Assembly (NCBI GenBank): GCA_038867615.1
Contig: JAWBYA010000002.1
Span: 352,001 to 416,000, forward strand
DNA: 64,000 nt
Origin: Sulfolobales archaeon
GTDB taxonomy: Archaea > Thermoproteota > Thermoprotei_A > Sulfolobales > AG1
Direction of reading: 5' to 3'
Translations under genes and position numbers: made by a program
Notes under the pieces: generated by a model
Database searches by the model: none
The model's input: the letters and a program-made list of their open reading frames with translations, nothing else
What the model was told of the DNA's origin: nothing
Shown here: positions 1-64,000 of the stretch, piece after piece
Numbering within the stretch: position 1 is the first letter of the stretch
Layout of the letters: every line of letters begins with the position of its first letter

Positions 1-2
1 GT

Positions 3-902
3 GGCGCGAGCTACCACCGCGTAGAGATAATTAATCCATATGGCGGTCCAGTGAGCAGAGAGGAGACGGGCTCGTGGGTCTATGTATATGCTAAGGCTTC
101 TAGCGATAAAGGCGAGGGTACTTATGGCGATTACCATGCATCTAGATCTATAAGGGATCTCAGACCACGCGACCTAGGAGTTAAGGTTGGATCTATGGCT
201 AGAAGCTTTATAGGGGGTAGGGCTCCTGAGAACGGTATATACGATCTAATATTAGCCCCCAGGATCTTTGCATCCTTCATAGGCACTATGCTCTCCCCAG
301 CCATATCAGCTTTATCGGTCCAGCGCGGAAGATCCCCGCTTATAGGTAAGATAAACAGCAGAATAGCTGTTGATGATCTATCTATAGTTGATGAGGGGTC
401 GGATCCGAGATACCTGGGTGCTAGATCCTTTGATGATGAGGGGCACCCAACATCTAGGAATGTCATTATCGAGAAAGGGGTTCTTAAGAGCTATATCTAT
501 GATAGCTATACAGCAAAAATAGAGGGGAGAGCCTCTACAGGGAATGCGTGGAGGAGCTATTCATCACCACCAACACCCGGTCCAAACCATCTATCAATAC
601 AGCCAGGAGCCTCCAGCATAGACGAGATGATCAGAAGCACGAAGAAAGGCATATATGTTCTAAGCACTATAGGCGAGTGGCTCTCAAACCCCGTGAGCGG
701 AAATCTAAATGCAACAATAACAAACGCCTATCTCATTGAGAATGGAGAGATAGTAGCCCCTATAAATGGTGGTGTTATCTCCGTCGACTTCTATGAAATG
801 CTCATCAACAAAATACATATGATCGGAAAAGAGATAGAGCATAGGGAGAGAATCTCGGCCCCACCAGTGTTTCTGAAAAGCATACGGGTTGCTGGAAAAT
901 AA
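3..902 (+). CDS. TldD/PmbA family protein (PmbA-like), 5' truncated by window edge
   Basis: Frame is open from position 3. Motifs FDDEGHPT, STGNA and NPVSGN are typical of the PmbA/TldD C-terminal domain. Confidence 0.9.
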   Translation, partial: GASYHRVEIINPYGGPVSREETGSWVYVYAKASSDKGEGTYGDYHASRSIRDLRPRDLGVKVGSMARSFIGGRAPENGIYDLILAPRIFASFIGTMLSPAISALSVQRGRSPLIGKINSRIAVDDLSIVDEGSDPRYLGARSFDDEGHPTSRNVIIEKGVLKSYIYDSYTAKIEGRASTGNAWRSYSSPPTPGPNHLSIQPGASSIDEMIRSTKKGIYVLSTIGEWLSNPVSGNLNATITNAYLIENGEIVAPINGGVISVDFYEMLINKIHMIGKEIEHRERISAPPVFLKSIRVAGK

Positions 903-1101
903 TGACTAAACCGCTATACTGAATCCCCAATAGCCTCTTGGCTGTCTAAAAGTTTGAGAAGAGCTTTCCATCTAGAGATAAAGATCCTAGGAATATTTTC
1001 TATCTTCTACAGGATCGCGTTTGCGATCAGATCTACACGGTGATCCGGGTTATTATGAATTGATCTCTAGTATATGGTCACGAGAAGTATGTACCAAGTA
1101 G

Positions 1102-2115
1102 TCACACTATCCTGACAATCTCGCTAACCCTATAGATCTCATCAGCTACATGCATCGGGATCTTCATCCTGGTGCCGTCCTTTTTAACCAGCATAACATC
1201 TGAACCACTTGGGAGAACCCTCCCTATTACGCTGGCCCCTACACCCCTCATCCTTAGGATCTTAATCGCTTCCTCCACACGATCCCTAGGTATTGTTGCT
1301 ATAAGAGAACCACTGCTTATAAGCCTTAGGGGATCTATCCCGACAGCCTGAACAATCTCTCGGGTCTCTGGTGCTATGGGTATCGATTCCTCCCAGATCT
1401 CTACCCCTTTACCTGATGCATATGCTATTTCGGCAACACCCCCAACGATCCCTCCTTCCGTTGGATCGTGCATTGAGGTTGCTAGATCACTCTTAGCCAG
1501 TATCAGTGCTTCGTCAACCACACTGATCATGTCATAGAAACTCGACGCGCGATCCAGTACTTCTTGAGGTACTCCTTTTCGTAATAATATGTCTCTATAA
1601 TCAGTCGCTATTATAGCTGTCCCCTCTATGCCAGCGGTCTTTGTCATTATAACCATATCGCCAGCACCCGCACCTCCCGTAGATATAGGTCTCCCAATTA
1701 CAGGCCCTATCACAGTTGACACTATAACCAGTCTACTAACCACATCTGTAACCTCGGTATGACCCCCAACGATCATGATGCCGAGTCTTCTTGCAGCCCT
1801 ATCTATCTGCCCCGTGATCTCGTCGAGATCTTCTATAGATGCTGAGTGGGGGAGCAGTATTGTGTTGAGCGCCCATCTAGGCATAGCGCCCCTAACAGCA
1901 ACATCGTTCGAGGCAACATTTATGGCAAGCCACCCAGCGTTCTTAACAGCTGCTGTTATCGGGTCGCTGTGGGCTGCTATATAGGACTCTCCAATCTTCA
2001 TTATAGCAGCGTCCTCTCCATATTTAGGGCCTACCAGAACTTCAGGATCTATAACCCCAATCCTGCTCATAACGAATCTCTCGAGAAGCTCGGCTGGGAG
2101 TTTCCCGACTTTCAC
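1102..2115 (-). CDS. AIR synthase-related (HypE/ThiL-like) protein
   Basis: Motifs GEDAA, HSDPIT, NDVAVRGA, GGHTEV and MHDPTEGG. Start refined to GTG 2115 (MKVGKLP). Confidence 0.85.
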   Translation of the reverse strand: MKVGKLPAELLERFVMSRIGVIDPEVLVGPKYGEDAAIMKIGESYIAAHSDPITAAVKNAGWLAINVASNDVAVRGAMPRWALNTILLPHSASIEDLDEITGQIDRAARRLGIMIVGGHTEVTDVVSRLVIVSTVIGPVIGRPISTGGAGAGDMVIMTKTAGIEGTAIIATDYRDILLRKGVPQEVLDRASSFYDMISVVDEALILAKSDLATSMHDPTEGGIVGGVAEIAYASGKGVEIWEESIPIAPETREIVQAVGIDPLRLISSGSLIATIPRDRVEEAIKILRMRGVGASVIGRVLPSGSDVMLVKKDGTRMKIPMHVADEIYRVSEIVRIV

Positions 2116-2164
2116 ATAGATCCCCAGAGAGACTTTGCTGGATATGTAATAACTACTAATGTAT

Positions 2165-2896
2165 TTATGGGACTGTATAGTAGATCCTCTTTTTATTCTT
2201 CCCCCTGTTCTCAACCTTCAAGAGCTTTATCTCGCCTATCTCGTTTGTATTCCTAACGTGGGGTCCTCCGTCGGCCTGCATATCTACCCCGGGGATCTCC
2301 ACGATCCTTAGGATTTCATATCCCGGGGGCATTTTTTCTGCGAGCTTAACGATCCCGGGGATCTTCATCGCCTCCTCCCTCTTCAAATAATAGATCTTAA
2401 CCTCAAGCCCGGCTCTGACAACATCGTTAGCCTTTCTAATAGCATCTTCAAATACCTGTCTATCGAACCTCTCTATAGAGAAATCATCCCTAGCATATTC
2501 AGGCTCAACCTGTCCTCCTGTTATCATAGCACCATAATCCCTATACATTATAGCCGATATTATGTGGGCTGCTGTGTGGAGCCTCATGAGCCTATACCTC
2601 CTATCCCAATCTATCACGCCAACAACCTCCATGCCCGGGGAGATCCCCTCATAGCTATCAAGCACGTGGTATACCTCATCGCTCTCCCTATCGTGGATGG
2701 CTTTAAGTACTCTATAGTTTTTACCACCTATGACCAGGTATCCAGTATCGCTGGAGACACCACCACTATCTGGGTGGAATGCTGTCTTGTCGAGAACAAG
2801 GCCCCGATCTGTGATGCTAACAACCCTAGCTCTAAATTCTTTCAAATATGAGTCATCCCTATAGAGGTGGATCGTTGCCAAGCAAGGCCCCATCAT
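2165..2896 (-). CDS. alaXM: AlaX-M alanyl-tRNA trans-editing protein
   Basis: LYRDDSYL, MRLHTAAH and ADGGPHV editing-site motifs; ~240 aa. Confidence 0.9.
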   Translation of the reverse strand: MMGPCLATIHLYRDDSYLKEFRARVVSITDRGLVLDKTAFHPDSGGVSSDTGYLVIGGKNYRVLKAIHDRESDEVYHVLDSYEGISPGMEVVGVIDWDRRYRLMRLHTAAHIISAIMYRDYGAMITGGQVEPEYARDDFSIERFDRQVFEDAIRKANDVVRAGLEVKIYYLKREEAMKIPGIVKLAEKMPPGYEILRIVEIPGVDMQADGGPHVRNTNEIGEIKLLKVENRGKNKKRIYYTVP

Positions 2897-2948
2897 TCAT
2901 AGCGATAGGAGTATATAAAGCGTGGGATACATATGCCGTTAGAGAACT

Positions 2949-3857
2949 CTAGAAAAGACGTTTCTGAGACCCTTCACTTCTTCCTATATACCCAGCTTTT
3001 CTAATACTAGGCCAGCTGTTGGTCTCGAATGGATCGCTGAGGTGGAAGTCAATACACATGACCCCGTGCTTTGCACATAGTCTGAGCACAAGACTCTTTA
3101 TCCTAGACCAGTAACCCTTGCTCCCGTACCGCACAACCCTATAGATCTTCGTAACCTCATCCCGATCCAGCTTCTCCTTCATATAGCTCCAGGTTCTATC
3201 ATATATGTTCAAAAGATCAAATATTACTAGGCTGTTGCTCTCGCTAGCAGCACCTATGACGCCCTCGATATGTTCCTCACTATCGTTAAGCCCTGGAATT
3301 ATTGGTCCGAGGAAGATCCATGTGTAGATCAGAGAGTCGGAGATCTTCTTAAGAGCCCTAGCCCTTGCAAGCGGGTGGGAAGCCCCAGGCTCTATAACCC
3401 TCGCGAGAGAAGGATCCATGGTTGTTATTGTCATACCAACATCAACCCTATCCCTATGGGTTCTCAGCACATCGAGATCCCTAAGGACTAGAGGCGACTT
3501 GGTCTGTATAGATACCCTGAATCTATATGCAAGCAGAAGCTCTATAGATCTTCTAGTAAGGCTATATCTAGCCTCGATAGGCATATAGGGATCCGTTATC
3601 GTTGAAACTCCAACAACCCCTTTCTTAGTAGTATGCATAACCTCCCTCCTGAGAACCTCGACCAGGTTCACCTTAACAGCTACAACCTCGCCCCAATTAT
3701 TAGCAGCCTCCTCGATTCCTGTGAAGTGAATAGCATAGCAGTAGACACACCCGAATGAGCAGCCCTGATACGGGTTGAGGCTATAATCAAGATCAGGCAG
3801 TTTGGATCTATAGAGGGCCTTGGAAACCCTTATCTCTATGATCTTCTTGGGGAGCAA
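2949..3857 (-). CDS. SPL-like radical SAM protein
   Basis: LNPYQGCSFGCVYCYA (CxxxCxxC), TDPY and TKSPLVLRDLD; lies directly downstream of nre. Confidence 0.88.
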   Translation of the reverse strand: MLPKKIIEIRVSKALYRSKLPDLDYSLNPYQGCSFGCVYCYAIHFTGIEEAANNWGEVVAVKVNLVEVLRREVMHTTKKGVVGVSTITDPYMPIEARYSLTRRSIELLLAYRFRVSIQTKSPLVLRDLDVLRTHRDRVDVGMTITTMDPSLARVIEPGASHPLARARALKKISDSLIYTWIFLGPIIPGLNDSEEHIEGVIGAASESNSLVIFDLLNIYDRTWSYMKEKLDRDEVTKIYRVVRYGSKGYWSRIKSLVLRLCAKHGVMCIDFHLSDPFETNSWPSIRKAGYIGRSEGSQKRLF

Positions 3858-3860
3858 GGC

Positions 3861-5096
3861 TCAACCCATATAGCTTGTTATCCTCTTGCTTCTAAGAATC
3901 CTGAATACACCTGACCTCTCTAGAAAGCTCCTTATAGGCGTCCTGAGGAGTTCGGCAATCCTCTTGATAACATCCTCTAATCTGTCGAAAACCTCAGGCT
4001 CTGATCTATACATAGCCCTCATATTCTCCCTAACAAACCACACACCAACAGGAAGGTTGAAACCCTCATAAATCTCCCTCCAGCTTACCACCGCGGCTTG
4101 TCTCCTCATAGCATTTAGAGCTTCTAGAGAGGCTAGTCTTGATGCATAATAACAACCCCCTATACCTGGATAGCTATCCCTACCCCTATACCCTTCATAA
4201 TCAACCTCTACCCATGGCTCCGAGCCCCACATATTCCACGTACTCCCAGGATACCACGCTTCACCCCATTCGAAAGCCCATGCGTGGGGTGCTAGTATGG
4301 ATATGAAGAGATTCCTATCAACTTTTCTCTTATAAAGCATATAGCGATCTATAATGCTATAACTCTTAACCTGTTCGAGAAGCCTGTCGGAAACGATCTT
4401 ATCGACAGCTGTTATAGCCCATCTGGTTGGAACAAGCCTTCTCTTCTTACCAATAGCACCAACGCTAAGGATCCTCGAGATCCTGTGTACCTCTACACCA
4501 CCGGAATATAGCATAAACACACCCTCCCTAGCTGTAAGATCACGATCGTTATAGACTTTCTCAACAACCCTCTCAAGCGGCTTGATAGAGCTTATATTAA
4601 CCCTCTTGAGGGGAGCCGAAGGACCCATTGGCGGTGTGGTTTCGCTTACAAGAACGCCTCCCTTTGGTTTCCTCTCAAAAAGCATCTCAACATCAGCCGG
4701 TCCAGGGCTGAGGGACAGTTCTATGATCTCTCCAAGCTCTCGGGATGGCTGCATAGCATCACCTACTCTATATACCCTATACCCCCTCACGAGAGAGATT
4801 CTGAGTGAGAGGAACTCCTCTAGATCCATGAGCACCCATCTAGACGGATCCTCGTGGATCGAGGTATCACCCTTGATCGGGGGCGATGAGGGGTATACCC
4901 TCACCCACGGATAACCCTCCCTGCCAACAAACACGCTGGGGGGAGAGGATCCGTCGAGCCTTTCTCCCTCTACTCTATCTAGAACCTTGAATGAGATAGA
5001 GTTAACTATTATAGGACAGTATGGAAGTCCACAAAGATATCGAGAACCCCTACACCTAACACATAGCTGCGGGGGTATCCTCGCTACTCCTAGCAC
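3861..5096 (-). CDS. nreA: Nre family DNA repair protein
   Basis: N-terminal CVRCRG..LCG..CP, GSSPPSVFVG, RRLVPTRWAITAVD, GGCYYA and PVGVWFVRE; PIP-like C-terminus. Confidence 0.92.
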   Translation of the reverse strand: MLGVARIPPQLCVRCRGSRYLCGLPYCPIIVNSISFKVLDRVEGERLDGSSPPSVFVGREGYPWVRVYPSSPPIKGDTSIHEDPSRWVLMDLEEFLSLRISLVRGYRVYRVGDAMQPSRELGEIIELSLSPGPADVEMLFERKPKGGVLVSETTPPMGPSAPLKRVNISSIKPLERVVEKVYNDRDLTAREGVFMLYSGGVEVHRISRILSVGAIGKKRRLVPTRWAITAVDKIVSDRLLEQVKSYSIIDRYMLYKRKVDRNLFISILAPHAWAFEWGEAWYPGSTWNMWGSEPWVEVDYEGYRGRDSYPGIGGCYYASRLASLEALNAMRRQAAVVSWREIYEGFNLPVGVWFVRENMRAMYRSEPEVFDRLEDVIKRIAELLRTPIRSFLERSGVFRILRSKRITSYMG

Positions 5097-5627
5097 CTAT
5101 GGACTACCTCTTCCCGCAGCCCTCCCGATAGCGTCAGAGATCTTTTTCCTAGCCTCCTCAGCACCCCTCCAACCCCTTATCTTAACCCACTTGCCTGGCT
5201 CTAACTCTTTATAGTGTTGGAAGAAATGCTCTATTCTTCTCTTTATTATATCAGGCAGGTCCTTTAGATCCCTTATGCTAGAGTATCTCGGTTCAACCTT
5301 ATCATCAGGGACAGCGACGATCTTAGCGTCAATCCCCTCCTCATCCTCCATCTCTAGAATAGCTATTGGTCTCACTCTAACCACAGATCCTGGGAGGAAT
5401 TGATGGTCGCTTATAACCAGCACATCAACCGGGTCTCCATCCTCCTCTAGTGTTCCTGGTACGAAGCCATAGTTGAATGGATACACCATTGCTGTATATA
5501 GCACACGATCAACGCTTATCACGCCCAACTCCTCATCATACTCATACTTCACAGAAGAGTTGGCAGGGATCTCTATGACCACGTTAACAACATTTGGAGC
5601 CTTATCACCAGGGCCTAGCCTTCTCAA
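5097..5627 (-). CDS. ppa: Inorganic pyrophosphatase (family I)
   Basis: KYE, YPFNYG, DGDPVD, DAK and [10 protein letters not shown] motifs. Confidence 0.97.
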
Positions 5628-5648
5628 CCAGGGTCCCGAGATAGTATA

Positions 5649-6851
5649 GTGGAGGGGCTAAATAATACACAAGCCCGGTCTTTAAATATTAGTTGGGATA
5701 TCCATATCACTAGATGGGGAGAGCTGATCACAGAAGTACTAGCGCTTATAGAACGCAGATTCATAGTGCTTGATCATCATAAGGAGAGCTCTATGGGTGA
5801 TGACGAGGATAGAATCGAGATTGATATATATAGAGTAGCACCCCAAGATCCTTCCAGCATTGAGAGGAGCTTCAAAGAACTATATAGAGAAGTCATAAGC
5901 ATGGGTTATTATCCACAGCTGATAAGCATAGATGGCAATTACTATCTAAGAATATATAATATTGGGAAGAGAAGAAGCTATAACCCCCTAACAATAGTCA
6001 TACTATTGCTAGCATCCATAGCAACGGTCACCATAACCTCCTATATGTGGTATTCTCAAGATCTCGAGATAGCGAGAAGATTCGGCATAGAGACCGAATC
6101 CCTAAGACTCGGAACCATATATGTAGCAATACTAGCACTATCAATACTAGGACCTCTAGCTATACACGAGCTGGGGCATTTCCTAACCTCAAGGATCCTG
6201 AGACTACCAGCAACACCCCCCTACTTCATACCAGGCCCCCCTGGGATAGGGTTAGGTACTTTTGGTGCTGTGATACTCATGAGATTTCTACCAGCAACAG
6301 CCGATGATCTTGCCATGGTTGCTATAGCAGGACCCCTCGCCGGCTTCGCAGCAATCCTTATAGTGACGATCTATGGGATCTCGACCTCATATATGATTCC
6401 AAGCAGTATGGCTGCAAGCTTTCAGGAGATAAGCTTCTCACCACTGCTCTTCACGCTTATGGTTAACACGCTAGTAAATCCTGGGCAAGACGAGGTGGTG
6501 ATCCTAAACCCAGTCGCATATGCCGGCTACTTCCTCATGTTAATACATTTCCTAAACCTTCTTCCCGTGGCACAGCTTGATGGGGGTCAGGTTCTCAGAT
6601 CTCTTGTTAGCATGAGAACCCACATGATGATTGGCGTGACCATCTCCATAGCCATGATCGTTGCTGCAATGTTCCTCAGAGCCGAGATCCTCATAACCAT
6701 AGCGTTCTTCCTACTCATAATATTCCTAGCAACCGGGATGAGATCCCATCCAGGCCCCGCCTATAGGGAGGCTAAGCCGGGGTTGGGTGCTGCTATAGCG
6801 GCTATACTGTGGATCATAATGTTAGCCATGACAATCCCCCTGCCCCTGTGA
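5649..6851 (+). CDS. Site-2 protease (M50) membrane metalloprotease
   Basis: HELGH and [11 protein letters not shown] motifs with multiple TM segments; true start uncertain. Confidence 0.9.
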
Positions 6852-6861
6852 GGGTAGGGTA

Positions 6862-8871
6862 ATGAGCAAGATCTGTAATGATTGTATAGCTATAGTAGCT
6901 GAGAAGCCGAGAGCCGCTGCTAAGATAGCCAGCGCTATTTCCCAGGGAAGGGCTAAAAAGATCCTCTATAAAGGTGTACCCATATGGATCTTCAGAATAG
7001 ATGGTGAGGAGTATGTAGTGATCCCCTCAGCAGGGCATCTATTCTCAATAGATACTAATAAGGGCGGGATACCTGTTTTCGAGTATAAATGGATCCCTAG
7101 GCATGTGGTTAACAATGATTATAAGCATCTCGAGAGATTCTATAAAGCATTCTCAGAGATCCTTCCAAGGGCTAAGGCCTATATAAATGCCTGCGACTAC
7201 GACATAGAAGGATCACTGATCGGCTATATGATCGTAAAACACTGGGGAGACGTGAGAAAAATGAAGAGGATGAAGTTCTCCTCCCTCGTTGAGGATGAGC
7301 TGAGAAGGAGTTTTAGGAACCTGGGACCCCTTGATATAGATATGATCGAGGCTGGGTTGGCGAGACATGAGATGGACTGGATATGGGGTATAAATGTCTC
7401 GAGGGCTCTTATGATGCTTTTCAACAAGATCTCGGGAGAGCGCAGGGTTCTAAGCGCTGGCAGGGTCCAGACACCAACCCTCTTCGAGGTTGTTAGAAAT
7501 ACTATTGAGAGAAACACGTTTGTCCCCACACCCCTCTATAGTGTTAACATCTACATAGAGGTAGCGGGTAAGAGGTATAAGCTAGAGAACGCCGAAGAAC
7601 CCTTCAAAAGAAAACAACTAGCCGAGGAATATGCCAAGATGGCTAAAAGCTCTGGATACGCTATCGTGAAAAATGTTAGGAGAGAGGTTATCTCATACAA
7701 GCCCCCATACCCCTTTAACCTAGGAGATCTGCAGGAAGAGGCTCATAGAATATATAGAATCTCCCCAGCGAGAACCCTCAAGATCCTTGAGGATCTATAC
7801 CTCGACTCGCTCATAAGCTATCCGAGAACAAATAGCCAGAAGCTCCCCGCATCGATAGGGCATAGGGATATTATCCAGAGCATGGGGAGACTGGGTGATT
7901 ATAGATCTATAGCATTGAAGATCCTTAGGAAAGAGACCCTCACACCAAATAACGGACCCATGGATGATCCAGCACATCCGGCTATATACCCTACGGGAGA
8001 GATTCCTAGGAGGCTTGAAAGAGAACATGCAAAGATCTACGATCTTGTTGTTAGAAGGTATCTAGCAACCTTCATGGACCCCGCCACAATAGATCGAGTA
8101 AGCATAGACATAGAGGTTGCCGGTAGAGCCTACAAGCTCCACGGAACCAGGGTAACTTATAAAGGGTGGTTAGAAGCATATCCATTTTATAAAATAGAAG
8201 AGAAAACCGTACCGAATGTTAAGCCAGGCGATAGGATAAAGATAGCCCTGGTAAGGATAGCCATATCCTACACAAGACCCGAGGCTCCGCATAACAAAGC
8301 AACACTGCTTAAATGGATGGAGAGCCAGGGTATAGGGACAGAATCCACCAGGGCCGAAATTATAGAGACCCTGTTTAGAAGGAAATACGTCGACGGATCC
8401 GGGGCAACAGATCTAGGGCTTATGGTTTACTCAGCTATAGAGAAATACTTCCCAGACCTCTCGAGAATAGATCTTACAAGGTCTTTTGAGGAAATGATGG
8501 AGAAGATAAGGAGAGGAGAGCTTAGAAGAGAGCACGTTGTCGAGAAGACAAAGATCGTGGTTGGAACAGCCATCGAGAGGTTCCTCAAAAACATAGAGAA
8601 CATCGATCCTTCGGAAACAAGGCTCCTCGGAATAAAAACCGGGGGATGCCCCATATGTGGCTATGCATCCAGCAACAATGAACACGGCTTCTGCCCCATA
8701 CACGAGAAAGCTTATGAAAAGCTGGTCGAGGTTTATAAAGAATGGGCTAAAGATGGGTATGGGTGGGAGGATTATCTGGAAAAGCTATCGAAGCTAGAAA
8801 TAACAGGGATAGCTGCTAAGGATGTAATAAGTTTCCTCAGAAAAAGCCGGAGAAAAGGATCAGTTGGCTAG
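6862..8871 (+). CDS. topA: Type IA DNA topoisomerase (TopA/Topo III)
   Basis: AEKP TOPRIM start, CDYDIEG, SAGRVQTPTL, catalytic SYPRT and GIGTESTR; C-terminal CxxC...CxxH finger. Confidence 0.97.
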   Translation: MSKICNDCIAIVAEKPRAAAKIASAISQGRAKKILYKGVPIWIFRIDGEEYVVIPSAGHLFSIDTNKGGIPVFEYKWIPRHVVNNDYKHLERFYKAFSEILPRAKAYINACDYDIEGSLIGYMIVKHWGDVRKMKRMKFSSLVEDELRRSFRNLGPLDIDMIEAGLARHEMDWIWGINVSRALMMLFNKISGERRVLSAGRVQTPTLFEVVRNTIERNTFVPTPLYSVNIYIEVAGKRYKLENAEEPFKRKQLAEEYAKMAKSSGYAIVKNVRREVISYKPPYPFNLGDLQEEAHRIYRISPARTLKILEDLYLDSLISYPRTNSQKLPASIGHRDIIQSMGRLGDYRSIALKILRKETLTPNNGPMDDPAHPAIYPTGEIPRRLEREHAKIYDLVVRRYLATFMDPATIDRVSIDIEVAGRAYKLHGTRVTYKGWLEAYPFYKIEEKTVPNVKPGDRIKIALVRIAISYTRPEAPHNKATLLKWMESQGIGTESTRAEIIETLFRRKYVDGSGATDLGLMVYSAIEKYFPDLSRIDLTRSFEEMMEKIRRGELRREHVVEKTKIVVGTAIERFLKNIENIDPSETRLLGIKTGGCPICGYASSNNEHGFCPIHEKAYEKLVEVYKEWAKDGYGWEDYLEKLSKLEITGIAAKDVISFLRKSRRKGSVG

Positions 8872-8969
8872 GGGGTTAAAAACTTCTCGGGGATCGTTAT
8901 GCCTAGCCAGGGATCCTGGTAACCGTTACGTTATTATCCAGCCCTAGTCTTTTTATATTAGGAGTCCCT

Positions 8970-10160
8970 ATGTATCTGTCGAGAGAGGAGGAAAGGATCT
9001 ATGAGGGAGAAGCGGGCTGGGTTCTTGAGAAGGCTATAAAGGTGGTTGTAAAGGTTGGAGAGGCTATGGGGGCTGATAGGCTTATACCCATATCCCATGC
9101 CCATATCTCGGGTGTTGGTTATGGCAACATAGGTGAGGCAGGGCTCTCGCTCTTAAGAGACCTGCGCGACGGTGGTGCTAGGTTTAACGTATACACAACA
9201 GCTAATCCGGGATCTGTTGATGACGATAGTAGCTATTACTTCAACTATGGTGCCCCCTTTATACAGGGGCAGAGAGAGATACTGAGCATATTTAAAGAGA
9301 TGGGAATCAATGCATTCACATGCACCCCCTACTATTATAGAGAGCCGAGAGCTGGTGAGATCCTTGCATGGGCTGAGAGCAACGCTGTTCTGATCGCTAA
9401 CAGCATCTATGGTGCTAGGAGCAATAGAGAAAGCGGGCTCCTAGCCCTATTCGAAGCAATATTGGGTAAGGCTTATAGAGCAGGGCTCCTGGTTGATGAG
9501 AATAGAAAGCCCCAGATCCTGGTTAATATAGAGGCAAGGGTGAGAAGCATCATTGATTACGGTCTTGTAGGATTACTAGTCGGCGAAATGGTTGGAGAAA
9601 GAATCCCATATGTAGTCGGCTTAAAACCCCAAAGTCATGAAGAGGTGAAAGCATTCCTAGCAGCTGCAGGTTCTAGTGGAGGTATGGGTTTGGTAATGAT
9701 CGATAGGCTATCCCCCGACGCAATAGGGATCGAGGGATCTCTTAATAATATCGAGAGGATCTCCATAGACGATAAGGATCTCAGAAGAGTCTCGGAGGAC
9801 GCTATATGCAACGAGGTCGATGCAGCACTAATAGGCTGTCCACATGCCTCTGTAGAGCTTATAGAGGATCTAGCCAGGCTTATTGTTGAGAAAAATGTCA
9901 GTGCAACCAAGCCCGTATGGGTGTTCACATCGCACCACGTGTATGAAGAGCTATCTAGAAAGGGCTTAATAGATCTTCTGATATCAAGGGGAGTAAAGGT
10001 GTTCACCGGAATCTGTGGTGTCATCTCGCCTCTCAATACCTTGGGATATAGATGTATAGCAACACCATCAGCAAAAGCCGCCTTTTATCTCCCAAGACTG
10101 GCTAGGGTTAGATACGTATATATGGACCTCCCAGGTATAGTCGCCTCTATGTTTAAGTAA
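8970..10160 (+). CDS. Aconitase X catalytic (large) subunit, possibly phosphomevalonate dehydratase large subunit
   Basis: MYLSREEE start, HISGV, TCTPY, WAESNA..ANS..GARSNRE, IGCPH and SAKAAFY. Confidence 0.88.
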   Translation: MYLSREEERIYEGEAGWVLEKAIKVVVKVGEAMGADRLIPISHAHISGVGYGNIGEAGLSLLRDLRDGGARFNVYTTANPGSVDDDSSYYFNYGAPFIQGQREILSIFKEMGINAFTCTPYYYREPRAGEILAWAESNAVLIANSIYGARSNRESGLLALFEAILGKAYRAGLLVDENRKPQILVNIEARVRSIIDYGLVGLLVGEMVGERIPYVVGLKPQSHEEVKAFLAAAGSSGGMGLVMIDRLSPDAIGIEGSLNNIERISIDDKDLRRVSEDAICNEVDAALIGCPHASVELIEDLARLIVEKNVSATKPVWVFTSHHVYEELSRKGLIDLLISRGVKVFTGICGVISPLNTLGYRCIATPSAKAAFYLPRLARVRYVYMDLPGIVASMFK

Positions 10161-10182
10161 TACCATATTAACTAATTATATT

Positions 10183-10317
10183 ACTGTTTATCCTTGAATA
10201 TTCATTGAGCTTTCCTTTATAATATCTTATCTAGAACTTCTATCTAACCCGTAGGAGTTTCCCTCACTCCTGCGGGTTATAGATCGCGTTGAACTCAACG
10301 TTACAGAGCGTTCCCAT
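10183..10317 (-). mobile_element. Degenerate dispersed ~130 bp element, copy A (probable IS200/IS605 tnpB 3'-end remnant)
   Basis: Aligns by eye with 17503-17639 and with the reverse complement of 31700-31811. Contains hairpin TAACCCGTAGGAGT/ACTCCTGCGGGTTA (10245-10279). Confidence 0.55.
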
Positions 10318-10412
10318 AAGGTTTACTCTATTTCACTGACACAGTGTTTCATGAGAGATCGCGTATTGACAGCTACATATCGAAGAGAGACTTGGTAGAA
10401 TTAAAGGGGTTT

Positions 10413-10499
10413 TAGAGTTAAAGGGGGTCAGGATATATAATATGGATTGGGAGGGTGCTTGCTAGAGTTAAAGGGGGTCAGGATATATAATATGGATTG
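10413..10499 (+). repeat. Exact 37 bp direct repeat (period 50) covering the 5' end of the methyltransferase gene
   Basis: TAGAGTTAAAGGGGGTCAGGATATATAATATGGATTG at 10413-10449 and 10463-10499; partial third copy at 10396-10410. Confidence 0.95.
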
Positions 10500-11310
10500 T
10501 TTAGAGGGTATGAGAAGTATTCTTAAACCTAGAGAGGTAGATGTTGTTGTTACCTCCCCTCCATACAATATTGGGGTGAAATACGGTAAATACAATGACA
10601 CTATTTCTAGAGATAAATATCTTGACTGGATCGAGCAGGTTGGTGTGGAGATTAAGCGTGTTTTGAAAGATGACGGTTCATTCTTCCTAAACATGGGCTA
10701 TAAGCCTACTGACCCCTGGGTGGCTTGGGAGGTTGCTTTTAGACTTAGGAAGCATTTTGTTCTTCAAAATGTGATAATATGGGTCAAATCAATAGCAATT
10801 CAAAAAGAGGATGTAGGAGACTACCCTAATATCAGAGGAGATATAGCTGTTGGACACTATAAACCAATTCCAGGAAATCGTTTTCTGAACAACAATTTCG
10901 AGTATATTTTCCATTTCACAAAAAACGGCGATGTCGAGCTCGACAGACTGGCTATAGGAGTTCCATACCAGGATAAAACCAATATTGGGAGGTGGAAAAG
11001 TGCAAAACAAGATCTAAGATGTAGAGGGAACACATGGTTCATACCATATGAGACTATAATGTCAAGAGAGAAACAACGCCCCCACCCAGCAACTTTCCCA
11101 GTCAAACTCCCAATGATGTGTATCAAACTACACGGGCTGAAGAAGACTAAGCTTGTCTTAGACCCATTCATGGGAATAGGAAACACAGCTATAGCCAGCA
11201 TAAGGCTTGGAGTAGGCTTCATAGGTTTTGAAATAGACGAAAACTATATAAAAATAGCTGAAAAAAGGATTAAACAGGAGCTACTATACTATGTTAAGGA
11301 AACTCTCTGA
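10459..11310 (+). CDS. Site-specific DNA methyltransferase, beta class (N4-C/N6-A)
   Basis: Motif IV TSPPY is N-terminal; HPATFP and motif I LDPFMGIG are C-terminal. TTG 10459 follows a GGAGGGTG SD-like sequence. Confidence 0.95.
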
Positions 11311-11884
11311 TGATATTCTCCTTTTTGTAGAGATTTGGATTATTAGTGTTAAATTCGTTTTTCAATGTTACCCTAACTTTAGACAGGTCGACTATCTTAA
11401 AACCTAACACTTTTTTATCTCTATGAATAAAGCTTACCAGAACATGACTAGCATCTTTAGTAATCTTAGCATGCTCTGTAGGTTCATAGTAAAAGGATCT
11501 AAGGTTACTGCTCAGTTCTTCTACGCTAACAAACTTTACTTCAATGTAATAGGATTTACCGCTCCTCTCTATCAATATATCAGGATAACCGGCTATCTTC
11601 GATTCTGGTATAACTCCGTGTAGTCTATTTCTAAGTTCTTTCTCTAATTTATTACTTATCTCGTTTGGTCTCAACTTAGAAAAATTCTGGGTCTTAGCCC
11701 ATTCTAAAACTTCTTTAGAAGCGTTAAAAATCTCATCTATAACATTCTTATCAGCTTCTGAAATTGGATACACTTTACAGCCTGTAGTGACCTCGATTAC
11801 TTTTGAAAACGGTATATTTCTTAGCTTCTTTTTAAGAAACTCTGCATATTTCTCGATATCTTCCTGAGGCACGCGGCGTGTCAT
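11294..11884 (-). CDS. Putative type II restriction endonuclease (PD-(D/E)xK)
   Basis: GYPDILIE...YYIEVK motif. Convergent with and overlapping the MTase; shares its AT-rich composition. Confidence 0.75.
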
Positions 11885-11962
11885 ATTTCAACACCTTACT
11901 TAAAAGTACAAAGACATGGTTTAATGTTTAATAGCCTCCAAGACTAACAATATCCTGGCTAT

Positions 11963-12922
11963 ATGGTGAACAAACATATGCCGACTTCAGGGAAAACGCC
12001 TCTCGTCTTTCTAGCATCTGTTCTTCTGAATGCCGCCCAAGCAGCTGTTAAGCTGGCAGCCTTTATCATAGTAGGTTCTCTAGCAATCTATGCCGAGACA
12101 CTCCACTCGGTGAGCGATGTTATTAACAGCTTTATACTATACCTAGCATCATATATAATTGTTAATAAGAAACCCTCGCCAAAATACCCCTTCGGCTTTG
12201 GTAGGTTTCCCTATATAGCTAGCATAATCTCGATCTCGATCCTGGTAGGAGCTATAGCGAACAACATACTAACCCAGGCTTATGAGGCGCTCCATGAGGG
12301 AGGAAGGCTATATGGAGATGTGATCAGCGGAGCTTATCTACTAGCTATAGCGACATTCATGGATGTAGGTATACTACTCTTCATATTTATGGCGAGAGAT
12401 GCCTGGAGGAACCCATCGTCTAAGATGAGACCCTTATTCATGGCACTCATCCTTGAGGACTTATTCTCGTTTAGCGGGAACGCCATTGCTCTTGCCTCAC
12501 TATATATGATTGGGATAACTAGTATAGCAGATGTTATAGCATCTATAGTGATCGTCGCTATAATAATCATGGCATCTGCATATGTTATCTACAAAAACAT
12601 AGAGATCCTTATCGGAAGATCCGCTCCCAGAGATGTGATGCTCAAGATACTCAACAGAATATCAAAGATCTCTGATGTTGTCGATATAGACGACCTTAAG
12701 AGCTATGTATTAACCCCAGATAACATTGTGATAATGGCAACAATAGGTGTCGACCCGAGGAAGAGCATAGGCGATCTCGAAGCACTGAGGGAGAGAATAA
12801 TAAGGGAGATAACCAGCATCGACCCGAGAATCAAGAACGTGATTATCCAGTTCTCAAGCGAGCCTATAGATGACCGTGATAGGGATAAGATATACAGGGA
12901 AGTAAGCTCAATGGATGAATAG
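11963..12922 (+). CDS. Cation diffusion facilitator family transporter
   Basis: GSLAIYAETLHSVSD and KPSPKYPFGFGR motifs, ~6 TMs and a C-terminal cytoplasmic domain. Confidence 0.9.
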   Translation: MVNKHMPTSGKTPLVFLASVLLNAAQAAVKLAAFIIVGSLAIYAETLHSVSDVINSFILYLASYIIVNKKPSPKYPFGFGRFPYIASIISISILVGAIANNILTQAYEALHEGGRLYGDVISGAYLLAIATFMDVGILLFIFMARDAWRNPSSKMRPLFMALILEDLFSFSGNAIALASLYMIGITSIADVIASIVIVAIIIMASAYVIYKNIEILIGRSAPRDVMLKILNRISKISDVVDIDDLKSYVLTPDNIVIMATIGVDPRKSIGDLEALRERIIREITSIDPRIKNVIIQFSSEPIDDRDRDKIYREVSSMDE

Positions 12923-13245
12923 ATCTTAATTTATTTCAAGCGCCTCTAAAACAAACAGTGTAATAGCTATTTAGGATCTGTAAATAGATAATGGAGACCA
13001 TTAGATCCGAAGACTTATGTGCTATACCGTAATCAAAATAACCACCGCCCCGCCTATAGTAGCTTGATACACAAAACTTACAATAGCCTGTAGTAGTTTT
13101 TAAATATTTTATCTTATAATACCCTAATATAATAGCCTAAGGGAAAAATACTTTGATCTATGAAATCTTAATGACTCTATGACGCAAAACCAAGATCCAT
13201 GGTTAGAGGTTTTTATTACTAGGCATAACTATATTTAGATAAGCC

Positions 13246-13881
13246 ATGTTCTTAAAACCACATGAGGGTTTAGTCAAGATCTATGGGTCTAGAAAGCTTT
13301 TCCTAATATGGTGGCCTTTCACAATAGTTAATTTTAATACGTGTGAAAACAACTACCTCGTAGATCTTTTGGTGGCCTCTGAGATCACGGACCCCCTACC
13401 CCTGATCCTCACCATGAGGAGGTATAGGGATAAGCGTCCTATTGAACCCTCGCCATCTGTAGAGGCACCAATACTGATCCCAAGATCTGTTGGGCCTAAC
13501 ACCATAATGGAGCTGATCTATAAGATCAAGAAAGGAATCGAGATGACAAAGGATAAGGATACCTCTCAGAGTTCTCGGCCTGTTAGGAGTTATAGGTATC
13601 AGATGTTTTCTAAGAGACCAAGTACGCTTGAAGAGGCTATAGCTAACCCTGTCTCCAGAGGAATCCTCTCTGAGATCTTGTCATCAATATGCATTAGTAG
13701 CAATAACGTTAGGATCACATCATATAATCCGATACACGTTTTAGTAGGTATCAGTAAAGACATGAAAGAATTTAGCCTTTTCATGGATAAGAAGATCAGG
13801 AGTATTAACCACGAAATATACGTGTTAACCAACGAACATGTTAAAGACCTTATAGAGAAATATATGAAGTTGAACATCTAA
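13246..13881 (+). CDS. Hypothetical protein
   Basis: 211 aa ATG ORF filling an otherwise empty gap; no recognised motif. Confidence 0.6.
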   Translation: MFLKPHEGLVKIYGSRKLFLIWWPFTIVNFNTCENNYLVDLLVASEITDPLPLILTMRRYRDKRPIEPSPSVEAPILIPRSVGPNTIMELIYKIKKGIEMTKDKDTSQSSRPVRSYRYQMFSKRPSTLEEAIANPVSRGILSEILSSICISSNNVRITSYNPIHVLVGISKDMKEFSLFMDKKIRSINHEIYVLTNEHVKDLIEKYMKLNI

Positions 13882-13932
13882 AACCAGTTGTGTTGTAAAT
13901 AAGAAGCCCAGCAACCGCAAACTCAAAGAGGA

Positions 13933-13980
13933 TCAGCACTCAAGACCATGCTCATCACTCACATCTCCCGAGCTCATCAC
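13933..13980 (-). ncRNA. Box C/D methylation-guide sRNA
   Basis: Minus strand reads GTGATGA(C)-GCTCGGGAGAT-GTGA(D')-GTGATGA(C')-GCATGGTCTTGAGTG-CTGA(D), ~48 nt and intergenic. TTTAA box lies ~25-30 nt upstream. Confidence 0.88.
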
Positions 13981-14214
13981 TCACCATATATAATAATCTG
14001 CTCCCTTAAATCCAGGGGTTTAGGGTGCTTATTATAGCACTTACCAGGACTGGGCAGCAATAAGCAGATCTCTAGGATATAGAGGAGAGTTAACCACTAA
14101 AAACGATAATAGCCTCTTTCCCATTTTAAATGAAAGAGAATAGTAAGCTATAAGCGATCATGGTAGATGACTAGGATCTCTTTCCACACGGCCCCAAGAA
14201 TAGGGATTTAAGCG

Positions 14215-14983
14215 TTGGCTAGGAAAGGATCTATGGTGAAATCCTTGCCCAGGTTCTTTACCGATCGTTTTATTCTCACACCCGGTCCTACAGAGATCCC
14301 TGTAAGGATAAGGATGGCCATGATACGCGAGGAGACCAACCCGGATCTCGACCCTGGTTTTCTGGAATTCTCTAGGAGGGTCTCTGACAAGCTGAAAACT
14401 GCTAGGGATAGGTAGGAGCAGCCTCTATATAATGGTTGGCGAAGCCATGTTGGGATTAGAGGCCGCTATAGCCAACATAGTTAGGCGTGGTGATAAAGTG
14501 CTTGTAGTCTCTAACGGTGTTTTTGGTGAGGGTTTCGCTGACCTTGTGAGGATGTATGGGGGTATTCCAGAGATTATTGAGTGTGATTGGAGGAGAAGCA
14601 TCGATGTTGGGAGTGTTGAGAATGTCTATGAGAGGCATAGAAAGGCTAGAGAGGCATCGTGGAGAGCCCTCGAAGCAGCAGGGTTAAAACCATACCCAGA
14701 ATCTAAGTAGTACTCTTCACCAACAGTCACAGCGATCGAGGTTCCTACAGGTGTCGATGAAGCTATGTTGAGAGAGATCATGTGGAGCAAATATGGCGTA
14801 ATGATAGCAGGGAGCTGGGGCAGACTTGCAGGAAGAGTTATAAGGATAGGGCATATGGGTGTCCAAGCATCAAGAAACCACTTGATCGTAGCCTTCACAG
14901 CGCTAGCGAGAGCACTAAGTGATATGGGATATAGGGTTAACATAGGAGGCGTTATAGAAGCTATAGAGAACACCTACACATAG
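14215..14983 (+). pseudogene. Class V (serine-pyruvate/alanine-glyoxylate type) aminotransferase pseudogene
   Basis: LTPGPTE, VSNGVFGE, SPTVTA and IRIGHMG fragments remain. There is a frameshift near 14395, a large internal deletion near 14630 removing the PLP-lysine region, and an in-frame TAG at 14708. Confidence 0.9.
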
Positions 14984-15323
14984 CCTTCAACACCGTCTAT
15001 TCTTTGATCCTTTCCTATGCTTTGCTACTATCTCGCTCTTTAGAAACCTCTACTATTATTTTTTATTATTCCATCCTAAGCTGAAACCAACAATATAGAG
15101 CTCCTTATATATGGTTGTGCTCTCTCACCATATTTTCCTAATCGATGGATTCTCTAATTGCGACTCTACTTTAGCATCCCCTCTATAATTGATATCCATG
15201 ACTCCTAAGGTTTTCAGAGAGCAAGAACTGGTTCAATCCATAAACACATGCCCAGCTATATAGCATTGGTGACTATAGGATATAAGTGTATGTCTCAATA
15301 ACTACTAGGAGAGGTTTAGGTTT

Positions 15324-16214
15324 ATGGTTTTATATGAGCTTATTAAGGATCTAAAGGTTTCTGACGCATTAGTTGATGTTCCTTCATGCTATGTTGATGA
15401 CCCGCTAGCTATAGCTTTAGATATACTGGCTGCAAAGAGATCTCCCAGGAGGATTGTTATAATAGATAGGGAGAGGAAGGTTAGAGGTGTGATCACCTCC
15501 CTCAGGATCCTTGAGATCCTCTTAGGCTTCAGGGGTTCTGTGATGGTTAAGCTGAGAGGCTTGACCAGGGTTCTCAGGGAGAAGGTGATCCTTTTCTCCG
15601 ACGAGGCACCCTATACAATGGTTCGGGACACACCCCTAATATCGGTTATAAAACATATGGGTGAGAATAGCATACCAATGATACCGATAGTAGATGATCT
15701 GGGCACATATATGGGTGTAATCGACGAGACCCGCGTGCTAAAACTCCTCAAGGGGAGAACATTCGGAGAAGAAGTGTCAATAGCCATTGAGGCCGTATTC
15801 CCATCAGTATTTATGAGAGACACTGCTTTGAAGGCTGCCGAGGCTATGATAAAAGAGGTGAAGGGCAAGGCTGTGGTTCTTAACGATAAGAACCTGCCAG
15901 CCGGTGTTGTTACTGCGAAAGATATACTCAAACTACCCCTCGTGACTGAGGAGATAATAGAGCTTCTGAGAACAGATGTTGAGGTTGGTTTCGCAGATAT
16001 ACTTGGCAAGGTGGGTGTTACTAAAGTGATGAGCTCGCCAGCGATCATAGCTAGAGAGGGTGAAGATATAGGCAGAGCCATAGACACCATGATCGATAGC
16101 GATGTGGGGCTCTTACCGATTGTAAGCGAGAAGGAGGGAAGATTCACCGGGGTTTTAACAAGGATGAGTGTGATAAGAGCGATAGTGAGAGAACATATAA
16201 ATCCCCTGGGGTAA
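15324..16214 (+). CDS. Tandem CBS domain protein
   Basis: Four CBS-like repeats (IPIVDD..GVI, GVVTAKDI, LPIV...GVLT). Confidence 0.88.
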   Translation: MVLYELIKDLKVSDALVDVPSCYVDDPLAIALDILAAKRSPRRIVIIDRERKVRGVITSLRILEILLGFRGSVMVKLRGLTRVLREKVILFSDEAPYTMVRDTPLISVIKHMGENSIPMIPIVDDLGTYMGVIDETRVLKLLKGRTFGEEVSIAIEAVFPSVFMRDTALKAAEAMIKEVKGKAVVLNDKNLPAGVVTAKDILKLPLVTEEIIELLRTDVEVGFADILGKVGVTKVMSSPAIIAREGEDIGRAIDTMIDSDVGLLPIVSEKEGRFTGVLTRMSVIRAIVREHINPLG

Positions 16215-16219
16215 GGAGT

Positions 16220-17437
16220 GTGGATATAACAAGAAGGATCGAGGATTATATTGGGATCGTTGATAGAGATGAGATCGAGTATATCAAGGAGTTGGCAGAG
16301 AACGTAAAGGGAGCCAGGGTTCTCCATATAAACTCAACAAAGAAAGGTGGAGGAGTTGCCGAGATCCTTAGGAGTGTCGTTCCACTAGCAAACTCTCTAG
16401 GGCTTAAGGTTAGGTGGGAGGTGATAAGCGGGGATAGAGAGTTCTTTGAAGTAACTAAGAGTTTCCACAATGCTCTCCAGGGCAATAAGGTGCTAAAGCT
16501 TGGAGGAGACATGATTAGAAAGTATCTAGAAACTAACGAGATAAATGCTGGGAAAATCGATACTGATGCCGATGTTATCGTGATCCACGATCCACAGCCT
16601 GCAGCCCTGATATCTTATAAGAATAAAGGGAGCTCGAAGTGGATTTGGAGGTGCCATATAGACCTCTCGGATCCCAATGAGCAGTTCTGGAGCTTTCTAA
16701 GGGGCTTTGTGACCATGTATGATGCAGCTATATTCTCCCACGGTATATATGTGCCCAGGGATCTCAGAGGGATCAAGATCTATATATCCCACCCATCAAT
16801 AGACCCTCTGACCGATAAGAATAAGCCGCTAAGCCAGACAGAGATTGAGAGAACTATATCTAAATACGGAATAGATCCTGAGAAACCCTTGGTAGGACAA
16901 GTAGCCAGGTTCGACCCTTGGAAGGATCACCAATCAGTGGTTAGGGTTTATAAGGCTTTGAGACAGAAGGTGGAGAATCTACAGCTAGTGCTCCTAGGAT
17001 CCTTTGCCGACGACGATCCAGAGGGGGAAAGGATCTATAAAGAGGTTCTTAAAGAAACCGAGGGTCTTAGTGATGTGTATGTTATAAACGAGCACAACGA
17101 TTTTCTGGTAAACGCTATCCAGAGATCCATGGTTTTCGCATTCCAACTATCAATAAGAGAAGGTTTCGGACTAACAGTAAGCGAAGCTCTCTGGAAATAC
17201 ACACCAGTTATAGGGAGAAGAGCCGGAGGAATACCACTACAGGTAATAGATGGTGTGACAGGCTATTTAGTCAATAATATAGAAGAGGCATACGAAAAAG
17301 CCCTCATGCTCACAAAGAAGCCATGGCTAGCAAGAATGCTTGGTGCCAATGGACACCAACATGTTAAGAGGAACTTCCTGATCACAAGAGACCTAAGAGA
17401 CTATCTAAGAATACACATAGATCTCGTTGCCAGATAA
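16220..17437 (+). CDS. treT: Trehalose glycosyltransferring synthase (GT4)
   Basis: HINST..GGGVAEIL, HNALQG, IHDPQP, WRCHID, RFDPWK and EGFGLTVSEA motifs. Confidence 0.93.
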   Translation: MDITRRIEDYIGIVDRDEIEYIKELAENVKGARVLHINSTKKGGGVAEILRSVVPLANSLGLKVRWEVISGDREFFEVTKSFHNALQGNKVLKLGGDMIRKYLETNEINAGKIDTDADVIVIHDPQPAALISYKNKGSSKWIWRCHIDLSDPNEQFWSFLRGFVTMYDAAIFSHGIYVPRDLRGIKIYISHPSIDPLTDKNKPLSQTEIERTISKYGIDPEKPLVGQVARFDPWKDHQSVVRVYKALRQKVENLQLVLLGSFADDDPEGERIYKEVLKETEGLSDVYVINEHNDFLVNAIQRSMVFAFQLSIREGFGLTVSEALWKYTPVIGRRAGGIPLQVIDGVTGYLVNNIEEAYEKALMLTKKPWLARMLGANGHQHVKRNFLITRDLRDYLRIHIDLVAR

Positions 17438-17502
17438 CCTAACCACCACCGCTCTCCACGATCTTGCCACACAGAGATCATCCTATTAACAAGACATTCA
17501 CA

Positions 17503-17639
17503 ACAGTTTGACCCTGGATGCTAATTCTACTCATTTTATTATTCATGGTCACATCCAAGGACTTCCGCCCCAACCCGCAGGATCTCTAACCCTGCGGGGT
17601 CATGGGAGTCTGTCGAGCCAAACAGCACCTGCCTCCCAT
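17503..17639 (-). mobile_element. Dispersed ~130 bp element, copy B (best preserved; probable tnpB 3'-end remnant)
   Basis: Two stems: ATGGGAG/CTCCCAT enclosing CTGT/ACAG, and CCCGCAGG/CCTGCGGG. Minus strand translates DGRQVLFGSTDSHDP...(frameshift) RKSLDVTMNNKMSRISIQGQ. Confidence 0.6.
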
Positions 17640-17826
17640 CTACTAAGAGATCATCACCTAGATGGCTTGGAGCTTTGCTTCCATCGCTAGTCAATATGGA
17701 GACAAGTCCTACCAGCAGAGATAGATGTATATAGTTGATAGGGAGAGATCGCAATGATCGGGTTTGCAGAAAACTGCAAACCCAGAATATATAATCTTTC
17801 TACCACCGGGGGAGTTGGTGAATATA

Positions 17827-19329
17827 ATGGCGAGAATCGGTCGTGCCGGAAAGATACTACCCATTATATTGACAGCCATCCTAGTTTCTGGACTGCTATC
17901 CCCAATGATCAGTATAACCACAGCCCAGATTCAGAGGGATATAAATCTAACCATAATGCTTGAGAAAGTAAGATCTTCTGTGGTGCTTATAATAACAATA
18001 GTAAAGGCGGTGATAATATGGGAGGACTTTATACCACAGCTTCGAGAGGTTAGGATGGATCCTGTGGTGGAAGTAAGCACCATAGCCTTTGGCTCGGGGT
18101 TCTTTGTATCTAGCGATGGCTATATAATAACAAACGGGCATGTTGTTAACGACTACCAATCAGAGTTCCAAAGAGTCCTCCCCCTTCTGAAGGACTTTGT
18201 GCAACAGTATCTTGAAGCAAGGACAAAGACCACCGGCCAGCAGCCGAGCCAAGAGGAGATGCAACAACTATTTAGAGAAGTTATTAGGGCGTACTTAACT
18301 AATAGGTTGAAGATCCAAGACTATACTGTAGATGTGCGTGTTGGTGCTGGCAGGGTTGTTTCAGGCTTCGCCAACATAGGTAAGCTCTATACAGCAAGGA
18401 TAGCATATTCCTCCCCCTTTGAAAAGGAAGATCTAGCTTTACTAAAGATAGAGATAAAGAATGCCCCGTCTATCCGAGTGGCTCAGGAGAACATAGCCAG
18501 AGTAGGAGAGAGGGTTTGGGCTTTAGGATACCCAGGTGTTGTTACTTTCCATCAACTGCTGGGTGTGGAAACGCTCTTAGAGCCTACTATAACAGAGGGT
18601 ACCGTGAGTGGTTATAGGACGAAGACAGCTGGTGTGAGTGTTTTGCAATCTGACGTAACAGTTACGCATGGGAATAGCGGTGGGCCTGTTGTTAATTCAA
18701 ACGGTATCGTGGTTGCTGTAACGTCTTTCGGATCAGCGGATCCTTCGGATAGCGGTAGAGAGGTTCCTGGGTTCAATTTCTTCGTTCCGGCATCGTATGT
18801 CTATGATATTATCAGAAGGTTTTCCGTTAATAATGTTGAAAGCGAGACTATAAAGTTCTATGAGGAAGGTCTCAGGCTATTCTATCAGAAACAATACAGA
18901 GCCGCTATAGAGAGGTTCCAGATAGTCAAGAACCTATACCCAGGATTCCCATTCGTGGATGACTACATAACCGATGCCCAGAAAGCCATACTCAGAGGTG
19001 AAGAAGCCTCCCAGTTCCCCATAGACATGACAATGATAGCCATAATAGCGGTTGGAGCAGCTGCTGGTGGGGGAGCGGGGTATATGTTTCTAAGGAGGAG
19101 GAAAGAGGCGGTTGGTAAGGTAAAGGGACAGCAGGGTCAGTGGCAATACGGGCAACAGTGGGGATATCAGCAGCCTCAGCAACCGCCGAGCCCAGCCCAG
19201 ATGCCATTGCAATCGCCAGGGCCTCAGCAACCACCCAGACTTCCTCCGGGCTATAAGTTCTGTATAAACTGTGGTAAGATCATACCTGAGGATAGCACTA
19301 AATGCCCATACTGCAATGCGGATCAGTAG
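17827..19329 (+). CDS. Membrane-anchored trypsin-like (S1C/HtrA-like) serine protease with TPR-like helix, TM and C-terminal Zn-ribbon
   Basis: Signal peptide; triad TNGHVV / DLALLK / GNSGGP; TM followed by RRRK; Q/P linker; CINC...CPYC. Confidence 0.9.
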   Translation: MARIGRAGKILPIILTAILVSGLLSPMISITTAQIQRDINLTIMLEKVRSSVVLIITIVKAVIIWEDFIPQLREVRMDPVVEVSTIAFGSGFFVSSDGYIITNGHVVNDYQSEFQRVLPLLKDFVQQYLEARTKTTGQQPSQEEMQQLFREVIRAYLTNRLKIQDYTVDVRVGAGRVVSGFANIGKLYTARIAYSSPFEKEDLALLKIEIKNAPSIRVAQENIARVGERVWALGYPGVVTFHQLLGVETLLEPTITEGTVSGYRTKTAGVSVLQSDVTVTHGNSGGPVVNSNGIVVAVTSFGSADPSDSGREVPGFNFFVPASYVYDIIRRFSVNNVESETIKFYEEGLRLFYQKQYRAAIERFQIVKNLYPGFPFVDDYITDAQKAILRGEEASQFPIDMTMIAIIAVGAAAGGGAGYMFLRRRKEAVGKVKGQQGQWQYGQQWGYQQPQQPPSPAQMPLQSPGPQQPPRLPPGYKFCINCGKIIPEDSTKCPYCNADQ

Positions 19330-19353
19330 CGATAAGATCTAGGGGAGCTTGTT

Positions 19354-22002
19354 ATGAATAGATATAGACAAGGCCGAGCAAAGATCCAGAGGATAGTATT
19401 ATCACTACTCCTACTCCTAGCCCTATTACCAAACATCTCTATGAATATACCCAGCGTGCTGCTTACAAGCGGGGATACACAGCCCAAGATAGGGGATCAG
19501 TGGTTCTTCGAGATCTATAGCAACGAGCGAGTATATAGCCCCCGGGGTCCTGATAACTTCGTCTTAGTAGGCTACACCATAAATACTATTCAGGCAGCTA
19601 GTGGTGGTTACTATACACTCAACCAAACAACATTGAACTCCGATCGTGATGTGATAAACACAGTCCTATATACCCTCTACCCCGACTGGAAGATTAAGGA
19701 GGAGAGACAACCCACGGGATATGGCGAAACAATCGTTTACACCTACAAGCAACCACTACCCTTTGCCTTCATAGTACATCCAAGATCATCACAGGATTCG
19801 GGTAGCATTACCGCGGTGGCTGACAAGTACCAGGAGAGTAGCAGTGGTAGGACTTATCTTGGCAACATAACATATAACCTGAGATACCGTGTTAACGGTA
19901 CCATCCAGGTGGATTTCAAAGGCGTTAAGGTTCCAGCATACATGGTTGTTGAGAGTATAGATTACGAGGAATATGATGTTGAGCAAGGATACTCCAGCGG
20001 CTCTTTAGCGTTAATTTATCTGATCAACAATGACTTCAAACTACCCTTCAGCTACCAGTTCGTGGAAAACATAGAGGGCGTTGATATCGTTAGCAGCAAG
20101 GAAGAGCTGAAGGAATACAGGCTAGATCCTGACCCTATTGCTAAGTATAGAGGAACCACCACATATACCACAACGACTACCACAACCACGACGACCGGGA
20201 CTACCACGACTACATATACGCCGTCAGGGTCTATACAGCCCAAGGTAGGGGATCAGTGGTTTTACAATAGATATAGTAATGAGAGAGTATATAACCCCCA
20301 GGGTCCGGATAACTTCACCTTAACAGCAAACGACATATATACCATCCAGTCAGCAACTGGCGATTATTATATTCTCAACCAAACATCTGTTTTTAATGAG
20401 ACCGGGATCAGGGGAAGAGTTGTGACCATGATCGCCATGTACCCTAACTGGAGCGTTAAAGAGATGGATATATTATTCCTGCTGACTGCTAAAGTCATCT
20501 TCAAGCAACCCATGCCATTCGTGATCCATCCAAGATCGTCCCAGGATTCAGGGAGCATTATCGCAATAGCAGAGACGTATTTGTTTGGCAGCTACACAGG
20601 CAATGTCACATTCTATATAAACTATCGCGTGAATGGCACCACCTGGGTAACGATCAAAGGGGTTAAGGTACCAGCATACATAGTTATCCAAAAAGTCGAT
20701 GTTCAGACGTACACGGTCTCTGAGGGTCAAGAGAGCTATTCCAACGACTCCTACACCGAAGTCTATCTGATTAACAATGATTTCAAACTACCATTCCAAC
20801 GCCAAACTATAAGAACCATCAACGGGGTTGAAGTCGTTACAGAGAAGAGTGAGCTAGTAAGATATAACCTAGACCCAGATCCCATCGCTAAGTATGGAGG
20901 TACAACTACGACTACAACGACAACAACCACGACGATTGCTACGACTACCACAACGACAACAGCTACAACCCCGCCACCGGTTACTACTACAACCACAGCA
21001 ACACCAACGACAACAACTATAGGGCCTGCTCCTAAGAGTTATTATGTGTCTTTCATCCTTAGAAAGGAGGGTAACTATTCGGCTGCAAGTGTTCAGGTGC
21101 CTATAGAGATCACTGATCTTGATTCTGGCGATGTTGTTTCGACGTTCAATCTAACTGGTTCAAGGATTCTGAGGCTTCAGGAGTCTAGCTATGCCATTGC
21201 GGCATTGGTAACCGAGGATGCTACAAGCGATGGTAAGGGTTATTATAGGTTTATCAAGTGGGTTGTTGGTTCAAGGGAGTATACAGACCCTGTATTAGAG
21301 CTAGATCTCAGGCAAAACATAACAATAACAATGGTTATCGAGGTCTATACATTACAAGCCCAGGTACAGCCGGCGCAAACCCAGACAACAACCACAGCGG
21401 CAACGACAACAACACAGACCCCGAGAAACACAACAACCACAAGAACAGAGGTGGTGACGCCGCCTAGAACAACAGCACAGACAATACCAGGGAGTGGGGA
21501 TACAGGCAAAGGCAGTGGAGGCGATATAGGTGCAATACCACCCCCACAGGCAACCCAGACACAGGCCTGGTACTCTAACCCGCTTATAATAGGCTCCATA
21601 GCTGGTGGTGGCGCAGCAGCGATAGCCCTCTTTATACTGAAGAAGAGAAATACACTCAGAAGAGACGGCTATGCTAGGCCGGCTCCACCACCCCCACCAC
21701 CTCCTACTCCCTACGTCCCTCCACCCCAACCCACAACTCAGCAAGCCCAAACACCGCTGCCTCAACAACCACATGTCTCTCAAGCTCCTCCACAGCCATC
21801 AACCCAGCTGGGGATCATATGTCCTGTCTGTGGATATCAGAACCCGCCTTCGGCTAGGTTCTGCAGAAGCTGTGGATCCCAGTTACAACAGCTGCAACAG
21901 GCAGCACAGACTGGAGGGCAGAGGATATGCCCCCACTGTGGAACGCCTATAAGTTCTGCAACTGCCAAGTTCTGTCCTAAATGCGGTTCTAGGCTATCCT
22001 AG
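19354..22002 (+). CDS. Thr-rich membrane-anchored surface protein with duplicated ~225 aa domain and two cytoplasmic Zn-ribbons
   Basis: Signal peptide, two QPKxGDQWF...DPDPIAKY repeats and poly-Thr linkers. TM followed by KKR and a poly-Pro tract, then CPVC..CRSC and CPHC..CPKC. Confidence 0.88.
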   Translation: MNRYRQGRAKIQRIVLSLLLLLALLPNISMNIPSVLLTSGDTQPKIGDQWFFEIYSNERVYSPRGPDNFVLVGYTINTIQAASGGYYTLNQTTLNSDRDVINTVLYTLYPDWKIKEERQPTGYGETIVYTYKQPLPFAFIVHPRSSQDSGSITAVADKYQESSSGRTYLGNITYNLRYRVNGTIQVDFKGVKVPAYMVVESIDYEEYDVEQGYSSGSLALIYLINNDFKLPFSYQFVENIEGVDIVSSKEELKEYRLDPDPIAKYRGTTTYTTTTTTTTTTGTTTTTYTPSGSIQPKVGDQWFYNRYSNERVYNPQGPDNFTLTANDIYTIQSATGDYYILNQTSVFNETGIRGRVVTMIAMYPNWSVKEMDILFLLTAKVIFKQPMPFVIHPRSSQDSGSIIAIAETYLFGSYTGNVTFYINYRVNGTTWVTIKGVKVPAYIVIQKVDVQTYTVSEGQESYSNDSYTEVYLINNDFKLPFQRQTIRTINGVEVVTEKSELVRYNLDPDPIAKYGGTTTTTTTTTTTIATTTTTTTATTPPPVTTTTTATPTTTTIGPAPKSYYVSFILRKEGNYSAASVQVPIEITDLDSGDVVSTFNLTGSRILRLQESSYAIAALVTEDATSDGKGYYRFIKWVVGSREYTDPVLELDLRQNITITMVIEVYTLQAQVQPAQTQTTTTAATTTTQTPRNTTTTRTEVVTPPRTTAQTIPGSGDTGKGSGGDIGAIPPPQATQTQAWYSNPLIIGSIAGGGAAAIALFILKKRNTLRRDGYARPAPPPPPPPTPYVPPPQPTTQQAQTPLPQQPHVSQAPPQPSTQLGIICPVCGYQNPPSARFCRSCGSQLQQLQQAAQTGGQRICPHCGTPISSATAKFCPKCGSRLS
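19480..20903 (+). repeat. Intragenic tandem domain duplication (~19480-20157 and ~20236-20903)
   Basis: Shared blocks CAGCCCAAG.TAGGGGATCAGTGG, CATCCAAGATC.TC.CAGGATTC and AACAATGA.TTCAAACTACC occur in both halves. Confidence 0.9.
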
Positions 22003-24500
22003 AGGTTTTTATCCCTCCTGATACTTGATATTTGTTTTTTCAGCCTCTCTATGAATAGGCGTGCTTCTTCTTCTCTCCCCTTTGCAGCGTTTTCAAGCAT
22101 ATCTAGTGTTTGGGCTAGTATATCCTCGCCCCTCTTTTTCATACTATCTATACTCCATAGGATGGCTCCACAGATAGCCATCACATAGATCTTTCTATAA
22201 AAGCTACATCTATGGATATTACCAAGGCTCCATGCAACATCTTCCGAAGGATCTTCGCCTCTTAGATACTTAACCAACGCCCTACCAGTTCTAGCAAGCA
22301 CTAATGGTTCGCCCATCTTGATCTTGTTATTAGTCATGATCTCCTCGGCCTTGTCTAGATCTCTCTCGCCAGCCTCTAGATCTCCTAAGAGGAGCTTTGA
22401 TATTGACATATCTATATATATGCTAGCCTCTAAATATGGGTAGCCGGGCCCTAGGATTGTTGCTGCTTTTTCAAGCATCTCCACAGAGCCCTTAAGATCC
22501 GCTAACATGAAGAGGGTGCTAGCCAACTCTTTATACCCTATCGCCAGGCTATGCTTCGCACCGAGATCCTCAAAGATCTTCATGGCCGTTTTAAGGGAAT
22601 CGATGGAATCCCCATACCTAAGCATAAGCCTATAAGCCATGCTAAGCCATCCCCTAGCCAGTGCTTCTCCAAACCTATTCCCAAAGACCATGTATCTCTT
22701 CACAATATGCTCAAGAATCTCTACAGCCTTCTCTAGATCCCCCATCTGCTGGTAAGTAGCTGCAATGTTATAGAGAGCACTATCACGGGCCTCACGATCC
22801 CTGAGTTCCATTGACATCCTTAAAGCTTGGTTGAGCTCTCTAAGCGATTCTTCATATCTATCCAAATGTCTGTATATAATACCCATCTCGATCTTAACTC
22901 GGAGCAAGAGTCTCTTGGAATAAGCCTCACCTATCTCCCTAGCCCTTTCAAGATGATCCAGGCTGCTCCACGGATCTCCTCTAAGCTTCTCAACAATAGC
23001 CAGAGCAAGCTCAAACCAGCCGAGGTTTGTGGGGCTTTTCCACCTAACCGTATTTCTCGAAATCTTGTTGAGCACCTCGCCATATAGATGCAGACCGATC
23101 TTTCCTTGACTGATCGACTCAACAAGTTTGGGGAGCATCTCAGCAGCCTCTTCATACATGCCAGCATCTACATAGTGTTTCATAGCTACTAGATAGTCCT
23201 CGACGTATCCTCTAGATCTATGGTATGAGGCTATAATAGCGTGAAGCTCCTCGGGATCCTCTGTAACCCGTGCACATGTCTCTCTGATAAGCTCGTTAGC
23301 AGTATATCCTTCCCCTAACCTCTTGACCAGAAACATTCTCTCAAGCGTGCGGACAGCCTGTTTCGGATCGCTGATCCTGAGAAGCTTGATCATTGAGAAA
23401 GGCACTGGCCTCTCCGCTATCGAGATCAGCTCCAATACTCTACGCTCATCAGGAGATAATGCATCTATAACCTCGCTTACTATATATTCCATGGTTTTTG
23501 AGATCGCCTCGGAGCCTCTATGGCTCTTTAGTAATGATGAGTATAGCAATAACAGGTGGGGATGCCCACCAAATACGCTATAGAACCTCTCGAAATCCTC
23601 CAGCGATAAGCCTACCCTTTCAGCAAGGTCTCTAGCCTCTCCATACCCCATACCCCTCACCTCTATTGATGCACATCTTCCCAGGCAGTCTCTAGGCATC
23701 GTTCTCGATATTATGATCAGTTTGCTCTTGATCCTCCCAAGCTCTGATACGGACTTAACAAGATCGTGTATAACGGGATCGGTGTTTAGGTGATAGTCAT
23801 CAATAACTATAACCAGCTCCCTTGTCGAAAGCTCCTCAAGCAATAGGTTCATTAAGAGCCTCTCATCAGTAACACCACTATCAAGGGCTTCTAGTAGTCT
23901 TGGATATCCCAGTAAGTTGAGGAAGAGCGAGATCCTTCTAAGAAGCTGTATGAACGTGATCCCCCTATAGATCTGGTTCCAAAGCACAGGGATCTTAGAG
24001 TCGCTCAGAGCCCTAGCCACTAGAGAGGTTTTCCCTATCCCTGCAATGCCTACTACAAAAACAGGGTTTCCAACAGCCTTTTTCAAAGCATCTATATAGC
24101 TATCTCTACCCACGAAAACAGGTGTAGGGGGTGGGAGGAAATACATGTCATGCGCGGCTTTCCCGCCAGGCCTGCCAAGATCTATGCTAACGCCCCCAGC
24201 ACCTACCCTGATCAAGATCTCAGGGGATCTAGCATAGTAGAGCTTAACATTAACACCCTCCCTTCTAACCCACCTACCCTCTACCAAACCGAGCTTCTCT
24301 AGCTTAGAGAGCCTTCTAGATACTGCTGTCTCATCAGCACCTAAAACTGTGCTGAGCTTCCTGGGGTTAGATGGCATTGAGGAGAGCACAATTAAGATCT
24401 TTAGCGATAAATCATCGGCTAGCGTGGAAAGGATCTCACCGGATCTCTCACGCCCCTCCTCGCTCCTGGGATTGTCGCTAATCATCTCGTTCGGAGCCAC
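21999..24500 (-). CDS. ArsR-type HTH + STAND NTPase + TPR regulator (PH0952/MalT-like architecture)
   Basis: N-terminal wHTH (VSRRLSKLEKLGLV), FVGR, Walker A GIAGIGKT, Walker B IVIDDYH and GGHP (GxP motif), followed by many TPRs. Confidence 0.88.
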   Translation of the reverse strand: MAPNEMISDNPRSEEGRERSGEILSTLADDLSLKILIVLSSMPSNPRKLSTVLGADETAVSRRLSKLEKLGLVEGRWVRREGVNVKLYYARSPEILIRVGAGGVSIDLGRPGGKAAHDMYFLPPPTPVFVGRDSYIDALKKAVGNPVFVVGIAGIGKTSLVARALSDSKIPVLWNQIYRGITFIQLLRRISLFLNLLGYPRLLEALDSGVTDERLLMNLLLEELSTRELVIVIDDYHLNTDPVIHDLVKSVSELGRIKSKLIIISRTMPRDCLGRCASIEVRGMGYGEARDLAERVGLSLEDFERFYSVFGGHPHLLLLYSSLLKSHRGSEAISKTMEYIVSEVIDALSPDERRVLELISIAERPVPFSMIKLLRISDPKQAVRTLERMFLVKRLGEGYTANELIRETCARVTEDPEELHAIIASYHRSRGYVEDYLVAMKHYVDAGMYEEAAEMLPKLVESISQGKIGLHLYGEVLNKISRNTVRWKSPTNLGWFELALAIVEKLRGDPWSSLDHLERAREIGEAYSKRLLLRVKIEMGIIYRHLDRYEESLRELNQALRMSMELRDREARDSALYNIAATYQQMGDLEKAVEILEHIVKRYMVFGNRFGEALARGWLSMAYRLMLRYGDSIDSLKTAMKIFEDLGAKHSLAIGYKELASTLFMLADLKGSVEMLEKAATILGPGYPYLEASIYIDMSISKLLLGDLEAGERDLDKAEEIMTNNKIKMGEPLVLARTGRALVKYLRGEDPSEDVAWSLGNIHRCSFYRKIYVMAICGAILWSIDSMKKRGEDILAQTLDMLENAAKGREEEARLFIERLKKQISSIRRDKNL

Positions 24501-24614
24501 CGCCTGACTCTTTAATAACTAACCTTCTATATATATAACGAGATAATATATGATAACATCACTTGCTCGAAAGCGGGTTATAACTGTCCTAGCGATAGAT
24601 ATACCAGAGGGTAT

Positions 24615-25745
24615 ATGAAGCAAGCAGAACTATATAGAAAGCTTGAAGATAAGCGGGTTGAGTGCCTAGCCTGTGCGAGGAGGTGCAGGCTAGCCCCGGG
24701 ACAGATAGGTTTCTGTGGGGTTAGGGGTAACAAGGAGGGGGAGTTATATTTATTGGTATATGGTAAGGTTATAGCGATGCATGTAGATCCTATTGAGAAG
24801 AAGCCTTTAAGCCACTTCCACCCAGGATCGATGGTTCTCTCGATAGCCACTACAGGTTGTAGCTGGGCATGTATGTATTGCCAGAACTTCGATATATCCC
24901 AAAGGAGGGTTGTAGAGGGTTTCGAGGTATCGCCAGAGGAGATTGTCGACATAGCTTTGAAGGTGGGCGCACAGGGGATAACGTATACCTATAACGAGCC
25001 AAGCATCTTCGCCGAGTTTGCCCACGATGTTGGGGTTGCTGCTCACAAGAGGGGTCTTTTCAACAATTTCGTCTCTAACGGCTATCTAACGGATGAGGCT
25101 GTTGACTATTTATCAAAATTCCTCGATGCTATTACAGTTGATTTTAAAGGGAATGCCGATGATACCTTCGCAAGGAAATTCATACTTATACCAAGCTATA
25201 AACCTGTTTTCGATGCTCTCTTGGAGCTTAAGAGGAAGAAGATCCACATAGAGATCACAGATCTAGTGATTCCGAAGGTTGGAGACGATCTGGAGAAGGC
25301 CAGAAAGCTTGTGAAATGGATCCACGATAACCTTGGTCCCGAGACACCTATCCATTTCCTAAGATTCCACCCCGACTACAAGATGATGGATTACCCCTGG
25401 ACCCCTATAGAGACTCTTGAGAAGCATATCAAAATAGCTAGGGAGGAGGGGATGAAATATGTCTATATAGGCAACGTACCAGGCCATCCAGATGAGCACA
25501 CATACTGTCCAAAATGCGGTAATGTAGTGATAGAGAGATACGGCTTCGAGATAGTGAGTTGGAGACTTACGAAAGATAATAGGTGTAGATTCTGTGGCGA
25601 GAAAATACCAATAGTAGGAACGCTCCACGAGACATATAGGGATAACAGGTTTTTCCCAATACCGATCTATAGGCTTAAGAGATTCGAAAGAGTAGATGCC
25701 AAAAAGATCTTGACATCGTCGAAGGAGCAGAGCAAGCGCAACTGA
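24615..25745 (+). CDS. AmmeMemoRadiSam-type radical SAM enzyme (PflA-like)
   Basis: [40 protein letters not shown] and TYCPKCG. Confidence 0.92.
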
Positions 25746-25785
25746 TCTATAAAAGCTTATAATCAAGCTAACACTATCACACATT

Positions 25786-26127
25786 GTGATGAGCTTGGTG
25801 AAAGTTTTGCTCTTAATCATGTCAGGCGACGAAAAAGCAGATCTTGGAGTTAGGTTCGCCTATAGATCAATAGAGAATCAGAGGTTCGAAGACCTGAAAG
25901 TCATATTCTTCGGCCCTAGCCAGAAGAGGATCCTAGAGTACAGTGGTGAGATGAAGAAAATGCTGGATGAACTAAAGAAAAGAGGAGCTGTCGATGCTGC
26001 ATGTATAGGCGTAGCCAAGGATCTAGGGATCGAAAAGCCTCTGGAAGATCTCGGGCTCGCCTTAGTACCTGTGGGCAATAGAATCAAGTATTTCTTAGAA
26101 AAAGGATACCAGGTTATATCTTTCTAG
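25786..26127 (+). CDS. DsrE family protein
   Basis: KVIFFGPS...AACIGVA motif; ~110 aa. Confidence 0.8.
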   Translation: MMSLVKVLLLIMSGDEKADLGVRFAYRSIENQRFEDLKVIFFGPSQKRILEYSGEMKKMLDELKKRGAVDAACIGVAKDLGIEKPLEDLGLALVPVGNRIKYFLEKGYQVISF

Positions 26128-26129
26128 CA

Positions 26130-26420
26130 CTATTTAGTAGCAAGCTCCTGCTCGGTTTTTCTCCTCTTAACGGCGGCGTCAAACACTATCCAGTTTCTAT
26201 ACCACTCCTCGTTTTCCCTCCTCAAGAGCTCTAGAACCATTCTAGTAAGATCTTTTGCAGATACCTCCTTAACACCTTGATCTAGAAGCCTTCCCTCAAT
26301 TATTTTAGCGATCTTTCTAGCGGCATCAAGCGTAGCCCCTGCCTTCATACAGCTCACAACGATTTTTTCGAACACGAATTCCTCCTTACTACCATCTCTT
26401 TTTACAACATATATGGTCAA
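26130..26420 (-). CDS. Stand-alone ATP-cone domain protein
   Basis: VVKRDGSKEEF..EKI..S..KAG ATP-cone signature. Confidence 0.88.
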   Translation of the reverse strand: MTIYVVKRDGSKEEFVFEKIVVSCMKAGATLDAARKIAKIIEGRLLDQGVKEVSAKDLTRMVLELLRRENEEWYRNWIVFDAAVKRRKTEQELATK

Positions 26421-26791
26421 GACCCGATCACCATAACAATATCTTCAATTAAAAATATATCTATCATACTAATGTATCATAGATCCTTGACAATAATAAG
26501 ACACACATGCCATAGCCCCGCGCTCTGCCCTAATAAGCTGATTTCTATGTCAACCCTTGATTGGTTGAAGAATACCACTTAGGCGGAAAGAGCTTATCCT
26601 AGAGATCTTCATATCGCTTGGCTCAGCGTTAGCATCACGAACGTGTGATAGAGCTTCCTTAGAGTATGTAAGAGTTTTTAGATGGGATGTAGAAGTATGT
26701 AGAAGAAAACAAATAATATCAACAAATATCAAGAGACAAACAGATAACAACATATATCTGACTAGTATGAACTATATACTGGTGGTTTGAA

Positions 26792-27985
26792 ATACTGGTA
26801 TTCGCACTCGTGAAAGGAGTTCCAGCGAACACAGCAAGGGTTGTGACTGTAGGCGGTATCCTGAGGAGGGAGGAGATGGATATAGTTCTGAATCCTTATG
26901 ATAGGAAAACAATCGAGGCTGCTGATTATATGAGGAGAAGGGTTGGGGGAAAGCTTGTGGCAATGTCTATGGGTCCCCACCCAAAGATCATACCTATAAT
27001 GAGAGAGATCTTCGATGCAGAGGTTTCTGGAATAGATGAGGCATATATATTAAGCGACAAGAGAATGGCTGGTGCTGATACATGGGCTACATCATATACG
27101 CTCTCTAGAGGGATCTTAAAAGTATTATCTATACATAGAGAAGCGGTTGAGATGCTGGCTAACGCCATAGAATCTGGCGAGGCTATAGATAAGGTTGAGG
27201 CCCTAGCAACAGATCTATATAGGAGGAACCTTATACCCAACAAGATCTATAGTGATAAGCCATCAATAAGGGATACCCTTATTAATATGCTTAGAGAGGG
27301 AAAGATCTCTAGGAGCGATGCTGTAGAGCTCCTCAAGGAGGAGGCGAAGAGAGTTACAACGAACTTCGTTATTTTCTGTGGGATGAAAGCAGCTGATGGA
27401 GAGACTGGTAACGTTGGCCCCCAGGTTGCTGAGGCCCTTTCACAGGAGCTTGGGCTCACAATACCCCATGCGTCCTTTGTGGTTGATTATGAGTATATCG
27501 GTGAGAGGAACTCTCTCCTAGTTAAGAGGAGGCTCATAAACGTCATGCAGATCATAGAGTTAGATCTCCCGTCTGTTCTAACAATACATGTAGACTACTC
27601 AGCACCGCCTGTACCTCTCTCTGGCAGGAGAGCTTCTCTTATGAATTCATATAGGGGCAAAAACACCAATATAACTATATGGTCTGCTGACGATATAAAG
27701 GCTGATCCAAGATATATAGGACTTGCTGGATCGCCAACCGTGGTTGGCCCAGGTATTGATATTGGTAGACCTCATGTTAGAAAGATTGTTGGATTATCTA
27801 TCATAGCTGCCAAGGATATCGATAAGATCAGCTATGGTGATAAGACCTATGGTCCCTTCAAAAAAGGAGATCTTCTTGACAGCCTGCCCGAGGATCTTAA
27901 GAGGGATCTAGCAGCAAAGGGGCTGGCTAAGACCTTTGATTACGAGGATCTTGCTGAAGAGATCATAAACATATTGAGGGGGTAG
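26792..27985 (+). CDS. fixA: Electron transfer flavoprotein beta subunit (FixA-like) with helical insertion
   Basis: ILVFALVKGVP, NPYD, SMGP, GADTWAT, DGETGNVGP and GLAGSPT. Start uncertain (non-canonical codon or GTG 26810). Confidence 0.88.
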   Translation: MLVFALVKGVPANTARVVTVGGILRREEMDIVLNPYDRKTIEAADYMRRRVGGKLVAMSMGPHPKIIPIMREIFDAEVSGIDEAYILSDKRMAGADTWATSYTLSRGILKVLSIHREAVEMLANAIESGEAIDKVEALATDLYRRNLIPNKIYSDKPSIRDTLINMLREGKISRSDAVELLKEEAKRVTTNFVIFCGMKAADGETGNVGPQVAEALSQELGLTIPHASFVVDYEYIGERNSLLVKRRLINVMQIIELDLPSVLTIHVDYSAPPVPLSGRRASLMNSYRGKNTNITIWSADDIKADPRYIGLAGSPTVVGPGIDIGRPHVRKIVGLSIIAAKDIDKISYGDKTYGPFKKGDLLDSLPEDLKRDLAAKGLAKTFDYEDLAEEIINILRG

Positions 27986-27993
27986 ATGGTTCT

Positions 27994-29145
27994 ATGCAGC
28001 CGCAAAACCGGCAGGCACCGACTCTCAACATGCTTCCATCAACTCCAGATATAGAGAGCTATAGGGATGTCTGGACATTCGTCGAGATCTTTAGAGGAGA
28101 ACTGATAAGCTATAGCCTTGAGGGGATAGCTGCTGCTAAAAAGATAGCTTCTAAGGTTGGCATGAAAGTAGGGGCTCTCGTAGCTGGCGATAAAGTTAGC
28201 GATGATATTGCTAAAACACTGATAGAACACGGCGCAGACTATGTAGTTGCTGTAGAACACCAATACCTAGCTGATTACGAGCCCCTCGCCTATACCGAGG
28301 CTTTGGAAGAGATTGTGAGGCTTAGGAAGCCGTGGGCTCTTATATTTATGGCCGATGAGGTGGGCAGAGATCTAGCCCCAAGACTTGCCTACAGGCTTGT
28401 CACAGGGCTTGCTACAGATAATATTGATTTCGATGTCGAGGACTTTTTCCACGGACTCTTGAAAGAGAAGTTCTCAAACATACTGGCTCAGATAAGGCCT
28501 GACTTTGCTACAAGGATAGCTAAGATATATACGCCGAGACATAGACCCCAGATAGCGTCTCTCCGACCGGGCTCTTTCAAACCACTCCAGAGAGATCCAT
28601 CTAGGGTTGGGGATGTATATAGATACACACCAGCACTTAAAAATTACCAGAAGAAAGTAAGGATCGTGGACTACGAGAAGATCGAGGATAGAGGCGCTGA
28701 GCTCCTAAGCGCGAAGTTGATAGTGGGTCTAGGGCTAGGGATCTTGAGGGATGCCGAGGGAAACGCCAAGAACCCTCTAGAGGCTGTCGACATGGCTAAA
28801 AAGATCCTAGATCTTGTCAGAAGAAAACTCGGTGTGGAGACAGCACTGGGAGCTTCTAGAGCACTTATACATGCAGATGTAAAGGAGCTGAGGGAGATCA
28901 TAACACACGATATACAGATCGGACAGACCGGAAAGACAGTATCGCCCAAGGTATATATAGCTGCTGGTATAAGTGGTGCGATACAACATAGAGTAGGGAT
29001 CCTGAGGGCCGGCAGTGTGGTTGCCATAAATATAGACTCCAGAGCACCGATACACGAGATAGCTCACTACTCAATAATAGAAGACCTATATAGAGCCTTA
29101 CCTAAGCTTTACGAGGCGTTGCAGAAAAAGCTTGAGAGTAGGTGA
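27994..29145 (+). CDS. fixB: Electron transfer flavoprotein alpha subunit (FixB-like)
   Basis: GRDLAPRLA, GASRA, QIGQTGKTVSP, GISGAIQH and AINID..API motifs. Confidence 0.93.
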   Translation: MQPQNRQAPTLNMLPSTPDIESYRDVWTFVEIFRGELISYSLEGIAAAKKIASKVGMKVGALVAGDKVSDDIAKTLIEHGADYVVAVEHQYLADYEPLAYTEALEEIVRLRKPWALIFMADEVGRDLAPRLAYRLVTGLATDNIDFDVEDFFHGLLKEKFSNILAQIRPDFATRIAKIYTPRHRPQIASLRPGSFKPLQRDPSRVGDVYRYTPALKNYQKKVRIVDYEKIEDRGAELLSAKLIVGLGLGILRDAEGNAKNPLEAVDMAKKILDLVRRKLGVETALGASRALIHADVKELREIITHDIQIGQTGKTVSPKVYIAAGISGAIQHRVGILRAGSVVAINIDSRAPIHEIAHYSIIEDLYRALPKLYEALQKKLESR

Positions 29146-30869
29146 GGATAGTGGTAGATAAGCACGATGTAATAGTAGTAGGGGCAGGACTGGCCGGGAG
29201 TGCTGCTGCATATTATCTAGCTAAGAGGGGCTATGATGTACTCTTGGTTGAAAAAGCCAAAGTACCTGGGCAGAGGAACGTTACTGGAGGCATTCTCTAC
29301 GGATCCTTTATCCCGGGGTATGGATTAATAGACCTCATACCGGATTTTGAAAGCGAGGCCCCCCTCGAGAGGAAGGTGGTAAAATACAGGCTTGCAATGA
29401 TATCAAGCCCCACATACCCCGCTGAGTATAGATATAGGGCTGTCGCTCCTAACGAGAGATCATATATGGTTCTAGAGATAGATGAGACGTCAGTGCTCGA
29501 TAGATTTATCCATAGAGGTATATCCACAGGGCATGACTACACAGTGATCAGGGCTAAGTTTGATAGATGGTTCGCAAGAAAAGTTGAAGAAGTTGGGGGA
29601 ATTGTGGTCACAGCAACAGCTGTCGAGGATCTCGTTATCGAGGATGAAAAGGTAGTTGGTATAAGAACAAATAAGGAGGAGATACACGCGGATCTCGTTA
29701 TCGATGCTAGCGGTATTACAAGCAAGCTCGTAATAAAGGCTGGGCTTAGAAAACCCCTAGATCCTAGCCAGGTTTACCATGGTATCAAACAGGTTTACCA
29801 ACTGAGTGAGGATGAAATTAACAAGAGGTTCGGGCTTAAAAACGGTGAGGGGATGGCTATAGCTATAATGGGTGATTTCCTCAGAGGAATGATCGGTGGT
29901 GGCTTCATATATACAAACAGGGATACGATCTCGGTAGGCCTTGTTGTTACAATGAGCAGCATGCTCAAGAGTCTCAGAAAAAACGTCGAAGAGATTGGAA
30001 AGCCGTTGGACGTGCTAGAGGATATGATCTCGCACCCGTATGTGAGCAGATTTATAGATGGTGCAAAGCTTGTTGAGTACTCAGCACACAACATTCCCAA
30101 AGGACCCATGACTTTTCTAGAAAAGCCTTTGAGAAGCGGCTTTCTAGTAGCTGGGGATGCTTTGGGAGCGTTTGTAAAGATAGGAGGTCTTATAGACGGT
30201 ATGAGGAGAGCCATAGCTACAGGGATCATGGCTGCCCAGACCTATATATATGCTAGGAAGAACAACGACTTCAGCGAAAAGACTCTCTCAATATACCTAG
30301 ATCTCCTCCAACCGATCTATAGGGATATCAGGAGGGCTGCTAGAAACAGCACCCTATCCGAGAGCAGGATTCTGTATGGTCCCGGGTATAGGCTTCTCCT
30401 AAGATTTCTCGGGAAAAAGGTCTTGGGAACCATAGGGGAGAGGATAAATAATAAGGATGCCTTACAGAAGATCCAGGAGAGAACAGGGCTCCTAGTATAT
30501 GAGGAGGATAAGAACTACTCACACATAAAGATAGACTACGCCGCAGCTAATAGAGATCCGTATAAGCTCTGGGTCCCAGCATGCCCAACCAACTGCTACA
30601 CATTATCGGTTCCCGGAAAGGGTATATTCGCCTCATATAGGGATCTATATAAACATAACCTAGAGAGGCTTAAAAAAACAGGATCTAGTGGTAAGGATCT
30701 CGAGAAAAAAGCCCTCGAAGAGACATGGAGAGACGTTGCTAGAGCTGAGATCAGGTTTGATCATGTTGCGTGCGTCTCATGCGGAACATGCTGGGTGATC
30801 GGTCCTCCAGATGTCATTTCATTCAACCCAGAGAGAAGCGGACATGGAGTTAAGTTTAGATACGGCTAG
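29142..30869 (+). CDS. fixC: FixC-like FAD-dependent ETF:quinone oxidoreductase fused to C-terminal FixX-like ferredoxin
   Basis: VVGAGLAG, GGGFIYTN and VAGDA motifs; C-terminal ACPTNCY, CVSCGTC and GHGVKFRYG. Confidence 0.88.
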   Translation: MRIVVDKHDVIVVGAGLAGSAAAYYLAKRGYDVLLVEKAKVPGQRNVTGGILYGSFIPGYGLIDLIPDFESEAPLERKVVKYRLAMISSPTYPAEYRYRAVAPNERSYMVLEIDETSVLDRFIHRGISTGHDYTVIRAKFDRWFARKVEEVGGIVVTATAVEDLVIEDEKVVGIRTNKEEIHADLVIDASGITSKLVIKAGLRKPLDPSQVYHGIKQVYQLSEDEINKRFGLKNGEGMAIAIMGDFLRGMIGGGFIYTNRDTISVGLVVTMSSMLKSLRKNVEEIGKPLDVLEDMISHPYVSRFIDGAKLVEYSAHNIPKGPMTFLEKPLRSGFLVAGDALGAFVKIGGLIDGMRRAIATGIMAAQTYIYARKNNDFSEKTLSIYLDLLQPIYRDIRRAARNSTLSESRILYGPGYRLLLRFLGKKVLGTIGERINNKDALQKIQERTGLLVYEEDKNYSHIKIDYAAANRDPYKLWVPACPTNCYTLSVPGKGIFASYRDLYKHNLERLKKTGSSGKDLEKKALEETWRDVARAEIRFDHVACVSCGTCWVIGPPDVISFNPERSGHGVKFRYG

Positions 30870-30908
30870 GCTTTAGTATTTACCGACGCCTGTTTTACCA
30901 CGGTGTTT

Positions 30909-31619
30909 TCAGGACTCCTCCTGGGATTCTTCGTAAACTTTTCTCTCGAGGGGGGGTGTCATAACCCTCTCCCTGAGATAGTTAACTATCTTCCTAGCCT
31001 CATCCTCAGCAACGTGCCTACCTATCTTTTGGGCTTCCAGTATCTTCTGCGCCAGCACGCCCTCAGGCGACTCTCCCTCTTGGATAGGGATTCTTAGTCT
31101 CTCAAACACCATTGGGCTTGGATGCAATATCGCCCCTTTCTTTATAAACAGTTCGTTATCAAGCCGGGTTACAACAAGCGAACCGACCTCTTCATCACCT
31201 AGTTTTAGAGTATATACTAGATCGCCATCCAGGGTCTCGCCAAGCTTTACAACCTGATACTCAACGCCTTTTCCAAAAGCCTCTTGCCAAAGCATTGCAC
31301 CACCAATGGATCTGACTATATTATCGATCTCCTTATCCCTCCTGAATACTTCTATCGATAATCTAGAAGGATCCCATACGATCTTTCCACCCTCTATTTG
31401 ATAGTCTATCCTTATCCTGACTACATCGCCCTTATCAACCTTAAACCTATCAACAAGAATCTTATACAACGTACTGTTGAGCTCACCAATTGCTCTCGCA
31501 ACCTCCTGCGACGAGATAACTCCTCCCCTAATCTCGTCTCTGAGCTGGGCAAACGCTGTTCTCCTAAGCTTATCAGCATACCCACCAGCTATTACATAAC
31601 CAGAGCTTAATGTTGGCAT
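30909..31619 (-). CDS. DUF2258 / ThermoDBP-related nucleic-acid-binding protein
   Basis: LSSGYVIAGGYADKLRR...KGDVVRIRIDY N-terminal domain; ATG follows GGTGA. Confidence 0.8.
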   Translation of the reverse strand: MPTLSSGYVIAGGYADKLRRTAFAQLRDEIRGGVISSQEVARAIGELNSTLYKILVDRFKVDKGDVVRIRIDYQIEGGKIVWDPSRLSIEVFRRDKEIDNIVRSIGGAMLWQEAFGKGVEYQVVKLGETLDGDLVYTLKLGDEEVGSLVVTRLDNELFIKKGAILHPSPMVFERLRIPIQEGESPEGVLAQKILEAQKIGRHVAEDEARKIVNYLRERVMTPPLERKVYEESQEES

Positions 31620-31699
31620 AGTATCACCATAGATCACTTATATATAAGGGGATAATAAATCGAACATACTGTTAATAGCAGTTTCATAATAGTAAAGTT

Positions 31700-31811
31700 G
31701 ATAGTACGCCCATGAATCAACAGGGATAGAGATCCTGCGGGCGGTGGAAACTCCTGGATATAACTATGAATAAAGATAAAGTGATTGAAACTAACACCCA
31801 GGTATAAACAG
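31700..31811 (+). mobile_element. Dispersed element, copy C (probable tnpB 3'-end remnant)
   Basis: CCCATGA..CAGGGATAGAGATCCTGCGGG..GGATATAACTATGAATAA..CCCAGG..TAAACAG aligns with the reverse complement of 17503-17610. Confidence 0.6.
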
Positions 31812-31833
31812 GCTGTGCAGCCAGAACTCTTAA

Positions 31834-32256
31834 CTAGGGGTATGAGACTCTACAGAAGTAGCTGGCTCCCTCGTATAGGGTTACCCTTACAATTATATCT
31901 TTTCTTCCAATCAGCTTGTATATATTCTCGGCTATCATCAATGCCATGTTCTCTAGGGTTGGATTACCTTTATCACATATCGTGATTTTTCTAAATATCG
32001 TCTGGACCTCGTCGCTGATCGTATAGCCTTTAGGTACTATCAAAGATCTGTCTAGATTGCTTGCCACACTTCTCACGATTCTCTCAAGCTCTCTAAGATC
32101 TAATATATAGCCCTCAGAACCCGGCTTCCCATAAATCTCTACAGATAGCCTATAGGTATGTCCATGCGGTATCAAGTCTATATCTAGAAAACCATGTGTT
32201 ATATGCATAGCCTCAAAGTATATACCGTCAACTCCAATGCTGATCTCTAAAGCAAT
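31834..32256 (-). CDS. queD: 6-pyruvoyl tetrahydropterin synthase family (QueD-like)
   Basis: FEAMH, HGHTY, LDL..L and NPTLEN motifs. Homology extends upstream of ATG 32208 to an ATT at 32256. Confidence 0.8.
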   Translation of the reverse strand: MALEISIGVDGIYFEAMHITHGFLDIDLIPHGHTYRLSVEIYGKPGSEGYILDLRELERIVRSVASNLDRSLIVPKGYTISDEVQTIFRKITICDKGNPTLENMALMIAENIYKLIGRKDIIVRVTLYEGASYFCRVSYP

Positions 32257-32489
32257 ACACCCCTTAATATGAATAGCAGTCCCGAATTAATAGCGAAGTC
32301 TATAATCTAGCCCTGGTGCGGGTCGTCTAAACAACATATAGAGAGGGGTTTAGAGATACAGACGTTCTAGCCAAGATCTTCCAAGTATTAGTTATGATCG
32401 GAAACAAGAGCTTTTATCTAGAAGAGAGATTCGAGGCTATTTTAAGCCCAGACGCCAACGCCTCTTTTAGCAATCTTGTCTGCAGAGAC

Positions 32490-33101
32490 CTAGGGTAGAG
32501 GCAGTGCTATAAGAACCATATAGCCCTTGGGGTCAGTGATTCTTAGGCTTATCATTGTACCGCTGGTGAATCTCTTATCGCTAAAGACTATAGCATCGCC
32601 ACCCACGGTTCTGGGATCATCGTGATTGATGATAACTATCCTAAGAACCTTTAACTCGCCTGGCATAACCGCCGGTGTATGAGTCCTTGTATTGGGAAAT
32701 CCCGTAGGTGTAACAATATCATCGTTAATCACTATATCTATGTAGGGGATCTCGAAGGCCACGCCTCCATTATTCCTTATACTAAGCACTACATCCCACA
32801 TAACCCTATCCTCTACAACAGCAACCTTAGAGATCCTCATAACCTTTACATCGATCATAGGCTGAGAAGCGCTTCCTTGGAAGACCCCAAGGATGAATGA
32901 TGCAAATAAAGCGGAAAGTAACGTGGCAAGCAGAGTAAGGCCGGTTACAACTATGACTTGACTGTTGGCAGCATTCTTAAGAGCTTTACACCTCAGAGGG
33001 ATAGACAAATCAGAAATAACCGGATAATGATAACGCACATTACCCTTAGAGGACATACCATGACCCATATGTCTTACCCTCTCGACAGCCATACAGATCA
33101 T
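32490..33101 (-). CDS. Putative archaeal type IV pilin-like protein
   Basis: Basic stretch, then A^NSQVIVV and a ~25 aa hydrophobic helix, then a beta-rich domain with IRNNG. Start uncertain. Confidence 0.5.
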   Translation of the reverse strand: MICMAVERVRHMGHGMSSKGNVRYHYPVISDLSIPLRCKALKNAANSQVIVVTGLTLLATLLSALFASFILGVFQGSASQPMIDVKVMRISKVAVVEDRVMWDVVLSIRNNGGVAFEIPYIDIVINDDIVTPTGFPNTRTHTPAVMPGELKVLRIVIINHDDPRTVGGDAIVFSDKRFTSGTMISLRITDPKGYMVLIALPLP

Positions 33102-33914
33102 TTACTATTGATCTGTAGAGGAATATATTAAGCAACCGCGCGAAAATCGCAGAATACCATATGAAAAGATTTTAAGCATCACCAAGAAAAATAGAATTAA
33201 CACTACATAGCCTCTCACAATAATAAGCCAAGGCGTAAATAATAATTTATCATTATTAATAATATTGATTTCTTTTTTACCAAGTATCCCTGCCTCTCTA
33301 CGCTTGTTAATTCACACCGATATAATCGTGCTAAATCGAATCGCGGCTTCTACACAAACATTGTAGGACAACAAGGGCAACAGTGGATTTAGAATCGATA
33401 CCCATCATCAGTTCTATTGAGAGAATCCCATAACATAGGGGCCGTTAACGTTCAATACAAAATACCCGACCACATAAAAACAACAAAACAATTAAAGGTT
33501 AGACGTGACGAACCATTAACTAAATATGATAGAAATCACTTATACAGAGTCGGGCTTTCATAGGGATTGGTCTTCTTAGTACCAACCGCTCAGTTCCTAG
33601 CTTCACACGTAGTACTTCTTTTATCAGAGCCCCCATCGCTAACCCCCACCTATTCAGAGAGACCCCAACCCACAGCCCCCAATAATATGCCTCAGATCCA
33701 CCGCTGTGAAAAACCTCTATATCCTGGATCTCTTTTAACCCGCCTACTCAGGTTCTCTATCTTTACCATCATTGTTGGACGGGCATCTCCATAGAATAAC
33801 AGGGCTTATATAATGTTCCATTATTGCAGAACTGCGAGTTAATATCATCATTATAAGCCTCATGAAACAAGAAACAGACGACCTGGCCAAATAAGACTCT
33901 TGGGAGACTAGGGT

Positions 33915-34451
33915 TTAGCCGCATGAAACCATTGCTATTCCATCTATTATTGGTAGAAGCTCTTCTAAGGCCTTCTGGTTGCAAGTCTCCACCAGAATCC
34001 TACCAGCTGCCGCCCCCGCGTATATCTTGAGATCCCTGGTTATGGATATTGCTCTTAAAGGAATGATTGTTATGTCGGGGACTAGAAGGGCTATTATGCC
34101 TAGACTATATTGCAAATGATCTTCGTGGATTCTTATACCTATGCTCTTATACGCCTCCTGAGCAATCCTCAATGTCTCCACAGTTTTAAGCAGCTTTAGG
34201 TCTAGTGCTACTACGAAGTTCCAGAGAGGTGTTATGAGATCTAGGCCTCTTGGTGGTTTCTCTGGATCTATGAGGGCTATGATCTCAAGCTCCCTCGCAG
34301 GCTCTTTAGGATCGACTCCGCAGCTCTTCATAGCATCAACAATCATGGCTGGAGATACAGAGTCTACACCCCTCAGATCTATGTATACACCATCAACCCT
34401 AGAGGGGCGTTCACCAGCATGCGGCTCCATATATACCTTCAAATGCTTCAT
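33915..34451 (-). CDS. Hypothetical protein
   Basis: 178 aa ORF co-oriented directly behind the phosphoesterase, with a GGTG SD. Confidence 0.65.
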   Translation of the reverse strand: MKHLKVYMEPHAGERPSRVDGVYIDLRGVDSVSPAMIVDAMKSCGVDPKEPARELEIIALIDPEKPPRGLDLITPLWNFVVALDLKLLKTVETLRIAQEAYKSIGIRIHEDHLQYSLGIIALLVPDITIIPLRAISITRDLKIYAGAAAGRILVETCNQKALEELLPIIDGIAMVSCG

Positions 34452-34468
34452 AAAAACACACCTTAGTG

Positions 34469-34978
34469 CTAAATCTCAACTATCCTTGCTTCCATCCTAC
34501 TTATATCAAGAACCGCAACTGTAGATCTCCCAGTAAGGATTCCGTAAACCTCTCCCGGATTTATGATCAGGGTTCCTTTCTCAACCCTTACATCTGGTTC
34601 ATGTGTATGTCCATAGAGAACCAGATCATAGTCACCGCTTTTGGCAATACTATTGATAATAGCCCTCGTCCTTTCCTTAGAGCCATATCCATGGACCATG
34701 AAGACCCGTTTACCCCCGATCTCTAACTCGAACGGTGGTTCATAGAGCTCCTGACCAGCCCTCACAGCTATCTCCCTTAAACCCAGCTTCTCTCCATCAT
34801 TGTTACCAAAGATCCCGACAAACCTAACCCCGCTTCTCAGTATCCTTGCAAGAGAAAACGGCGCCACATAATCTCCTAAATGTATTATCATCCTAACCCC
34901 ACTGCTAGAGAAAAAGCTCATAGCAGCATCTATTTTGGCAATATTATCATGGCTATCACTCATAATGCCTATGAGCAT
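34469..34978 (-). CDS. Metallophosphoesterase (YfcE/MJ0936 family)
   Basis: SDSHDN, HLGD, GNND, VHG, GHTH and INPG motifs. Confidence 0.93.
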   Translation of the reverse strand: MLIGIMSDSHDNIAKIDAAMSFFSSSGVRMIIHLGDYVAPFSLARILRSGVRFVGIFGNNDGEKLGLREIAVRAGQELYEPPFELEIGGKRVFMVHGYGSKERTRAIINSIAKSGDYDLVLYGHTHEPDVRVEKGTLIINPGEVYGILTGRSTVAVLDISRMEARIVEI

Positions 34979-35243
34979 AGAACCACCATCGATCCTCTAC
35001 CACTAACGCTTTTAAGCAGAAAACCGTTGGCCAACGCTTCGAAACCTACTAGGGTTTACAAAAACCAATACTAAATCTATGGTTCTACGAGAACACAAGA
35101 CCCGGTGAAATACTCTACAGAGATGCCAGCCCACGGTTTACTTCATAAAGACCAAAGCAATCAAGGAATATAAGGATTGGCGTGATAGTGGTTCGTATCA
35201 AAGCTTTCTGCCGGTCAAAAATCTAAAGTGTGGTGGTTATGTT

Positions 35244-36143
35244 TTGAAGGTTATTCTTGACATGGATCCTGGTATAGATGATGCTGTGGCGCTCGTAATG
35301 GCTTTAGGGTCTAGAGATGTAGAGATCCTCGGAGTAACAGTTGTCTCAGGCAACGTTCATGTGGATCAGGGTGTTAGGAACGTGCTTAGAATAACGGATT
35401 ATCTAGGTAAGAAGGTTGATATCTATAAAGGCTCTGAGAAACCTCTCATAAGAGATTTGGTGACCTCTGAACATGTACATGGTTCCGATGGTCTTGGTGA
35501 TTCTGACCTACCTCTTAGAAAAGAGATCACCGCTAGAGAGAATGCTATTAAATTCATCGTCGAATCGACCCTTAGTGAGAGGGTCTCTATAGTGGCTACG
35601 GGTCCCCTTACCAATATAGCTAAAGCCATCCTTATCGAGCCAAACATCTCCTCTAAAGTCGAGGAGATCGTTGTTATGGGCGGGTGCTTTGGGTTAACAA
35701 GATACGCTAAGGGTAATGTAACGCCATATTCTGAATATAACTTCTACGTAGATCCCGAGGCTGCTAAGATTGTGATCAGGTCAGGGGCTAGGATCAGGAT
35801 CGTTGGCTTAGACGTGACCCAAAACCACTCATCGATGCTCACCAGAGAAAGGGCCGAGGATCTTAGGAGGATTGGTAAAGGTGGGGATCTTATATATAGA
35901 ATAACCCGCAAACCACTCATCGATAGAGGATATTTCGAGCTCCACGACGCCATTGCTATGGCGTCGAAAATAGACCATAGCATTGTTGCGTTCAAAGACT
36001 TGTATATTTCGATAGATACATGTTATGAGAGGGGCAGAAGCTATGCATATACAGAGCCTTCTAACTCTGATGGGAAAGCGCTGGTGGGATACGATATCGA
36101 TTCGGAGAGGTTCTATAGCCTGCTCAGAGAGACACTAAAATAA
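35244..36143 (+). CDS. Inosine-uridine type nucleoside hydrolase
   Basis: DMDPGIDD, HGSDGLG, TGPLTNIA, EYNFYVDPEAA and LHD motifs. Confidence 0.95.
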   Translation: MKVILDMDPGIDDAVALVMALGSRDVEILGVTVVSGNVHVDQGVRNVLRITDYLGKKVDIYKGSEKPLIRDLVTSEHVHGSDGLGDSDLPLRKEITARENAIKFIVESTLSERVSIVATGPLTNIAKAILIEPNISSKVEEIVVMGGCFGLTRYAKGNVTPYSEYNFYVDPEAAKIVIRSGARIRIVGLDVTQNHSSMLTRERAEDLRRIGKGGDLIYRITRKPLIDRGYFELHDAIAMASKIDHSIVAFKDLYISIDTCYERGRSYAYTEPSNSDGKALVGYDIDSERFYSLLRETLK

Positions 36144-36282
36144 TATATTCAAGCATCACCATGAAAAAATAACTGTTATTCTTATGTCCCGCTTGGATGG
36201 AATAATAACCTTTATCGGAACAATATGGACCACGGTATCCCTTAAAACAACCTGTGAAACATACTATGGTGAAGGTGAGAAG

Positions 36283-36891
36283 ATGCAGAGCATGAAAAAG
36301 ATCCTAGCAATAGGAGTTCTGCTAGCAGTATCGATAGGACTCGCATATCCATTAGCAGTCTCAGCTCTCTCTATAGCGACCAGCAACATAAGCAAGCAAA
36401 GCCCCCACAGCTATGTAGCAATCTCGGACGACGATCTAGAAAATGGCTATTACGCATTCGCTAAACATATCGCTACTCAGAAACGTGGTGAAGGCCATGA
36501 TGACGATCATGATGATCGTTACTATCCTTCACACATGTTTGGGAGAACAGTGCTTTCGGCATTCATCAATATAACCGATACAAATATACCCAACACCTCA
36601 GTTGGTGATAAAGCCTCACTGGTGCTTCTCAAGAAAGGAGGCAACCACAGCCTGTTATTGACTGTAAAAGCTAAGAGTAGTAAACACGTATACCTAGCTA
36701 TGGTGAATGTGACAAGCCTCACGGTGAATTCTGATAAAATTTCGATAAGTGGTTCCATAAATAGGAGCAACATACCTGGGTTCAGCACCGGCTCCCAGAT
36801 ATCTATAGAGATCAAAATAGGGTTTGCCAGCATTACATCAGGATCCTATCAGCTTAGCGGCGATGTTCTAAGCCTCATATTTAAGAGATAG
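36283..36891 (+). CDS. Secreted hypothetical protein
   Basis: ATG after GGTGA; signal peptide MKKILAIGVLL...; His/Asp patch GHDDDHDDR; beta-rich, Ser-rich body. Confidence 0.7.
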   Translation: MQSMKKILAIGVLLAVSIGLAYPLAVSALSIATSNISKQSPHSYVAISDDDLENGYYAFAKHIATQKRGEGHDDDHDDRYYPSHMFGRTVLSAFINITDTNIPNTSVGDKASLVLLKKGGNHSLLLTVKAKSSKHVYLAMVNVTSLTVNSDKISISGSINRSNIPGFSTGSQISIEIKIGFASITSGSYQLSGDVLSLIFKR

Positions 36892-36962
36892 AATAAGATT
36901 TTTTATAAACTATAGATACAAATGTTTTTTTAACGCTCTATCACAAGCCAATCAAGAATCCA

Positions 36963-37241
36963 TCACCTAGTCAGATCATGACCACTGATCTTGCCATCAT
37001 CCGAACTCCCTAGACTCTTTATGGCACTGTTTATTAACATGAGTATCTCGTCAACCGTTGATCTGCATGTGAGTATCCTATTTTCATGACATTCAAAAAC
37101 CATATATATAGATCTATTTCTCTTCTCCATATGTATAACAACCCCCATGGGTATATCTATGTTATCAGGTTCTAGAGATCTGATCACGATATCTGGGTCT
37201 AGATCTTCTGTACTTATCTCTACCTCAACCCTGATGATCAC
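36963..37241 (-). CDS. pcc1: KEOPS complex subunit Pcc1
   Basis: SLEPDN and R.TVDEIL motifs; sits in the conserved rps15-DHH-pcc1 neighbourhood. Confidence 0.82.
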   Translation of the reverse strand: MIIRVEVEISTEDLDPDIVIRSLEPDNIDIPMGVVIHMEKRNRSIYMVFECHENRILTCRSTVDEILMLINSAIKSLGSSDDGKISGHDLTR

Positions 37242-38416
37242 TGTAATAAGCTAACCACCTCAGCAGCCTCTTGGACACTCTCGACAATAGCCAGCCCGCC
37301 TTGTGTTATTCTCAACCCCTTCATGGATACGGGGTCTATTGTTTTATCAACAGGTACAGCGTAGCCTCCCTCTATCTCGTAAACAGCATAGCCATTATAG
37401 TGTGAAAGTAGTGCTAATACTCTATGCACGGGCCATATTATGTTCACAGAGACCTTCGGATATATGGTCACCATCCTGCCCTTTACCGAGTATGTGGATA
37501 CTCTCTTACTCTTATCAATAATATCCTTTAGATAGTCAATAATCATTCTTTTATGATCTAGACACCTATATGCTATTCTAGACAGCCCCGGCATGCCTGT
37601 TGATATATAGGATGAAACCTCCGGGGATCCGCTAGCTATAGAGGCTAACAAGCATATGTGGAGCTCATAAGGATCCACAAAAGGATATTCATCCCAGTAT
37701 ATAGGTTTTAACCCTACCGAGACAAGCTCCAACCCCGTGAGATCGTTGATAGCTTTTGAGAGTTTCTTAAGCGACTCTTTATCACTCTGCTGTATAGAAC
37801 CAACAATCTCAGAAACCTTGGAGGGGTTGCCCGTGACTCCTGGTATATATGGATCCAGAGTGTTTTCAAAAACATATGATAAGCTGTCCCAGACCCCAAA
37901 GCCCATGACCTTCAACCCCTCCTTTATATGACTAGCATCAGATCCAAAGATCTCTCCAAGAGCGGAGATAATCTTATCATCAACACTTGATAGGAGATTC
38001 TTTGAAAAAGAAGCCATATGACCAGCCACAGCCGCGCCCCTAAGCTCTCTCGGAACTTGGTAGAACTGCGAGACCGCTCCTAAGACTTCCTGAGATATAG
38101 ATCCCGACGCATATGCTATAACCCACTCACTGATCTTCGAGCTCTCATCCCTCCTCCTAAGGATAACAAGGCCTCCTCCGCCCCTAGGAGGTTTTGAGCC
38201 TATCACGAGCGAGGTATCAGGCGGTATTGTTGTTAAAAGTGTTGATGCGGAGGAGACTCCTACATCGATCCTATGTGCGCTCATCAACCTTATAACTATG
38301 GATGCTGCTATCACGGAATCTACATCATGCGAAACATAGATCTCACAATACTTCTTATCAAGAAGCTTTTTAAGAAACTCACCGATAATACCTTGACTAC
38401 CACTCTGCTGATCCAA
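37238..38416 (-). CDS. Degenerate RecJ/Cdc45-like DHH-superfamily protein
   Basis: SHDVDSVIAA (motif I remnant) and TLDPYIPGVTG; position between rps15 and pcc1; DHH motif absent. Confidence 0.65.
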   Translation of the reverse strand: MDQQSGSQGIIGEFLKKLLDKKYCEIYVSHDVDSVIAASIVIRLMSAHRIDVGVSSASTLLTTIPPDTSLVIGSKPPRGGGGLVILRRRDESSKISEWVIAYASGSISQEVLGAVSQFYQVPRELRGAAVAGHMASFSKNLLSSVDDKIISALGEIFGSDASHIKEGLKVMGFGVWDSLSYVFENTLDPYIPGVTGNPSKVSEIVGSIQQSDKESLKKLSKAINDLTGLELVSVGLKPIYWDEYPFVDPYELHICLLASIASGSPEVSSYISTGMPGLSRIAYRCLDHKRMIIDYLKDIIDKSKRVSTYSVKGRMVTIYPKVSVNIIWPVHRVLALLSHYNGYAVYEIEGGYAVPVDKTIDPVSMKGLRITQGGLAIVESVQEAAEVVSLLQ

Positions 38417-38419
38417 TAG

Positions 38420-38899
38420 CTAGCTCCCAGCCTTTCCGACAGTTACCTGCTGCGCGACTAGAAGCTTCGCCCTTTCCCTATCATACTCCCAATCTGGTGG
38501 TAGTTTTCCGACCCTTTTGTAGTACTTAACCAGCCTCCTTATCTTTGACTCTATTTCTATCAAACCCCTCTTCGAGTGAATATCCTTGGGGTGCTCCTCA
38601 AGATGTCTTAAGAGGTTCACAGCACGCTTTATAAGGTTAAACAGATCCTCTGGGATCTCTGGAGCAAGCCCGTGCTTCTCGAGAACCTTTGTTAGCTTCA
38701 CACCAAGAACCGATTTCGTGAGGGGAACACCATACTGGTCCCTTAGTATGAGGCCTATCATTGAGGGCGGATACCCCATCTTGCTAAGCTCAACAATAAC
38801 AGTCTCTATCTCCTCTGGCCTCATCTTAACCCATTTTGGTGGCCCAGCCCTCACAGGCCTTGTTGAGTGCGACTGCCCCTTATCCCTCTTTCTATTCAA
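38420..38899 (-). CDS. rps15: 30S ribosomal protein S15 (uS15/S13e)
   Basis: [24 protein letters not shown] and [17 protein letters not shown]; start refined to TTG 38899. Confidence 0.97.
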
Positions 38900-39011
38900 A
38901 CAAACACCAAAAGAAGAATAGTGTGGAGAAATATAAAAATTCTCTAGAAAGCAGGGTAAAAAGGCGACAGTGCTATTTATAAGGAACATCACTTGAGCTC
39001 TACTTTTAAGT

Positions 39012-39665
39012 CTAGGAAACCTTCGTTTCAGCTTTACTCTCGGTTGCAGATACAGAGGGTAGCTCTGGGAAGCTCTCCTTCATCCTCTGTTCGGCAACGA
39101 TTCTGGCTTCCTCGAGGATCTTTCTAGCCTCTGGCGATGAGTATGTAGCCTCTGTGAAGCCTACGCTGAGACCCTCACCGCTCTCTGTCACTACTTCTCT
39201 CAGGTTCTCCTCGAGCTCTATCATCTCGTATGAGAACTCAGGCATTATCCCCCTAACAAGGCCTCTGAGCTCTCTAACAACACCTATTACTGGTGCTAGC
39301 TGCACGAAGGCCTCACCCATTAGAACCACTGTCTCTATCCTCATCGAGATCTGCTCAAGCGCGATCTGAACCACCGTCAGCTGTTTGACAGCCTTCCTTA
39401 TCTCAGCTATCTCGTTGGCAAGCATAGTGGCTCTAGTCGTATCCTTAGATATGAGGGCATCAACCACCCTCTCGAATAACACTCTATCCCTCTCCTTCAT
39501 CCTCTCAAGCTGGATTCCTATCCTGCTAACCAGCCCCTTTATCTTGTAATTAGCCATGAGGAGCTTGTACTTTATAGGCTCTCTCTTGGCAAAGGCCTTT
39601 TTAATCTTCTCACCAACACTTTCTCCACCCTCCCATCTCTTGGCAATGTCGACTATGTTTCCCAC
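39012..39665 (-). CDS. ESCRT-III/Snf7 family CdvB paralog (CdvB1/B2-like)
   Basis: [24 protein letters not shown]...RIET and EARKILEEA; C-terminal ELP MIM-like tail. Confidence 0.88.
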
Positions 39666-39803
39666 CTATCTACACACCTCGAATAGTATGCTTTTACCCT
39701 CCGGGGTATTTAAGACAAACCCCCAATTGTGCTGCTAATTACCCACTATACCTTAACACACATCTAACAGATCTACAGATCTCTAGAAAAACCTATAGAT
39801 CAT

Positions 39804-40805
39804 CTATGGTAGAATCATTATCTTACCGTCTCTCTCACTAGAGAAGAGGTTTTTAAGAGCATCAACCCCGTTGTCTAGATCATAGCTTCTCCACACCTTC
39901 ACCCTGAGCTTCCTCTCCTCACCCATTCTAACGAGATCCAGCATCTCTCTTCTCGTACCACCCGTCGACCCTATTACCCTCAGTTGTTTTGAGAAAACCT
40001 CTCTTATCGAGATCCTGAGCTCATCGCCTGTTAGAGCACCAAATGTCACGACTCTTCCGTTGGTCCCCAAGAGTTTAATGCTCTTCGATATTGTCTGGGT
40101 TCCCTGAGGATCTATCACCACATCAGCCATAGAGCCACCCGAGATCCTCTCCACAGCTTTATACGCATTATCGAGATCAACAACCTCATCGGCACCAAAC
40201 TCCCTCAACCACTGCTTCCTAGTAACTGCAACAACTTTAGCCCCCATGATTTTAGCAAGCTGGACAGCGAAGATGCCGGTATTGCCTGAAGCACCAACCA
40301 CAACAACAACCTCTCCAGGTGATACCGAGGCTAGTCTGAGGGCGTGATACGCTGTTAAAGCCCCAATCGATAGACTTGCAGCAAGCTCCCACTCAATATT
40401 ATCACCCACTCTAAACACGTTCTTGGCAGGGACTACAGCATACTCAGCATAACCACCGTTGGAGACTATCCCTATAAGCCCTCCCCTTCTGCACAACATC
40501 TCCTGACCCGCGAGGCACATATCACACGAACCATCGAATAGCCTGCTGTAAACAGCAACTCTATCACCAGGCTTTACATCTCTAACATGGTCGCCAACAG
40601 CTTCCACGACCCCTGCAAACTCCGCCCCTGGAATATGCGGGATCGGTGTTACATTCCTTATACTCACTACAGTGGCATAGTCAACCGGATTAACACTCGC
40701 TGCCTTCACTCTTATTAGAACAGAGTGTGGATCTAGCTGGGGTTTCTCGACATCCATTACTTTTAGATTCTCTAACCCATTCTTATCAAAAACCAACGCC
40801 CTCAT
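39804..40805 (-). CDS. Zn-dependent alcohol dehydrogenase (MDR family)
   Basis: HIPGAEFAG, DGSCDMC..C structural Zn site, GGYAEY and GASGNTG. Confidence 0.92.
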   Translation of the reverse strand: MRALVFDKNGLENLKVMDVEKPQLDPHSVLIRVKAASVNPVDYATVVSIRNVTPIPHIPGAEFAGVVEAVGDHVRDVKPGDRVAVYSRLFDGSCDMCLAGQEMLCRRGGLIGIVSNGGYAEYAVVPAKNVFRVGDNIEWELAASLSIGALTAYHALRLASVSPGEVVVVVGASGNTGIFAVQLAKIMGAKVVAVTRKQWLREFGADEVVDLDNAYKAVERISGGSMADVVIDPQGTQTISKSIKLLGTNGRVVTFGALTGDELRISIREVFSKQLRVIGSTGGTRREMLDLVRMGEERKLRVKVWRSYDLDNGVDALKNLFSSERDGKIMILP

Positions 40806-40853
40806 TGTAAAACCCTCTATATATCGTCTCTTGAGAAAAATAAATATAGTCTC

Positions 40854-41270
40854 CTATTTACCTGACGAGATGAGCTCTATGATCGTTGATAGCAGCTTCT
40901 CCGACGCCGATACCCTCTTCTCGAGGCTATATATGCTCCTATTAATGCTCTGCATATACTGGGACTCAACGCTCCTCTTAAGATCCTCTACTTCTCTGTT
41001 GATATTGTTGAGAACAACCTGGTAGGCGTCTACTAAGCTTCTAAGCCTTTTGAGATCCTGAGAAATAGCCTTATACCTCGCATCTAGATCATGTGTTAAC
41101 ATATAACCCAGTACCAAGAACGGTACAAGGATCGATATATAGAGAGATACAAGCGATCTAGGATCGTTGAAAACCACGCCTATAGATGGGATCCCCAGGA
41201 ATTCCCACGAGATATATAGCATGGCAATGGCTGAGAACGACGCTACAAGTGATGAGACAAGCCACCTCAT
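40854..41270 (-). CDS. Two-TM membrane protein with C-terminal coiled coil
   Basis: Two hydrophobic segments followed by a heptad-rich tail; ATG after GGTGAGGAG. Confidence 0.65.
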   Translation of the reverse strand: MRWLVSSLVASFSAIAMLYISWEFLGIPSIGVVFNDPRSLVSLYISILVPFLVLGYMLTHDLDARYKAISQDLKRLRSLVDAYQVVLNNINREVEDLKRSVESQYMQSINRSIYSLEKRVSASEKLLSTIIELISSGK

Positions 41271-41492
41271 CTCCTCACCAGTACCGCAGTATCCCAAAGG
41301 CTAATAAGGGTTAGGGCTCAAAACCACATATCCCTACTCTCTATAGATTCAAACTCACCGACATAGAGATATAGTTTTAACATCTATTTCACACACAGAT
41401 CTCCTAGCCCTCCAGATCACTCTAGCCCAGAGCATCCGGCCGAACGTTTAAAATATTAAAAGTTAAATCGCCACAAGCGCTATTAACAAACG

Positions 41493-41544
41493 ATGATGAG
41501 TGTAGCCCGCAATTACGAGCGATGAGTAAACTTGATCCCACTGA
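41493..41544 (+). ncRNA. Box C/D methylation-guide sRNA
   Basis: ATGATGA(C)-GTGTAGCCCGCAATT-ACGA(D')-GCGATGA(C')-GTAAACTTGATCCCA-CTGA(D), 52 nt; AT-rich TATA-like region upstream. Confidence 0.8.
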
Positions 41545-42024
41545 ACCTATTTCTAAGTTGTTTCGCCTCCAAAATAGCCCTTCAAAGTTTATTTGATATT
41601 AATAAGAACAAATACCTAAGCAAACCAGAGCTTATCTTTGCGGAAGCCTTTACCATCAGGATACCTATAGGCTAGGCAGAAGTTACTAAATACGAGAGAG
41701 CATCAATACACATAAATAAACAGCGGATAAACGATAGTAGATCCACTTTCTGCACAGCTAAAAGCTTCCCTCACAACAGTTAGCTAGAGGCATTCTATGA
41801 AGGAAAAGCAATCGAAATCAAAAATAACAACAATGAAACACAGACTTCCAGATGCACCTAGCTAACCGATATTTATGTGATGACCACGCCTATTTTATAT
41901 AGCTCCTTGCCTTTAATAGTATGAAAAGTGTGACTGAGATGGGATGGTCTCATCTGTTCGAGATCTATGGTGACTGCCGGCTCTTCATAACGAACTCCGA
42001 CACTAGCCACGGGGGTGTTAATGG

Positions 42025-42918
42025 GTGGAGGAAGCCATCTATGCTGAGCTTGATAGGCTGAGAGAGGATCTCAGGATTCTTATGGAGAGGAGAGATAAAG
42101 CTGGAGAGAGTTTTTTAAAACTGGTTGAGGAGAGAAGGAGACTCATATCAGAGATCAGGGAACTAAGAGGGAGTCTAAGAGAGGTTAGAGAAAGCAAAGC
42201 CAGGCTTATAGAGATGGTTAGAGATCTCAGGGAAAGACTTAAACAGGCTAGGGAGAAGCTGAGAAACAGTGTCGCCAGGCTTGAAGAGATTAGGAGAACA
42301 TACCCGGATCTTGAGAGGATAGCAGGGGTCTCTATATCTTCCCTTAAGAGGAGAATAGATTCTCTTGAATGGAAGATCATAACAGGACAGGTAGATCCTG
42401 AAGAAGAGGAGGAGATCATTAGACAGGTAATGAGGCTTGAAACACAGCTTGACAAGATCTTGAAGGCTAAGAATGTTAAAAACATGGTCACCGAGATAAG
42501 GGCTGAGATAGCATCCTCAAGGCTAGAGATAGACGATATAAGGAGATCCATCGCCGAGGTCTCACGCGGCATTAACGAGATCAAGAAAAAGGAGAGCGAG
42601 CTTATAGAAGAGATAGGGAAGAGAAGTGCAAGAATAGATGAGATCTCAAAGGAGCTTGACAGGCTAGCCACAGATAGATCGAAAATCTCTGAAGAGATCA
42701 GGAGAAAGAGGGAAGAGATACAAGCGCTTAGAAGCAGGCTAAGAGAGATCAGGACAGGACAGGACAAAAAATCCAGGACTGAGCGGCTGGAGATCCTGAA
42801 AAAGAAGGCTGAAGAAAAGCTATCCTCTGGAGAGAGGTTAACATTCGAAGAGCTACAGGCGCTCTATGGAGGGCTAGACGGAGAGAGCAATGGTACGAGT
42901 GGTGGAGAAAACCCCTGA
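42025..42918 (+). CDS. Archaeal coiled-coil protein (COG1340-like)
   Basis: Long coiled coil with LEWKIIT...EEE and C-terminal KLSSGERLTFEELQ; overlaps the DUF373 gene. Confidence 0.8.
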   Translation: MEEAIYAELDRLREDLRILMERRDKAGESFLKLVEERRRLISEIRELRGSLREVRESKARLIEMVRDLRERLKQAREKLRNSVARLEEIRRTYPDLERIAGVSISSLKRRIDSLEWKIITGQVDPEEEEEIIRQVMRLETQLDKILKAKNVKNMVTEIRAEIASSRLEIDDIRRSIAEVSRGINEIKKKESELIEEIGKRSARIDEISKELDRLATDRSKISEEIRRKREEIQALRSRLREIRTGQDKKSRTERLEILKKKAEEKLSSGERLTFEELQALYGGLDGESNGTSGGENP

Positions 42919-44011
42919 AAAAATATTGATAGTCGTTATAGATTATGACGACGATCTAGGAAGGGCAGGGATAGATACCCCGGTAGTTGGTGTAAAGAGA
43001 GTATCCGAAACAGCTTTTAACTATGCCCTAGAGAGACCAGAAGATCCGGATGTAAATGCTCTCTTCACAGCTATAAAGATATATAGAGACATGGTGGATC
43101 AGGGATATAGGGTTGAGGTGGCAGCGATCTCAGGCGATCAGAGGGGAGGGTTGAAAGCTGTTGAGAGGATCAGGAGCCAGCTAATAGATGTGATCAATCT
43201 AACAGATTCTAAATCAGTTATAGTGGTATCAGACGGGGGCGAGGATGAGAAGGTTATCCCCGTAATAGAATCCATAGTACCGATCTTCTATGTCAAGACA
43301 GTTGTTATAGAGCAGGCAAGGGCTGTTGAGCAAACCTATATTCTTATCTGGAGATATGTTAAAAAAGTACTCAGCGAGCCAAGACTCTCGAGGCTCGTTA
43401 TAGGATACCCAGGACTTCTTCTTATACTCGTAGGCCTCATGCTTTTCTTCGATCTGCTCCAACAAGCGTTAATGGTATCGCTGATCTTCCTCGGCATCGT
43501 AATGATAATCAAGGGCTTTAACCTAGAGGATTCTTTGATAAACATGTGGAAGAGAAATCCCAGCGGAACCATACTAGCCGCGGTGGGGGCTATCGTTATG
43601 GGCATAGCTATAATGCTTACATGGTTCAGCCTGGCCCAGGCCTTGCAACACCCCCAGAGGGATTTCAAGATCGTTGGTAATATTCTTGAAAATGTCTCAT
43701 GGCTATACGGCCTATCAATATCAGTCCTTCTCCTAGGACCCTTGATAAAAAGAATCCTCTCCAGATCTATTAGGGCGTGGAGATATGCAGTCATCTTAAC
43801 AATGGTTGCTATGTTCACATTACTACTAAGAGACATAGGATTAGTGCTCCTCTCACTCCCTGACACGGCCACTGCTAGGGATATCGTTGATGCTATGTGG
43901 AGCAGCAACACATTCCAGGGGCTTATAACAATAGTTGTGACAGTAATAATAGCGTCCTCCTTGCTCCAACTCGTAGAGGTCACAATAACCAGGAGGAGAA
44001 AAAGCAAATAA
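42890..44011 (+). CDS. DUF373 family membrane protein
   Basis: IDYDDDLGR, PEDPDVN, VSDG.EDE and VVIEQ motifs followed by multiple TMs. Confidence 0.88.
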   Translation: MVRVVEKTPEKILIVVIDYDDDLGRAGIDTPVVGVKRVSETAFNYALERPEDPDVNALFTAIKIYRDMVDQGYRVEVAAISGDQRGGLKAVERIRSQLIDVINLTDSKSVIVVSDGGEDEKVIPVIESIVPIFYVKTVVIEQARAVEQTYILIWRYVKKVLSEPRLSRLVIGYPGLLLILVGLMLFFDLLQQALMVSLIFLGIVMIIKGFNLEDSLINMWKRNPSGTILAAVGAIVMGIAIMLTWFSLAQALQHPQRDFKIVGNILENVSWLYGLSISVLLLGPLIKRILSRSIRAWRYAVILTMVAMFTLLLRDIGLVLLSLPDTATARDIVDAMWSSNTFQGLITIVVTVIIASSLLQLVEVTITRRRKSK

Positions 44012-44252
44012 CCAATGATAATAGGTTACAGAGCTTCCACATGTTTATCTGGGCGATTTAAGTACCGATCAGCAAGAGTCCCCGCTATAAATGATAACTA
44101 AAACTGTTAGAGAAACAGGATCAGGCTATCATCGAAATTCATTATCGGATAGAACTAGAACCAGGTATACTGCACAATTACCATTCCTTTGTATCTTTAT
44201 CGAGCATAGCGATGGTATTCTGCTAAAAGCAGGAGGTTTCTAAGCTTTAGGT

Positions 44253-45125
44253 TTAGCATGGGCTTTCGTGTGCGGCAAGGGATTTTGGAGCTTTCAAGCC
44301 TTTTCCAGCTATAGCTAATGCTATTATTGCTGATATGTACGGCATTGCTAGGGCTAGCTGATACGGGATCTGGATCAGGCCTGAGGCCTGCATTCTTAAT
44401 TGAACAGCATCGAGAAAACTGAATGCTAGTATAGCTGGTAAGAGCTTCATAGGATTCCAGCCAGAGAGTATTACGAGAACTACGGCTAGATAGCCCCGCC
44501 CAGCCGTCATGTTATCCATATAAAGCCCTGAGAACCCTATGCTTAAAAGAGCTCCTGAGAACCCTGCAAACCCGCCCTCGATGAGCAGTAAATAGAGCCT
44601 GAGCCTCGAGACTCTAATTCCTAGCCTACATGCCCTCTCAGGATCCTCTCCAGACGCTCTTATCAAGATACCAAGCCCGGATCTATGTAGAAGGAGCCAT
44701 ATAGCTAGGGGCATTGCAAAAGTGGCAATGGAGAAGAAACCAAGATCCCCTAGAGTAGTGGTAAGCTGAGGAGGCTTCCCAGCACCTATGAAGAGCCTAT
44801 AGAGATACGCTGTAAGCCCTATGGTTACTATGCTTATTGAGAGCCCGGAGACCATCTGATCAAGTCTCATATTGATTGCAAGTATAGCCAAGACCCCAGA
44901 GATTATGATGCCAGAGAGAACCCCTAGGAGAACTCCGATGAGAGGGTTACCGCTATACAGAGTCGCTAGATAGGCTGAGAATGCGCCGAAAAGCATAGCG
45001 CCCTCAATAGCTAAGTTGATCATACCGCTCCTCTGGACTAAAAGCTCTATCGATGCTACCAAGAGTAATGGGGCTGCTATCACTATTGTGCTGCTTAGGA
45101 GCCCTGCCAATAGCCCTTGTTCCAT
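44253..45125 (-). CDS. Nucleoside-type ABC transporter permease
   Basis: RSGMINLAIEG, RASGEDP, MTAGRGY and LAMPY motifs. Confidence 0.9.
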   Translation of the reverse strand: MEQGLLAGLLSSTIVIAAPLLLVASIELLVQRSGMINLAIEGAMLFGAFSAYLATLYSGNPLIGVLLGVLSGIIISGVLAILAINMRLDQMVSGLSISIVTIGLTAYLYRLFIGAGKPPQLTTTLGDLGFFSIATFAMPLAIWLLLHRSGLGILIRASGEDPERACRLGIRVSRLRLYLLLIEGGFAGFSGALLSIGFSGLYMDNMTAGRGYLAVVLVILSGWNPMKLLPAILAFSFLDAVQLRMQASGLIQIPYQLALAMPYISAIIALAIAGKGLKAPKSLAAHESPC

Positions 45126-45129
45126 AAGA

Positions 45130-46206
45130 TCAGCCCCTGATCTTGATGATAATTAATGCCATGATTAGAAGAAAACCTTGAAGTATATACATCATGCCAG
45201 AAGGTATGCCTGTAATCATCTGGGCAACAGTAACACCGTTGGTGACACCCCCAAGACCTATGGAGGCTATTAGGAGCATAGGGGCACTAGGCCCTGAAAC
45301 CATAGCCACAGGAATTGCTAGATAGCCATATCCCTGGGATATTGTTGGAAGAGCTCTATGATGGACTCCCAGCACCTCAAGCGAGCCTGCAACGCCTGCC
45401 ATGAATCCGCTGAAGATCATTGATAGGATCACTATGAGACCTGAGTTGAGCTTGAAGTATCTTGCTTGAACCTCACCGGCACCAATAATCCTGAGCCTTA
45501 GTCCAATGAGACTCCTCCCAAATAATATGTGGATTGCTAAGGGTAAGAGTGCGAGAGAGATCAGTATCCCAGCATGAATCCTTGTCCCAGGAAAGAGAGG
45601 ATCTAGCCATAGATCCCTTCCAACGAGATCAGTCTCAGGGAAAAGAGAAGCTTTACTCTTAAGGGGACCGTTAAGCAGGTAGCTAGCCATATATATAGCT
45701 ATATAGTTCATCATGAGTGTCGTGAGCACCTCATTAGATCCTCTATAGACTCTCAGAAGCCCTGGTATTAGAGCCCAAACAAGACCGCATAGACCCCCAA
45801 ATAATACTGCTATAAGAATCCCAAAAGATCCCCAACCTGATAGATGAATACCTATCCATGCAGTGCCAATAGCGCCAAAGATCAACTGGCCTTCAGAGCC
45901 TATATTCCAGACTTTGGCCATATAGGGGATGGCGAGACCCGATGCTATAATCAGGATTGGAGAGGCTCTTAAAAGAGTCTCAGGAATCTGTTGCGGTGAG
46001 AAGCCTCCCCAGAGGATCCAGTACAGCACGTTAAGAGGATTGGCGCCTGTTATTAACGCTAATAACCCTACAATAGCAGCCAAGATTATTAAGAAAAGGA
46101 GTGCTAGGAGAAAATTGTTGAGCATACTGTGTAATTTGATCCTCTTGGTTGATCTTAACAATATAGTTTCCCCACTGCTAGATCCCCTGTACCTGGCTCT
46201 TTTCAA
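45130..46206 (-). CDS. Nucleoside-type ABC transporter permease
   Basis: WNIGSEGQ, NEVLTTLMMNY and GYGY motifs. Confidence 0.9.
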   Translation of the reverse strand: MKRARYRGSSSGETILLRSTKRIKLHSMLNNFLLALLFLIILAAIVGLLALITGANPLNVLYWILWGGFSPQQIPETLLRASPILIIASGLAIPYMAKVWNIGSEGQLIFGAIGTAWIGIHLSGWGSFGILIAVLFGGLCGLVWALIPGLLRVYRGSNEVLTTLMMNYIAIYMASYLLNGPLKSKASLFPETDLVGRDLWLDPLFPGTRIHAGILISLALLPLAIHILFGRSLIGLRLRIIGAGEVQARYFKLNSGLIVILSMIFSGFMAGVAGSLEVLGVHHRALPTISQGYGYLAIPVAMVSGPSAPMLLIASIGLGGVTNGVTVAQMITGIPSGMMYILQGFLLIMALIIIKIRG

Positions 46207-47650
46207 GCCCCACTAAAGCCCCCTCTCTCAAGAAAAATACCCTGCACCTCAGCTCCTTTAGATCCTCTGGGTCGCTTGTAATTATCACAACAGCTGAGCC
46301 CCTCATAGCTAGATCCTTTATTAATTCTTTGAGCAACTCTATAGAGCTTATATCCAGATTGGCTAATGGCTCCTCAAATATTATGAGATCTGGTTTTCTA
46401 AGTGCTTCTCTCCAGATCACAAGCCTTCTAGCATTGCCTCCCGAGAGGCTTCTCATAGAACTCCAGATCGATGGTACCTTGATGCTCGACTCTCTTATCA
46501 AGGACTCAGCATATGATCTAAGATCCTTGTGACTTATGAGCACATCCCCGATCCTTAAGGGTTTTTCAAGCAATCTCCTCATAGACGCATTAATAGCTAT
46601 GCTCATGCTCATAACAGAACCACGCTCAGTATCGCTTGGTACATAGCTGATCCGAGATCCCGGTTTAACCCAGATCTCTCCAGATAGCGGGCTTCTAATA
46701 CCATATATGGTCTCAGCGATCTCCCTAACACCCCTACCATCAAGCGATACTATAGCCACAACCTCTCTCCTAGAAACTTTGAAGCTAGCGCCTCTCATCA
46801 CATAGATACCTCTATCATCAATCACCGTGAGATCCTTCGCACTAAGTATCTCTTCACCATTACCAATAGAAGAATCAGTGATCCCTGCTACAGATCCTTG
46901 TCCATCATTGTTAATGACATGCGGAAAGAATTCTTCGAAGCACTCTCCGCACGACCCAACTTCAGCAACCTTTAACCCTCTCTTGAGTATTGTGAACCTA
47001 TCGCCAAAGCCTATTACCTCTCTGATCTTGTGGTTTGTCATAACTACTGCCTTCCCATCCATAGAGACCTTTCTAAGGATTCTTAGGATCTCCTTGGAGA
47101 TCTCGGGGCTTAAGAGAGAGGTAGGCTCGTCGAGAAGGATAACCCTCCTCCCAACAGCCACAGCTATTAGAACCTCGAGAAGCTGCCTCTCACTAGGAGA
47201 CAGGTTTGACACCTTTACACTAGGATCTATCTCCCTAAGCCCCATCTTACCCAACGTATTTTCGACATTCTTAAGAATCCCTCGAGGATTCATTCTACAA
47301 GATCTCGAGATGATCGATATATTCTCCTCTACAGTTAGTTCTCCTATCAATGATGAACCCTGGTAGGCCATAGATATGCCTTTCTCCAGCGCTACTCTGG
47401 GCGATTTGAGAAATACCTTCTCACCATCAATCCTGATCTCCCCGGCTGTTGGTCTCATATACCCGCTTAGTATTTTGAGAAGCGTTGTCTTCCCAGCCCC
47501 ATTCTCGCCAAGGATCACATGGATTTCTCCTTCGTATATCGAGAGATCCACGCCAGATAATGCTGTATAGCCTCCCGGATAGACCGCCCAGATATCTCTG
47601 GCTTCTATTATGGGCGCCTTAGCCTCGCTCATATAGATCCCTAGCTCCAC
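46178..47650 (-). CDS. Tandem-domain ABC ATPase (CUT2/NupA type)
   Basis: GENGAGKT, LLDEPT and LSGGN motifs; two NBD halves. Confidence 0.92.
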   Translation of the reverse strand: MELGIYMSEAKAPIIEARDIWAVYPGGYTALSGVDLSIYEGEIHVILGENGAGKTTLLKILSGYMRPTAGEIRIDGEKVFLKSPRVALEKGISMAYQGSSLIGELTVEENISIISRSCRMNPRGILKNVENTLGKMGLREIDPSVKVSNLSPSERQLLEVLIAVAVGRRVILLDEPTSLLSPEISKEILRILRKVSMDGKAVVMTNHKIREVIGFGDRFTILKRGLKVAEVGSCGECFEEFFPHVINNDGQGSVAGITDSSIGNGEEILSAKDLTVIDDRGIYVMRGASFKVSRREVVAIVSLDGRGVREIAETIYGIRSPLSGEIWVKPGSRISYVPSDTERGSVMSMSIAINASMRRLLEKPLRIGDVLISHKDLRSYAESLIRESSIKVPSIWSSMRSLSGGNARRLVIWREALRKPDLIIFEEPLANLDISSIELLKELIKDLAMRGSAVVIITSDPEDLKELRCRVFFLREGALVGLEKSQVQGI

Positions 47651-48708
47651 CTAGAATCGTCCCAATTCTCCATAATAGGAACCTTGAGCACTCCTTCAAG
47701 TATATCCTTCTTAGCCCCCTCGACATGGTTAACTATCTCGGGAAACTCTCTGGCAAAACGGGTGTTCCACATGAGCTTAGCCCAACCCTCCTTCATGCCC
47801 CACTCAAGGATCCCGCTGGTCCATGACCCGTTCTTTCTCAGCTCAACGAGGTGTTTTATAAAGGGTCTCAGATCCCATACAATGCTGGCAACAAGGGTAT
47901 TTGGCGCTATATTACTGTAATCTATCACCGTTCCAAATGTATATATCACTCTACCCTGTTTATACATGTCTTCAGCAGCGTCTGTTGCGCCGTAGCTCTC
48001 TGAGTATATTATATCAGCCCCAAGATCTATAAGGGCTTTTGCAGCCTCCTTAGCCTTTACAGGATCATACCAGCTCTCTATAAAGACAGCTCTTATCTTC
48101 ACAGAGGGATTCACAGACTTTGCACCATATGCAAAGGCATTTATAAGCCTAACAACATCCGGAACCGGATAGCTTGCAACAACGCCTATGACATTGCTCT
48201 TGGTAAGCTTGCCAGCCGCTATACCCGCGAGATAAGCAGCTTCTTGGATCCAATAGTCGTATACAACAACATTAGACGGATACTGAATATTAGTGGGGCC
48301 CGAGCCTTGTGCAAAGAAGACATTGGGGAATTCTCTTGCAACCTTGATTGTTGTCTGGTAATACCCCCAACTGTGGGGTATTATTATGTCGTAGCCCGCT
48401 TGGATATACTGTCTTATAACCCTCTCAACGTCAGATTCGGAGACCCTCTCGACATAGCTATACTCGATTCCAAGGTTATCCCTAGCCCATTTCATCGCCT
48501 CATGCATAGCCTGGTTCCATGGCTCTTCAATTGGTGTCACATAAATCACAGCCACCCTTATCTTGCTTGGTTGCGCAGGTGTCTGGGTAGTATTAACCCC
48601 AACCGCGATACCCCCAGGGCTTTTTAATAAATAAACCGAGGCTATGGCACTTACAGCGATTATGATTACCACAATCAGAGCTAGGATCGATGTTCTCATG
48701 CTATCCAC
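47641..48708 (-). CDS. BMP family substrate-binding protein (purine nucleoside type)
   Basis: N-terminal anchor, YLAGIAAG.LTKS, INAF..GA..VNP and WYDP.KAKEAA. Confidence 0.9.
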   Translation of the reverse strand: MDSMRTSILALIVVIIIAVSAIASVYLLKSPGGIAVGVNTTQTPAQPSKIRVAVIYVTPIEEPWNQAMHEAMKWARDNLGIEYSYVERVSESDVERVIRQYIQAGYDIIIPHSWGYYQTTIKVAREFPNVFFAQGSGPTNIQYPSNVVVYDYWIQEAAYLAGIAAGKLTKSNVIGVVASYPVPDVVRLINAFAYGAKSVNPSVKIRAVFIESWYDPVKAKEAAKALIDLGADIIYSESYGATDAAEDMYKQGRVIYTFGTVIDYSNIAPNTLVASIVWDLRPFIKHLVELRKNGSWTSGILEWGMKEGWAKLMWNTRFAREFPEIVNHVEGAKKDILEGVLKVPIMENWDDSRWS

Positions 48709-49680
48709 CTACGCTGTACCAAAAGTTATTCCAAGCTCTCTAAGCCACATCCTATATGCTATTGACACTCTATCTGATCTTAAGTGAAGCTCTGCCTGGA
48801 GATCTAGAGGTAATAGCTCGGGTCTCTGGGACTCGACTACAGGAACATCTTGAGATACTATTTTGTCTTGGAACCTTCTGATCTCATCATCAGGGATCTC
48901 GTGTGCATAGTTCATCGCGATTATCATCCAACCAATGCTCTCAGTCTGTTCTACCGGAGTCACTGTATAGAATATAGAGAACCTCTTACCACCAGATTCC
49001 TTAGTAAAATATGCGACGAGAGGCCTTAGAACCATATAGGTATAGGTCTCCCACTTACCAACACCTGTACCGTCTGGATTTGGCTGCCAAACCCTTATAT
49101 CCTTTGCAATAATACCCTCCTCGCTCTTTATCACATCATAATCCGGAATCTCAGGTTTAGACGGATCCCCAAGAATCCCTGTGTGGACGAAGGGGAAATG
49201 GGCTACATCGAGGAAGTTCTCTATAGCTCTGGGACCGCTGCTTTTTATTCTATAAGGTCCGCAATAAATCTTTCTGAAAGAAGGATCCGACCACTCAGGA
49301 AACCGAGGTACTTCCCTGCTAGGATTCCCTAGCGAGACCCATATATACCCGTACTTTTCAACAGCCCTATACACACGAACCCTCGCCTTCTCAGGAGGTT
49401 TTTGATCCGGGTGTGCCGGTATCCTTACACATCTACCGCTTGTATCATACTCCCAACCGTGGTATGGGCATACGAGCTTGTCGTCACTTACCCATCCAAG
49501 CGAGAGCCTGGCACCTCTATGTATACAAAGATCTTGCCAAGCCATCGCATCCCCATTGCGAGATCTCCACACAACAAGATCTTCTCCAAGAACCCTAGCC
49601 CTGAGGATCCCACCTACAGGGAGATCGGAGGTTCTAGCCACAACAAACCAGTCATTGACGAGCACCGGATCCCGGATCAA
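48709..49680 (-). CDS. Rieske non-heme iron oxygenase alpha subunit (VanA/NdmA-like demethylase family)
   Basis: Rieske CIHRG...CPYHG; mononuclear Fe site ENFLDVAHFPFVH plus C-terminal QD..VVESQ.P. Confidence 0.92.
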   Translation of the reverse strand: MIRDPVLVNDWFVVARTSDLPVGGILRARVLGEDLVVWRSRNGDAMAWQDLCIHRGARLSLGWVSDDKLVCPYHGWEYDTSGRCVRIPAHPDQKPPEKARVRVYRAVEKYGYIWVSLGNPSREVPRFPEWSDPSFRKIYCGPYRIKSSGPRAIENFLDVAHFPFVHTGILGDPSKPEIPDYDVIKSEEGIIAKDIRVWQPNPDGTGVGKWETYTYMVLRPLVAYFTKESGGKRFSIFYTVTPVEQTESIGWMIIAMNYAHEIPDDEIRRFQDKIVSQDVPVVESQRPELLPLDLQAELHLRSDRVSIAYRMWLRELGITFGTA

Positions 49681-50025
49681 GTTTATCCCTCACTCAACAT
49701 TCATGTAAAAAGCTTATAAGCATAATACTTAGTTGAATCTTGTTTTTAAATAAAATATGTTAAAAATCAGTTATCCCTGATGCATGGAAACCGTGTCCAG
49801 AAATCATAGATCCTGCGACGAGAATTAGCCCCACAATAATCTATGAAAGATAGAAAGAGATACTGCTTTGAAGTGTTTAAATAACCTGGTGTTTTGGCCT
49901 CACAGACCATGATGCTAGATATTTCATGGTTTAAACACCCAGAAGAACCTCTCTATAACTCTGGGTAAGTCAAAAATATGCTCCAACTCATAAGAAAAAT
50001 ATTTCCCCGGTATAGAAATCTCTTT

Positions 50026-50120
50026 CTGTTGAGCTTAATAATATCCATGATTCAGCAGGTGATAAAGAAACTCTCCAGGCTTATCTCGTGATGTCTAAAC
50101 CCCTATACATACAACAATCA
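50026..50120 (+). mobile_element. Dispersed element, copy D (highly decayed)
   Basis: CTGTTGAGCT..CCATGATTCAGCAGGTGATAAAGA..AAACCCCTATAC resembles copies B and C. Confidence 0.35.
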
Positions 50121-50148
50121 ACAATAGTTAGTAAATAGCAAAATGTAG

Positions 50149-50997
50149 TTATGGAGGTTCTACTCTATAGAATCTGGTTATATTTTCTACATGTATCTTA
50201 TATACTGCTTCTTCGTTGAGGAAACCTTCTTTAGTTGCTTTTAATGTGTTTTCAGAGATCTCCCATGGGTAAAGGACTTTTCCTGGTCTTGCTGGGTCAT
50301 CTATATAGTCGCTTTCGAACATATAGAATCCTTGGTATTTGCTTGCAATCTGGATCACCTGGTAGATCGCTGGCACGGTAGCCGGGATCCCCATTGATAT
50401 AGCGTGTTCTAGAAGCCCTGGTTTTGCGTGGTGCATGGCAACCCTATCCTTACTAATCCCTATTCTTCTGATCCTGTCCTCGATATCCTTGGCAGTGATC
50501 CACCCGCCTTCTTCTAGGTGTAGGTGCACAATAGCCCCAAGATCCTTAGCCTTTGTTAAGGCATGGTCGAGAACCATTTCGGCGAGAACCACATAGTGGG
50601 GTTTAACCTGGTAGTGGGGTCTCCCAACCTCGGCGATTCCGTGTAAAAGTCCTTTCTCTATATAGGTGCATGCGAGATCTATGATCTTGATGGAATATCT
50701 ATAGGCATCCTCGGGCTTCATCCCAAGCCTATCTATCATCTTATCAATCATAGCTGGGTGGTATCCGCCCAGACATGCCACCCTTAACCCTGCCTCTCTA
50801 GCAGCTCTGCACTCGGATATAACCAACTCTATGGATCTTTCAAAACCTTCTGGGCTTGGGTTAAGCCCAAGGCTGGTCGGTGGTAGAGAGACAAGTGCTA
50901 TGAACCAGCCCCCGGATTCTCTGAACCTCTCGGAAACCGTTTTCGCTCCTAACCCCTTGAGAGGGTTTGTGTGGGCATGGGCGTCTGCAAATATCAA
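50149..50997 (-). CDS. TatD-related metal-dependent hydrolase
   Basis: DAHAH, GYHPA, EVGRPHY, HLHLE, HHA and ESDYIDDP.RPG motifs. Confidence 0.9.
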   Translation of the reverse strand: MIFADAHAHTNPLKGLGAKTVSERFRESGGWFIALVSLPPTSLGLNPSPEGFERSIELVISECRAAREAGLRVACLGGYHPAMIDKMIDRLGMKPEDAYRYSIKIIDLACTYIEKGLLHGIAEVGRPHYQVKPHYVVLAEMVLDHALTKAKDLGAIVHLHLEEGGWITAKDIEDRIRRIGISKDRVAMHHAKPGLLEHAISMGIPATVPAIYQVIQIASKYQGFYMFESDYIDDPARPGKVLYPWEISENTLKATKEGFLNEEAVYKIHVENITRFYRVEPP

Positions 50998-51006
50998 TCC
51001 AGATCC

Positions 51007-51444
51007 TCACCTTATATATCCAGCCCACTCGCTAGGAGGCTTTATCCCGAGCTCCTCCAGGATCTTCATCACTTTCTCGGATGTTGTTAGATAGTATAGA
51101 GGCCAGTCCCTCAGCTTTGAGAGGAGAGTCTTGCTCTGAACACCCTCGATCCCAGCTATTCTTCTAAACCTAAAAGTAGGCTCCCCCTTATCATTCACAA
51201 CAACATCGTCAACCACTAGAAAGCTTGGGGGGAGTGATGTGTAGTCAACCCTATCTGTCCTAGTACCCCTCCTGATAGGCCCCTTACCATATATACCTAT
51301 AGCTGGTATTGGCAATAATCCCCTTATCTCCTGCAATAGCTTCTCATCAATACTCGTTCCCTGGTAATGAACCTCGCCATCCTTTTCCCACTGGCTCGGA
51401 TTGAAATGAGTGTTTAGGATTAGTATAAAGCCCATAGAGATCAT
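51007..51444 (-). CDS. Hypothetical protein
   Basis: 145 aa ORF tightly packed between ndk and the TatD gene. Confidence 0.7.
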   Translation of the reverse strand: MISMGFILILNTHFNPSQWEKDGEVHYQGTSIDEKLLQEIRGLLPIPAIGIYGKGPIRRGTRTDRVDYTSLPPSFLVVDDVVVNDKGEPTFRFRRIAGIEGVQSKTLLSKLRDWPLYYLTTSEKVMKILEELGIKPPSEWAGYIR

Positions 51445-51446
51445 CT

Positions 51447-51875
51447 CTAGACGAGCTCCTCATGGTTGAAGAAGAGGGAGATTTCGTACTTAGCTGCTTC
51501 AGGACTATCAGATGCATGGGCTATGTTCTCGCTAACCGACAGAGCATAGTCTCCTCTTATAGTACCCGGGGGAGCCTTTCTACCATCTGTAGGGCCAAGG
51601 AGATTTCTTACAACACTTATAGCCGAGTCGCCCTCTATCACCATAAGCACTACAGGCCCTCTTGTGACGAAACCCACGAGCTCCTCAAAGAAAGGCTTAC
51701 CCTTATGCACAGCGTATAGCTTCTCCGCCTCCTCCCTCGATAGCTTTTTAAGCTTCATACCAACGATCCTTAGACCTTTTCTCTCCAATCTAGATATTAT
51801 CTCGCCAACAATTCTCTTCTCATAAGCATCTGGCTTTAGCATGAAGAATGTTCTCTCAACCGGCAATAGCGTCAC
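51447..51875 (-). CDS. ndk: Nucleoside diphosphate kinase
   Basis: [18 protein letters not shown] and NIAHASDS motifs. Confidence 0.97.
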
Positions 51876-52060
51876 CTCCTCTGCCTACCCATATAGCTTG
51901 AAGTCCACGGAAGCTTCTTCGAATCTCTCCCCATTCTATAGTATTTAAAACACTTAGAGGAGCAGAACCTTAGTATGCTTCCATCGTTCCTTACAAACAT
52001 GATCCCCGTTCCGGGGGATACCTGGCCGCCGCAGAAACTGCACCTATGGATGCTGACCAT
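51872..52060 (-). CDS. rpl24e: 50S ribosomal protein L24e
   Basis: CSFCG...PGTG.MFVRNDG...FCSSKC...W; ATG at 52060. Confidence 0.96.
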
Positions 52061-52130
52061 CTCCCCACACCATGCATAATTATGTCTAAAGCTCTTTAAA
52101 GCGTCCACAAATATATCTATGGGGCTGCGA

Positions 52131-52379
52131 TTGTCACAGCAAGCTGAGAAGGCTTCGAAATCAATAATAGAGGAGATAGGAATACCAGCCGAGGTTATAC
52201 AGATCATAGGAAGGACAGGCGTTACTGGAGAGATAACCCAGGTCAGGGTAAGGGTTCTTGAGGGAAGGGATAAGGGCAGAATCATTACACGCAACATCAA
52301 GGGTCCCGTGAGGATAGGGGATATAGTGATCCTGAGGGAGACTGAGAGAGAGGCTAGAAAGCTAACAACAAGGAGATAA
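52131..52379 (+). CDS. rps28e: 30S ribosomal protein S28e
   Basis: [18 protein letters not shown]...GR...[10 protein letters not shown]...LRETEREAR. Confidence 0.97.
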
Positions 52380-52387
52380 CTCTATAG

Positions 52388-52630
52388 GTGCTGCTATTGA
52401 CGGTGTACAACGTATATATAGTTTCTTATAGTGAGAAATCTATTGAGGAGGTGGAGAGAGAATTATCCAGGATAGCCAGGATAGTGCAAAAGGTTAGGAG
52501 CGGTGTTGTCCATAGCTTCTACTACTACAGAATAGAGTGTAGCTCCGAAGATAGCATAAACAATATATTGAAGAGTTATATAGATAAAGGGCTCATCTCC
52601 TGGGCGAAGGTTGAGAAAACTCTGGGGTGA
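52388..52630 (+). CDS. Small hypothetical protein
   Basis: 80 aa ORF filling the gap between rps28e and ileS. Confidence 0.65.
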   Translation: MLLLTVYNVYIVSYSEKSIEEVERELSRIARIVQKVRSGVVHSFYYYRIECSSEDSINNILKSYIDKGLISWAKVEKTLG

Positions 52631-52634
52631 GAGG

Positions 52635-55600
52635 ATGGCTCACCTTGGGTCTAGATATGCCCCGGAAGAGGTAGAGACAAGGATCAAGAGGTTCTGGGAG
52701 GAGAACAAGATCTATGAGAAAGTAAGGTCTAGGAAAAGTGACAAAATCTTCTTCTTCCTAGACGGTCCACCATACCCCAGTTCCCCTACATTCCACCCGG
52801 GAACAGGATGGAACAAAGTGATCAAGGATGCTGTTCTCAGATACTATAGGCTCAAGGGATACTATGCAATGGATACACCAGGCTATGACACACACGGACT
52901 CCCAATAGAATACCAGATCGAGAAGAGATTAGGGATATCAAGTAAGAAGGAGATAGTTGAGAAGATAGGAATCGATAGGTTTATACATATGTGCAAAGAG
53001 TTCGTGTTAAACAACGTAGAGTCTCTATCCAGAGGCTTCAAGGATCTTGGCGTGATGATGGATTGGTCCAACCCCTACATGACTCTGAACAACAGCTACA
53101 TAGAGGAAGCCTGGAGGTTGATAAAGGCTGCAGAGACTAAAGGCCTCCTCGACATAGATATAAGGGTTCTCCATTGGTGCCCCAGATGCGAGACTGTTCT
53201 AGCCGATTACGAGGTTACGCAAGAGTACGTTGATCTAGAGGATCCATCGATATATGTTAAACTACCCGTAAGAGGGGCTAAGAACGAGTATATAGTTATA
53301 TGGACCACAACCCCGTGGACTCTTCCCGCAAACACATTTGTCATGGCCAGGAGTGACGCGATCTATGCTAAGGTGGAATACATGGGCGAGATCCTCATAG
53401 TTGCTGAGAGCACTATCGGGAGGATCGCTAAGGAGGTTGGTATGGAGAACTATAAAGTGATCACAAAGATCCCTGGTAGAGAGCTTGAGGGGCTTGAATA
53501 TGACCACCCATTAGAGGACATAATACCCCTCCAAAAGATCCTGAAGAGCTATCACAAAATAGTCCTCGCCGACGAGTATGTGAGTCTCGACGAGGGAACG
53601 GGGTTTGTCCACGCCGCACCAGGGCATGGGCCTGAGGACTTCGAAGTGGCTAGGAAGAAAGGCTTCCCGGTATACTCCCCGCTAGATGATTCAGGAAGAT
53701 TCACTGAGGAGGCAGGTAAATACAAGGGTAAAGGTGCTAGAGAAGCTAACCAAGAGATCATAGAGGATCTAAGGGCCAGAGGGGCGCTCCTCTCATACTC
53801 AAAGATCACTCACAGATACCCCGTGTGCTGGAGGTGTAAAACACCACTCCTACTCAGAGCAACTAAACAATGGATCATAAGAACCTCGAAGCTATCCTCA
53901 AAAGCCCTCGAAGAAGCATCCAAAGCAAAGTGGATACCCAGGTGGGGGCTAGATAGAATAAAACCCCTCCTCGAGAACATGCAGGACTGGGTCATATCGA
54001 GACAGAGGTTCTGGGGAATACCCCTCCCAATCTGGATCTGCAAGTCATGCGGACATAGAATAGTGATCGGGGATCTTGAGGAATTAAAGGCATATGGCGC
54101 TAGCGAGCCTCCGGAGGATCTCCATAGACCCTGGATAGATCGTGTGATTCTCAGATGCCCCAAATGCGGCGGGGCTGCCGAAAGAGTACCAGATGTAGCT
54201 GATGTGTGGCTCGACTCAGGAGTCGCTTTCTACGCATCTCTAGGCAAGGGTGGGTTGGAGAGGTTCAAAGAACTAGGGCCTGTCGATTTCGTCGTAGAGG
54301 GGCATGACCAGACCAGGGGTTGGTTCTTCAGTATGCTGAGATCCGGGGTTATAGTCCTGGATTCCGTGCCCTACAAATCTGTCCTTGTACACGGTTTCGT
54401 TCTCGACGAGAAGGGCAGGGAGATGCATAAATCCCTAGGTAACTATGTAGAGGTATCGCAAGTTGTTAACATGTATGGGAGAGACGCCTTCAGGCTGTTC
54501 GTGTTATCCAACACCACCTGGGAGGATCTCAAGTTCTCTATGAAGAAGCTTGACGAGGTAACAAGAGACCTCAATATAGTCTGGAACGTTCTCCTCTTCG
54601 CCAAATCCTATATGGAGATAGATGGGTATAGATACTCGGAAGACGATCTGGAGAAGCTCTCAGACCACCTGAGACTAGAGGATAGATGGATACTCTCTAG
54701 ACTAGCATCGCTGGTAGATGGTGTAACAAGGGCTATGGATGAGTATAGGGTGCACGAGGCTGTCAACATGTTGAGAGATTTCTTAATCGAGGATCTATCG
54801 AGAACATATCTAAAGATAGTAAGGAGAAGGGTATGGGAAGAGAAAAACACACCAGATAAGATAGCTGTATATGCAACACTCTTCAAAGCGCTCAAAACAT
54901 GGAGCATTATGGCCTCGATAGCAGTACCCCATATATCAGAGCTAATCTATCAAGAACTTGTCAGAAGCCTATACGAAGGCGCTGTGGAGAGCGTCAACCT
55001 AGAGAGATGGCCAGACCCTCTGGAACTAGCGAGGTTCAAGGATCAGGAGCTGGAGAGGGTGTTTGAAAAACTGAGAGAGATATTCGAAGCCCTAGCCTCG
55101 GCCAGGATGAATGCAGGGATAAAGCTCAGAAGACCTGTAGAGCTCTGTGTAATAGCAAGCAGCGATAAAGGCTTCCTCGAGGCTGTCGCAAAGGCCTCCA
55201 ACGTTATCAAGGAGATGCTAAACTGCCAGCAGACAATCCCGATGGATCTTAGTGAGGCTGTTGGTAAGATCTTTGTGAGAAGGGCTAAGCCTGTTCTCTC
55301 ATCAATAGGTAGGGAGTTCAAAGGTCTTGCCAGAGAGATCATATCATATATAGAGGCGAGGAGCGAGGATATAGCAAGAGATCTCGAGGCAGGTGTTATA
55401 AAGATCCCCGTGCAGGGTGGTGAGGTAACACTCACAAGAGACCATGTGGAGATCGTTGAAGAACCCCTCCAGGGATACTCAGTAGTAAAGAGGGATTGGG
55501 GATATGCCGCTATATCCACAAGGGTTTCTGAAGAGCTAGCCCTTGCTGGACTAGCGAGAGAGATCATAAGAAGGATCCAGGTTATGAGGAAGGAGCTAGG

Positions 55601-55823
55601 TCTAAGCCTCACCGATGTCATCTCGGTCGAGATCTATGCTGAGGAGGATGTTGCAAGATCGATCGAGAAGGTGAAGGATCACATAGCGAGGGAGACTAGA
55701 AGCGCGTCAATAACTATCAAGAGATCTAGTGGCGAGGTCAGAGGATCTTTGGTGAGGGAGTGGGAGATCGATGGAGAGGTTTTTGTGATAGGGATCACAC
55801 CAACCAGTAATACTGCTCAATAG
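52635..55823 (+). CDS. ileS: Isoleucyl-tRNA synthetase
   Basis: DGPPY, HPGT (HIGH), GYDTHGLPIE, WTTTPWT, DWVISRQRFWG, EGHDQTRGWF and EMHKS (KMSKS). Confidence 0.98.
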   Translation: MAHLGSRYAPEEVETRIKRFWEENKIYEKVRSRKSDKIFFFLDGPPYPSSPTFHPGTGWNKVIKDAVLRYYRLKGYYAMDTPGYDTHGLPIEYQIEKRLGISSKKEIVEKIGIDRFIHMCKEFVLNNVESLSRGFKDLGVMMDWSNPYMTLNNSYIEEAWRLIKAAETKGLLDIDIRVLHWCPRCETVLADYEVTQEYVDLEDPSIYVKLPVRGAKNEYIVIWTTTPWTLPANTFVMARSDAIYAKVEYMGEILIVAESTIGRIAKEVGMENYKVITKIPGRELEGLEYDHPLEDIIPLQKILKSYHKIVLADEYVSLDEGTGFVHAAPGHGPEDFEVARKKGFPVYSPLDDSGRFTEEAGKYKGKGAREANQEIIEDLRARGALLSYSKITHRYPVCWRCKTPLLLRATKQWIIRTSKLSSKALEEASKAKWIPRWGLDRIKPLLENMQDWVISRQRFWGIPLPIWICKSCGHRIVIGDLEELKAYGASEPPEDLHRPWIDRVILRCPKCGGAAERVPDVADVWLDSGVAFYASLGKGGLERFKELGPVDFVVEGHDQTRGWFFSMLRSGVIVLDSVPYKSVLVHGFVLDEKGREMHKSLGNYVEVSQVVNMYGRDAFRLFVLSNTTWEDLKFSMKKLDEVTRDLNIVWNVLLFAKSYMEIDGYRYSEDDLEKLSDHLRLEDRWILSRLASLVDGVTRAMDEYRVHEAVNMLRDFLIEDLSRTYLKIVRRRVWEEKNTPDKIAVYATLFKALKTWSIMASIAVPHISELIYQELVRSLYEGAVESVNLERWPDPLELARFKDQELERVFEKLREIFEALASARMNAGIKLRRPVELCVIASSDKGFLEAVAKASNVIKEMLNCQQTIPMDLSEAVGKIFVRRAKPVLSSIGREFKGLAREIISYIEARSEDIARDLEAGVIKIPVQGGEVTLTRDHVEIVEEPLQGYSVVKRDWGYAAISTRVSEELALAGLAREIIRRIQVMRKELGLSLTDVISVEIYAEEDVARSIEKVKDHIARETRSASITIKRSSGEVRGSLVREWEIDGEVFVIGITPTSNTAQ

Positions 55824-55875
55824 ACTATCTATAAATAGATTTATAAGCATATAATCAACTGATCTTTGATCCGCA

Positions 55876-56688
55876 TTGAAGGTCTTGGGGGAGGATATAG
55901 CTAGAGATCTGGAAGAGATCAGAAGAAAAAGACCCCTGATACATCATATAATGAACTATGTTGTCATGAACGATGCTGCAAACGTTGCCCTAGCAATAGG
56001 AGCCTCACCAATAATGGCACACGCGATAGAGGAGGTTGAAGAGCTTGCAGCAATTGCAGATGTGATCTACATAAACATAGGAACCCTTGACAACCACTGG
56101 ATACCATCAATGATAATCCTAGCCAAAGCCGCTACAAAGAATAACAAACCCCTAGTCCTAGACCCCGTAGGCGCCGGGGCTACAAAGCTAAGGACAGAAA
56201 CAGCTATAAAGATACTTAGAGAGGCTGAGGTAACAGTGCTTAAAGGAAATGGGGGAGAGATCGCGGCACTCGCAGGAAGCCAAGGGCTTGTTAAGGGCGT
56301 CGACTCCCTCGGCAAAGCCACCGTGGAGATCGTTGAGAAAGTTGCTAGTGAGTTCTCCACCACGGTCTTCGCAAGCGGTGAGGTTGATATAATATCAGAT
56401 GGCTCTAGATATGCAGAGATCAGTGGAGGCTCCTACCTCTCTAAATATGTTACGGGGATGGGCTGTATGCTGGGAACCATAGTCTCGGCCTTCACAGCCG
56501 TTAATACAGACCCCCTGAGATCCTCGATCCACGCTTCAGTCTTCTTCAAAAGAGCTGCAGAGCTCGCATCTAGAAAAGCCTCAGTACCAGGAAGCTTTAA
56601 GGTTGAGCTTATAAACGCCATCTATAGCATAGGTCGCGAACACCTAGGAGATGTCGAGGTGCCTGTGATACAGGTTCGCAAGTCCTAA
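55876..56688 (+). CDS. thiM: Hydroxyethylthiazole kinase
   Basis: PLIHHIMNYV, GASPIMAH, NIGTL, LDPVGAGAT, KGN..EI and TGMGC motifs. Confidence 0.93.
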   Translation: MKVLGEDIARDLEEIRRKRPLIHHIMNYVVMNDAANVALAIGASPIMAHAIEEVEELAAIADVIYINIGTLDNHWIPSMIILAKAATKNNKPLVLDPVGAGATKLRTETAIKILREAEVTVLKGNGGEIAALAGSQGLVKGVDSLGKATVEIVEKVASEFSTTVFASGEVDIISDGSRYAEISGGSYLSKYVTGMGCMLGTIVSAFTAVNTDPLRSSIHASVFFKRAAELASRKASVPGSFKVELINAIYSIGREHLGDVEVPVIQVRKS

Positions 56689-56703
56689 CAAACCCTTAAT
56701 CTT

Positions 56704-57636
56704 CTAGGAACCCCTAACCGCTTTTAGAAATATCTCATCAATCGTTACTGGTTTTATCCTCATATCGATAATGATCCCCCCTCTACTTTGGATCGTTTCT
56801 GAGATGTTTTTCCTCACAATCCTATCTCTATCCTCGTCTCTCAAAATAATTTTTATAATATTCCCTGTGGAGCGTGCCTCCAAAACACCATCGATCCCTT
56901 TGATAAGCTCCTCTATGCCAGGGATATCTCTGAAGAGCTCTATTTCAAGCACCCTTCCTCCCCCAATGAGTCCTGAGAGTTCTTCTTTGGAGCCGCTTGC
57001 AACTATCCTTCCCTTGTTCATTATAGCTATATGGCTACTAACCCTTTCAACCTCTTCCAACACATGGGAGGAGTAGAGGATCGTCTTTCCCTTCGATGCT
57101 AGATCTATGAATAGATCTCTAAACTGTATCCTAGCCTCGGGGTCTATGCTCATGAGAGGCTCATCAAGTATCAAGAGCTCTGGATCCGGGAGGAGGGCCT
57201 GGGCTATGGCGAGTCTCTGAACCATACCCTTGCTATAGGAGCCTATCTTCCTCTTAGAAGCTTTCTGTAGACCCACGATCGAAAGTATCTCTGAGACCCT
57301 CTCCCTAGAACCCCTTCCGAGACCATATAGATCTGATACTAGTTTCAAATACTCCTCACCAGTCATGAACTCGGGAAAGGATGGTGTTTCAGGAACATAC
57401 CCCACCCTATGGAGGATCTCCTTGTGATTGGATATAGGATCGAGACCGAGAACCTCTATAGATCCTTGATCCTGTCTCAAAAGCCCCACAGAAATCCTTA
57501 TAAATGTGCTCTTACCAGCACCGTTGGGGCCAAGGAGCCCGAAGAGAGAGCCTCTAGGCACCTCGAGACTCACATCATTGAGGGCCACTATGTCTCTATA
57601 TCTTTTAACAAGCCCTGAGGCTTTGAGAACTGCCAT
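56704..57636 (-). CDS. ABC exporter-type ATP-binding protein
   Basis: GPNGAGKST, YSKGMVQR, LDEP and SSH motifs; no adjacent permease. Confidence 0.92.
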   Translation of the reverse strand: MAVLKASGLVKRYRDIVALNDVSLEVPRGSLFGLLGPNGAGKSTFIRISVGLLRQDQGSIEVLGLDPISNHKEILHRVGYVPETPSFPEFMTGEEYLKLVSDLYGLGRGSRERVSEILSIVGLQKASKRKIGSYSKGMVQRLAIAQALLPDPELLILDEPLMSIDPEARIQFRDLFIDLASKGKTILYSSHVLEEVERVSSHIAIMNKGRIVASGSKEELSGLIGGGRVLEIELFRDIPGIEELIKGIDGVLEARSTGNIIKIILRDEDRDRIVRKNISETIQSRGGIIIDMRIKPVTIDEIFLKAVRGS

Positions 57637-57718
57637 CCATCTCTCTCCCTTCCAAATAATGGTTATCCATGGCAATGTATAAAAGGAGAATAAGGATAGC
57701 TAGACTAAGGGGTCATTA

Positions 57719-58558
57719 TTGTGTAGAATGTTTGTAATGATCGGTGGTTCAGATGCTGTGGATAGGGCTAGAGATAGCATGATTACAAGTCTCGTGAACG
57801 CGGCTAAGAAAGACCCGCACGGGCAAGCCCTCTTTGGCAATGCGGAGATAAGCCATAGGGATGGGTGGGGCTGGGTTGCACTACATCTAGATAGTAAGGG
57901 AGCGGCTCTCCATTTTGGTAGATCAACTACATCCATATACGAAGATCCCTCTATAAATGCCCCTAGACTGGTGTATCTCCCGTCAAGTGGGAAAGCAGTA
58001 CTCATGATCCATGCCAGAGCCGCTAGCAAGGGCATGCCTATAAATATTTTCTCCACCCACCCAGTAGAGGCTACTACAAGCAATGGTTACAGATTATTCT
58101 TAATCCATAACGGGACTGTTGATAAAGAAGAACTACTAAGGATTCTTAATATCAATGCCGAGAGTAATGAGGCAAAGATCTATAATGATACGTATTTCTT
58201 AGCGCAATATATGGCGAAAAAGATCTCTAAGGGTATAGATCTAAGTATTATCCATGAGGCGGTGAGGCTTACAAAAACAGCCCTCAACATAGGCGTAGTT
58301 CTGATAAAGGAGCAAGAAGCCTGGGTGGCTGTAGGAAGCTTCTACAAAGCCAGAGATGATGAGGTAAGGAGAAAGTATTACAAAATATATAGAGGAGAAA
58401 TCGAGGATCTGGTTATATATAGCTCATCAACACTAATAGATTTCTATAACCCAAACATAGACATGGAATGGAAAGAACTCGAAAACGGCCGCTTCGAGAT
58501 CTATAGGATAAGTGGAGAGAAAATAGATATTGTGGAGAGCGTGATAATAAAAATATGA
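57719..58558 (+). CDS. Class II (Ntn) glutamine amidotransferase family protein
   Basis: MCRM N-terminus with HRDGWG, HARAAS, THP and HNG motifs. Confidence 0.9.
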   Translation: MCRMFVMIGGSDAVDRARDSMITSLVNAAKKDPHGQALFGNAEISHRDGWGWVALHLDSKGAALHFGRSTTSIYEDPSINAPRLVYLPSSGKAVLMIHARAASKGMPINIFSTHPVEATTSNGYRLFLIHNGTVDKEELLRILNINAESNEAKIYNDTYFLAQYMAKKISKGIDLSIIHEAVRLTKTALNIGVVLIKEQEAWVAVGSFYKARDDEVRRKYYKIYRGEIEDLVIYSSSTLIDFYNPNIDMEWKELENGRFEIYRISGEKIDIVESVIIKI

Positions 58559-58580
58559 TACATAGAGTAACACATACACG

Positions 58581-58655
58581 GGGCCCGTAGCTCAGCCAGG
58601 ATAGAGCACCGGCCTTCGGAGCCGGGGGTCGGGGGTTCGAATCCCCCCGGGCCCG
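58581..58655 (+). tRNA. tRNA-Arg (anticodon TCG), intronless, CCA not encoded
   Basis: Acceptor stem GGGCCCG/CGGGCCC, anticodon arm CCGGC-CTTCGGA-GCCGG and T-loop GGTTCGAATCC. Confidence 0.97.
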
Positions 58656-58742
58656 CTATAGCGAGATGGAGCCCTACTCCAGCATAGAAAATGGAATAGC
58701 CATTATTTAGTCCCTACATCATATTAATCTGGTGAAATCTTT

Positions 58743-60524
58743 TTGGCCGTGGATCCTACCGAGATTTCTAGAATAATTAGCAAGATAGTATCCATTCCGA
58801 GATACAATGTTGAGGGGGTCGCTAGAGATCATCTCATCTATAGCTCCACCGAGAGAGGCGATTACAGCGTATATGCGATAAACATAAAAAGTGGTGAGAA
58901 GAAGCTGGCCGCACCAAATATCCATATGCTAGTAGCTACTCACGAAGCATCTAGCAAGGTTGTGTTTGTTAGGGATGTTAGCAAGGGTTTCGAGCTCTCC
59001 AAGGTTATGATGGTTGATATAGAGGAGGGCTGTGAGATCGATGTGGCTGAAAATATCGAGCCGCAGAGAATAGCTGGGCTAGCCTTTGATGGTGAAAGGA
59101 TCGCGTGGTCAGGCGCCACTAAAGCCTCTGGAGGCGTCTACCTAGCAGAGATATCGGAGAGAAGGGCTGAGAGGGTCGCGGCCACCAGGGGGAGAGAGTT
59201 TGTAAGCGATGTCAACGATAAATACATCGTGGGCTATGGTCGTCTCAAGGGAGATCCCTACTCAACAGAGATATTTATAATTAATATCAAGGAAGGGAGC
59301 TTCGAGATCTATACTCCGAAAGAGGGTTCCAACAACACATCGCCAAAGCTATATGGAGACAGGGTGCTCTTCATAAGCAACTTCGAGGATGGTGACAAGA
59401 TGAAACCCTATATACTCAACCTTTTGACTAGAGAGCTAGAAGAGGTTAGGTTTAAATACGACGACATCTATAGATTCGATCCCGTAGAGTTTATCAGCAT
59501 TGGCTGGACTAGCGATGGGAGAGTATGGAGTATAGGTAAGAAACGCGGCACCTCAAGGCTATTTCTAGACGGACGCGATCTTGGTATAGGCTTTGGAATG
59601 GTATCCTCAGCAGCGATTAAGGATAACATGGCCTTCATAGCCCACTCAAGCCTCAAAACACCGCCGAGAATACTGGCGATAGATATCAATAGAGGAGATG
59701 TTAGAGAGATTGTAGGAAGCAGACTCCCAAGAGATATAGAGGAGAGGCTGGGCGATGTGGCCTTTATAGAGGTGGAGTCGTTTGACGGGCTCAAGATACC
59801 CACGTTTGTATTAGAATCTAGAGCCGCTCCCAAGCCTGGACCAACGGTAGTATATCCTCATGGAGGCCCGTGGAGCGAGGTGGCAGACTCCTGGTCGCCC
59901 ATAATAGTGTCGTTAGCAGCGCTAGGATACCATGTAGTGGCGCCAAACTACAGGGGATCAACGGGCTATGGTGCAATTTTCAGGAAGATGGATATAGGAG
60001 ACCCGGGCGGGGCTGATATGGAGGATGTCGCAGCAGCTAGAAACTGGGCTATAAAGAATGGACTGGGGAGAGAAGGTCTTATATCTATAGTGGGCTATAG
60101 CTATGGAGGCTATACAACACTGATGCAGCTTACTAGAAAGCCAAAGCTATGGAGATGCGGTGTAGCCGGGGCACCTGTGGCTGACTGGGAGAAGATGTAT
60201 GAGCTAGCAGATGCGTATTTCAGATCGTTCCAGGAAACTCTCTTCGGAGGGAAGAAGGAGCTGTTTAGAGAGAGATCACCTATAACCTATGTAGAGAACA
60301 TAGAGGCTCCTCTATGTATAGTAGAGCCTCAGAACGATTCGAGAACACCTATCCAACCGGTTCTCGACTTCGTTGAGAAGCTTGTCAAGCTTGGCAAGAG
60401 CTTTGAGCTACATGTTATACCAGATATGGGTCACAGGGTGTCGCTCAACGATGAAGCGCTGGCTAGATTTCTCCTATATACGGCTCTCTTCCTAGCTAGA
60501 TGTTATAAAGTAGACCGGAGCTAA
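58743..60524 (+). CDS. S9 acylaminoacyl peptidase
   Basis: Propeller N-domain, HGGP, NYRGSTGYG, GYSYGG nucleophile, NDSRT and MGH. Confidence 0.94.
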   Translation: MAVDPTEISRIISKIVSIPRYNVEGVARDHLIYSSTERGDYSVYAINIKSGEKKLAAPNIHMLVATHEASSKVVFVRDVSKGFELSKVMMVDIEEGCEIDVAENIEPQRIAGLAFDGERIAWSGATKASGGVYLAEISERRAERVAATRGREFVSDVNDKYIVGYGRLKGDPYSTEIFIINIKEGSFEIYTPKEGSNNTSPKLYGDRVLFISNFEDGDKMKPYILNLLTRELEEVRFKYDDIYRFDPVEFISIGWTSDGRVWSIGKKRGTSRLFLDGRDLGIGFGMVSSAAIKDNMAFIAHSSLKTPPRILAIDINRGDVREIVGSRLPRDIEERLGDVAFIEVESFDGLKIPTFVLESRAAPKPGPTVVYPHGGPWSEVADSWSPIIVSLAALGYHVVAPNYRGSTGYGAIFRKMDIGDPGGADMEDVAAARNWAIKNGLGREGLISIVGYSYGGYTTLMQLTRKPKLWRCGVAGAPVADWEKMYELADAYFRSFQETLFGGKKELFRERSPITYVENIEAPLCIVEPQNDSRTPIQPVLDFVEKLVKLGKSFELHVIPDMGHRVSLNDEALARFLLYTALFLARCYKVDRS

Positions 60525-60609
60525 GAATGGATCGCGTGAGAAGAGATCCTTGCTACTATTTTTACACCATGGTGGTGTAAAGCACTAAAGAACGTTAGCT
60601 ACATTATTA

Positions 60610-60990
60610 GTGGTTGTGTTAATGAGGCTAGACGAGTTTAAACAGGTCATAGCTGTGAGAACAGATCTCAAGATGAGCCCTGGAAAGCTAGCCGTCCAGG
60701 TTGCCCATGCCTCTGTAGACGCTGCTCTGAGATCTTTAAGGAATGAGAGATGGAGGAGATGGCTTGATGAATGGATATCCCAGGGTATGAAGAAGATTGT
60801 CGTTAAGGGCGGTGGTGAGGAGGATCTGCTGAGGATCTATGAAGAGTGTGTTAGGAGAGATCTACCATGCTCTATTGTGAGGGATGCTGGGAGAACAGAA
60901 CTTGAACCAGGAACCCTTACTGCGGTTTGTGTAGGGCCTGCCCCCTCAAACATAGTGGACGAGATCACTGGAAAGTTGCAATTATACTAG
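60610..60990 (+). CDS. pth2: Peptidyl-tRNA hydrolase 2
   Basis: KQVIAVRTDLKMSPGK.A.Q.AHA, KKIVVK and DAGRTE..PGT.T motifs. Confidence 0.97.
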   Translation: MVVLMRLDEFKQVIAVRTDLKMSPGKLAVQVAHASVDAALRSLRNERWRRWLDEWISQGMKKIVVKGGGEEDLLRIYEECVRRDLPCSIVRDAGRTELEPGTLTAVCVGPAPSNIVDEITGKLQLY

Positions 60991-61003
60991 ACTGGGGATA
61001 TCT

Positions 61004-62215
61004 GTGGGGGCTAAATGTACTGAGACAAGATCTCGTTTAGATACTATTCTGGGTATGGAGTGCTATCTCACAGCTTCCGAGTCGATAAGGCCTAAAGGGG
61101 TTCTTAACCATGATAACTTCTATGTATACGAATATATCGGTGGCATAGGCGTTTTAAAACCACCCATAGCTTTTCACGGAACCCGCGGAGAACTATATGC
61201 TTATCTTCTGATCAAAAGAGGGGTTGATACCTATAGAGCTATAAATAGGGTCAAAAAGATCTTGAAACCTAAGAGAATCTCATACCACGGACTTAAAGAC
61301 TCTAGATCTACATCATACCAATTAATAATTGTCGAGAAACCCGAGAATACCGAGACCTATGTGTTTGATAGAAATATCGAGGCCGTAATGCTAGGGATTT
61401 CTGGTAAGCATGCAAGGAGGGGAGGCAATATTGGAAACTGCTTCAAAATCCCCCTAGAACCCCTTATTAATTATAACGATACGCGAAAGATCTCTGAAGT
61501 TCTGGACGAAATTGAGAAGACAGGATTTATACCTAACTATTACTCATACCAGAGGTTCGGGGTTAAGAGACCTATAACCCATGTCGCTGGTATGGGGATT
61601 CTGTGCGGCTCTTATGAGAATGCTTTGAGGGCTATAGTTACTGGAGACCCCTATGCAGACCCCAGCGTAGATCTTGTAGAGATGTGTGGCGAGATAATTA
61701 CAAAGGGGGCGGGGTGGATGAACATAGAGAGAATTGTGTGTAGGAAGTATATAGAGACCAGAGATCCTGGAAAAGCTGTTAAGAGTCTCCCGAAGAGCTA
61801 TCAAGAGCTCTACATATCAGCCCTGCTATCATACATCTTCAACCTATACCTAAGCCTCAGGTGGAGAGATTATGGATTAGGTTTAGAGCCTGTTGGAGGG
61901 GAAGTTCTTCTGAGATCTCATATATATGGTTCAAAGATCCCGGGCGTTAGGATCTCTATAAGCACGGGCGGAGAGCCCAGCTATATTGTTATAGAGGCTC
62001 TGGATAGATACGGGATAAAAAGCTGTAAACCGAGAACCAATAGATCCATATCAAGACCACTAGTACTCCCGATAGGCTTTAGAAGCAGAGCCGAGATCCT
62101 GGAATTCTGCCTAGATAGCGGCGGCTATGCCACTAACCTTTTAAGGGAGGTTTTTAAGGAACACACACCTACTCTACTCTCCCCTGATCTGAACCTCGGA
62201 TCCTGCTATCATTGA
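61004..62215 (+). CDS. truD: tRNA pseudouridine(13) synthase TruD/Pus7
   Basis: K.GVDT, GLKD, GNCF, PNYY..QRFG and GGYAT.LLRE motifs. Confidence 0.9.
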   Translation: MGAKCTETRSRLDTILGMECYLTASESIRPKGVLNHDNFYVYEYIGGIGVLKPPIAFHGTRGELYAYLLIKRGVDTYRAINRVKKILKPKRISYHGLKDSRSTSYQLIIVEKPENTETYVFDRNIEAVMLGISGKHARRGGNIGNCFKIPLEPLINYNDTRKISEVLDEIEKTGFIPNYYSYQRFGVKRPITHVAGMGILCGSYENALRAIVTGDPYADPSVDLVEMCGEIITKGAGWMNIERIVCRKYIETRDPGKAVKSLPKSYQELYISALLSYIFNLYLSLRWRDYGLGLEPVGGEVLLRSHIYGSKIPGVRISISTGGEPSYIVIEALDRYGIKSCKPRTNRSISRPLVLPIGFRSRAEILEFCLDSGGYATNLLREVFKEHTPTLLSPDLNLGSCYH

Positions 62216-62689
62216 GAGTATCTTTTCAGCAGCATCGAGGGGAAGAGAGAGGTACTTGAGATCCCTCTTGGGGATCCTGAGAATATGGAAGCTAGTCCCG
62301 TCTGGTAGCCATACGATATTTATGCCAAGGATCCTTGCTGGGAATAGGAGTTGTGACGCAATGCTCTTAAGATCCCTGGAGGATCCGTTGATAACCCTCA
62401 CTTTAGCGTTAAGGCTCTCGCTAAGGTATCTCGAGATCCTCTGATATATATCGTAGGGAACCTCACCCATCCTCTGTATAAGAATAACTATAGAGTCCCT
62501 GAACCTATATGCTTTTACATAGCTCAGATTCTGCATATATTTCTTTAGATCCTGGTTCTCCTCAAGATCTATCAAGTTCCTCATAACCTCTATCTCAAAC
62601 TCCTCAACCGCACCCGAGGAGACTAAACGCTCGCACCTGGGACAAAGAATCCCTGTCTTCACACACACATGATCCAGGGGGAGCCTCAA
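62174..62689 (-). CDS. Archaeal NusA-like KH protein (Zn-finger paralog)
   Basis: PLDHVCVKTGILCPRC and LLFPARILGIN.VWLPDG; start refined to TTG 62689. Confidence 0.82.
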   Translation of the reverse strand: MRLPLDHVCVKTGILCPRCERLVSSGAVEEFEIEVMRNLIDLEENQDLKKYMQNLSYVKAYRFRDSIVILIQRMGEVPYDIYQRISRYLSESLNAKVRVINGSSRDLKSIASQLLFPARILGINIVWLPDGTSFHILRIPKRDLKYLSLPLDAAEKILSMIAGSEVQIRGE

Positions 62690-62974
62690 TAGCAACACCA
62701 CTACTACTAGGAGCACTAATTCATAGATACTTTGAACGCTTTTAAACGAAGCATGCTCTAGGACTCCCGCCTTAAATTATTAGTTTACAGAGAAAACATG
62801 CCAGACATATATATCCAGCCCAGAGCTTGTACGCGATATAACTTTCACCATCCCAGGTTATCGATTTTTTATGTTCTTCTATATCGATACCCCTTAATCT
62901 GGTTCAGAGGGATCCCAAAGATCCATATGGATCTATAGTATCGCTAGAGTAAACCACAAGATCTTATTGATGCA

Positions 62975-63877
62975 TCAGAGACTCTCTGATCCAGGGCCTG
63001 TATCTTTTCTCCTCAGTCTATATAGCTTTCCCTTTCCAGGCCCCTCGAATTCCTCAACCACGCCTTCCTCCACCAATTTCCGCAGTTTTTTCCAGGTGTG
63101 TTGTTTTGGTATATTGAGAGTCTTAGAGATCATAGAAAGCGACATGCCCCTTGGGTTCTTTGATAGCAGCTGCACTATCTCTTCCTCTATATCTCTTCCT
63201 CTGAACCTAGATCTGGCTATTGATAAGAGCCTTACAGATATGCCACCTATCAGCACTCCGACCGCTAGGAGGGCTACTTGATAGACCAGATCGTTATATG
63301 TATTACTGCTACCCACTTCCTCCTTCTGGATCGCTTGTGTAGGTATGATCCTGCCGATTATATATATAGTGCTCGTCGTGTTAAACTCGAAAACATAGCC
63401 CTCACCATTAGATGTAGAGATTCTTATGGGGTTTGGCGCTGTCGATATGTTTGCAACATAATGTGGAAACCAGATCTTCTTTACAGTAGCCGCACTGCCA
63501 TTAATCAGCGGGGGTGGTATAACGGCTTCTAGAGAATTGTTATAGATAGATATAGTTGATATCGCTATGCACGTCACGACACTGGAAGCCCCACTAATCC
63601 TAGCTATATAAGTTGATGCCGAGACCTGCTGAACCCTGGCATCCCCATTGGAAGAGCATATAGCTATAGAGTCCGGGATCCTTATCTCGAGCTCTACAAG
63701 AGCCCCACTCCGGTTTATATCTATATAGTATTTTATAAGAGGCACCTCGAACCTCACATCAACCTCTACACCACCCACTCTCTGGGCGTATAGCAATCCT
63801 GCGAATCCTGTCAACATAACCTGTAGCATGAACAATGAGAATATAGAGAGAAATATATAGAACGTTCTTAGCCTCAA
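62975..63877 (-). CDS. Membrane-anchored protein with extracellular domain, TM and C-terminal winged HTH
   Basis: Signal peptide, beta-rich domain and TM, then LSMISKTLNIPKQHTWKKLRKLVEEGVV (wHTH). Confidence 0.8.
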   Translation of the reverse strand: MRLRTFYIFLSIFSLFMLQVMLTGFAGLLYAQRVGGVEVDVRFEVPLIKYYIDINRSGALVELEIRIPDSIAICSSNGDARVQQVSASTYIARISGASSVVTCIAISTISIYNNSLEAVIPPPLINGSAATVKKIWFPHYVANISTAPNPIRISTSNGEGYVFEFNTTSTIYIIGRIIPTQAIQKEEVGSSNTYNDLVYQVALLAVGVLIGGISVRLLSIARSRFRGRDIEEEIVQLLSKNPRGMSLSMISKTLNIPKQHTWKKLRKLVEEGVVEEFEGPGKGKLYRLRRKDTGPGSESL

Positions 63878-63999
63878 GACCTTTTCTCACCGAGTGCCGC
63901 AACTCCTAGGAGGAGGTATGCTGTGTATCTAGCTATACCCGGTATAGTGTCTACCGTTATATACTCATTTGGTGCATGGGCCCTTCCACCATGCCCGGG
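63874..63999 (-). CDS. M20/M25/M40 metallopeptidase C-terminus (truncated by window edge)
   Basis: Minus frame reads PGHGGRAHAPNEYITVD...EKRS*; the stop overlaps the next gene's TTG (TTGA). Confidence 0.75.
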   Translation of the reverse strand, partial: PGHGGRAHAPNEYITVDTIPGIARYTAYLLLGVAALGEKRS

Positions 64000-64000
64000 A

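Follow-up and report, generated by a model that had tools for sequence, protein, structure and literature searches.

The closest described relatives of the elements analysed here are the palindrome-associated transposable elements (PATEs) of Haloquadratum walsbyi, which derive from IS605/IS1341-type transposons (Dyall-Smith et al. 2011, PMC3119063). As described there, PATEs have no terminal inverted repeats and no target duplication, share their ends with a tnpB-bearing parent, originated by deletion of its core (some keeping C-terminal tnpB coding remnants), far outnumber their parents, and occupy strain- or species-specific sites despite the scarcity, or apparent lack, of an intact IS200-type transposase. 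That work already asked how tnpB-only elements and PATEs move without a visible TnpA. A second point of comparison is the guide RNA (omega RNA or reRNA) of TnpB in ISDra2 and other IS200/IS605 elements (Karvelis et al. 2021, PMC8612924; Sasnauskas et al. 2023, PMC10097598). There, a scaffold with several covarying stems overlaps the 3' end of tnpB and stops at the right end, the guide is derived from the flank, and a short motif is found at the left flank. According to Meers et al. 2023 (PMC10055086), PATEs frequently carry omega RNAs, on which the TnpB of other elements would act in trans. In archaea, sense-overlapping noncoding RNAs (sotRNAs) are known from the 3' end of IS1341-type tnpB in Halobacterium salinarum (Gomes-Filho et al. 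2015, PMC4615843), and TnpB-derived scaffolds persist outside active transposons together with TldR-type domesticated TnpB proteins, as their guide RNAs (Wiegand et al., PMC10705468).

We analysed a window, the whole 64-kb stretch C2:352001-416000 of a 2.22-Mb archaeal genome (G000; 28 contigs, 94% complete), in which an earlier note had described dispersed, structured intergenic segments resembling orphan tnpB 3' ends. These segments are very probably the fossilized right ends of an insertion sequence of the tnpB-only IS605 type (IS1341 group), or of PATE/MITE-type derivatives of it that lack the protein gene, and are now most likely inert relics. The family is like the Haloquadratum PATEs in each of the respects given above, its derivatives numbering 19 + 52 against two or three parents. 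It differs in that the host is a thermophilic Desulfurococcaceae-like archaeon, that a significant near-terminal hairpin was detected at the right end but not at the two left ends tested, and that the complete copies keep a TATA-like box fused to the scaffold, a feature that the parts of Dyall-Smith et al. (2011) cited here do not discuss. The scaffold likewise has the features listed for omega RNAs, with GGG as the left-flank motif and a guide predicted to come from the flank, but it has no Rfam 15 match, its putative TAM, G-rich, has a length of only 3 nt, and its transcription, processing, and binding by TnpB are predicted. The complete derivatives would be the counterpart of the PATE-borne omega RNAs that act in trans. 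The sotRNAs, too, lie over the 3' end of archaeal tnpB-only elements; those were shown in transcriptomes and come from full-length genes, whereas most copies here are gene-less and were recognized in DNA. In contrast to TldR systems as described by Wiegand et al., we found neither a nuclease-dead partner TnpB nor a conserved target, and the copies drift near-neutrally. A literature search combining TnpB, PATE, and "in trans" returned no paper that, judged by title, concerns this lineage.

Members of the repeat family in the window and the genome

When the ~140-nt core of the repeat was used as an nhmmer profile against the source genome, 54 places were found at E<1e-3 in the first pass and 73 after three rounds, a count that, the profile having been iterated, may include right ends of related but distinct families. 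Copy B of the window by itself matched about 42 places in the genome by BLASTN. A covariance model (R1), built from 29 copies at other loci together with copy B, was run over the 64-kb window with filters off. It recovered copy B on the minus strand at 17504-17645 (145.2 bits, E 4e-40; nhmmer E 5.6e-36), copy C, a right-end remnant, on the plus strand at 31669-31811 (63.7 bits, E 1.2e-16), and copy A, a strongly decayed right end, on the minus strand at 10184-10323 (37.1 bits, E 5.4e-9; nhmmer E 3.8e-5). The BLASTN and covariance-model checks that the earlier note had proposed thus bear out its claim that these three segments form one repeat family, far beyond chance. Copy C is well matched only from about 31707 (nhmmer 31707-31809, model positions 36-138, E 1.1e-17), its 5' part being degraded. 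The same search added a member that had gone unlisted, copy E, a decayed right end on the plus strand at 26597-26743 (30.1 bits, E 5.6e-7; nhmmer 26603-26741, E 2.2e-3) that lies upstream of an ETF-domain gene. The next best match in the 64-kb window, at E 0.17, falls inside a long ORF.

The segment previously listed as a weaker fourth copy (D, plus strand, 50026-50120) is left unconfirmed as a family member. It gave no R1 match at E<=10 in the window with filters off and no nhmmer match at E<=1 genome-wide or at E<=100 in a local --max search; its ortholog in a related genome, G002, yielded only a partial match of 11.8 bits to model positions 7-61. In an alignment of the four segments, A, B, and C align over ~135 nt and D aligns loosely. 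Copies A, B, C, and E are all intergenic. At the genome-wide density of one copy per 30 kb, roughly two copies would be expected in the window against the four present, and the high density (three or four per 64 kb) once suggested was not borne out.

The limits reported for copy B (17503-17639) proved too short, as family homology continues to ~17705 and an additional covarying hairpin lies upstream. In its full extent (17504..17705, minus strand), copy B comprises tnpB 3'-end pseudo-coding sequence and scaffold, namely stem 0, stems A-D, and the ...CAAACT end, and has no left end. The shared ...AAAC(A/T)G boundary, by comparison, stands: genome-wide, the family ends at CAAACG, and the flanks beyond are unrelated.

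The parent tnpB element

The TnpB zinc-ribbon/TNB domain (PF07282) is encoded at five places in the genome. None is in the window, where Pfam domain searches with PF07282 and PF01797 detected neither tnpA nor tnpB, as the earlier note had said. At two full-length elements, the repeat directly follows PF07282 on the same strand (C1:985-1179 and C2:203360-203554). The tnpB gene of the C1 element is an intact ORF of 463 aa (L043:252-1643, minus strand, equivalent to G000:C1:754-2142), with PF07282 at E 5.6e-11; the C2 copy matches the domain at E 2.3e-12. In encoding a TnpB (a RuvC-like nuclease with this C-terminal domain), the parent is like the tnpB-only (IS1341) group of IS200/IS605. The intact protein has a weak match to Cas12f1 (9i8y, E 2.3e-4), and D/E/D motifs were seen in its ORF, by eye only. 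By tblastn, the tnpB family has three copies in the genome: the intact gene, a two-frame copy on C2, and one split at the ends of contigs C7 and C6. Of the TnpB relatives with a named source, the nearest (85-94% identity) are those of "Desulfurococcaceae archaeon AG1" and a "Sulfolobales archaeon" MAG.

The C-terminus of the intact TnpB (...LDGSPMPLGSTAAHEPTGIKRSLWARLKSLDETMNEYKMIGMNIQGQTV...) continues through the repeat to the end of the element. A two-frame tblastn comparison aligns copy B with this protein over aa 391-425 (48.6% identity) and aa 433-453 (66.7%), so that the resemblance to a TnpB C-terminal tail, which the earlier note had suggested, holds against the TnpB of the same genome over aa 391-453. 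The possibility that the 3' ends of the full-length tnpB elements are not homologous to the repeats was excluded by BLASTN, alignment to the reference copy, and tblastn. These comparisons confirm the family and, as judged by homology, its tnpB/omega-RNA origin.

Elsewhere on C1, a complete PATE (C1:10696-11034) lies immediately upstream of a tnpB of a different family (C1:11364-12744; L046), a 460-aa open frame with another C-terminus; C1:10696-12744 is a site at which mobile elements cluster.

Complete protein-less derivatives

The 73 right ends were sorted into 19 with a left-end match 200-450 bp upstream, two full-length elements, and 52 that have no left end, the last comprising 10 well-preserved copies (copy B included) and 42 decayed ones. 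Complete elements make up the majority of the well-preserved copies. Measured from left-end start to right-end end, the complete derivatives are 270-349 bp long (n=19); the reference copy (C6:15224-15570, 347 bp) matches many loci end to end. The upstream sequence that they share is the left end of the full-length element, which starts GGG|CTGTTTTCTTTTTGATAT... and contains a TTTATA box. A TTTATA-like hexamer is located 51-102 nt upstream of the core in 18 of the 19, and the full-length element has the same TTTATA-like box ~27 nt before the tnpB start codon. As these derivatives fuse a left end carrying a TATA-like box to the scaffold, they could give guide RNAs for the intact TnpB in trans.

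The 19 copies, all outside the window, have both element ends and no protein gene and are PATE/MITE-type derivatives; they are PATEs as that term is defined by Dyall-Smith et al. (2011). A left-end search at A, B, C, and E detected neither a left end nor the TATA part of the family, and these four are not assigned to that class. The suggestion that the repeats are non-autonomous elements therefore applies to the family, through its 19 complete derivatives elsewhere, but not to the window copies, which are right ends only. The related idea of stand-alone guide loci is plausible for the complete, TATA-bearing copies; the concept itself is already in print.

A second, shorter protein-less family (~200-215 bp) has the same left end, TATA-like box, and 5' part of the scaffold, and a different 3' end (...TCGATCTACTATAGAATTGAAA). 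Its loci, about 8-9 copies in the alignment, include C1:239157-239355, C1:535939-536056, C5:93969-94103, and C1:114436-114562.

Boundaries, target sites, and mobility

Sister genomes were searched with five complete copies and their flanks. All three informative derivatives are absent from the orthologous sites in G003, a sister species, and show no target duplication. Two PATEs were left out of this count: the right flank of the one on C6 of the source genome was not found in G003, and the one on C7 lies in a stretch that is 100% identical in three genomes. At the cleanest site, the occupied allele reads ...TTAGAGAGGG, then the element (CTGTTCTC...GGGACAAACG), then GTTCAAAC..., and the empty allele reads ...TTAGAGAGGGGTTCAAAC.... 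One of the empty sites is base-exact, and the other two are off by 1-2 nt at the junction. The limits of the element are CTGTT...CAAACG, or one G further left. Among 22 left ends, flank positions -3 to -1 are G in 20, 21, and 22 cases, respectively, and positions further upstream are unconserved; in the right flank, the first base is G in 30/30 and the second is T in 19/30. This pattern agrees with the IS200/IS605 mode of inserting 3' of a short motif and makes GGG a candidate TAM.

The 2-kb stretch around the C7 PATE (G000:C7:66476-68476, L071; G002:C44:17365-19365; G003:C15:273163-275163) is identical in a background in which the other shared regions of these three genomes are 84-96% identical, which points to transfer in the very recent past, a mobile element common to the three, or the cross-binning of a single contig.

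The right end contains a strong near-terminal hairpin (z -3.05, equalled in 0/200 shuffles); no significant hairpin was detected in the two left ends tested (z 1.08 and 0.21), and no terminal inverted repeat links the two element ends. Searches for the Y1 transposase TnpA (PF01797) gave no match in G000 (94% complete), G001, G002, or G003, all of which are draft genomes, and the domain is present in 3 of the 14 genomes of the family that were searched. Mobilisation of the IS607 type was considered and rejected, the sole serine resolvase gene (G000:C23:6616-7053) having no adjoining tnpB.

A more ambitious reading, which we hold only tentatively and regard as rather unlikely in its entirety, is that the complete derivatives are promoter-equipped stand-alone omega-RNA genes that use the one intact TnpB in trans and have spread since the sister split, in genomes in which no Y1 TnpA was found, by a TnpA-independent route (e.g., guided cleavage by TnpB after GGG and subsequent copying by recombination), with the window copies as the burnt-out end of that process.

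The RNA-like scaffold

Single-sequence folds of the scaffold give, from 5' to 3', (i) a 5' hairpin region (ATGGG.../...CCCAT) with an inner stem, (ii) a 10-11-bp hairpin (CCCGCAGGAT/ATCCTGCGGG), and (iii) a long-range 10-bp stem (GTCCCTGGAT/ATCCAGGGAC) around a small stem, after which follow AAACG and the flank. The long-range stem was set by hand from these folds; RNAalifold, applied to all 42 near-full copies or to the 29-31 best, returned parts of stems A and B only. An alternative helix joining columns 38-42 with 86-90 was dropped, being only 54% paired. The stems that had been described in copy B (ATGGGAG/CTCCCAT, CTGT/ACAG, and CCCGCAGG/CCTGCGGG) are present. In copy A, the second stem is indeed kept (as stem B), but it consists of 13 bp with one internal mismatch and not of the 14 bp originally counted.

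Among the 29 best copies of the source genome, 83.7% of alignment cells are paired, compared with 35-46% in slid controls. Covariation among these copies equals the shuffle mean (264/500 shuffles reach it), and none was found under either of two alternative structures, as is expected if copies decay independently after insertion. Between genera, on the other hand, covariation, which had been proposed as a check, is present. The scaffold model matches 38/61 genomes of the order, in 27/35 genera, and a cross-genus alignment (A3) was made from 22 sequences, mostly the best match per genome. In this alignment, which was fitted to the model and so favours the structure, 88.2% of cells are paired (78.2% in shuffles), 19/34 pairs show a compensatory change (12.0+-1.7 in shuffles), and the covariation score is 0.267 (0.106 in shuffles); none of 500 shuffles reaches the score, the pairing, or the compensatory count.

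A further nested hairpin, stem 0, falls within tnpB codons 55 nt upstream and was assessed in a plain MAFFT alignment of 21 sequences that was not fitted to the model (A4, with copy B as row L001), where it is 90.5% paired (77.2% in shuffles), shows compensatory changes in 7/9 outer pairs, and has a covariation score reached by 0/500 shuffles. With this stem, the scaffold is ~195 nt long, and copy B spans ~17504-17700. By these alignments, the structured, covarying, RNA-like region ends at the transposon boundary, as omega RNA does.

The 20 best-per-genome loci have a full upstream tnpB in four cases and a partial one in two; the rest retain the equivalent of at most the last ~60 codons, three of them giving no tblastn match, so that copies lacking the gene are widespread in the order. 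Searches of Rfam 15 with the full-length, PATE, and copy B loci gave no family match at E<=1 beyond chance (mir-2387, 0.92; SNORA49, 0.63), indicating that the scaffold family is uncurated there. Across the window, Rfam at gathering threshold yields a single match, a tRNA gene at 58581-58655.

Decay and local context of the window copies

Copy B is also present at the orthologous site in G003 and is therefore older than the species split. Its core is identical to the G003 ortholog at 98/140 positions (70%) and its upstream part at 38/62 (61%), and in G003 pairs have been lost in stem B. The two genes flanking copy B are 95% and 88% identical overall to their G003 counterparts; their four-fold degenerate sites are identical at 260/368 (70.7%; 83% and 61% singly), an imperfect neutral yardstick, given the small counts and the wide difference between the two genes. 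For copy E, the corresponding values are 122/146 (83.6%) for the element and 119/148 (80.4%) for four-fold sites. Both copies diverge at about the four-fold-site, near-neutral rate. At the G003 site orthologous to that of copy C, the element is missing and 185 bp of unrelated sequence take its place. Synteny with both G003 and G002 breaks at copy A; the G003 match, at 98% identity, runs up to 10174 and ends there.

Several features were noted beside these copies. The 185-bp G003 sequence at the copy C site (window 31697-31810; L051) has a right edge, ...GGAGGCAGACGG|GCT, that faintly resembles the family right end, as would be expected if a single insertion site had been used more than once. 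Downstream of copy A, a direct repeat, TGACCCCCTTTAACTCTA, occurs twice at ~10420-10480, followed by a DNA methylase gene (PF01555, 10447-11310). Beside copy B, a 43-nt stretch (17753-17795) at the start of a trypsin-like protease ORF forms a perfect hairpin, GGGTTTGCAG-TTTT-CTGCAAACCC. It recurs at 93% identity 50 kb away, outside the window (G000:C2:419511-419553), and is ~98% conserved in G003, far better than the adjoining copy B.

If an omega RNA were made at copy B, the 20 nt directly 3' of its right end (17484..17503, minus strand; positioned by the family boundary CAAACG/G) would act as the guide. Among the would-be 20-nt guides of 52 copies, none has a second match in the source genome beyond chance matches of 15-18 nt, and the copy B 20-mer has no exact match in viral contigs. 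The proposed search for spacer targets, covering 52 copies in the genome and copy B in the viral contigs, gave these results. Metatranscriptomes (three hot-spring raw-read runs and one contig run), compared with 16900-18300 at 92% likeness, contributed one read, outside the element, and amount to no test of expression.

The missing left ends at A, B, C, and E, the near-neutral divergence of B and E, and the absence of copy C from G003 together indicate that the four copies are most likely inert relics, that is, decaying transposon scars. A partial reservation applies to copy B, which scores like intact copies (145 bits) and in which all stems fold, so that a working scaffold could remain; it could still function if transcribed from outside.

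The strongest competing explanation is that the window copies, and copy B in particular, function as independent omega-RNA genes, whose transcripts load onto the TnpB encoded at G000:C1:754-2142 in trans and direct it to cleave the matching empty allele. We consider this improbable, even though copy B retains the whole scaffold including stem 0, the genome has one intact cognate tnpB with D/E/D motifs seen by eye, and PATEs are stated by Meers et al. (2023) to encode omega RNAs often, which TnpB from elsewhere would use in trans. None of the four copies has a left end or the TATA part of the family; lacking a left-end junction, they form no element that could be excised and leave behind an empty site in need of cutting. 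Elsewhere in the genome, the would-be guides find no target. Further, the condition of the copies themselves, with B and E diverging as four-fold sites do, stem B pairs lost from the G003 ortholog of B, C degraded at its 5' end and missing in G003, and A and E heavily decayed (37 and 30 bits), speaks against the stand-alone guide loci that the earlier note had envisaged here.

Even less probable, in our estimation, is that some remnants were co-opted, independently of TnpB, as cis-regulatory DNA or RNA (promoter, UTR, or terminator) of neighbouring host genes. What recommends this idea is that all four copies are intergenic and that the last 44 nt of copy E, together with the next 66 nt up to the start of the ETF-domain gene (window 26700-26809), are almost invariant between G000 and G003, the rest of E having diverged. 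This block could reflect local constraint. It extends beyond the element into ordinary upstream sequence, however, and may be the promoter region of the ETF-domain gene itself, overlapping an old right end; copy B has no such conserved block inside the element, and an intergenic location is the expectation for any tolerated insertion. Chance or low-complexity resemblance with no common origin applies to copy D only, which went unmatched in the genome and window searches, and is refuted for A-C by the covariance-model and nhmmer E-values (4e-40, 1.2e-16, and 5.4e-9 for B, C, and A with the former) and by the exact 3' boundary that the 73 members share, leaving it a negligible probability.

Discussion

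We return to the preferred reading, in which the window copies are fossil right ends of a tnpB-only element or of its derivatives. In the living element, the last ~195 nt would constitute the TnpB guide-RNA (omega RNA) scaffold, overlapping the 3' end of tnpB and stopping at ...GGGACAAACG, and the guide would be read from the flanking DNA. The family inserts directly 3' of GGG, the putative TAM, with no target duplication. The complete derivatives retain the left end, with the TATA-like box of tnpB joined to the scaffold downstream of it, and may supply guide RNAs to the one intact TnpB in trans; A, B, C, and E, as right ends only, are most likely inert relics. The foundation of this account is the homology to tnpB, the element boundaries, the empty sites in the sister species, the covariation across genera, and the near-neutral divergence of B and E. 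Transcription, binding by TnpB, use of the flank as guide, and the role of GGG as TAM are steps that we infer.

For the window itself, this is an ordinary result, since the kind of element is already known. For the genome and its order, the consequence is one of annotation: the ~70 intergenic repeats of G000, and similar ones in 38/61 genomes, can be labelled TnpB right-end or PATE remnants, with no need to class them as unknown ncRNAs. Also defined here is a family of omega-RNA scaffolds from thermophilic Thermoproteota with no match in Rfam 15, and its exact boundaries (CTGTT...CAAACG) and candidate G-rich TAM (GGG) may interest those who mine genomes for compact, thermostable TnpB editors. 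Finally, the lineage, in which insertions are species-specific, one TnpB is intact, and no Y1 transposase was detected, provides a further test case for movement without a visible TnpA.

Follow-up and report, generated by a model that had tools for sequence, protein, structure and literature searches.

A mobile Rieske oxygenase and importer cassette in a Sulfolobales archaeon, with a possible role in methylpurine demethylation

A stretch of 64,000 nucleotides from a Sulfolobales archaeon (the window) carries a five-gene unit in which a bacterial-type Rieske oxygenase gene is joined to the genes of an ABC importer, which raises the question of what is imported and what the oxygenase does to it. 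A sequence-only reading had proposed that methylated purines or modified nucleosides are taken up and demethylated, perhaps with the aid of a nearby nucleoside hydrolase, and that the unit was acquired horizontally. This interpretation was partly supported: the horizontal acquisition and the purine link held, while nucleoside import and the role of the hydrolase were not supported.

All five genes lie on the minus strand, and ORF coordinates and translations show the unit to be intact and tightly packed. The Rieske non-haem-iron oxygenase (48709-49680; 323 aa, TTG start) is encoded as an alpha subunit only and matched the Pfam models Rieske (E 9e-25) and VanA_C (E 7e-23). It is followed by a BMP-family substrate-binding protein (47641-48708; 355 aa; Pfam Bmp, E 5e-41), an ABC ATPase with two fused nucleotide-binding domains (46178-47650; 490 aa; ABC_tran in two stretches, E 2e-39) and two ABC permeases (45130-46206 and, as the last gene, 44253-45125; both BPD_transp_2, Pfam E 1e-28). 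The importer, with its BMP protein, two-domain ATPase and two BPD_transp_2 permeases, is thus of the BMP (PnrA-like), CUT2-like type. The NCBIfam ‘putative B6 ABC transporter’ equivalogs were the best models for the four transporter parts, and scored 127, 291, 146 and 110 bits, under cut-offs of 400, 670, 400 and 465.

The oxygenase stop codon TAG (48711-48709) directly adjoins a GTG at 48708, and since an ATG at 48699, 9 nt further on, is an equally possible start of the BMP gene, the spacing between the two genes is 0–9 nt. The BMP and ATPase genes overlap by 10 nt. The overlap of the ATPase and permease genes is at most 29 nt and would be shorter if the permease starts downstream of the listed TTG, as it may; the gap between the permease genes is 4 nt. 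The abutting oxygenase and BMP genes, the overlapping ATPase and the intact metal ligands described from the sequence alone were confirmed by the ORFs and the alignment. Upstream, a sequence reading identified an A/T-rich non-coding leader of 468 bp (49681-50148, minus strand) within the inserted segment, containing TTATAAG and TTTATTTAAAAA boxes, with GAGGG immediately 5' of the TTG start; this leader presumably carries the operon promoter. The five-gene arrangement is not due to chance, as these genes recur in this order in genomes G001-G003 and at loci L103 and L104. No deaminase, C1 or reductase gene lies next to the operon within the window.

In the sister genome G003, whose flanking proteins are 88–99% identical to those of the window, the DUF373 gene (42890-44011, plus strand) and the TatD gene (50149-50997, minus strand) are adjacent and the operon is absent between them. 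Comparison of this empty site with the window using blastn showed that homology stops at 44081 and restarts at 50149, which places the whole inserted cassette, of about 6.07 kb, at 44082-50148. The operon of G002 occupies the same site as that of the window, a divergent copy is present at another place in G003, and copies were found at three different genomic places in all. No terminal repeats of note were seen in the window. The nearest named relatives of the BMP protein are archaeal (43–62% identity), whereas the oxygenase groups with bacterial sequences, and the operon is therefore a chimera. The five genes make up a mobile cassette of chimeric origin, best explained as an ‘import-and-convert’ system; the empty site and the copies at three places bear out its horizontal acquisition.

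The best solved relatives of the BMP protein were AtzT (6pi5, E 8e-48), which binds guanine with a Kd of 110 nM and adenine with a Kd of 2.5 uM, and a Brucella BMP (3s99, E 4e-47), in whose binding site adenine was modelled. Residues W64, S113, D184 and W213 match Y45, S97, E165 and W194 of AtzT, with Asp replacing Glu, so that the base-binding site retains the aromatic sandwich, Ser and acidic residue seen in AtzT and 3s99. The guanine-reading N218 and N220 of AtzT correspond to E237 and Y239 and are not kept, and for this reason the preferred base probably differs from that of AtzT; 3s99 has His and Asp at these positions, and BMP proteins linked to Rieske genes in Paenibacillus have Y-Q-D. 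A hydrophobic stretch at residues 8–26, identified by sequence reading, provides an archaeal N-terminal membrane anchor, compared with a bacterial signal in AtzT and 3s99. The two other BMP paralogues of the genome are without the purine-base site residues. Judging from the alignment, the binding site is of the purine-base type, not the nucleoside type.

The oxygenase contains the Rieske motif (C52-I-H54, C71-P-Y-H74), the iron-binding H161, H166 and D278, and D158, which bridges the two metal centres, and all of these Cys, His and Asp residues are invariant in an alignment of 24 sequences (A1). No beta-subunit gene was found in the operon or its flanks. The family to which it belongs is so far unstudied; this clade of ~322-aa Rieske proteins occurs in Chloroflexota, Acidobacteriota, Bacillota, Nitrososphaerota and Thermoproteota. 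A sequence search of the PDB returned SxtDIOX (GxtA; E 4e-81) and SxtT (E 3e-80) over residues 4–322, as well as NdmA (E 6e-48) and NdmB (E 1.5e-38) over nearly the full length, with 276 bits for SxtT/GxtA versus 167 bits for NdmA. These alignments place the oxygenase in the VanA-like family, on its SxtT/GxtA-NdmA/B branch. The Rieske domain and the C-terminal Pfam family VanA_C are common to the VanA/DdmC O-demethylases and KshA, but DdmC (E 2e-18) and KshA (E 2e-14) aligned significantly only over the N-terminal ~170 residues and are not close relatives.

SxtT and GxtA (PDB 6wn3, 6wnc) are C-H hydroxylases of saxitoxin biosynthesis, encoded within the toxin cluster, whereas the oxygenase gene lies beside an importer and sxt genes are absent from the loci examined. 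Their length is about equal to that of the oxygenase, and H164, H169, D280 and D161 of SxtT correspond to H161, H166, D278 and D158; however, the guanidinium-binding Q226 and D239 are not kept (A223 and I236 in the oxygenase), and SxtT/GxtA have Ser at the position of F156. On the question of whether the enzyme groups with ring-hydroxylating clades, the outcome was mixed, since its best-scoring characterised relatives are C-H hydroxylases and not demethylases.

NdmA and NdmB (PDB 6ick, 6icl), the methylxanthine N1- and N3-demethylases of Pseudomonas putida CBB5, have the same two-domain Rieske/VanA_C architecture, lack of a beta subunit and metal ligands. F168 of NdmA, which pi-stacks on the purine ring, is F156 in the oxygenase (invariant in A1), F174 is F162, and Q271 aligns with N282 of NdmA and Q289 of NdmB. 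Beyond the two Phe residues, 4/5 other mapped NdmA pocket positions differ (F223 to W210, L248 to I236, V285 to I274 and F286 to V275), and Q271 matches NdmB. Further differences are the moderate score, the absence of an NdmD-type reductase among the genes found, the tie to an importer instead of a caffeine pathway, and the host, a thermophilic archaeon. At six of eight pocket positions mapped from NdmA/SxtT, the oxygenase has the same residue as its relatives L109, L111 and L112, which are corrinoid-linked.

Gene neighbourhoods were surveyed at 159 loci of related oxygenases, 79 from genomes and 80 from metagenomes. A transporter gene was present within 400 nt of the oxygenase at 69 loci: BMP (16), NCS2 xanthine/uracil permease (4), APC permease (6), NMT1 (2) or an unnamed membrane protein with at least 10 helices (43), the counts totalling 71 because some loci carry two kinds. 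Genes for xanthine dehydrogenase (10/159), uricase, PucR and adenine deaminase recur, and the Paenibacillus operon has the order PucR-like, amidohydrolase, MobA, XdhC, XDH, BMP, Rieske, (adenine deaminase), uricase, HIUase and M20. Adenine deaminase adjoins the oxygenase in L065 and L109-L112, and A_deaminase family genes are present in L011 and L136. A scan of 22 loci found no xanthine or purine riboswitch. Family members lie within clusters of PucR, xanthine dehydrogenase and uricase genes, and this, together with the AtzT/3s99-like BMP protein, supports the purine link; the substrate quite likely belongs to the class of purine-type bases; nucleoside import is not supported, as the site motif is that of purine-base binders.

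Corrinoid-methyltransferase parts share the locus of the oxygenase in 7/159 cases, and GcvT-like genes are near it in 3 more (L025, L029 and L082); this methyl-theme total of 10/159 is a raw count that includes close kin (L109, L110 and L112; L025 and L029). An MtmB-like protein and a corrinoid protein occur together at five loci. In L018, L127 and L136, tblastn coordinates place both genes on the strand that encodes the oxygenase; L109 and L112 have the corrinoid gene immediately before the oxygenase gene and the MtmB-like gene on the opposite strand. On the short, cut contig of L110 the corrinoid gene alone was seen, directly before the oxygenase, and in L030 Pterin_bind and RACo genes directly follow it. 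By MtmB identity the corrinoid-linked loci form four groups (34–43% between groups). The sole non-Pyl MtmB homologue presented as characterised in PMC13044021 is an N-methyl:corrinoid methyltransferase. In a distant archaeal branch, family f13 (40–51% identity), the partner of the oxygenase is a hydantoinase-like ring-opening enzyme. Most of the 159 loci gave no hint on chemistry. Demethylation was plausible and is strengthened, though not proven, by the methyl-transfer genes in 10/159 loci and by NdmA/B, which among characterised enzymes with aromatic substrates are the closest relatives.

The operon was said to contain no cognate reductase, and this was borne out for the whole cassette; a search of the 94%-complete genome likewise found no VanB/FNR-type NAD_binding_1 domain. 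Two small stand-alone Rieske ferredoxin-like ORFs are located elsewhere in the genome. Among the relatives, a reductase adjoins the oxygenase at 5/79 genome loci (VanB-like, in L049, L051, L053, L062 and L081) and at 0/80 metagenome loci. The genome encodes two haem-copper oxidases, and such genes were present in 6/6 genomes of the genus, which is aerobic, and in 13/41 genomes of the order; oxygen use, called unusual for the lineage in the sequence-only reading, is so for the order but not for the genus. Four xanthine-dehydrogenase-family genes and, elsewhere, an adenine deaminase are present in the archaeon, and neither uricase nor HIUase was found in its genome.

Our favoured explanation, to which we assign a probability of roughly 0.45, is that the cassette takes up a purine base in methylated form (probably a methyladenine) and removes an N-methyl group from it in an O2-dependent reaction. 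Outside the cell, the membrane-anchored BMP protein of archaeal descent would bind a free base of the purine type, and the double ATPase and two permeases would bring it in. The cytoplasmic Rieske monooxygenase, which is of bacterial descent and presumably an alpha3 enzyme lacking a beta subunit, would then hydroxylate an N-methyl group of the base with O2 and two electrons. The electrons would have to be supplied by a housekeeping ferredoxin system, since no dedicated reductase is encoded. The hydroxylated methyl would depart as formaldehyde, leaving an ordinary purine for deamination or salvage, and the likeliest substrate would be a methyladenine such as N6-methyladenine. Demethylation is suggested by the near-full-length kinship with NdmA/NdmB and SxtT/GxtA and by the kept purine-stacking Phe; the closeness of the BMP protein to purine-base binders, the methyl and adenine themes among the 159 loci, the pocket positions shared with corrinoid-linked relatives and the two haem-copper oxidases are consistent with it. 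Against demethylation, C-H hydroxylases score best among the characterised relatives, and the f13 hydantoinase-like partner fits ring hydroxylation better. Also on this side are the changes at both guanine-reading Asn positions of the BMP protein, the lack of deaminase, C1 and reductase genes beside the operon, the negative genome search for a VanB-type reductase domain, the small and partly related set of methyl-theme loci and the negative riboswitch scan of 22 loci.

In the main rival reading, which is possible but rather unlikely, the imported compound is a purine without methyl groups, such as hypoxanthine, xanthine, adenine or guanine, and the Rieske enzyme hydroxylates C2 or C8 of the ring, as a molybdenum-independent stand-in for or complement to xanthine dehydrogenase. 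This has been reported for Klebsiella HpxDE, described as a Rieske-type system converting hypoxanthine to xanthine and urate (PMC7373994, PMC13751858). By that description, HpxD/HpxE would resemble the cassette in pairing a Rieske oxygenase with a purine base, in nitrogen scavenging, and the VanB-like reductases adjoining five of the related oxygenases recall HpxE; the window has no such partner, and no downstream urate pathway was found. The C-H hydroxylases among the nearest solved relatives, the family members within xanthine dehydrogenase, uricase, HIUase and PucR clusters, the order TetR, Rieske, VanB-like reductase and FAD monooxygenase in L049 and L051, and the f13 pairing, which suggests hydroxylation and then ring opening, all favour ring hydroxylation. 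However, purine operons that hold a family member usually encode a complete xanthine dehydrogenase as well (L059, L065, L069), so that a second hypoxanthine/xanthine hydroxylase would be redundant. In the archaeon, which has four xanthine-dehydrogenase-family genes, urate would be a dead end, as no uricase or HIUase was found, and the repeated linkage to corrinoid/GcvT-type methyl-transfer genes is left unexplained.

The imported compound might instead be another N-heterocycle or a methylated amine (a pyrimidine, pterin, s-triazine, B6 vitamer or quaternary amine) that is detoxified or metabolised. AtzT also binds hydroxyatrazine and ammeline, the characterised non-Pyl MtmB is described as acting on tetramethylammonium and choline, E237 and Y239 are unlike the specificity positions of known purine binders, and the APC permeases and unnamed membrane proteins give no substrate clue. 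The B6 models, although the best for all four transporter parts, scored far under their cut-offs (127 vs 400 and 291 vs 670 bits), the stacking Phe of NdmA is kept, and the recurrent NCS2 permeases, PucR, xanthine dehydrogenase, uricase, HIUase, OHCU decarboxylase and adenine deaminase point to purines, making a non-purine substrate improbable. Least credible, and very improbable, is the earlier proposal of a PnrA/TmpC-type importer of modified nucleosides, with Rieske demethylation and help from the nucleoside hydrolase at 35244. The Pfam model of the BMP protein is named ‘PnrA-like’, TmpC (2fqw, E 5e-5) and other nucleoside binders are detectable as relatives, and the IU-type hydrolase lies 8 kb from the operon. 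Purine-base binders nevertheless outscore TmpC by ~40 orders of magnitude, the site residues are of the base type, and the hydrolase is a conserved flank gene, 94% identical in G003, whose site has no operon.

Taken together with the corrinoid-linked loci, methylpurine demethylation leads to a broader, tentative reading: the ~322-aa Rieske clade may consist of demethylases, previously unrecognised, that use O2 to act on free N-methylated purine bases and that would be the aerobic equivalent of a corrinoid route based on the non-pyrrolysine MtmB homologues in the same operons. If so, N6-methyladenine would be the leading candidate substrate of the clade, the Rieske and corrinoid routes together would form a widespread ‘methylpurine recycling’ system, and a large group of orphan MtmB homologues would gain its first substrate class.

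The five-gene unit proposed by the sequence-only reading was borne out as five intact tandem ORFs of the minus strand, with every assignment backed by Pfam. It comprises a Rieske oxygenase of 323 aa (48709-49680), a BMP binding protein of 355 aa (47641-48708), an ATPase of 490 aa with two ABC domains (46178-47650) and two BPD_transp_2 permeases (45130-46206 and 44253-45125). The oxygenase stop codon TAG is immediately followed by a GTG, and an ATG 9 nt further on is an alternative start for the BMP gene. Rieske ligands (C52, H54, C71, H74), iron ligands (H161, H166, D278) and the bridging D158 of the oxygenase were all present and invariant across a 24-sequence alignment of the enzyme (A1). 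An Rfam scan of the window returned one tRNA and nothing else. A related study supplied three metatranscriptome runs, in which 0, 0 and 2 reads mapped to 8.7 kb and none to the operon, too few to inform on expression. The G+C content of the insert described below is 0.45-0.46, in no contrast with the rest of the window. Separately, positions 10001-14000 have a G+C content of 0.38-0.40 against ~0.46 elsewhere. This region encodes an N6/N4 DNA methylase (10447-11310) along with several ORFs that match no family, and could represent either an integrated element or a restriction-modification island.

Among 41 related genomes of the order, a full-length oxygenase homologue was limited to four genomes of the same genus (G000-G003) and one further genome (G025) at 45% identity. 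The matching BMP orthologue was confined to G000-G003, every other BMP gene of the order being at most 41% identical. In G003, where the flanking proteins share 88-99% identity with those of the window, the DUF373 gene is directly followed by TatD and the site is empty. Junctions were placed by blastn at window positions 44081 and 50149, giving an insert of ~6.07 kb, and the operon of G002 occupies the same site as in the window. A divergent second-site copy was found in G003 on the same contig, ~116 kb from the empty site, with identities to the window proteins of 82% (Rieske), 76% (BMP), 49% (ATPase) and 60% and 53% (permeases). This copy lies in an 11.7-kb segment bracketed by ~0.9-kb direct repeats (locus L183, 3365-4288 and 15113-15970; 80-92% identical), both of which contain small DUF7310-like coiled-coil ORFs, and an IS605-type OrfB/TnpB gene is close by (619-1890). 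An 83% version of the cassette occurs in a third context on a metagenome contig (L103), next to a TnpB fragment. A decayed cassette in G004 (L006, 1501-2624) retains only codons 1-26 of the oxygenase, which run out of frame into mid-ATPase sequence; most of the oxygenase, the whole BMP gene and the beginning of the ATPase gene are lost. A search for terminal repeats around the window insert gave only short matches at chance level. Among these closely related aerobic archaea, the joined unit changes sites as a single cassette, and the horizontal acquisition suspected from the sequence is confirmed by the empty site in G003 and the copies in differing genomic contexts. The nucleoside hydrolase at 35244, which had been suggested as a helper, is part of the conserved flank and lies outside the cassette, so this role was not sustained.

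The origin of the oxygenase was examined in a quick IQ-TREE phylogeny (LG+G4) of 84 family members, with a midpoint root for drawing only. Ten rows were omitted beforehand, namely four duplicate loci of G000-G003 (L088-L091) and six fragments (<290 aa or <250 residues of query cover). The four-genome group of the window had an SH-aLRT support of 99 and fell on the 44-row side of a split supported at 99. The rest of that side consists of 19 Chloroflexota rows, 6 Acidobacteriota rows and other bacteria, plus a Nitrososphaerota group of its own and the G025 copy on a long branch; the tree places the window's group on this side but not within it. The BMP protein has its closest named relatives in archaea (Ca. 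Terraquivivens 62%, Desulfurococcales 59%, Aigarchaeota 57%, Korarchaeota 53%), and named bacterial matches begin at ≤40% identity. With the oxygenase placed among bacterial rows and the kin of the BMP protein archaeal, these sequence relationships show that a bacterial-type enzyme gene was grafted onto an archaeal importer operon and that the joined unit moved afterwards.

The top solved relatives of the oxygenase are the saxitoxin hydroxylases SxtDIOX/GxtA (E 4e-81) and SxtT (E 3e-80), matched over residues 4-322, followed by the methylxanthine N-demethylases NdmA (E 6e-48) and NdmB (E 1.5e-38), whereas the match to VanA-like enzymes, DdmC and KshA is restricted to the N-terminal ~170 residues. 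In SxtT, Q226 and D239 are described as holding the guanidinium groups of the toxin (PMC7293229), but the window oxygenase has A223 and I236 at these positions; a saxitoxin-like substrate was therefore ruled out. F168 of NdmA, reported to pi-stack on caffeine (bioRxiv 10.1101/2021.12.17.472166), is kept as F156 and is invariant in A1, whereas SxtT and GxtA have Ser, and Q271 stands at the position of NdmA N282 and NdmB Q289. No NCBIfam equivalog covered the oxygenase family, ESM Atlas returned only generic cluster names ('ring-hydroxylating dioxygenase' or 'vanillate demethylase'), and a literature search, with supplementary files outside it, found no description of the clade.

For the BMP protein, the best scores were to the purine-base binders AtzT (6pi5, E 8e-48) and Brucella 3s99 (E 4e-47), against E 5e-5 for the nucleoside binder TmpC. 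AtzT is reported to bind guanine with a Kd of 110 nM and adenine with 2.5 uM, in a base site with Y45 and W194 on either side plus S97, E165, N218 and N220, and 3s99 to hold adenine (PMC6834077). AtzT-type base-site residues are kept as W64, W213, S113 and D184, but N218 and N220 are replaced by E237 and Y239. Given these scores and the kept residues, a free base of the purine type is the probable ligand, which need not be guanine or adenine. The two other BMP paralogues of the genome are without the base-binding motif. Naming of the importer as a 'B6 transporter' was rejected, as all NCBIfam scores were far under their cut-offs.

Gene neighbourhoods were surveyed in 79 species-genome loci, from the best 80 stretches of at least 596 confirmed relatives, and in 80 metagenome loci, the best 80 of at least 559, which include close kin of the window itself (L102-L104 and L167). 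A family-wide search gave 6610 proteins at E ≤ 0.001 from 7954 candidates, other Rieske proteins included. Genes in the loci were counted by tblastn with representative proteins (E ≤ 1e-8, ≥50% query cover). A transporter gene lay within 400 nt of the oxygenase in 69/159 loci: a BMP protein in 16, an NCS2 xanthine/uracil permease in 4, an APC permease in 6, an NMT1-type binding protein in 2 and a ~490-aa membrane protein in 43, the sum of 71 arising because some loci have two adjacent kinds. The xanthine dehydrogenase (XDH) large subunit was found in 10 of the 159 loci, and an adjacent VanB-like reductase in 5/79 genome and 0/80 metagenome loci. In Paenibacillaceae, the oxygenase is embedded in purine-catabolic operons in the order PucR-like, amidohydrolase, MobA, XdhC, three XDH subunits, BMP, Rieske, uricase, HIUase and M20, and one operon (L065) has an adenine deaminase between Rieske and uricase.

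Further features were noted in these loci. The ~490-aa protein is conserved, has ten or more hydrophobic helices and matches neither Pfam nor NCBIfam models. It is directly downstream of the oxygenase mostly in Acidobacteriota-like loci (L024, L041, L042, L044, L047 and 38 metagenome loci; for example L116 9155-10597 and L150 9102-10553), and probably represents a family of transporters, so far undescribed, for the oxygenase's substrate. Oxygenase paralogues are adjacent or nearly so in L018 (7826-9969), L025/L029 and L076 and ~7 kb apart in L087, recalling the NdmA/NdmB pair with its differing positional specificity; the L018 pair is flanked by two BMP-type ABC importers, one with a duplicated 682-aa BMP protein. 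In L105 (649-5630) and L106 (6570-11551), an oxygenase at 61% identity has as flanking genes a 355-aa ORF without family match and a sarcosine-oxidase-alpha-like plus DAO-type flavoprotein pair, and these may represent another oxidative N-dealkylation context. Rfam at gathering thresholds detected no xanthine (NMT1-motif) or purine riboswitch in 22 related loci, its matches being tRNAs, 5S rRNA and c-di-AMP and ZTP riboswitches, all away from the oxygenase.

That the cassette deals with an imported purine-type base we consider quite likely. As to the reaction, the best single reading is N-demethylation of a methylpurine, most likely a methyladenine, to which we give a probability of roughly 0.45. 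Full-length non-pyrrolysine MtmB-like and corrinoid-protein genes are located beside the oxygenase in L109, L112, L127, L018 and L136, a corrinoid gene is upstream of it on the cut contig L110, Pterin_bind and RACo follow it immediately in L030, and GcvT-like genes occur in L025, L029 and L082, all of which was counted for demethylation. Pairs of O2-sensitive and O2-dependent demethylases for one substrate are known, for example for glycine betaine, and such a pair in one operon would be parallel to these. The richest single 'methylpurine' locus among those examined was L136, where a 14-kb cluster (5-13960; all tblastn coordinates ascending on a single strand) runs XDH, A_deaminase-like, corrinoid, MtmB, Rieske, MtmB, corrinoid, ABC ATPase, two permeases, BMP and corrinoid. 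According to PMC13044021, the sole characterised non-Pyl MtmB homologue is a tetramethylammonium/choline:corrinoid methyltransferase, and the others have no known function. That the substrate has an adenine core is favoured by the linkage to deaminases: the oxygenase has an adenine deaminase as its immediate neighbour in L065 and L109-L112 (L112 against PDB 3nqb, E 1.6e-70), and A_deaminase-family genes are present in L011 and L136. A Bacillus subtilis protein formerly annotated as adenine deaminase is reported to act on N6-methyladenosine (PMC8643624). An adenine deaminase is also present elsewhere in the genome of the archaeon.

The main rival, HpxD-like ring hydroxylation, seems less likely to us, yet several observations count against demethylation. 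Loci with a methyl theme numbered only 10/159, close kin among them, in a raw count not scaled to genomic background, and the best-scoring characterised relatives are hydroxylases. In an archaeal family with a distant oxygenase branch (f13; a copy at 40-51% identity in 19/44 genomes), an ORF of ~413-420 aa follows the oxygenase in 8/16 loci examined; the one such ORF searched (L192) is hydantoinase-like (E 2.6e-50), which fits hydroxylation followed by ring opening. This branch differs from the window enzyme in having Leu at the stacking Phe position of NdmA. In the literature search, no paper was found linking Rieske oxygenases to methyladenine or N6-methyladenine deaminase, and for purine catabolism only mentions of the HpxDE type were retrieved. 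The f13 loci (L188-L201, L005), from an aerobic archaeal family, pair the oxygenase with the hydantoinase-like amidohydrolase and have an APC-type permease placed divergently.

Use of O2 by the host is consistent with two haem-copper oxidase genes in its genome (94% complete), found in the terminal-oxidase search that the sequence-only reading had called for; cytochrome bd was not found there. Haem-copper oxidase was present in 13/41 related genomes, including 6/6 of the genus and 5/5 holders of the full-length oxygenase. The same 94%-complete genome yielded no VanB-type reductase domain but two small stand-alone Rieske ferredoxin-like ORFs, at 36983-37315 of contig C1 and near 27413-27661 of contig C7, one of them adjoining dihydrolipoamide dehydrogenase. 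Because the genome has four XDH-family genes and, at this completeness, neither uricase nor HIUase was found in it, salvage or detoxification fits the host better than complete purine catabolism. At 26810-30869, the window holds a FixAB/ETF-QO-like set of two ETF-like genes and a 575-aa FAD-dependent oxidoreductase, which might supply ferredoxin-type carriers with electrons or take electrons from them. On contig C7 (25628-27661), glyoxalase/ring-cleaving-dioxygenase-like, carboxylesterase-like and small Rieske ferredoxin-like ORFs, named by eye, stand together.

Methylated purines are released by the breakdown of DNA and RNA, and to our knowledge few routes are known for the free methylated bases, namely deamination of N6-methyladenine/adenosine and the caffeine demethylases. 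Whatever its function, the locus is a clean case in which an archaeal importer has acquired a bacterial enzyme gene. If the demethylation of methylpurines is true, a thermostable Rieske demethylase with a matching binding protein would become usable in biocatalysis and sensing, a candidate class of substrates could be proposed for the orphan non-Pyl MtmB methyltransferases, and a large uncharacterised family of Rieske oxygenases would gain a function.
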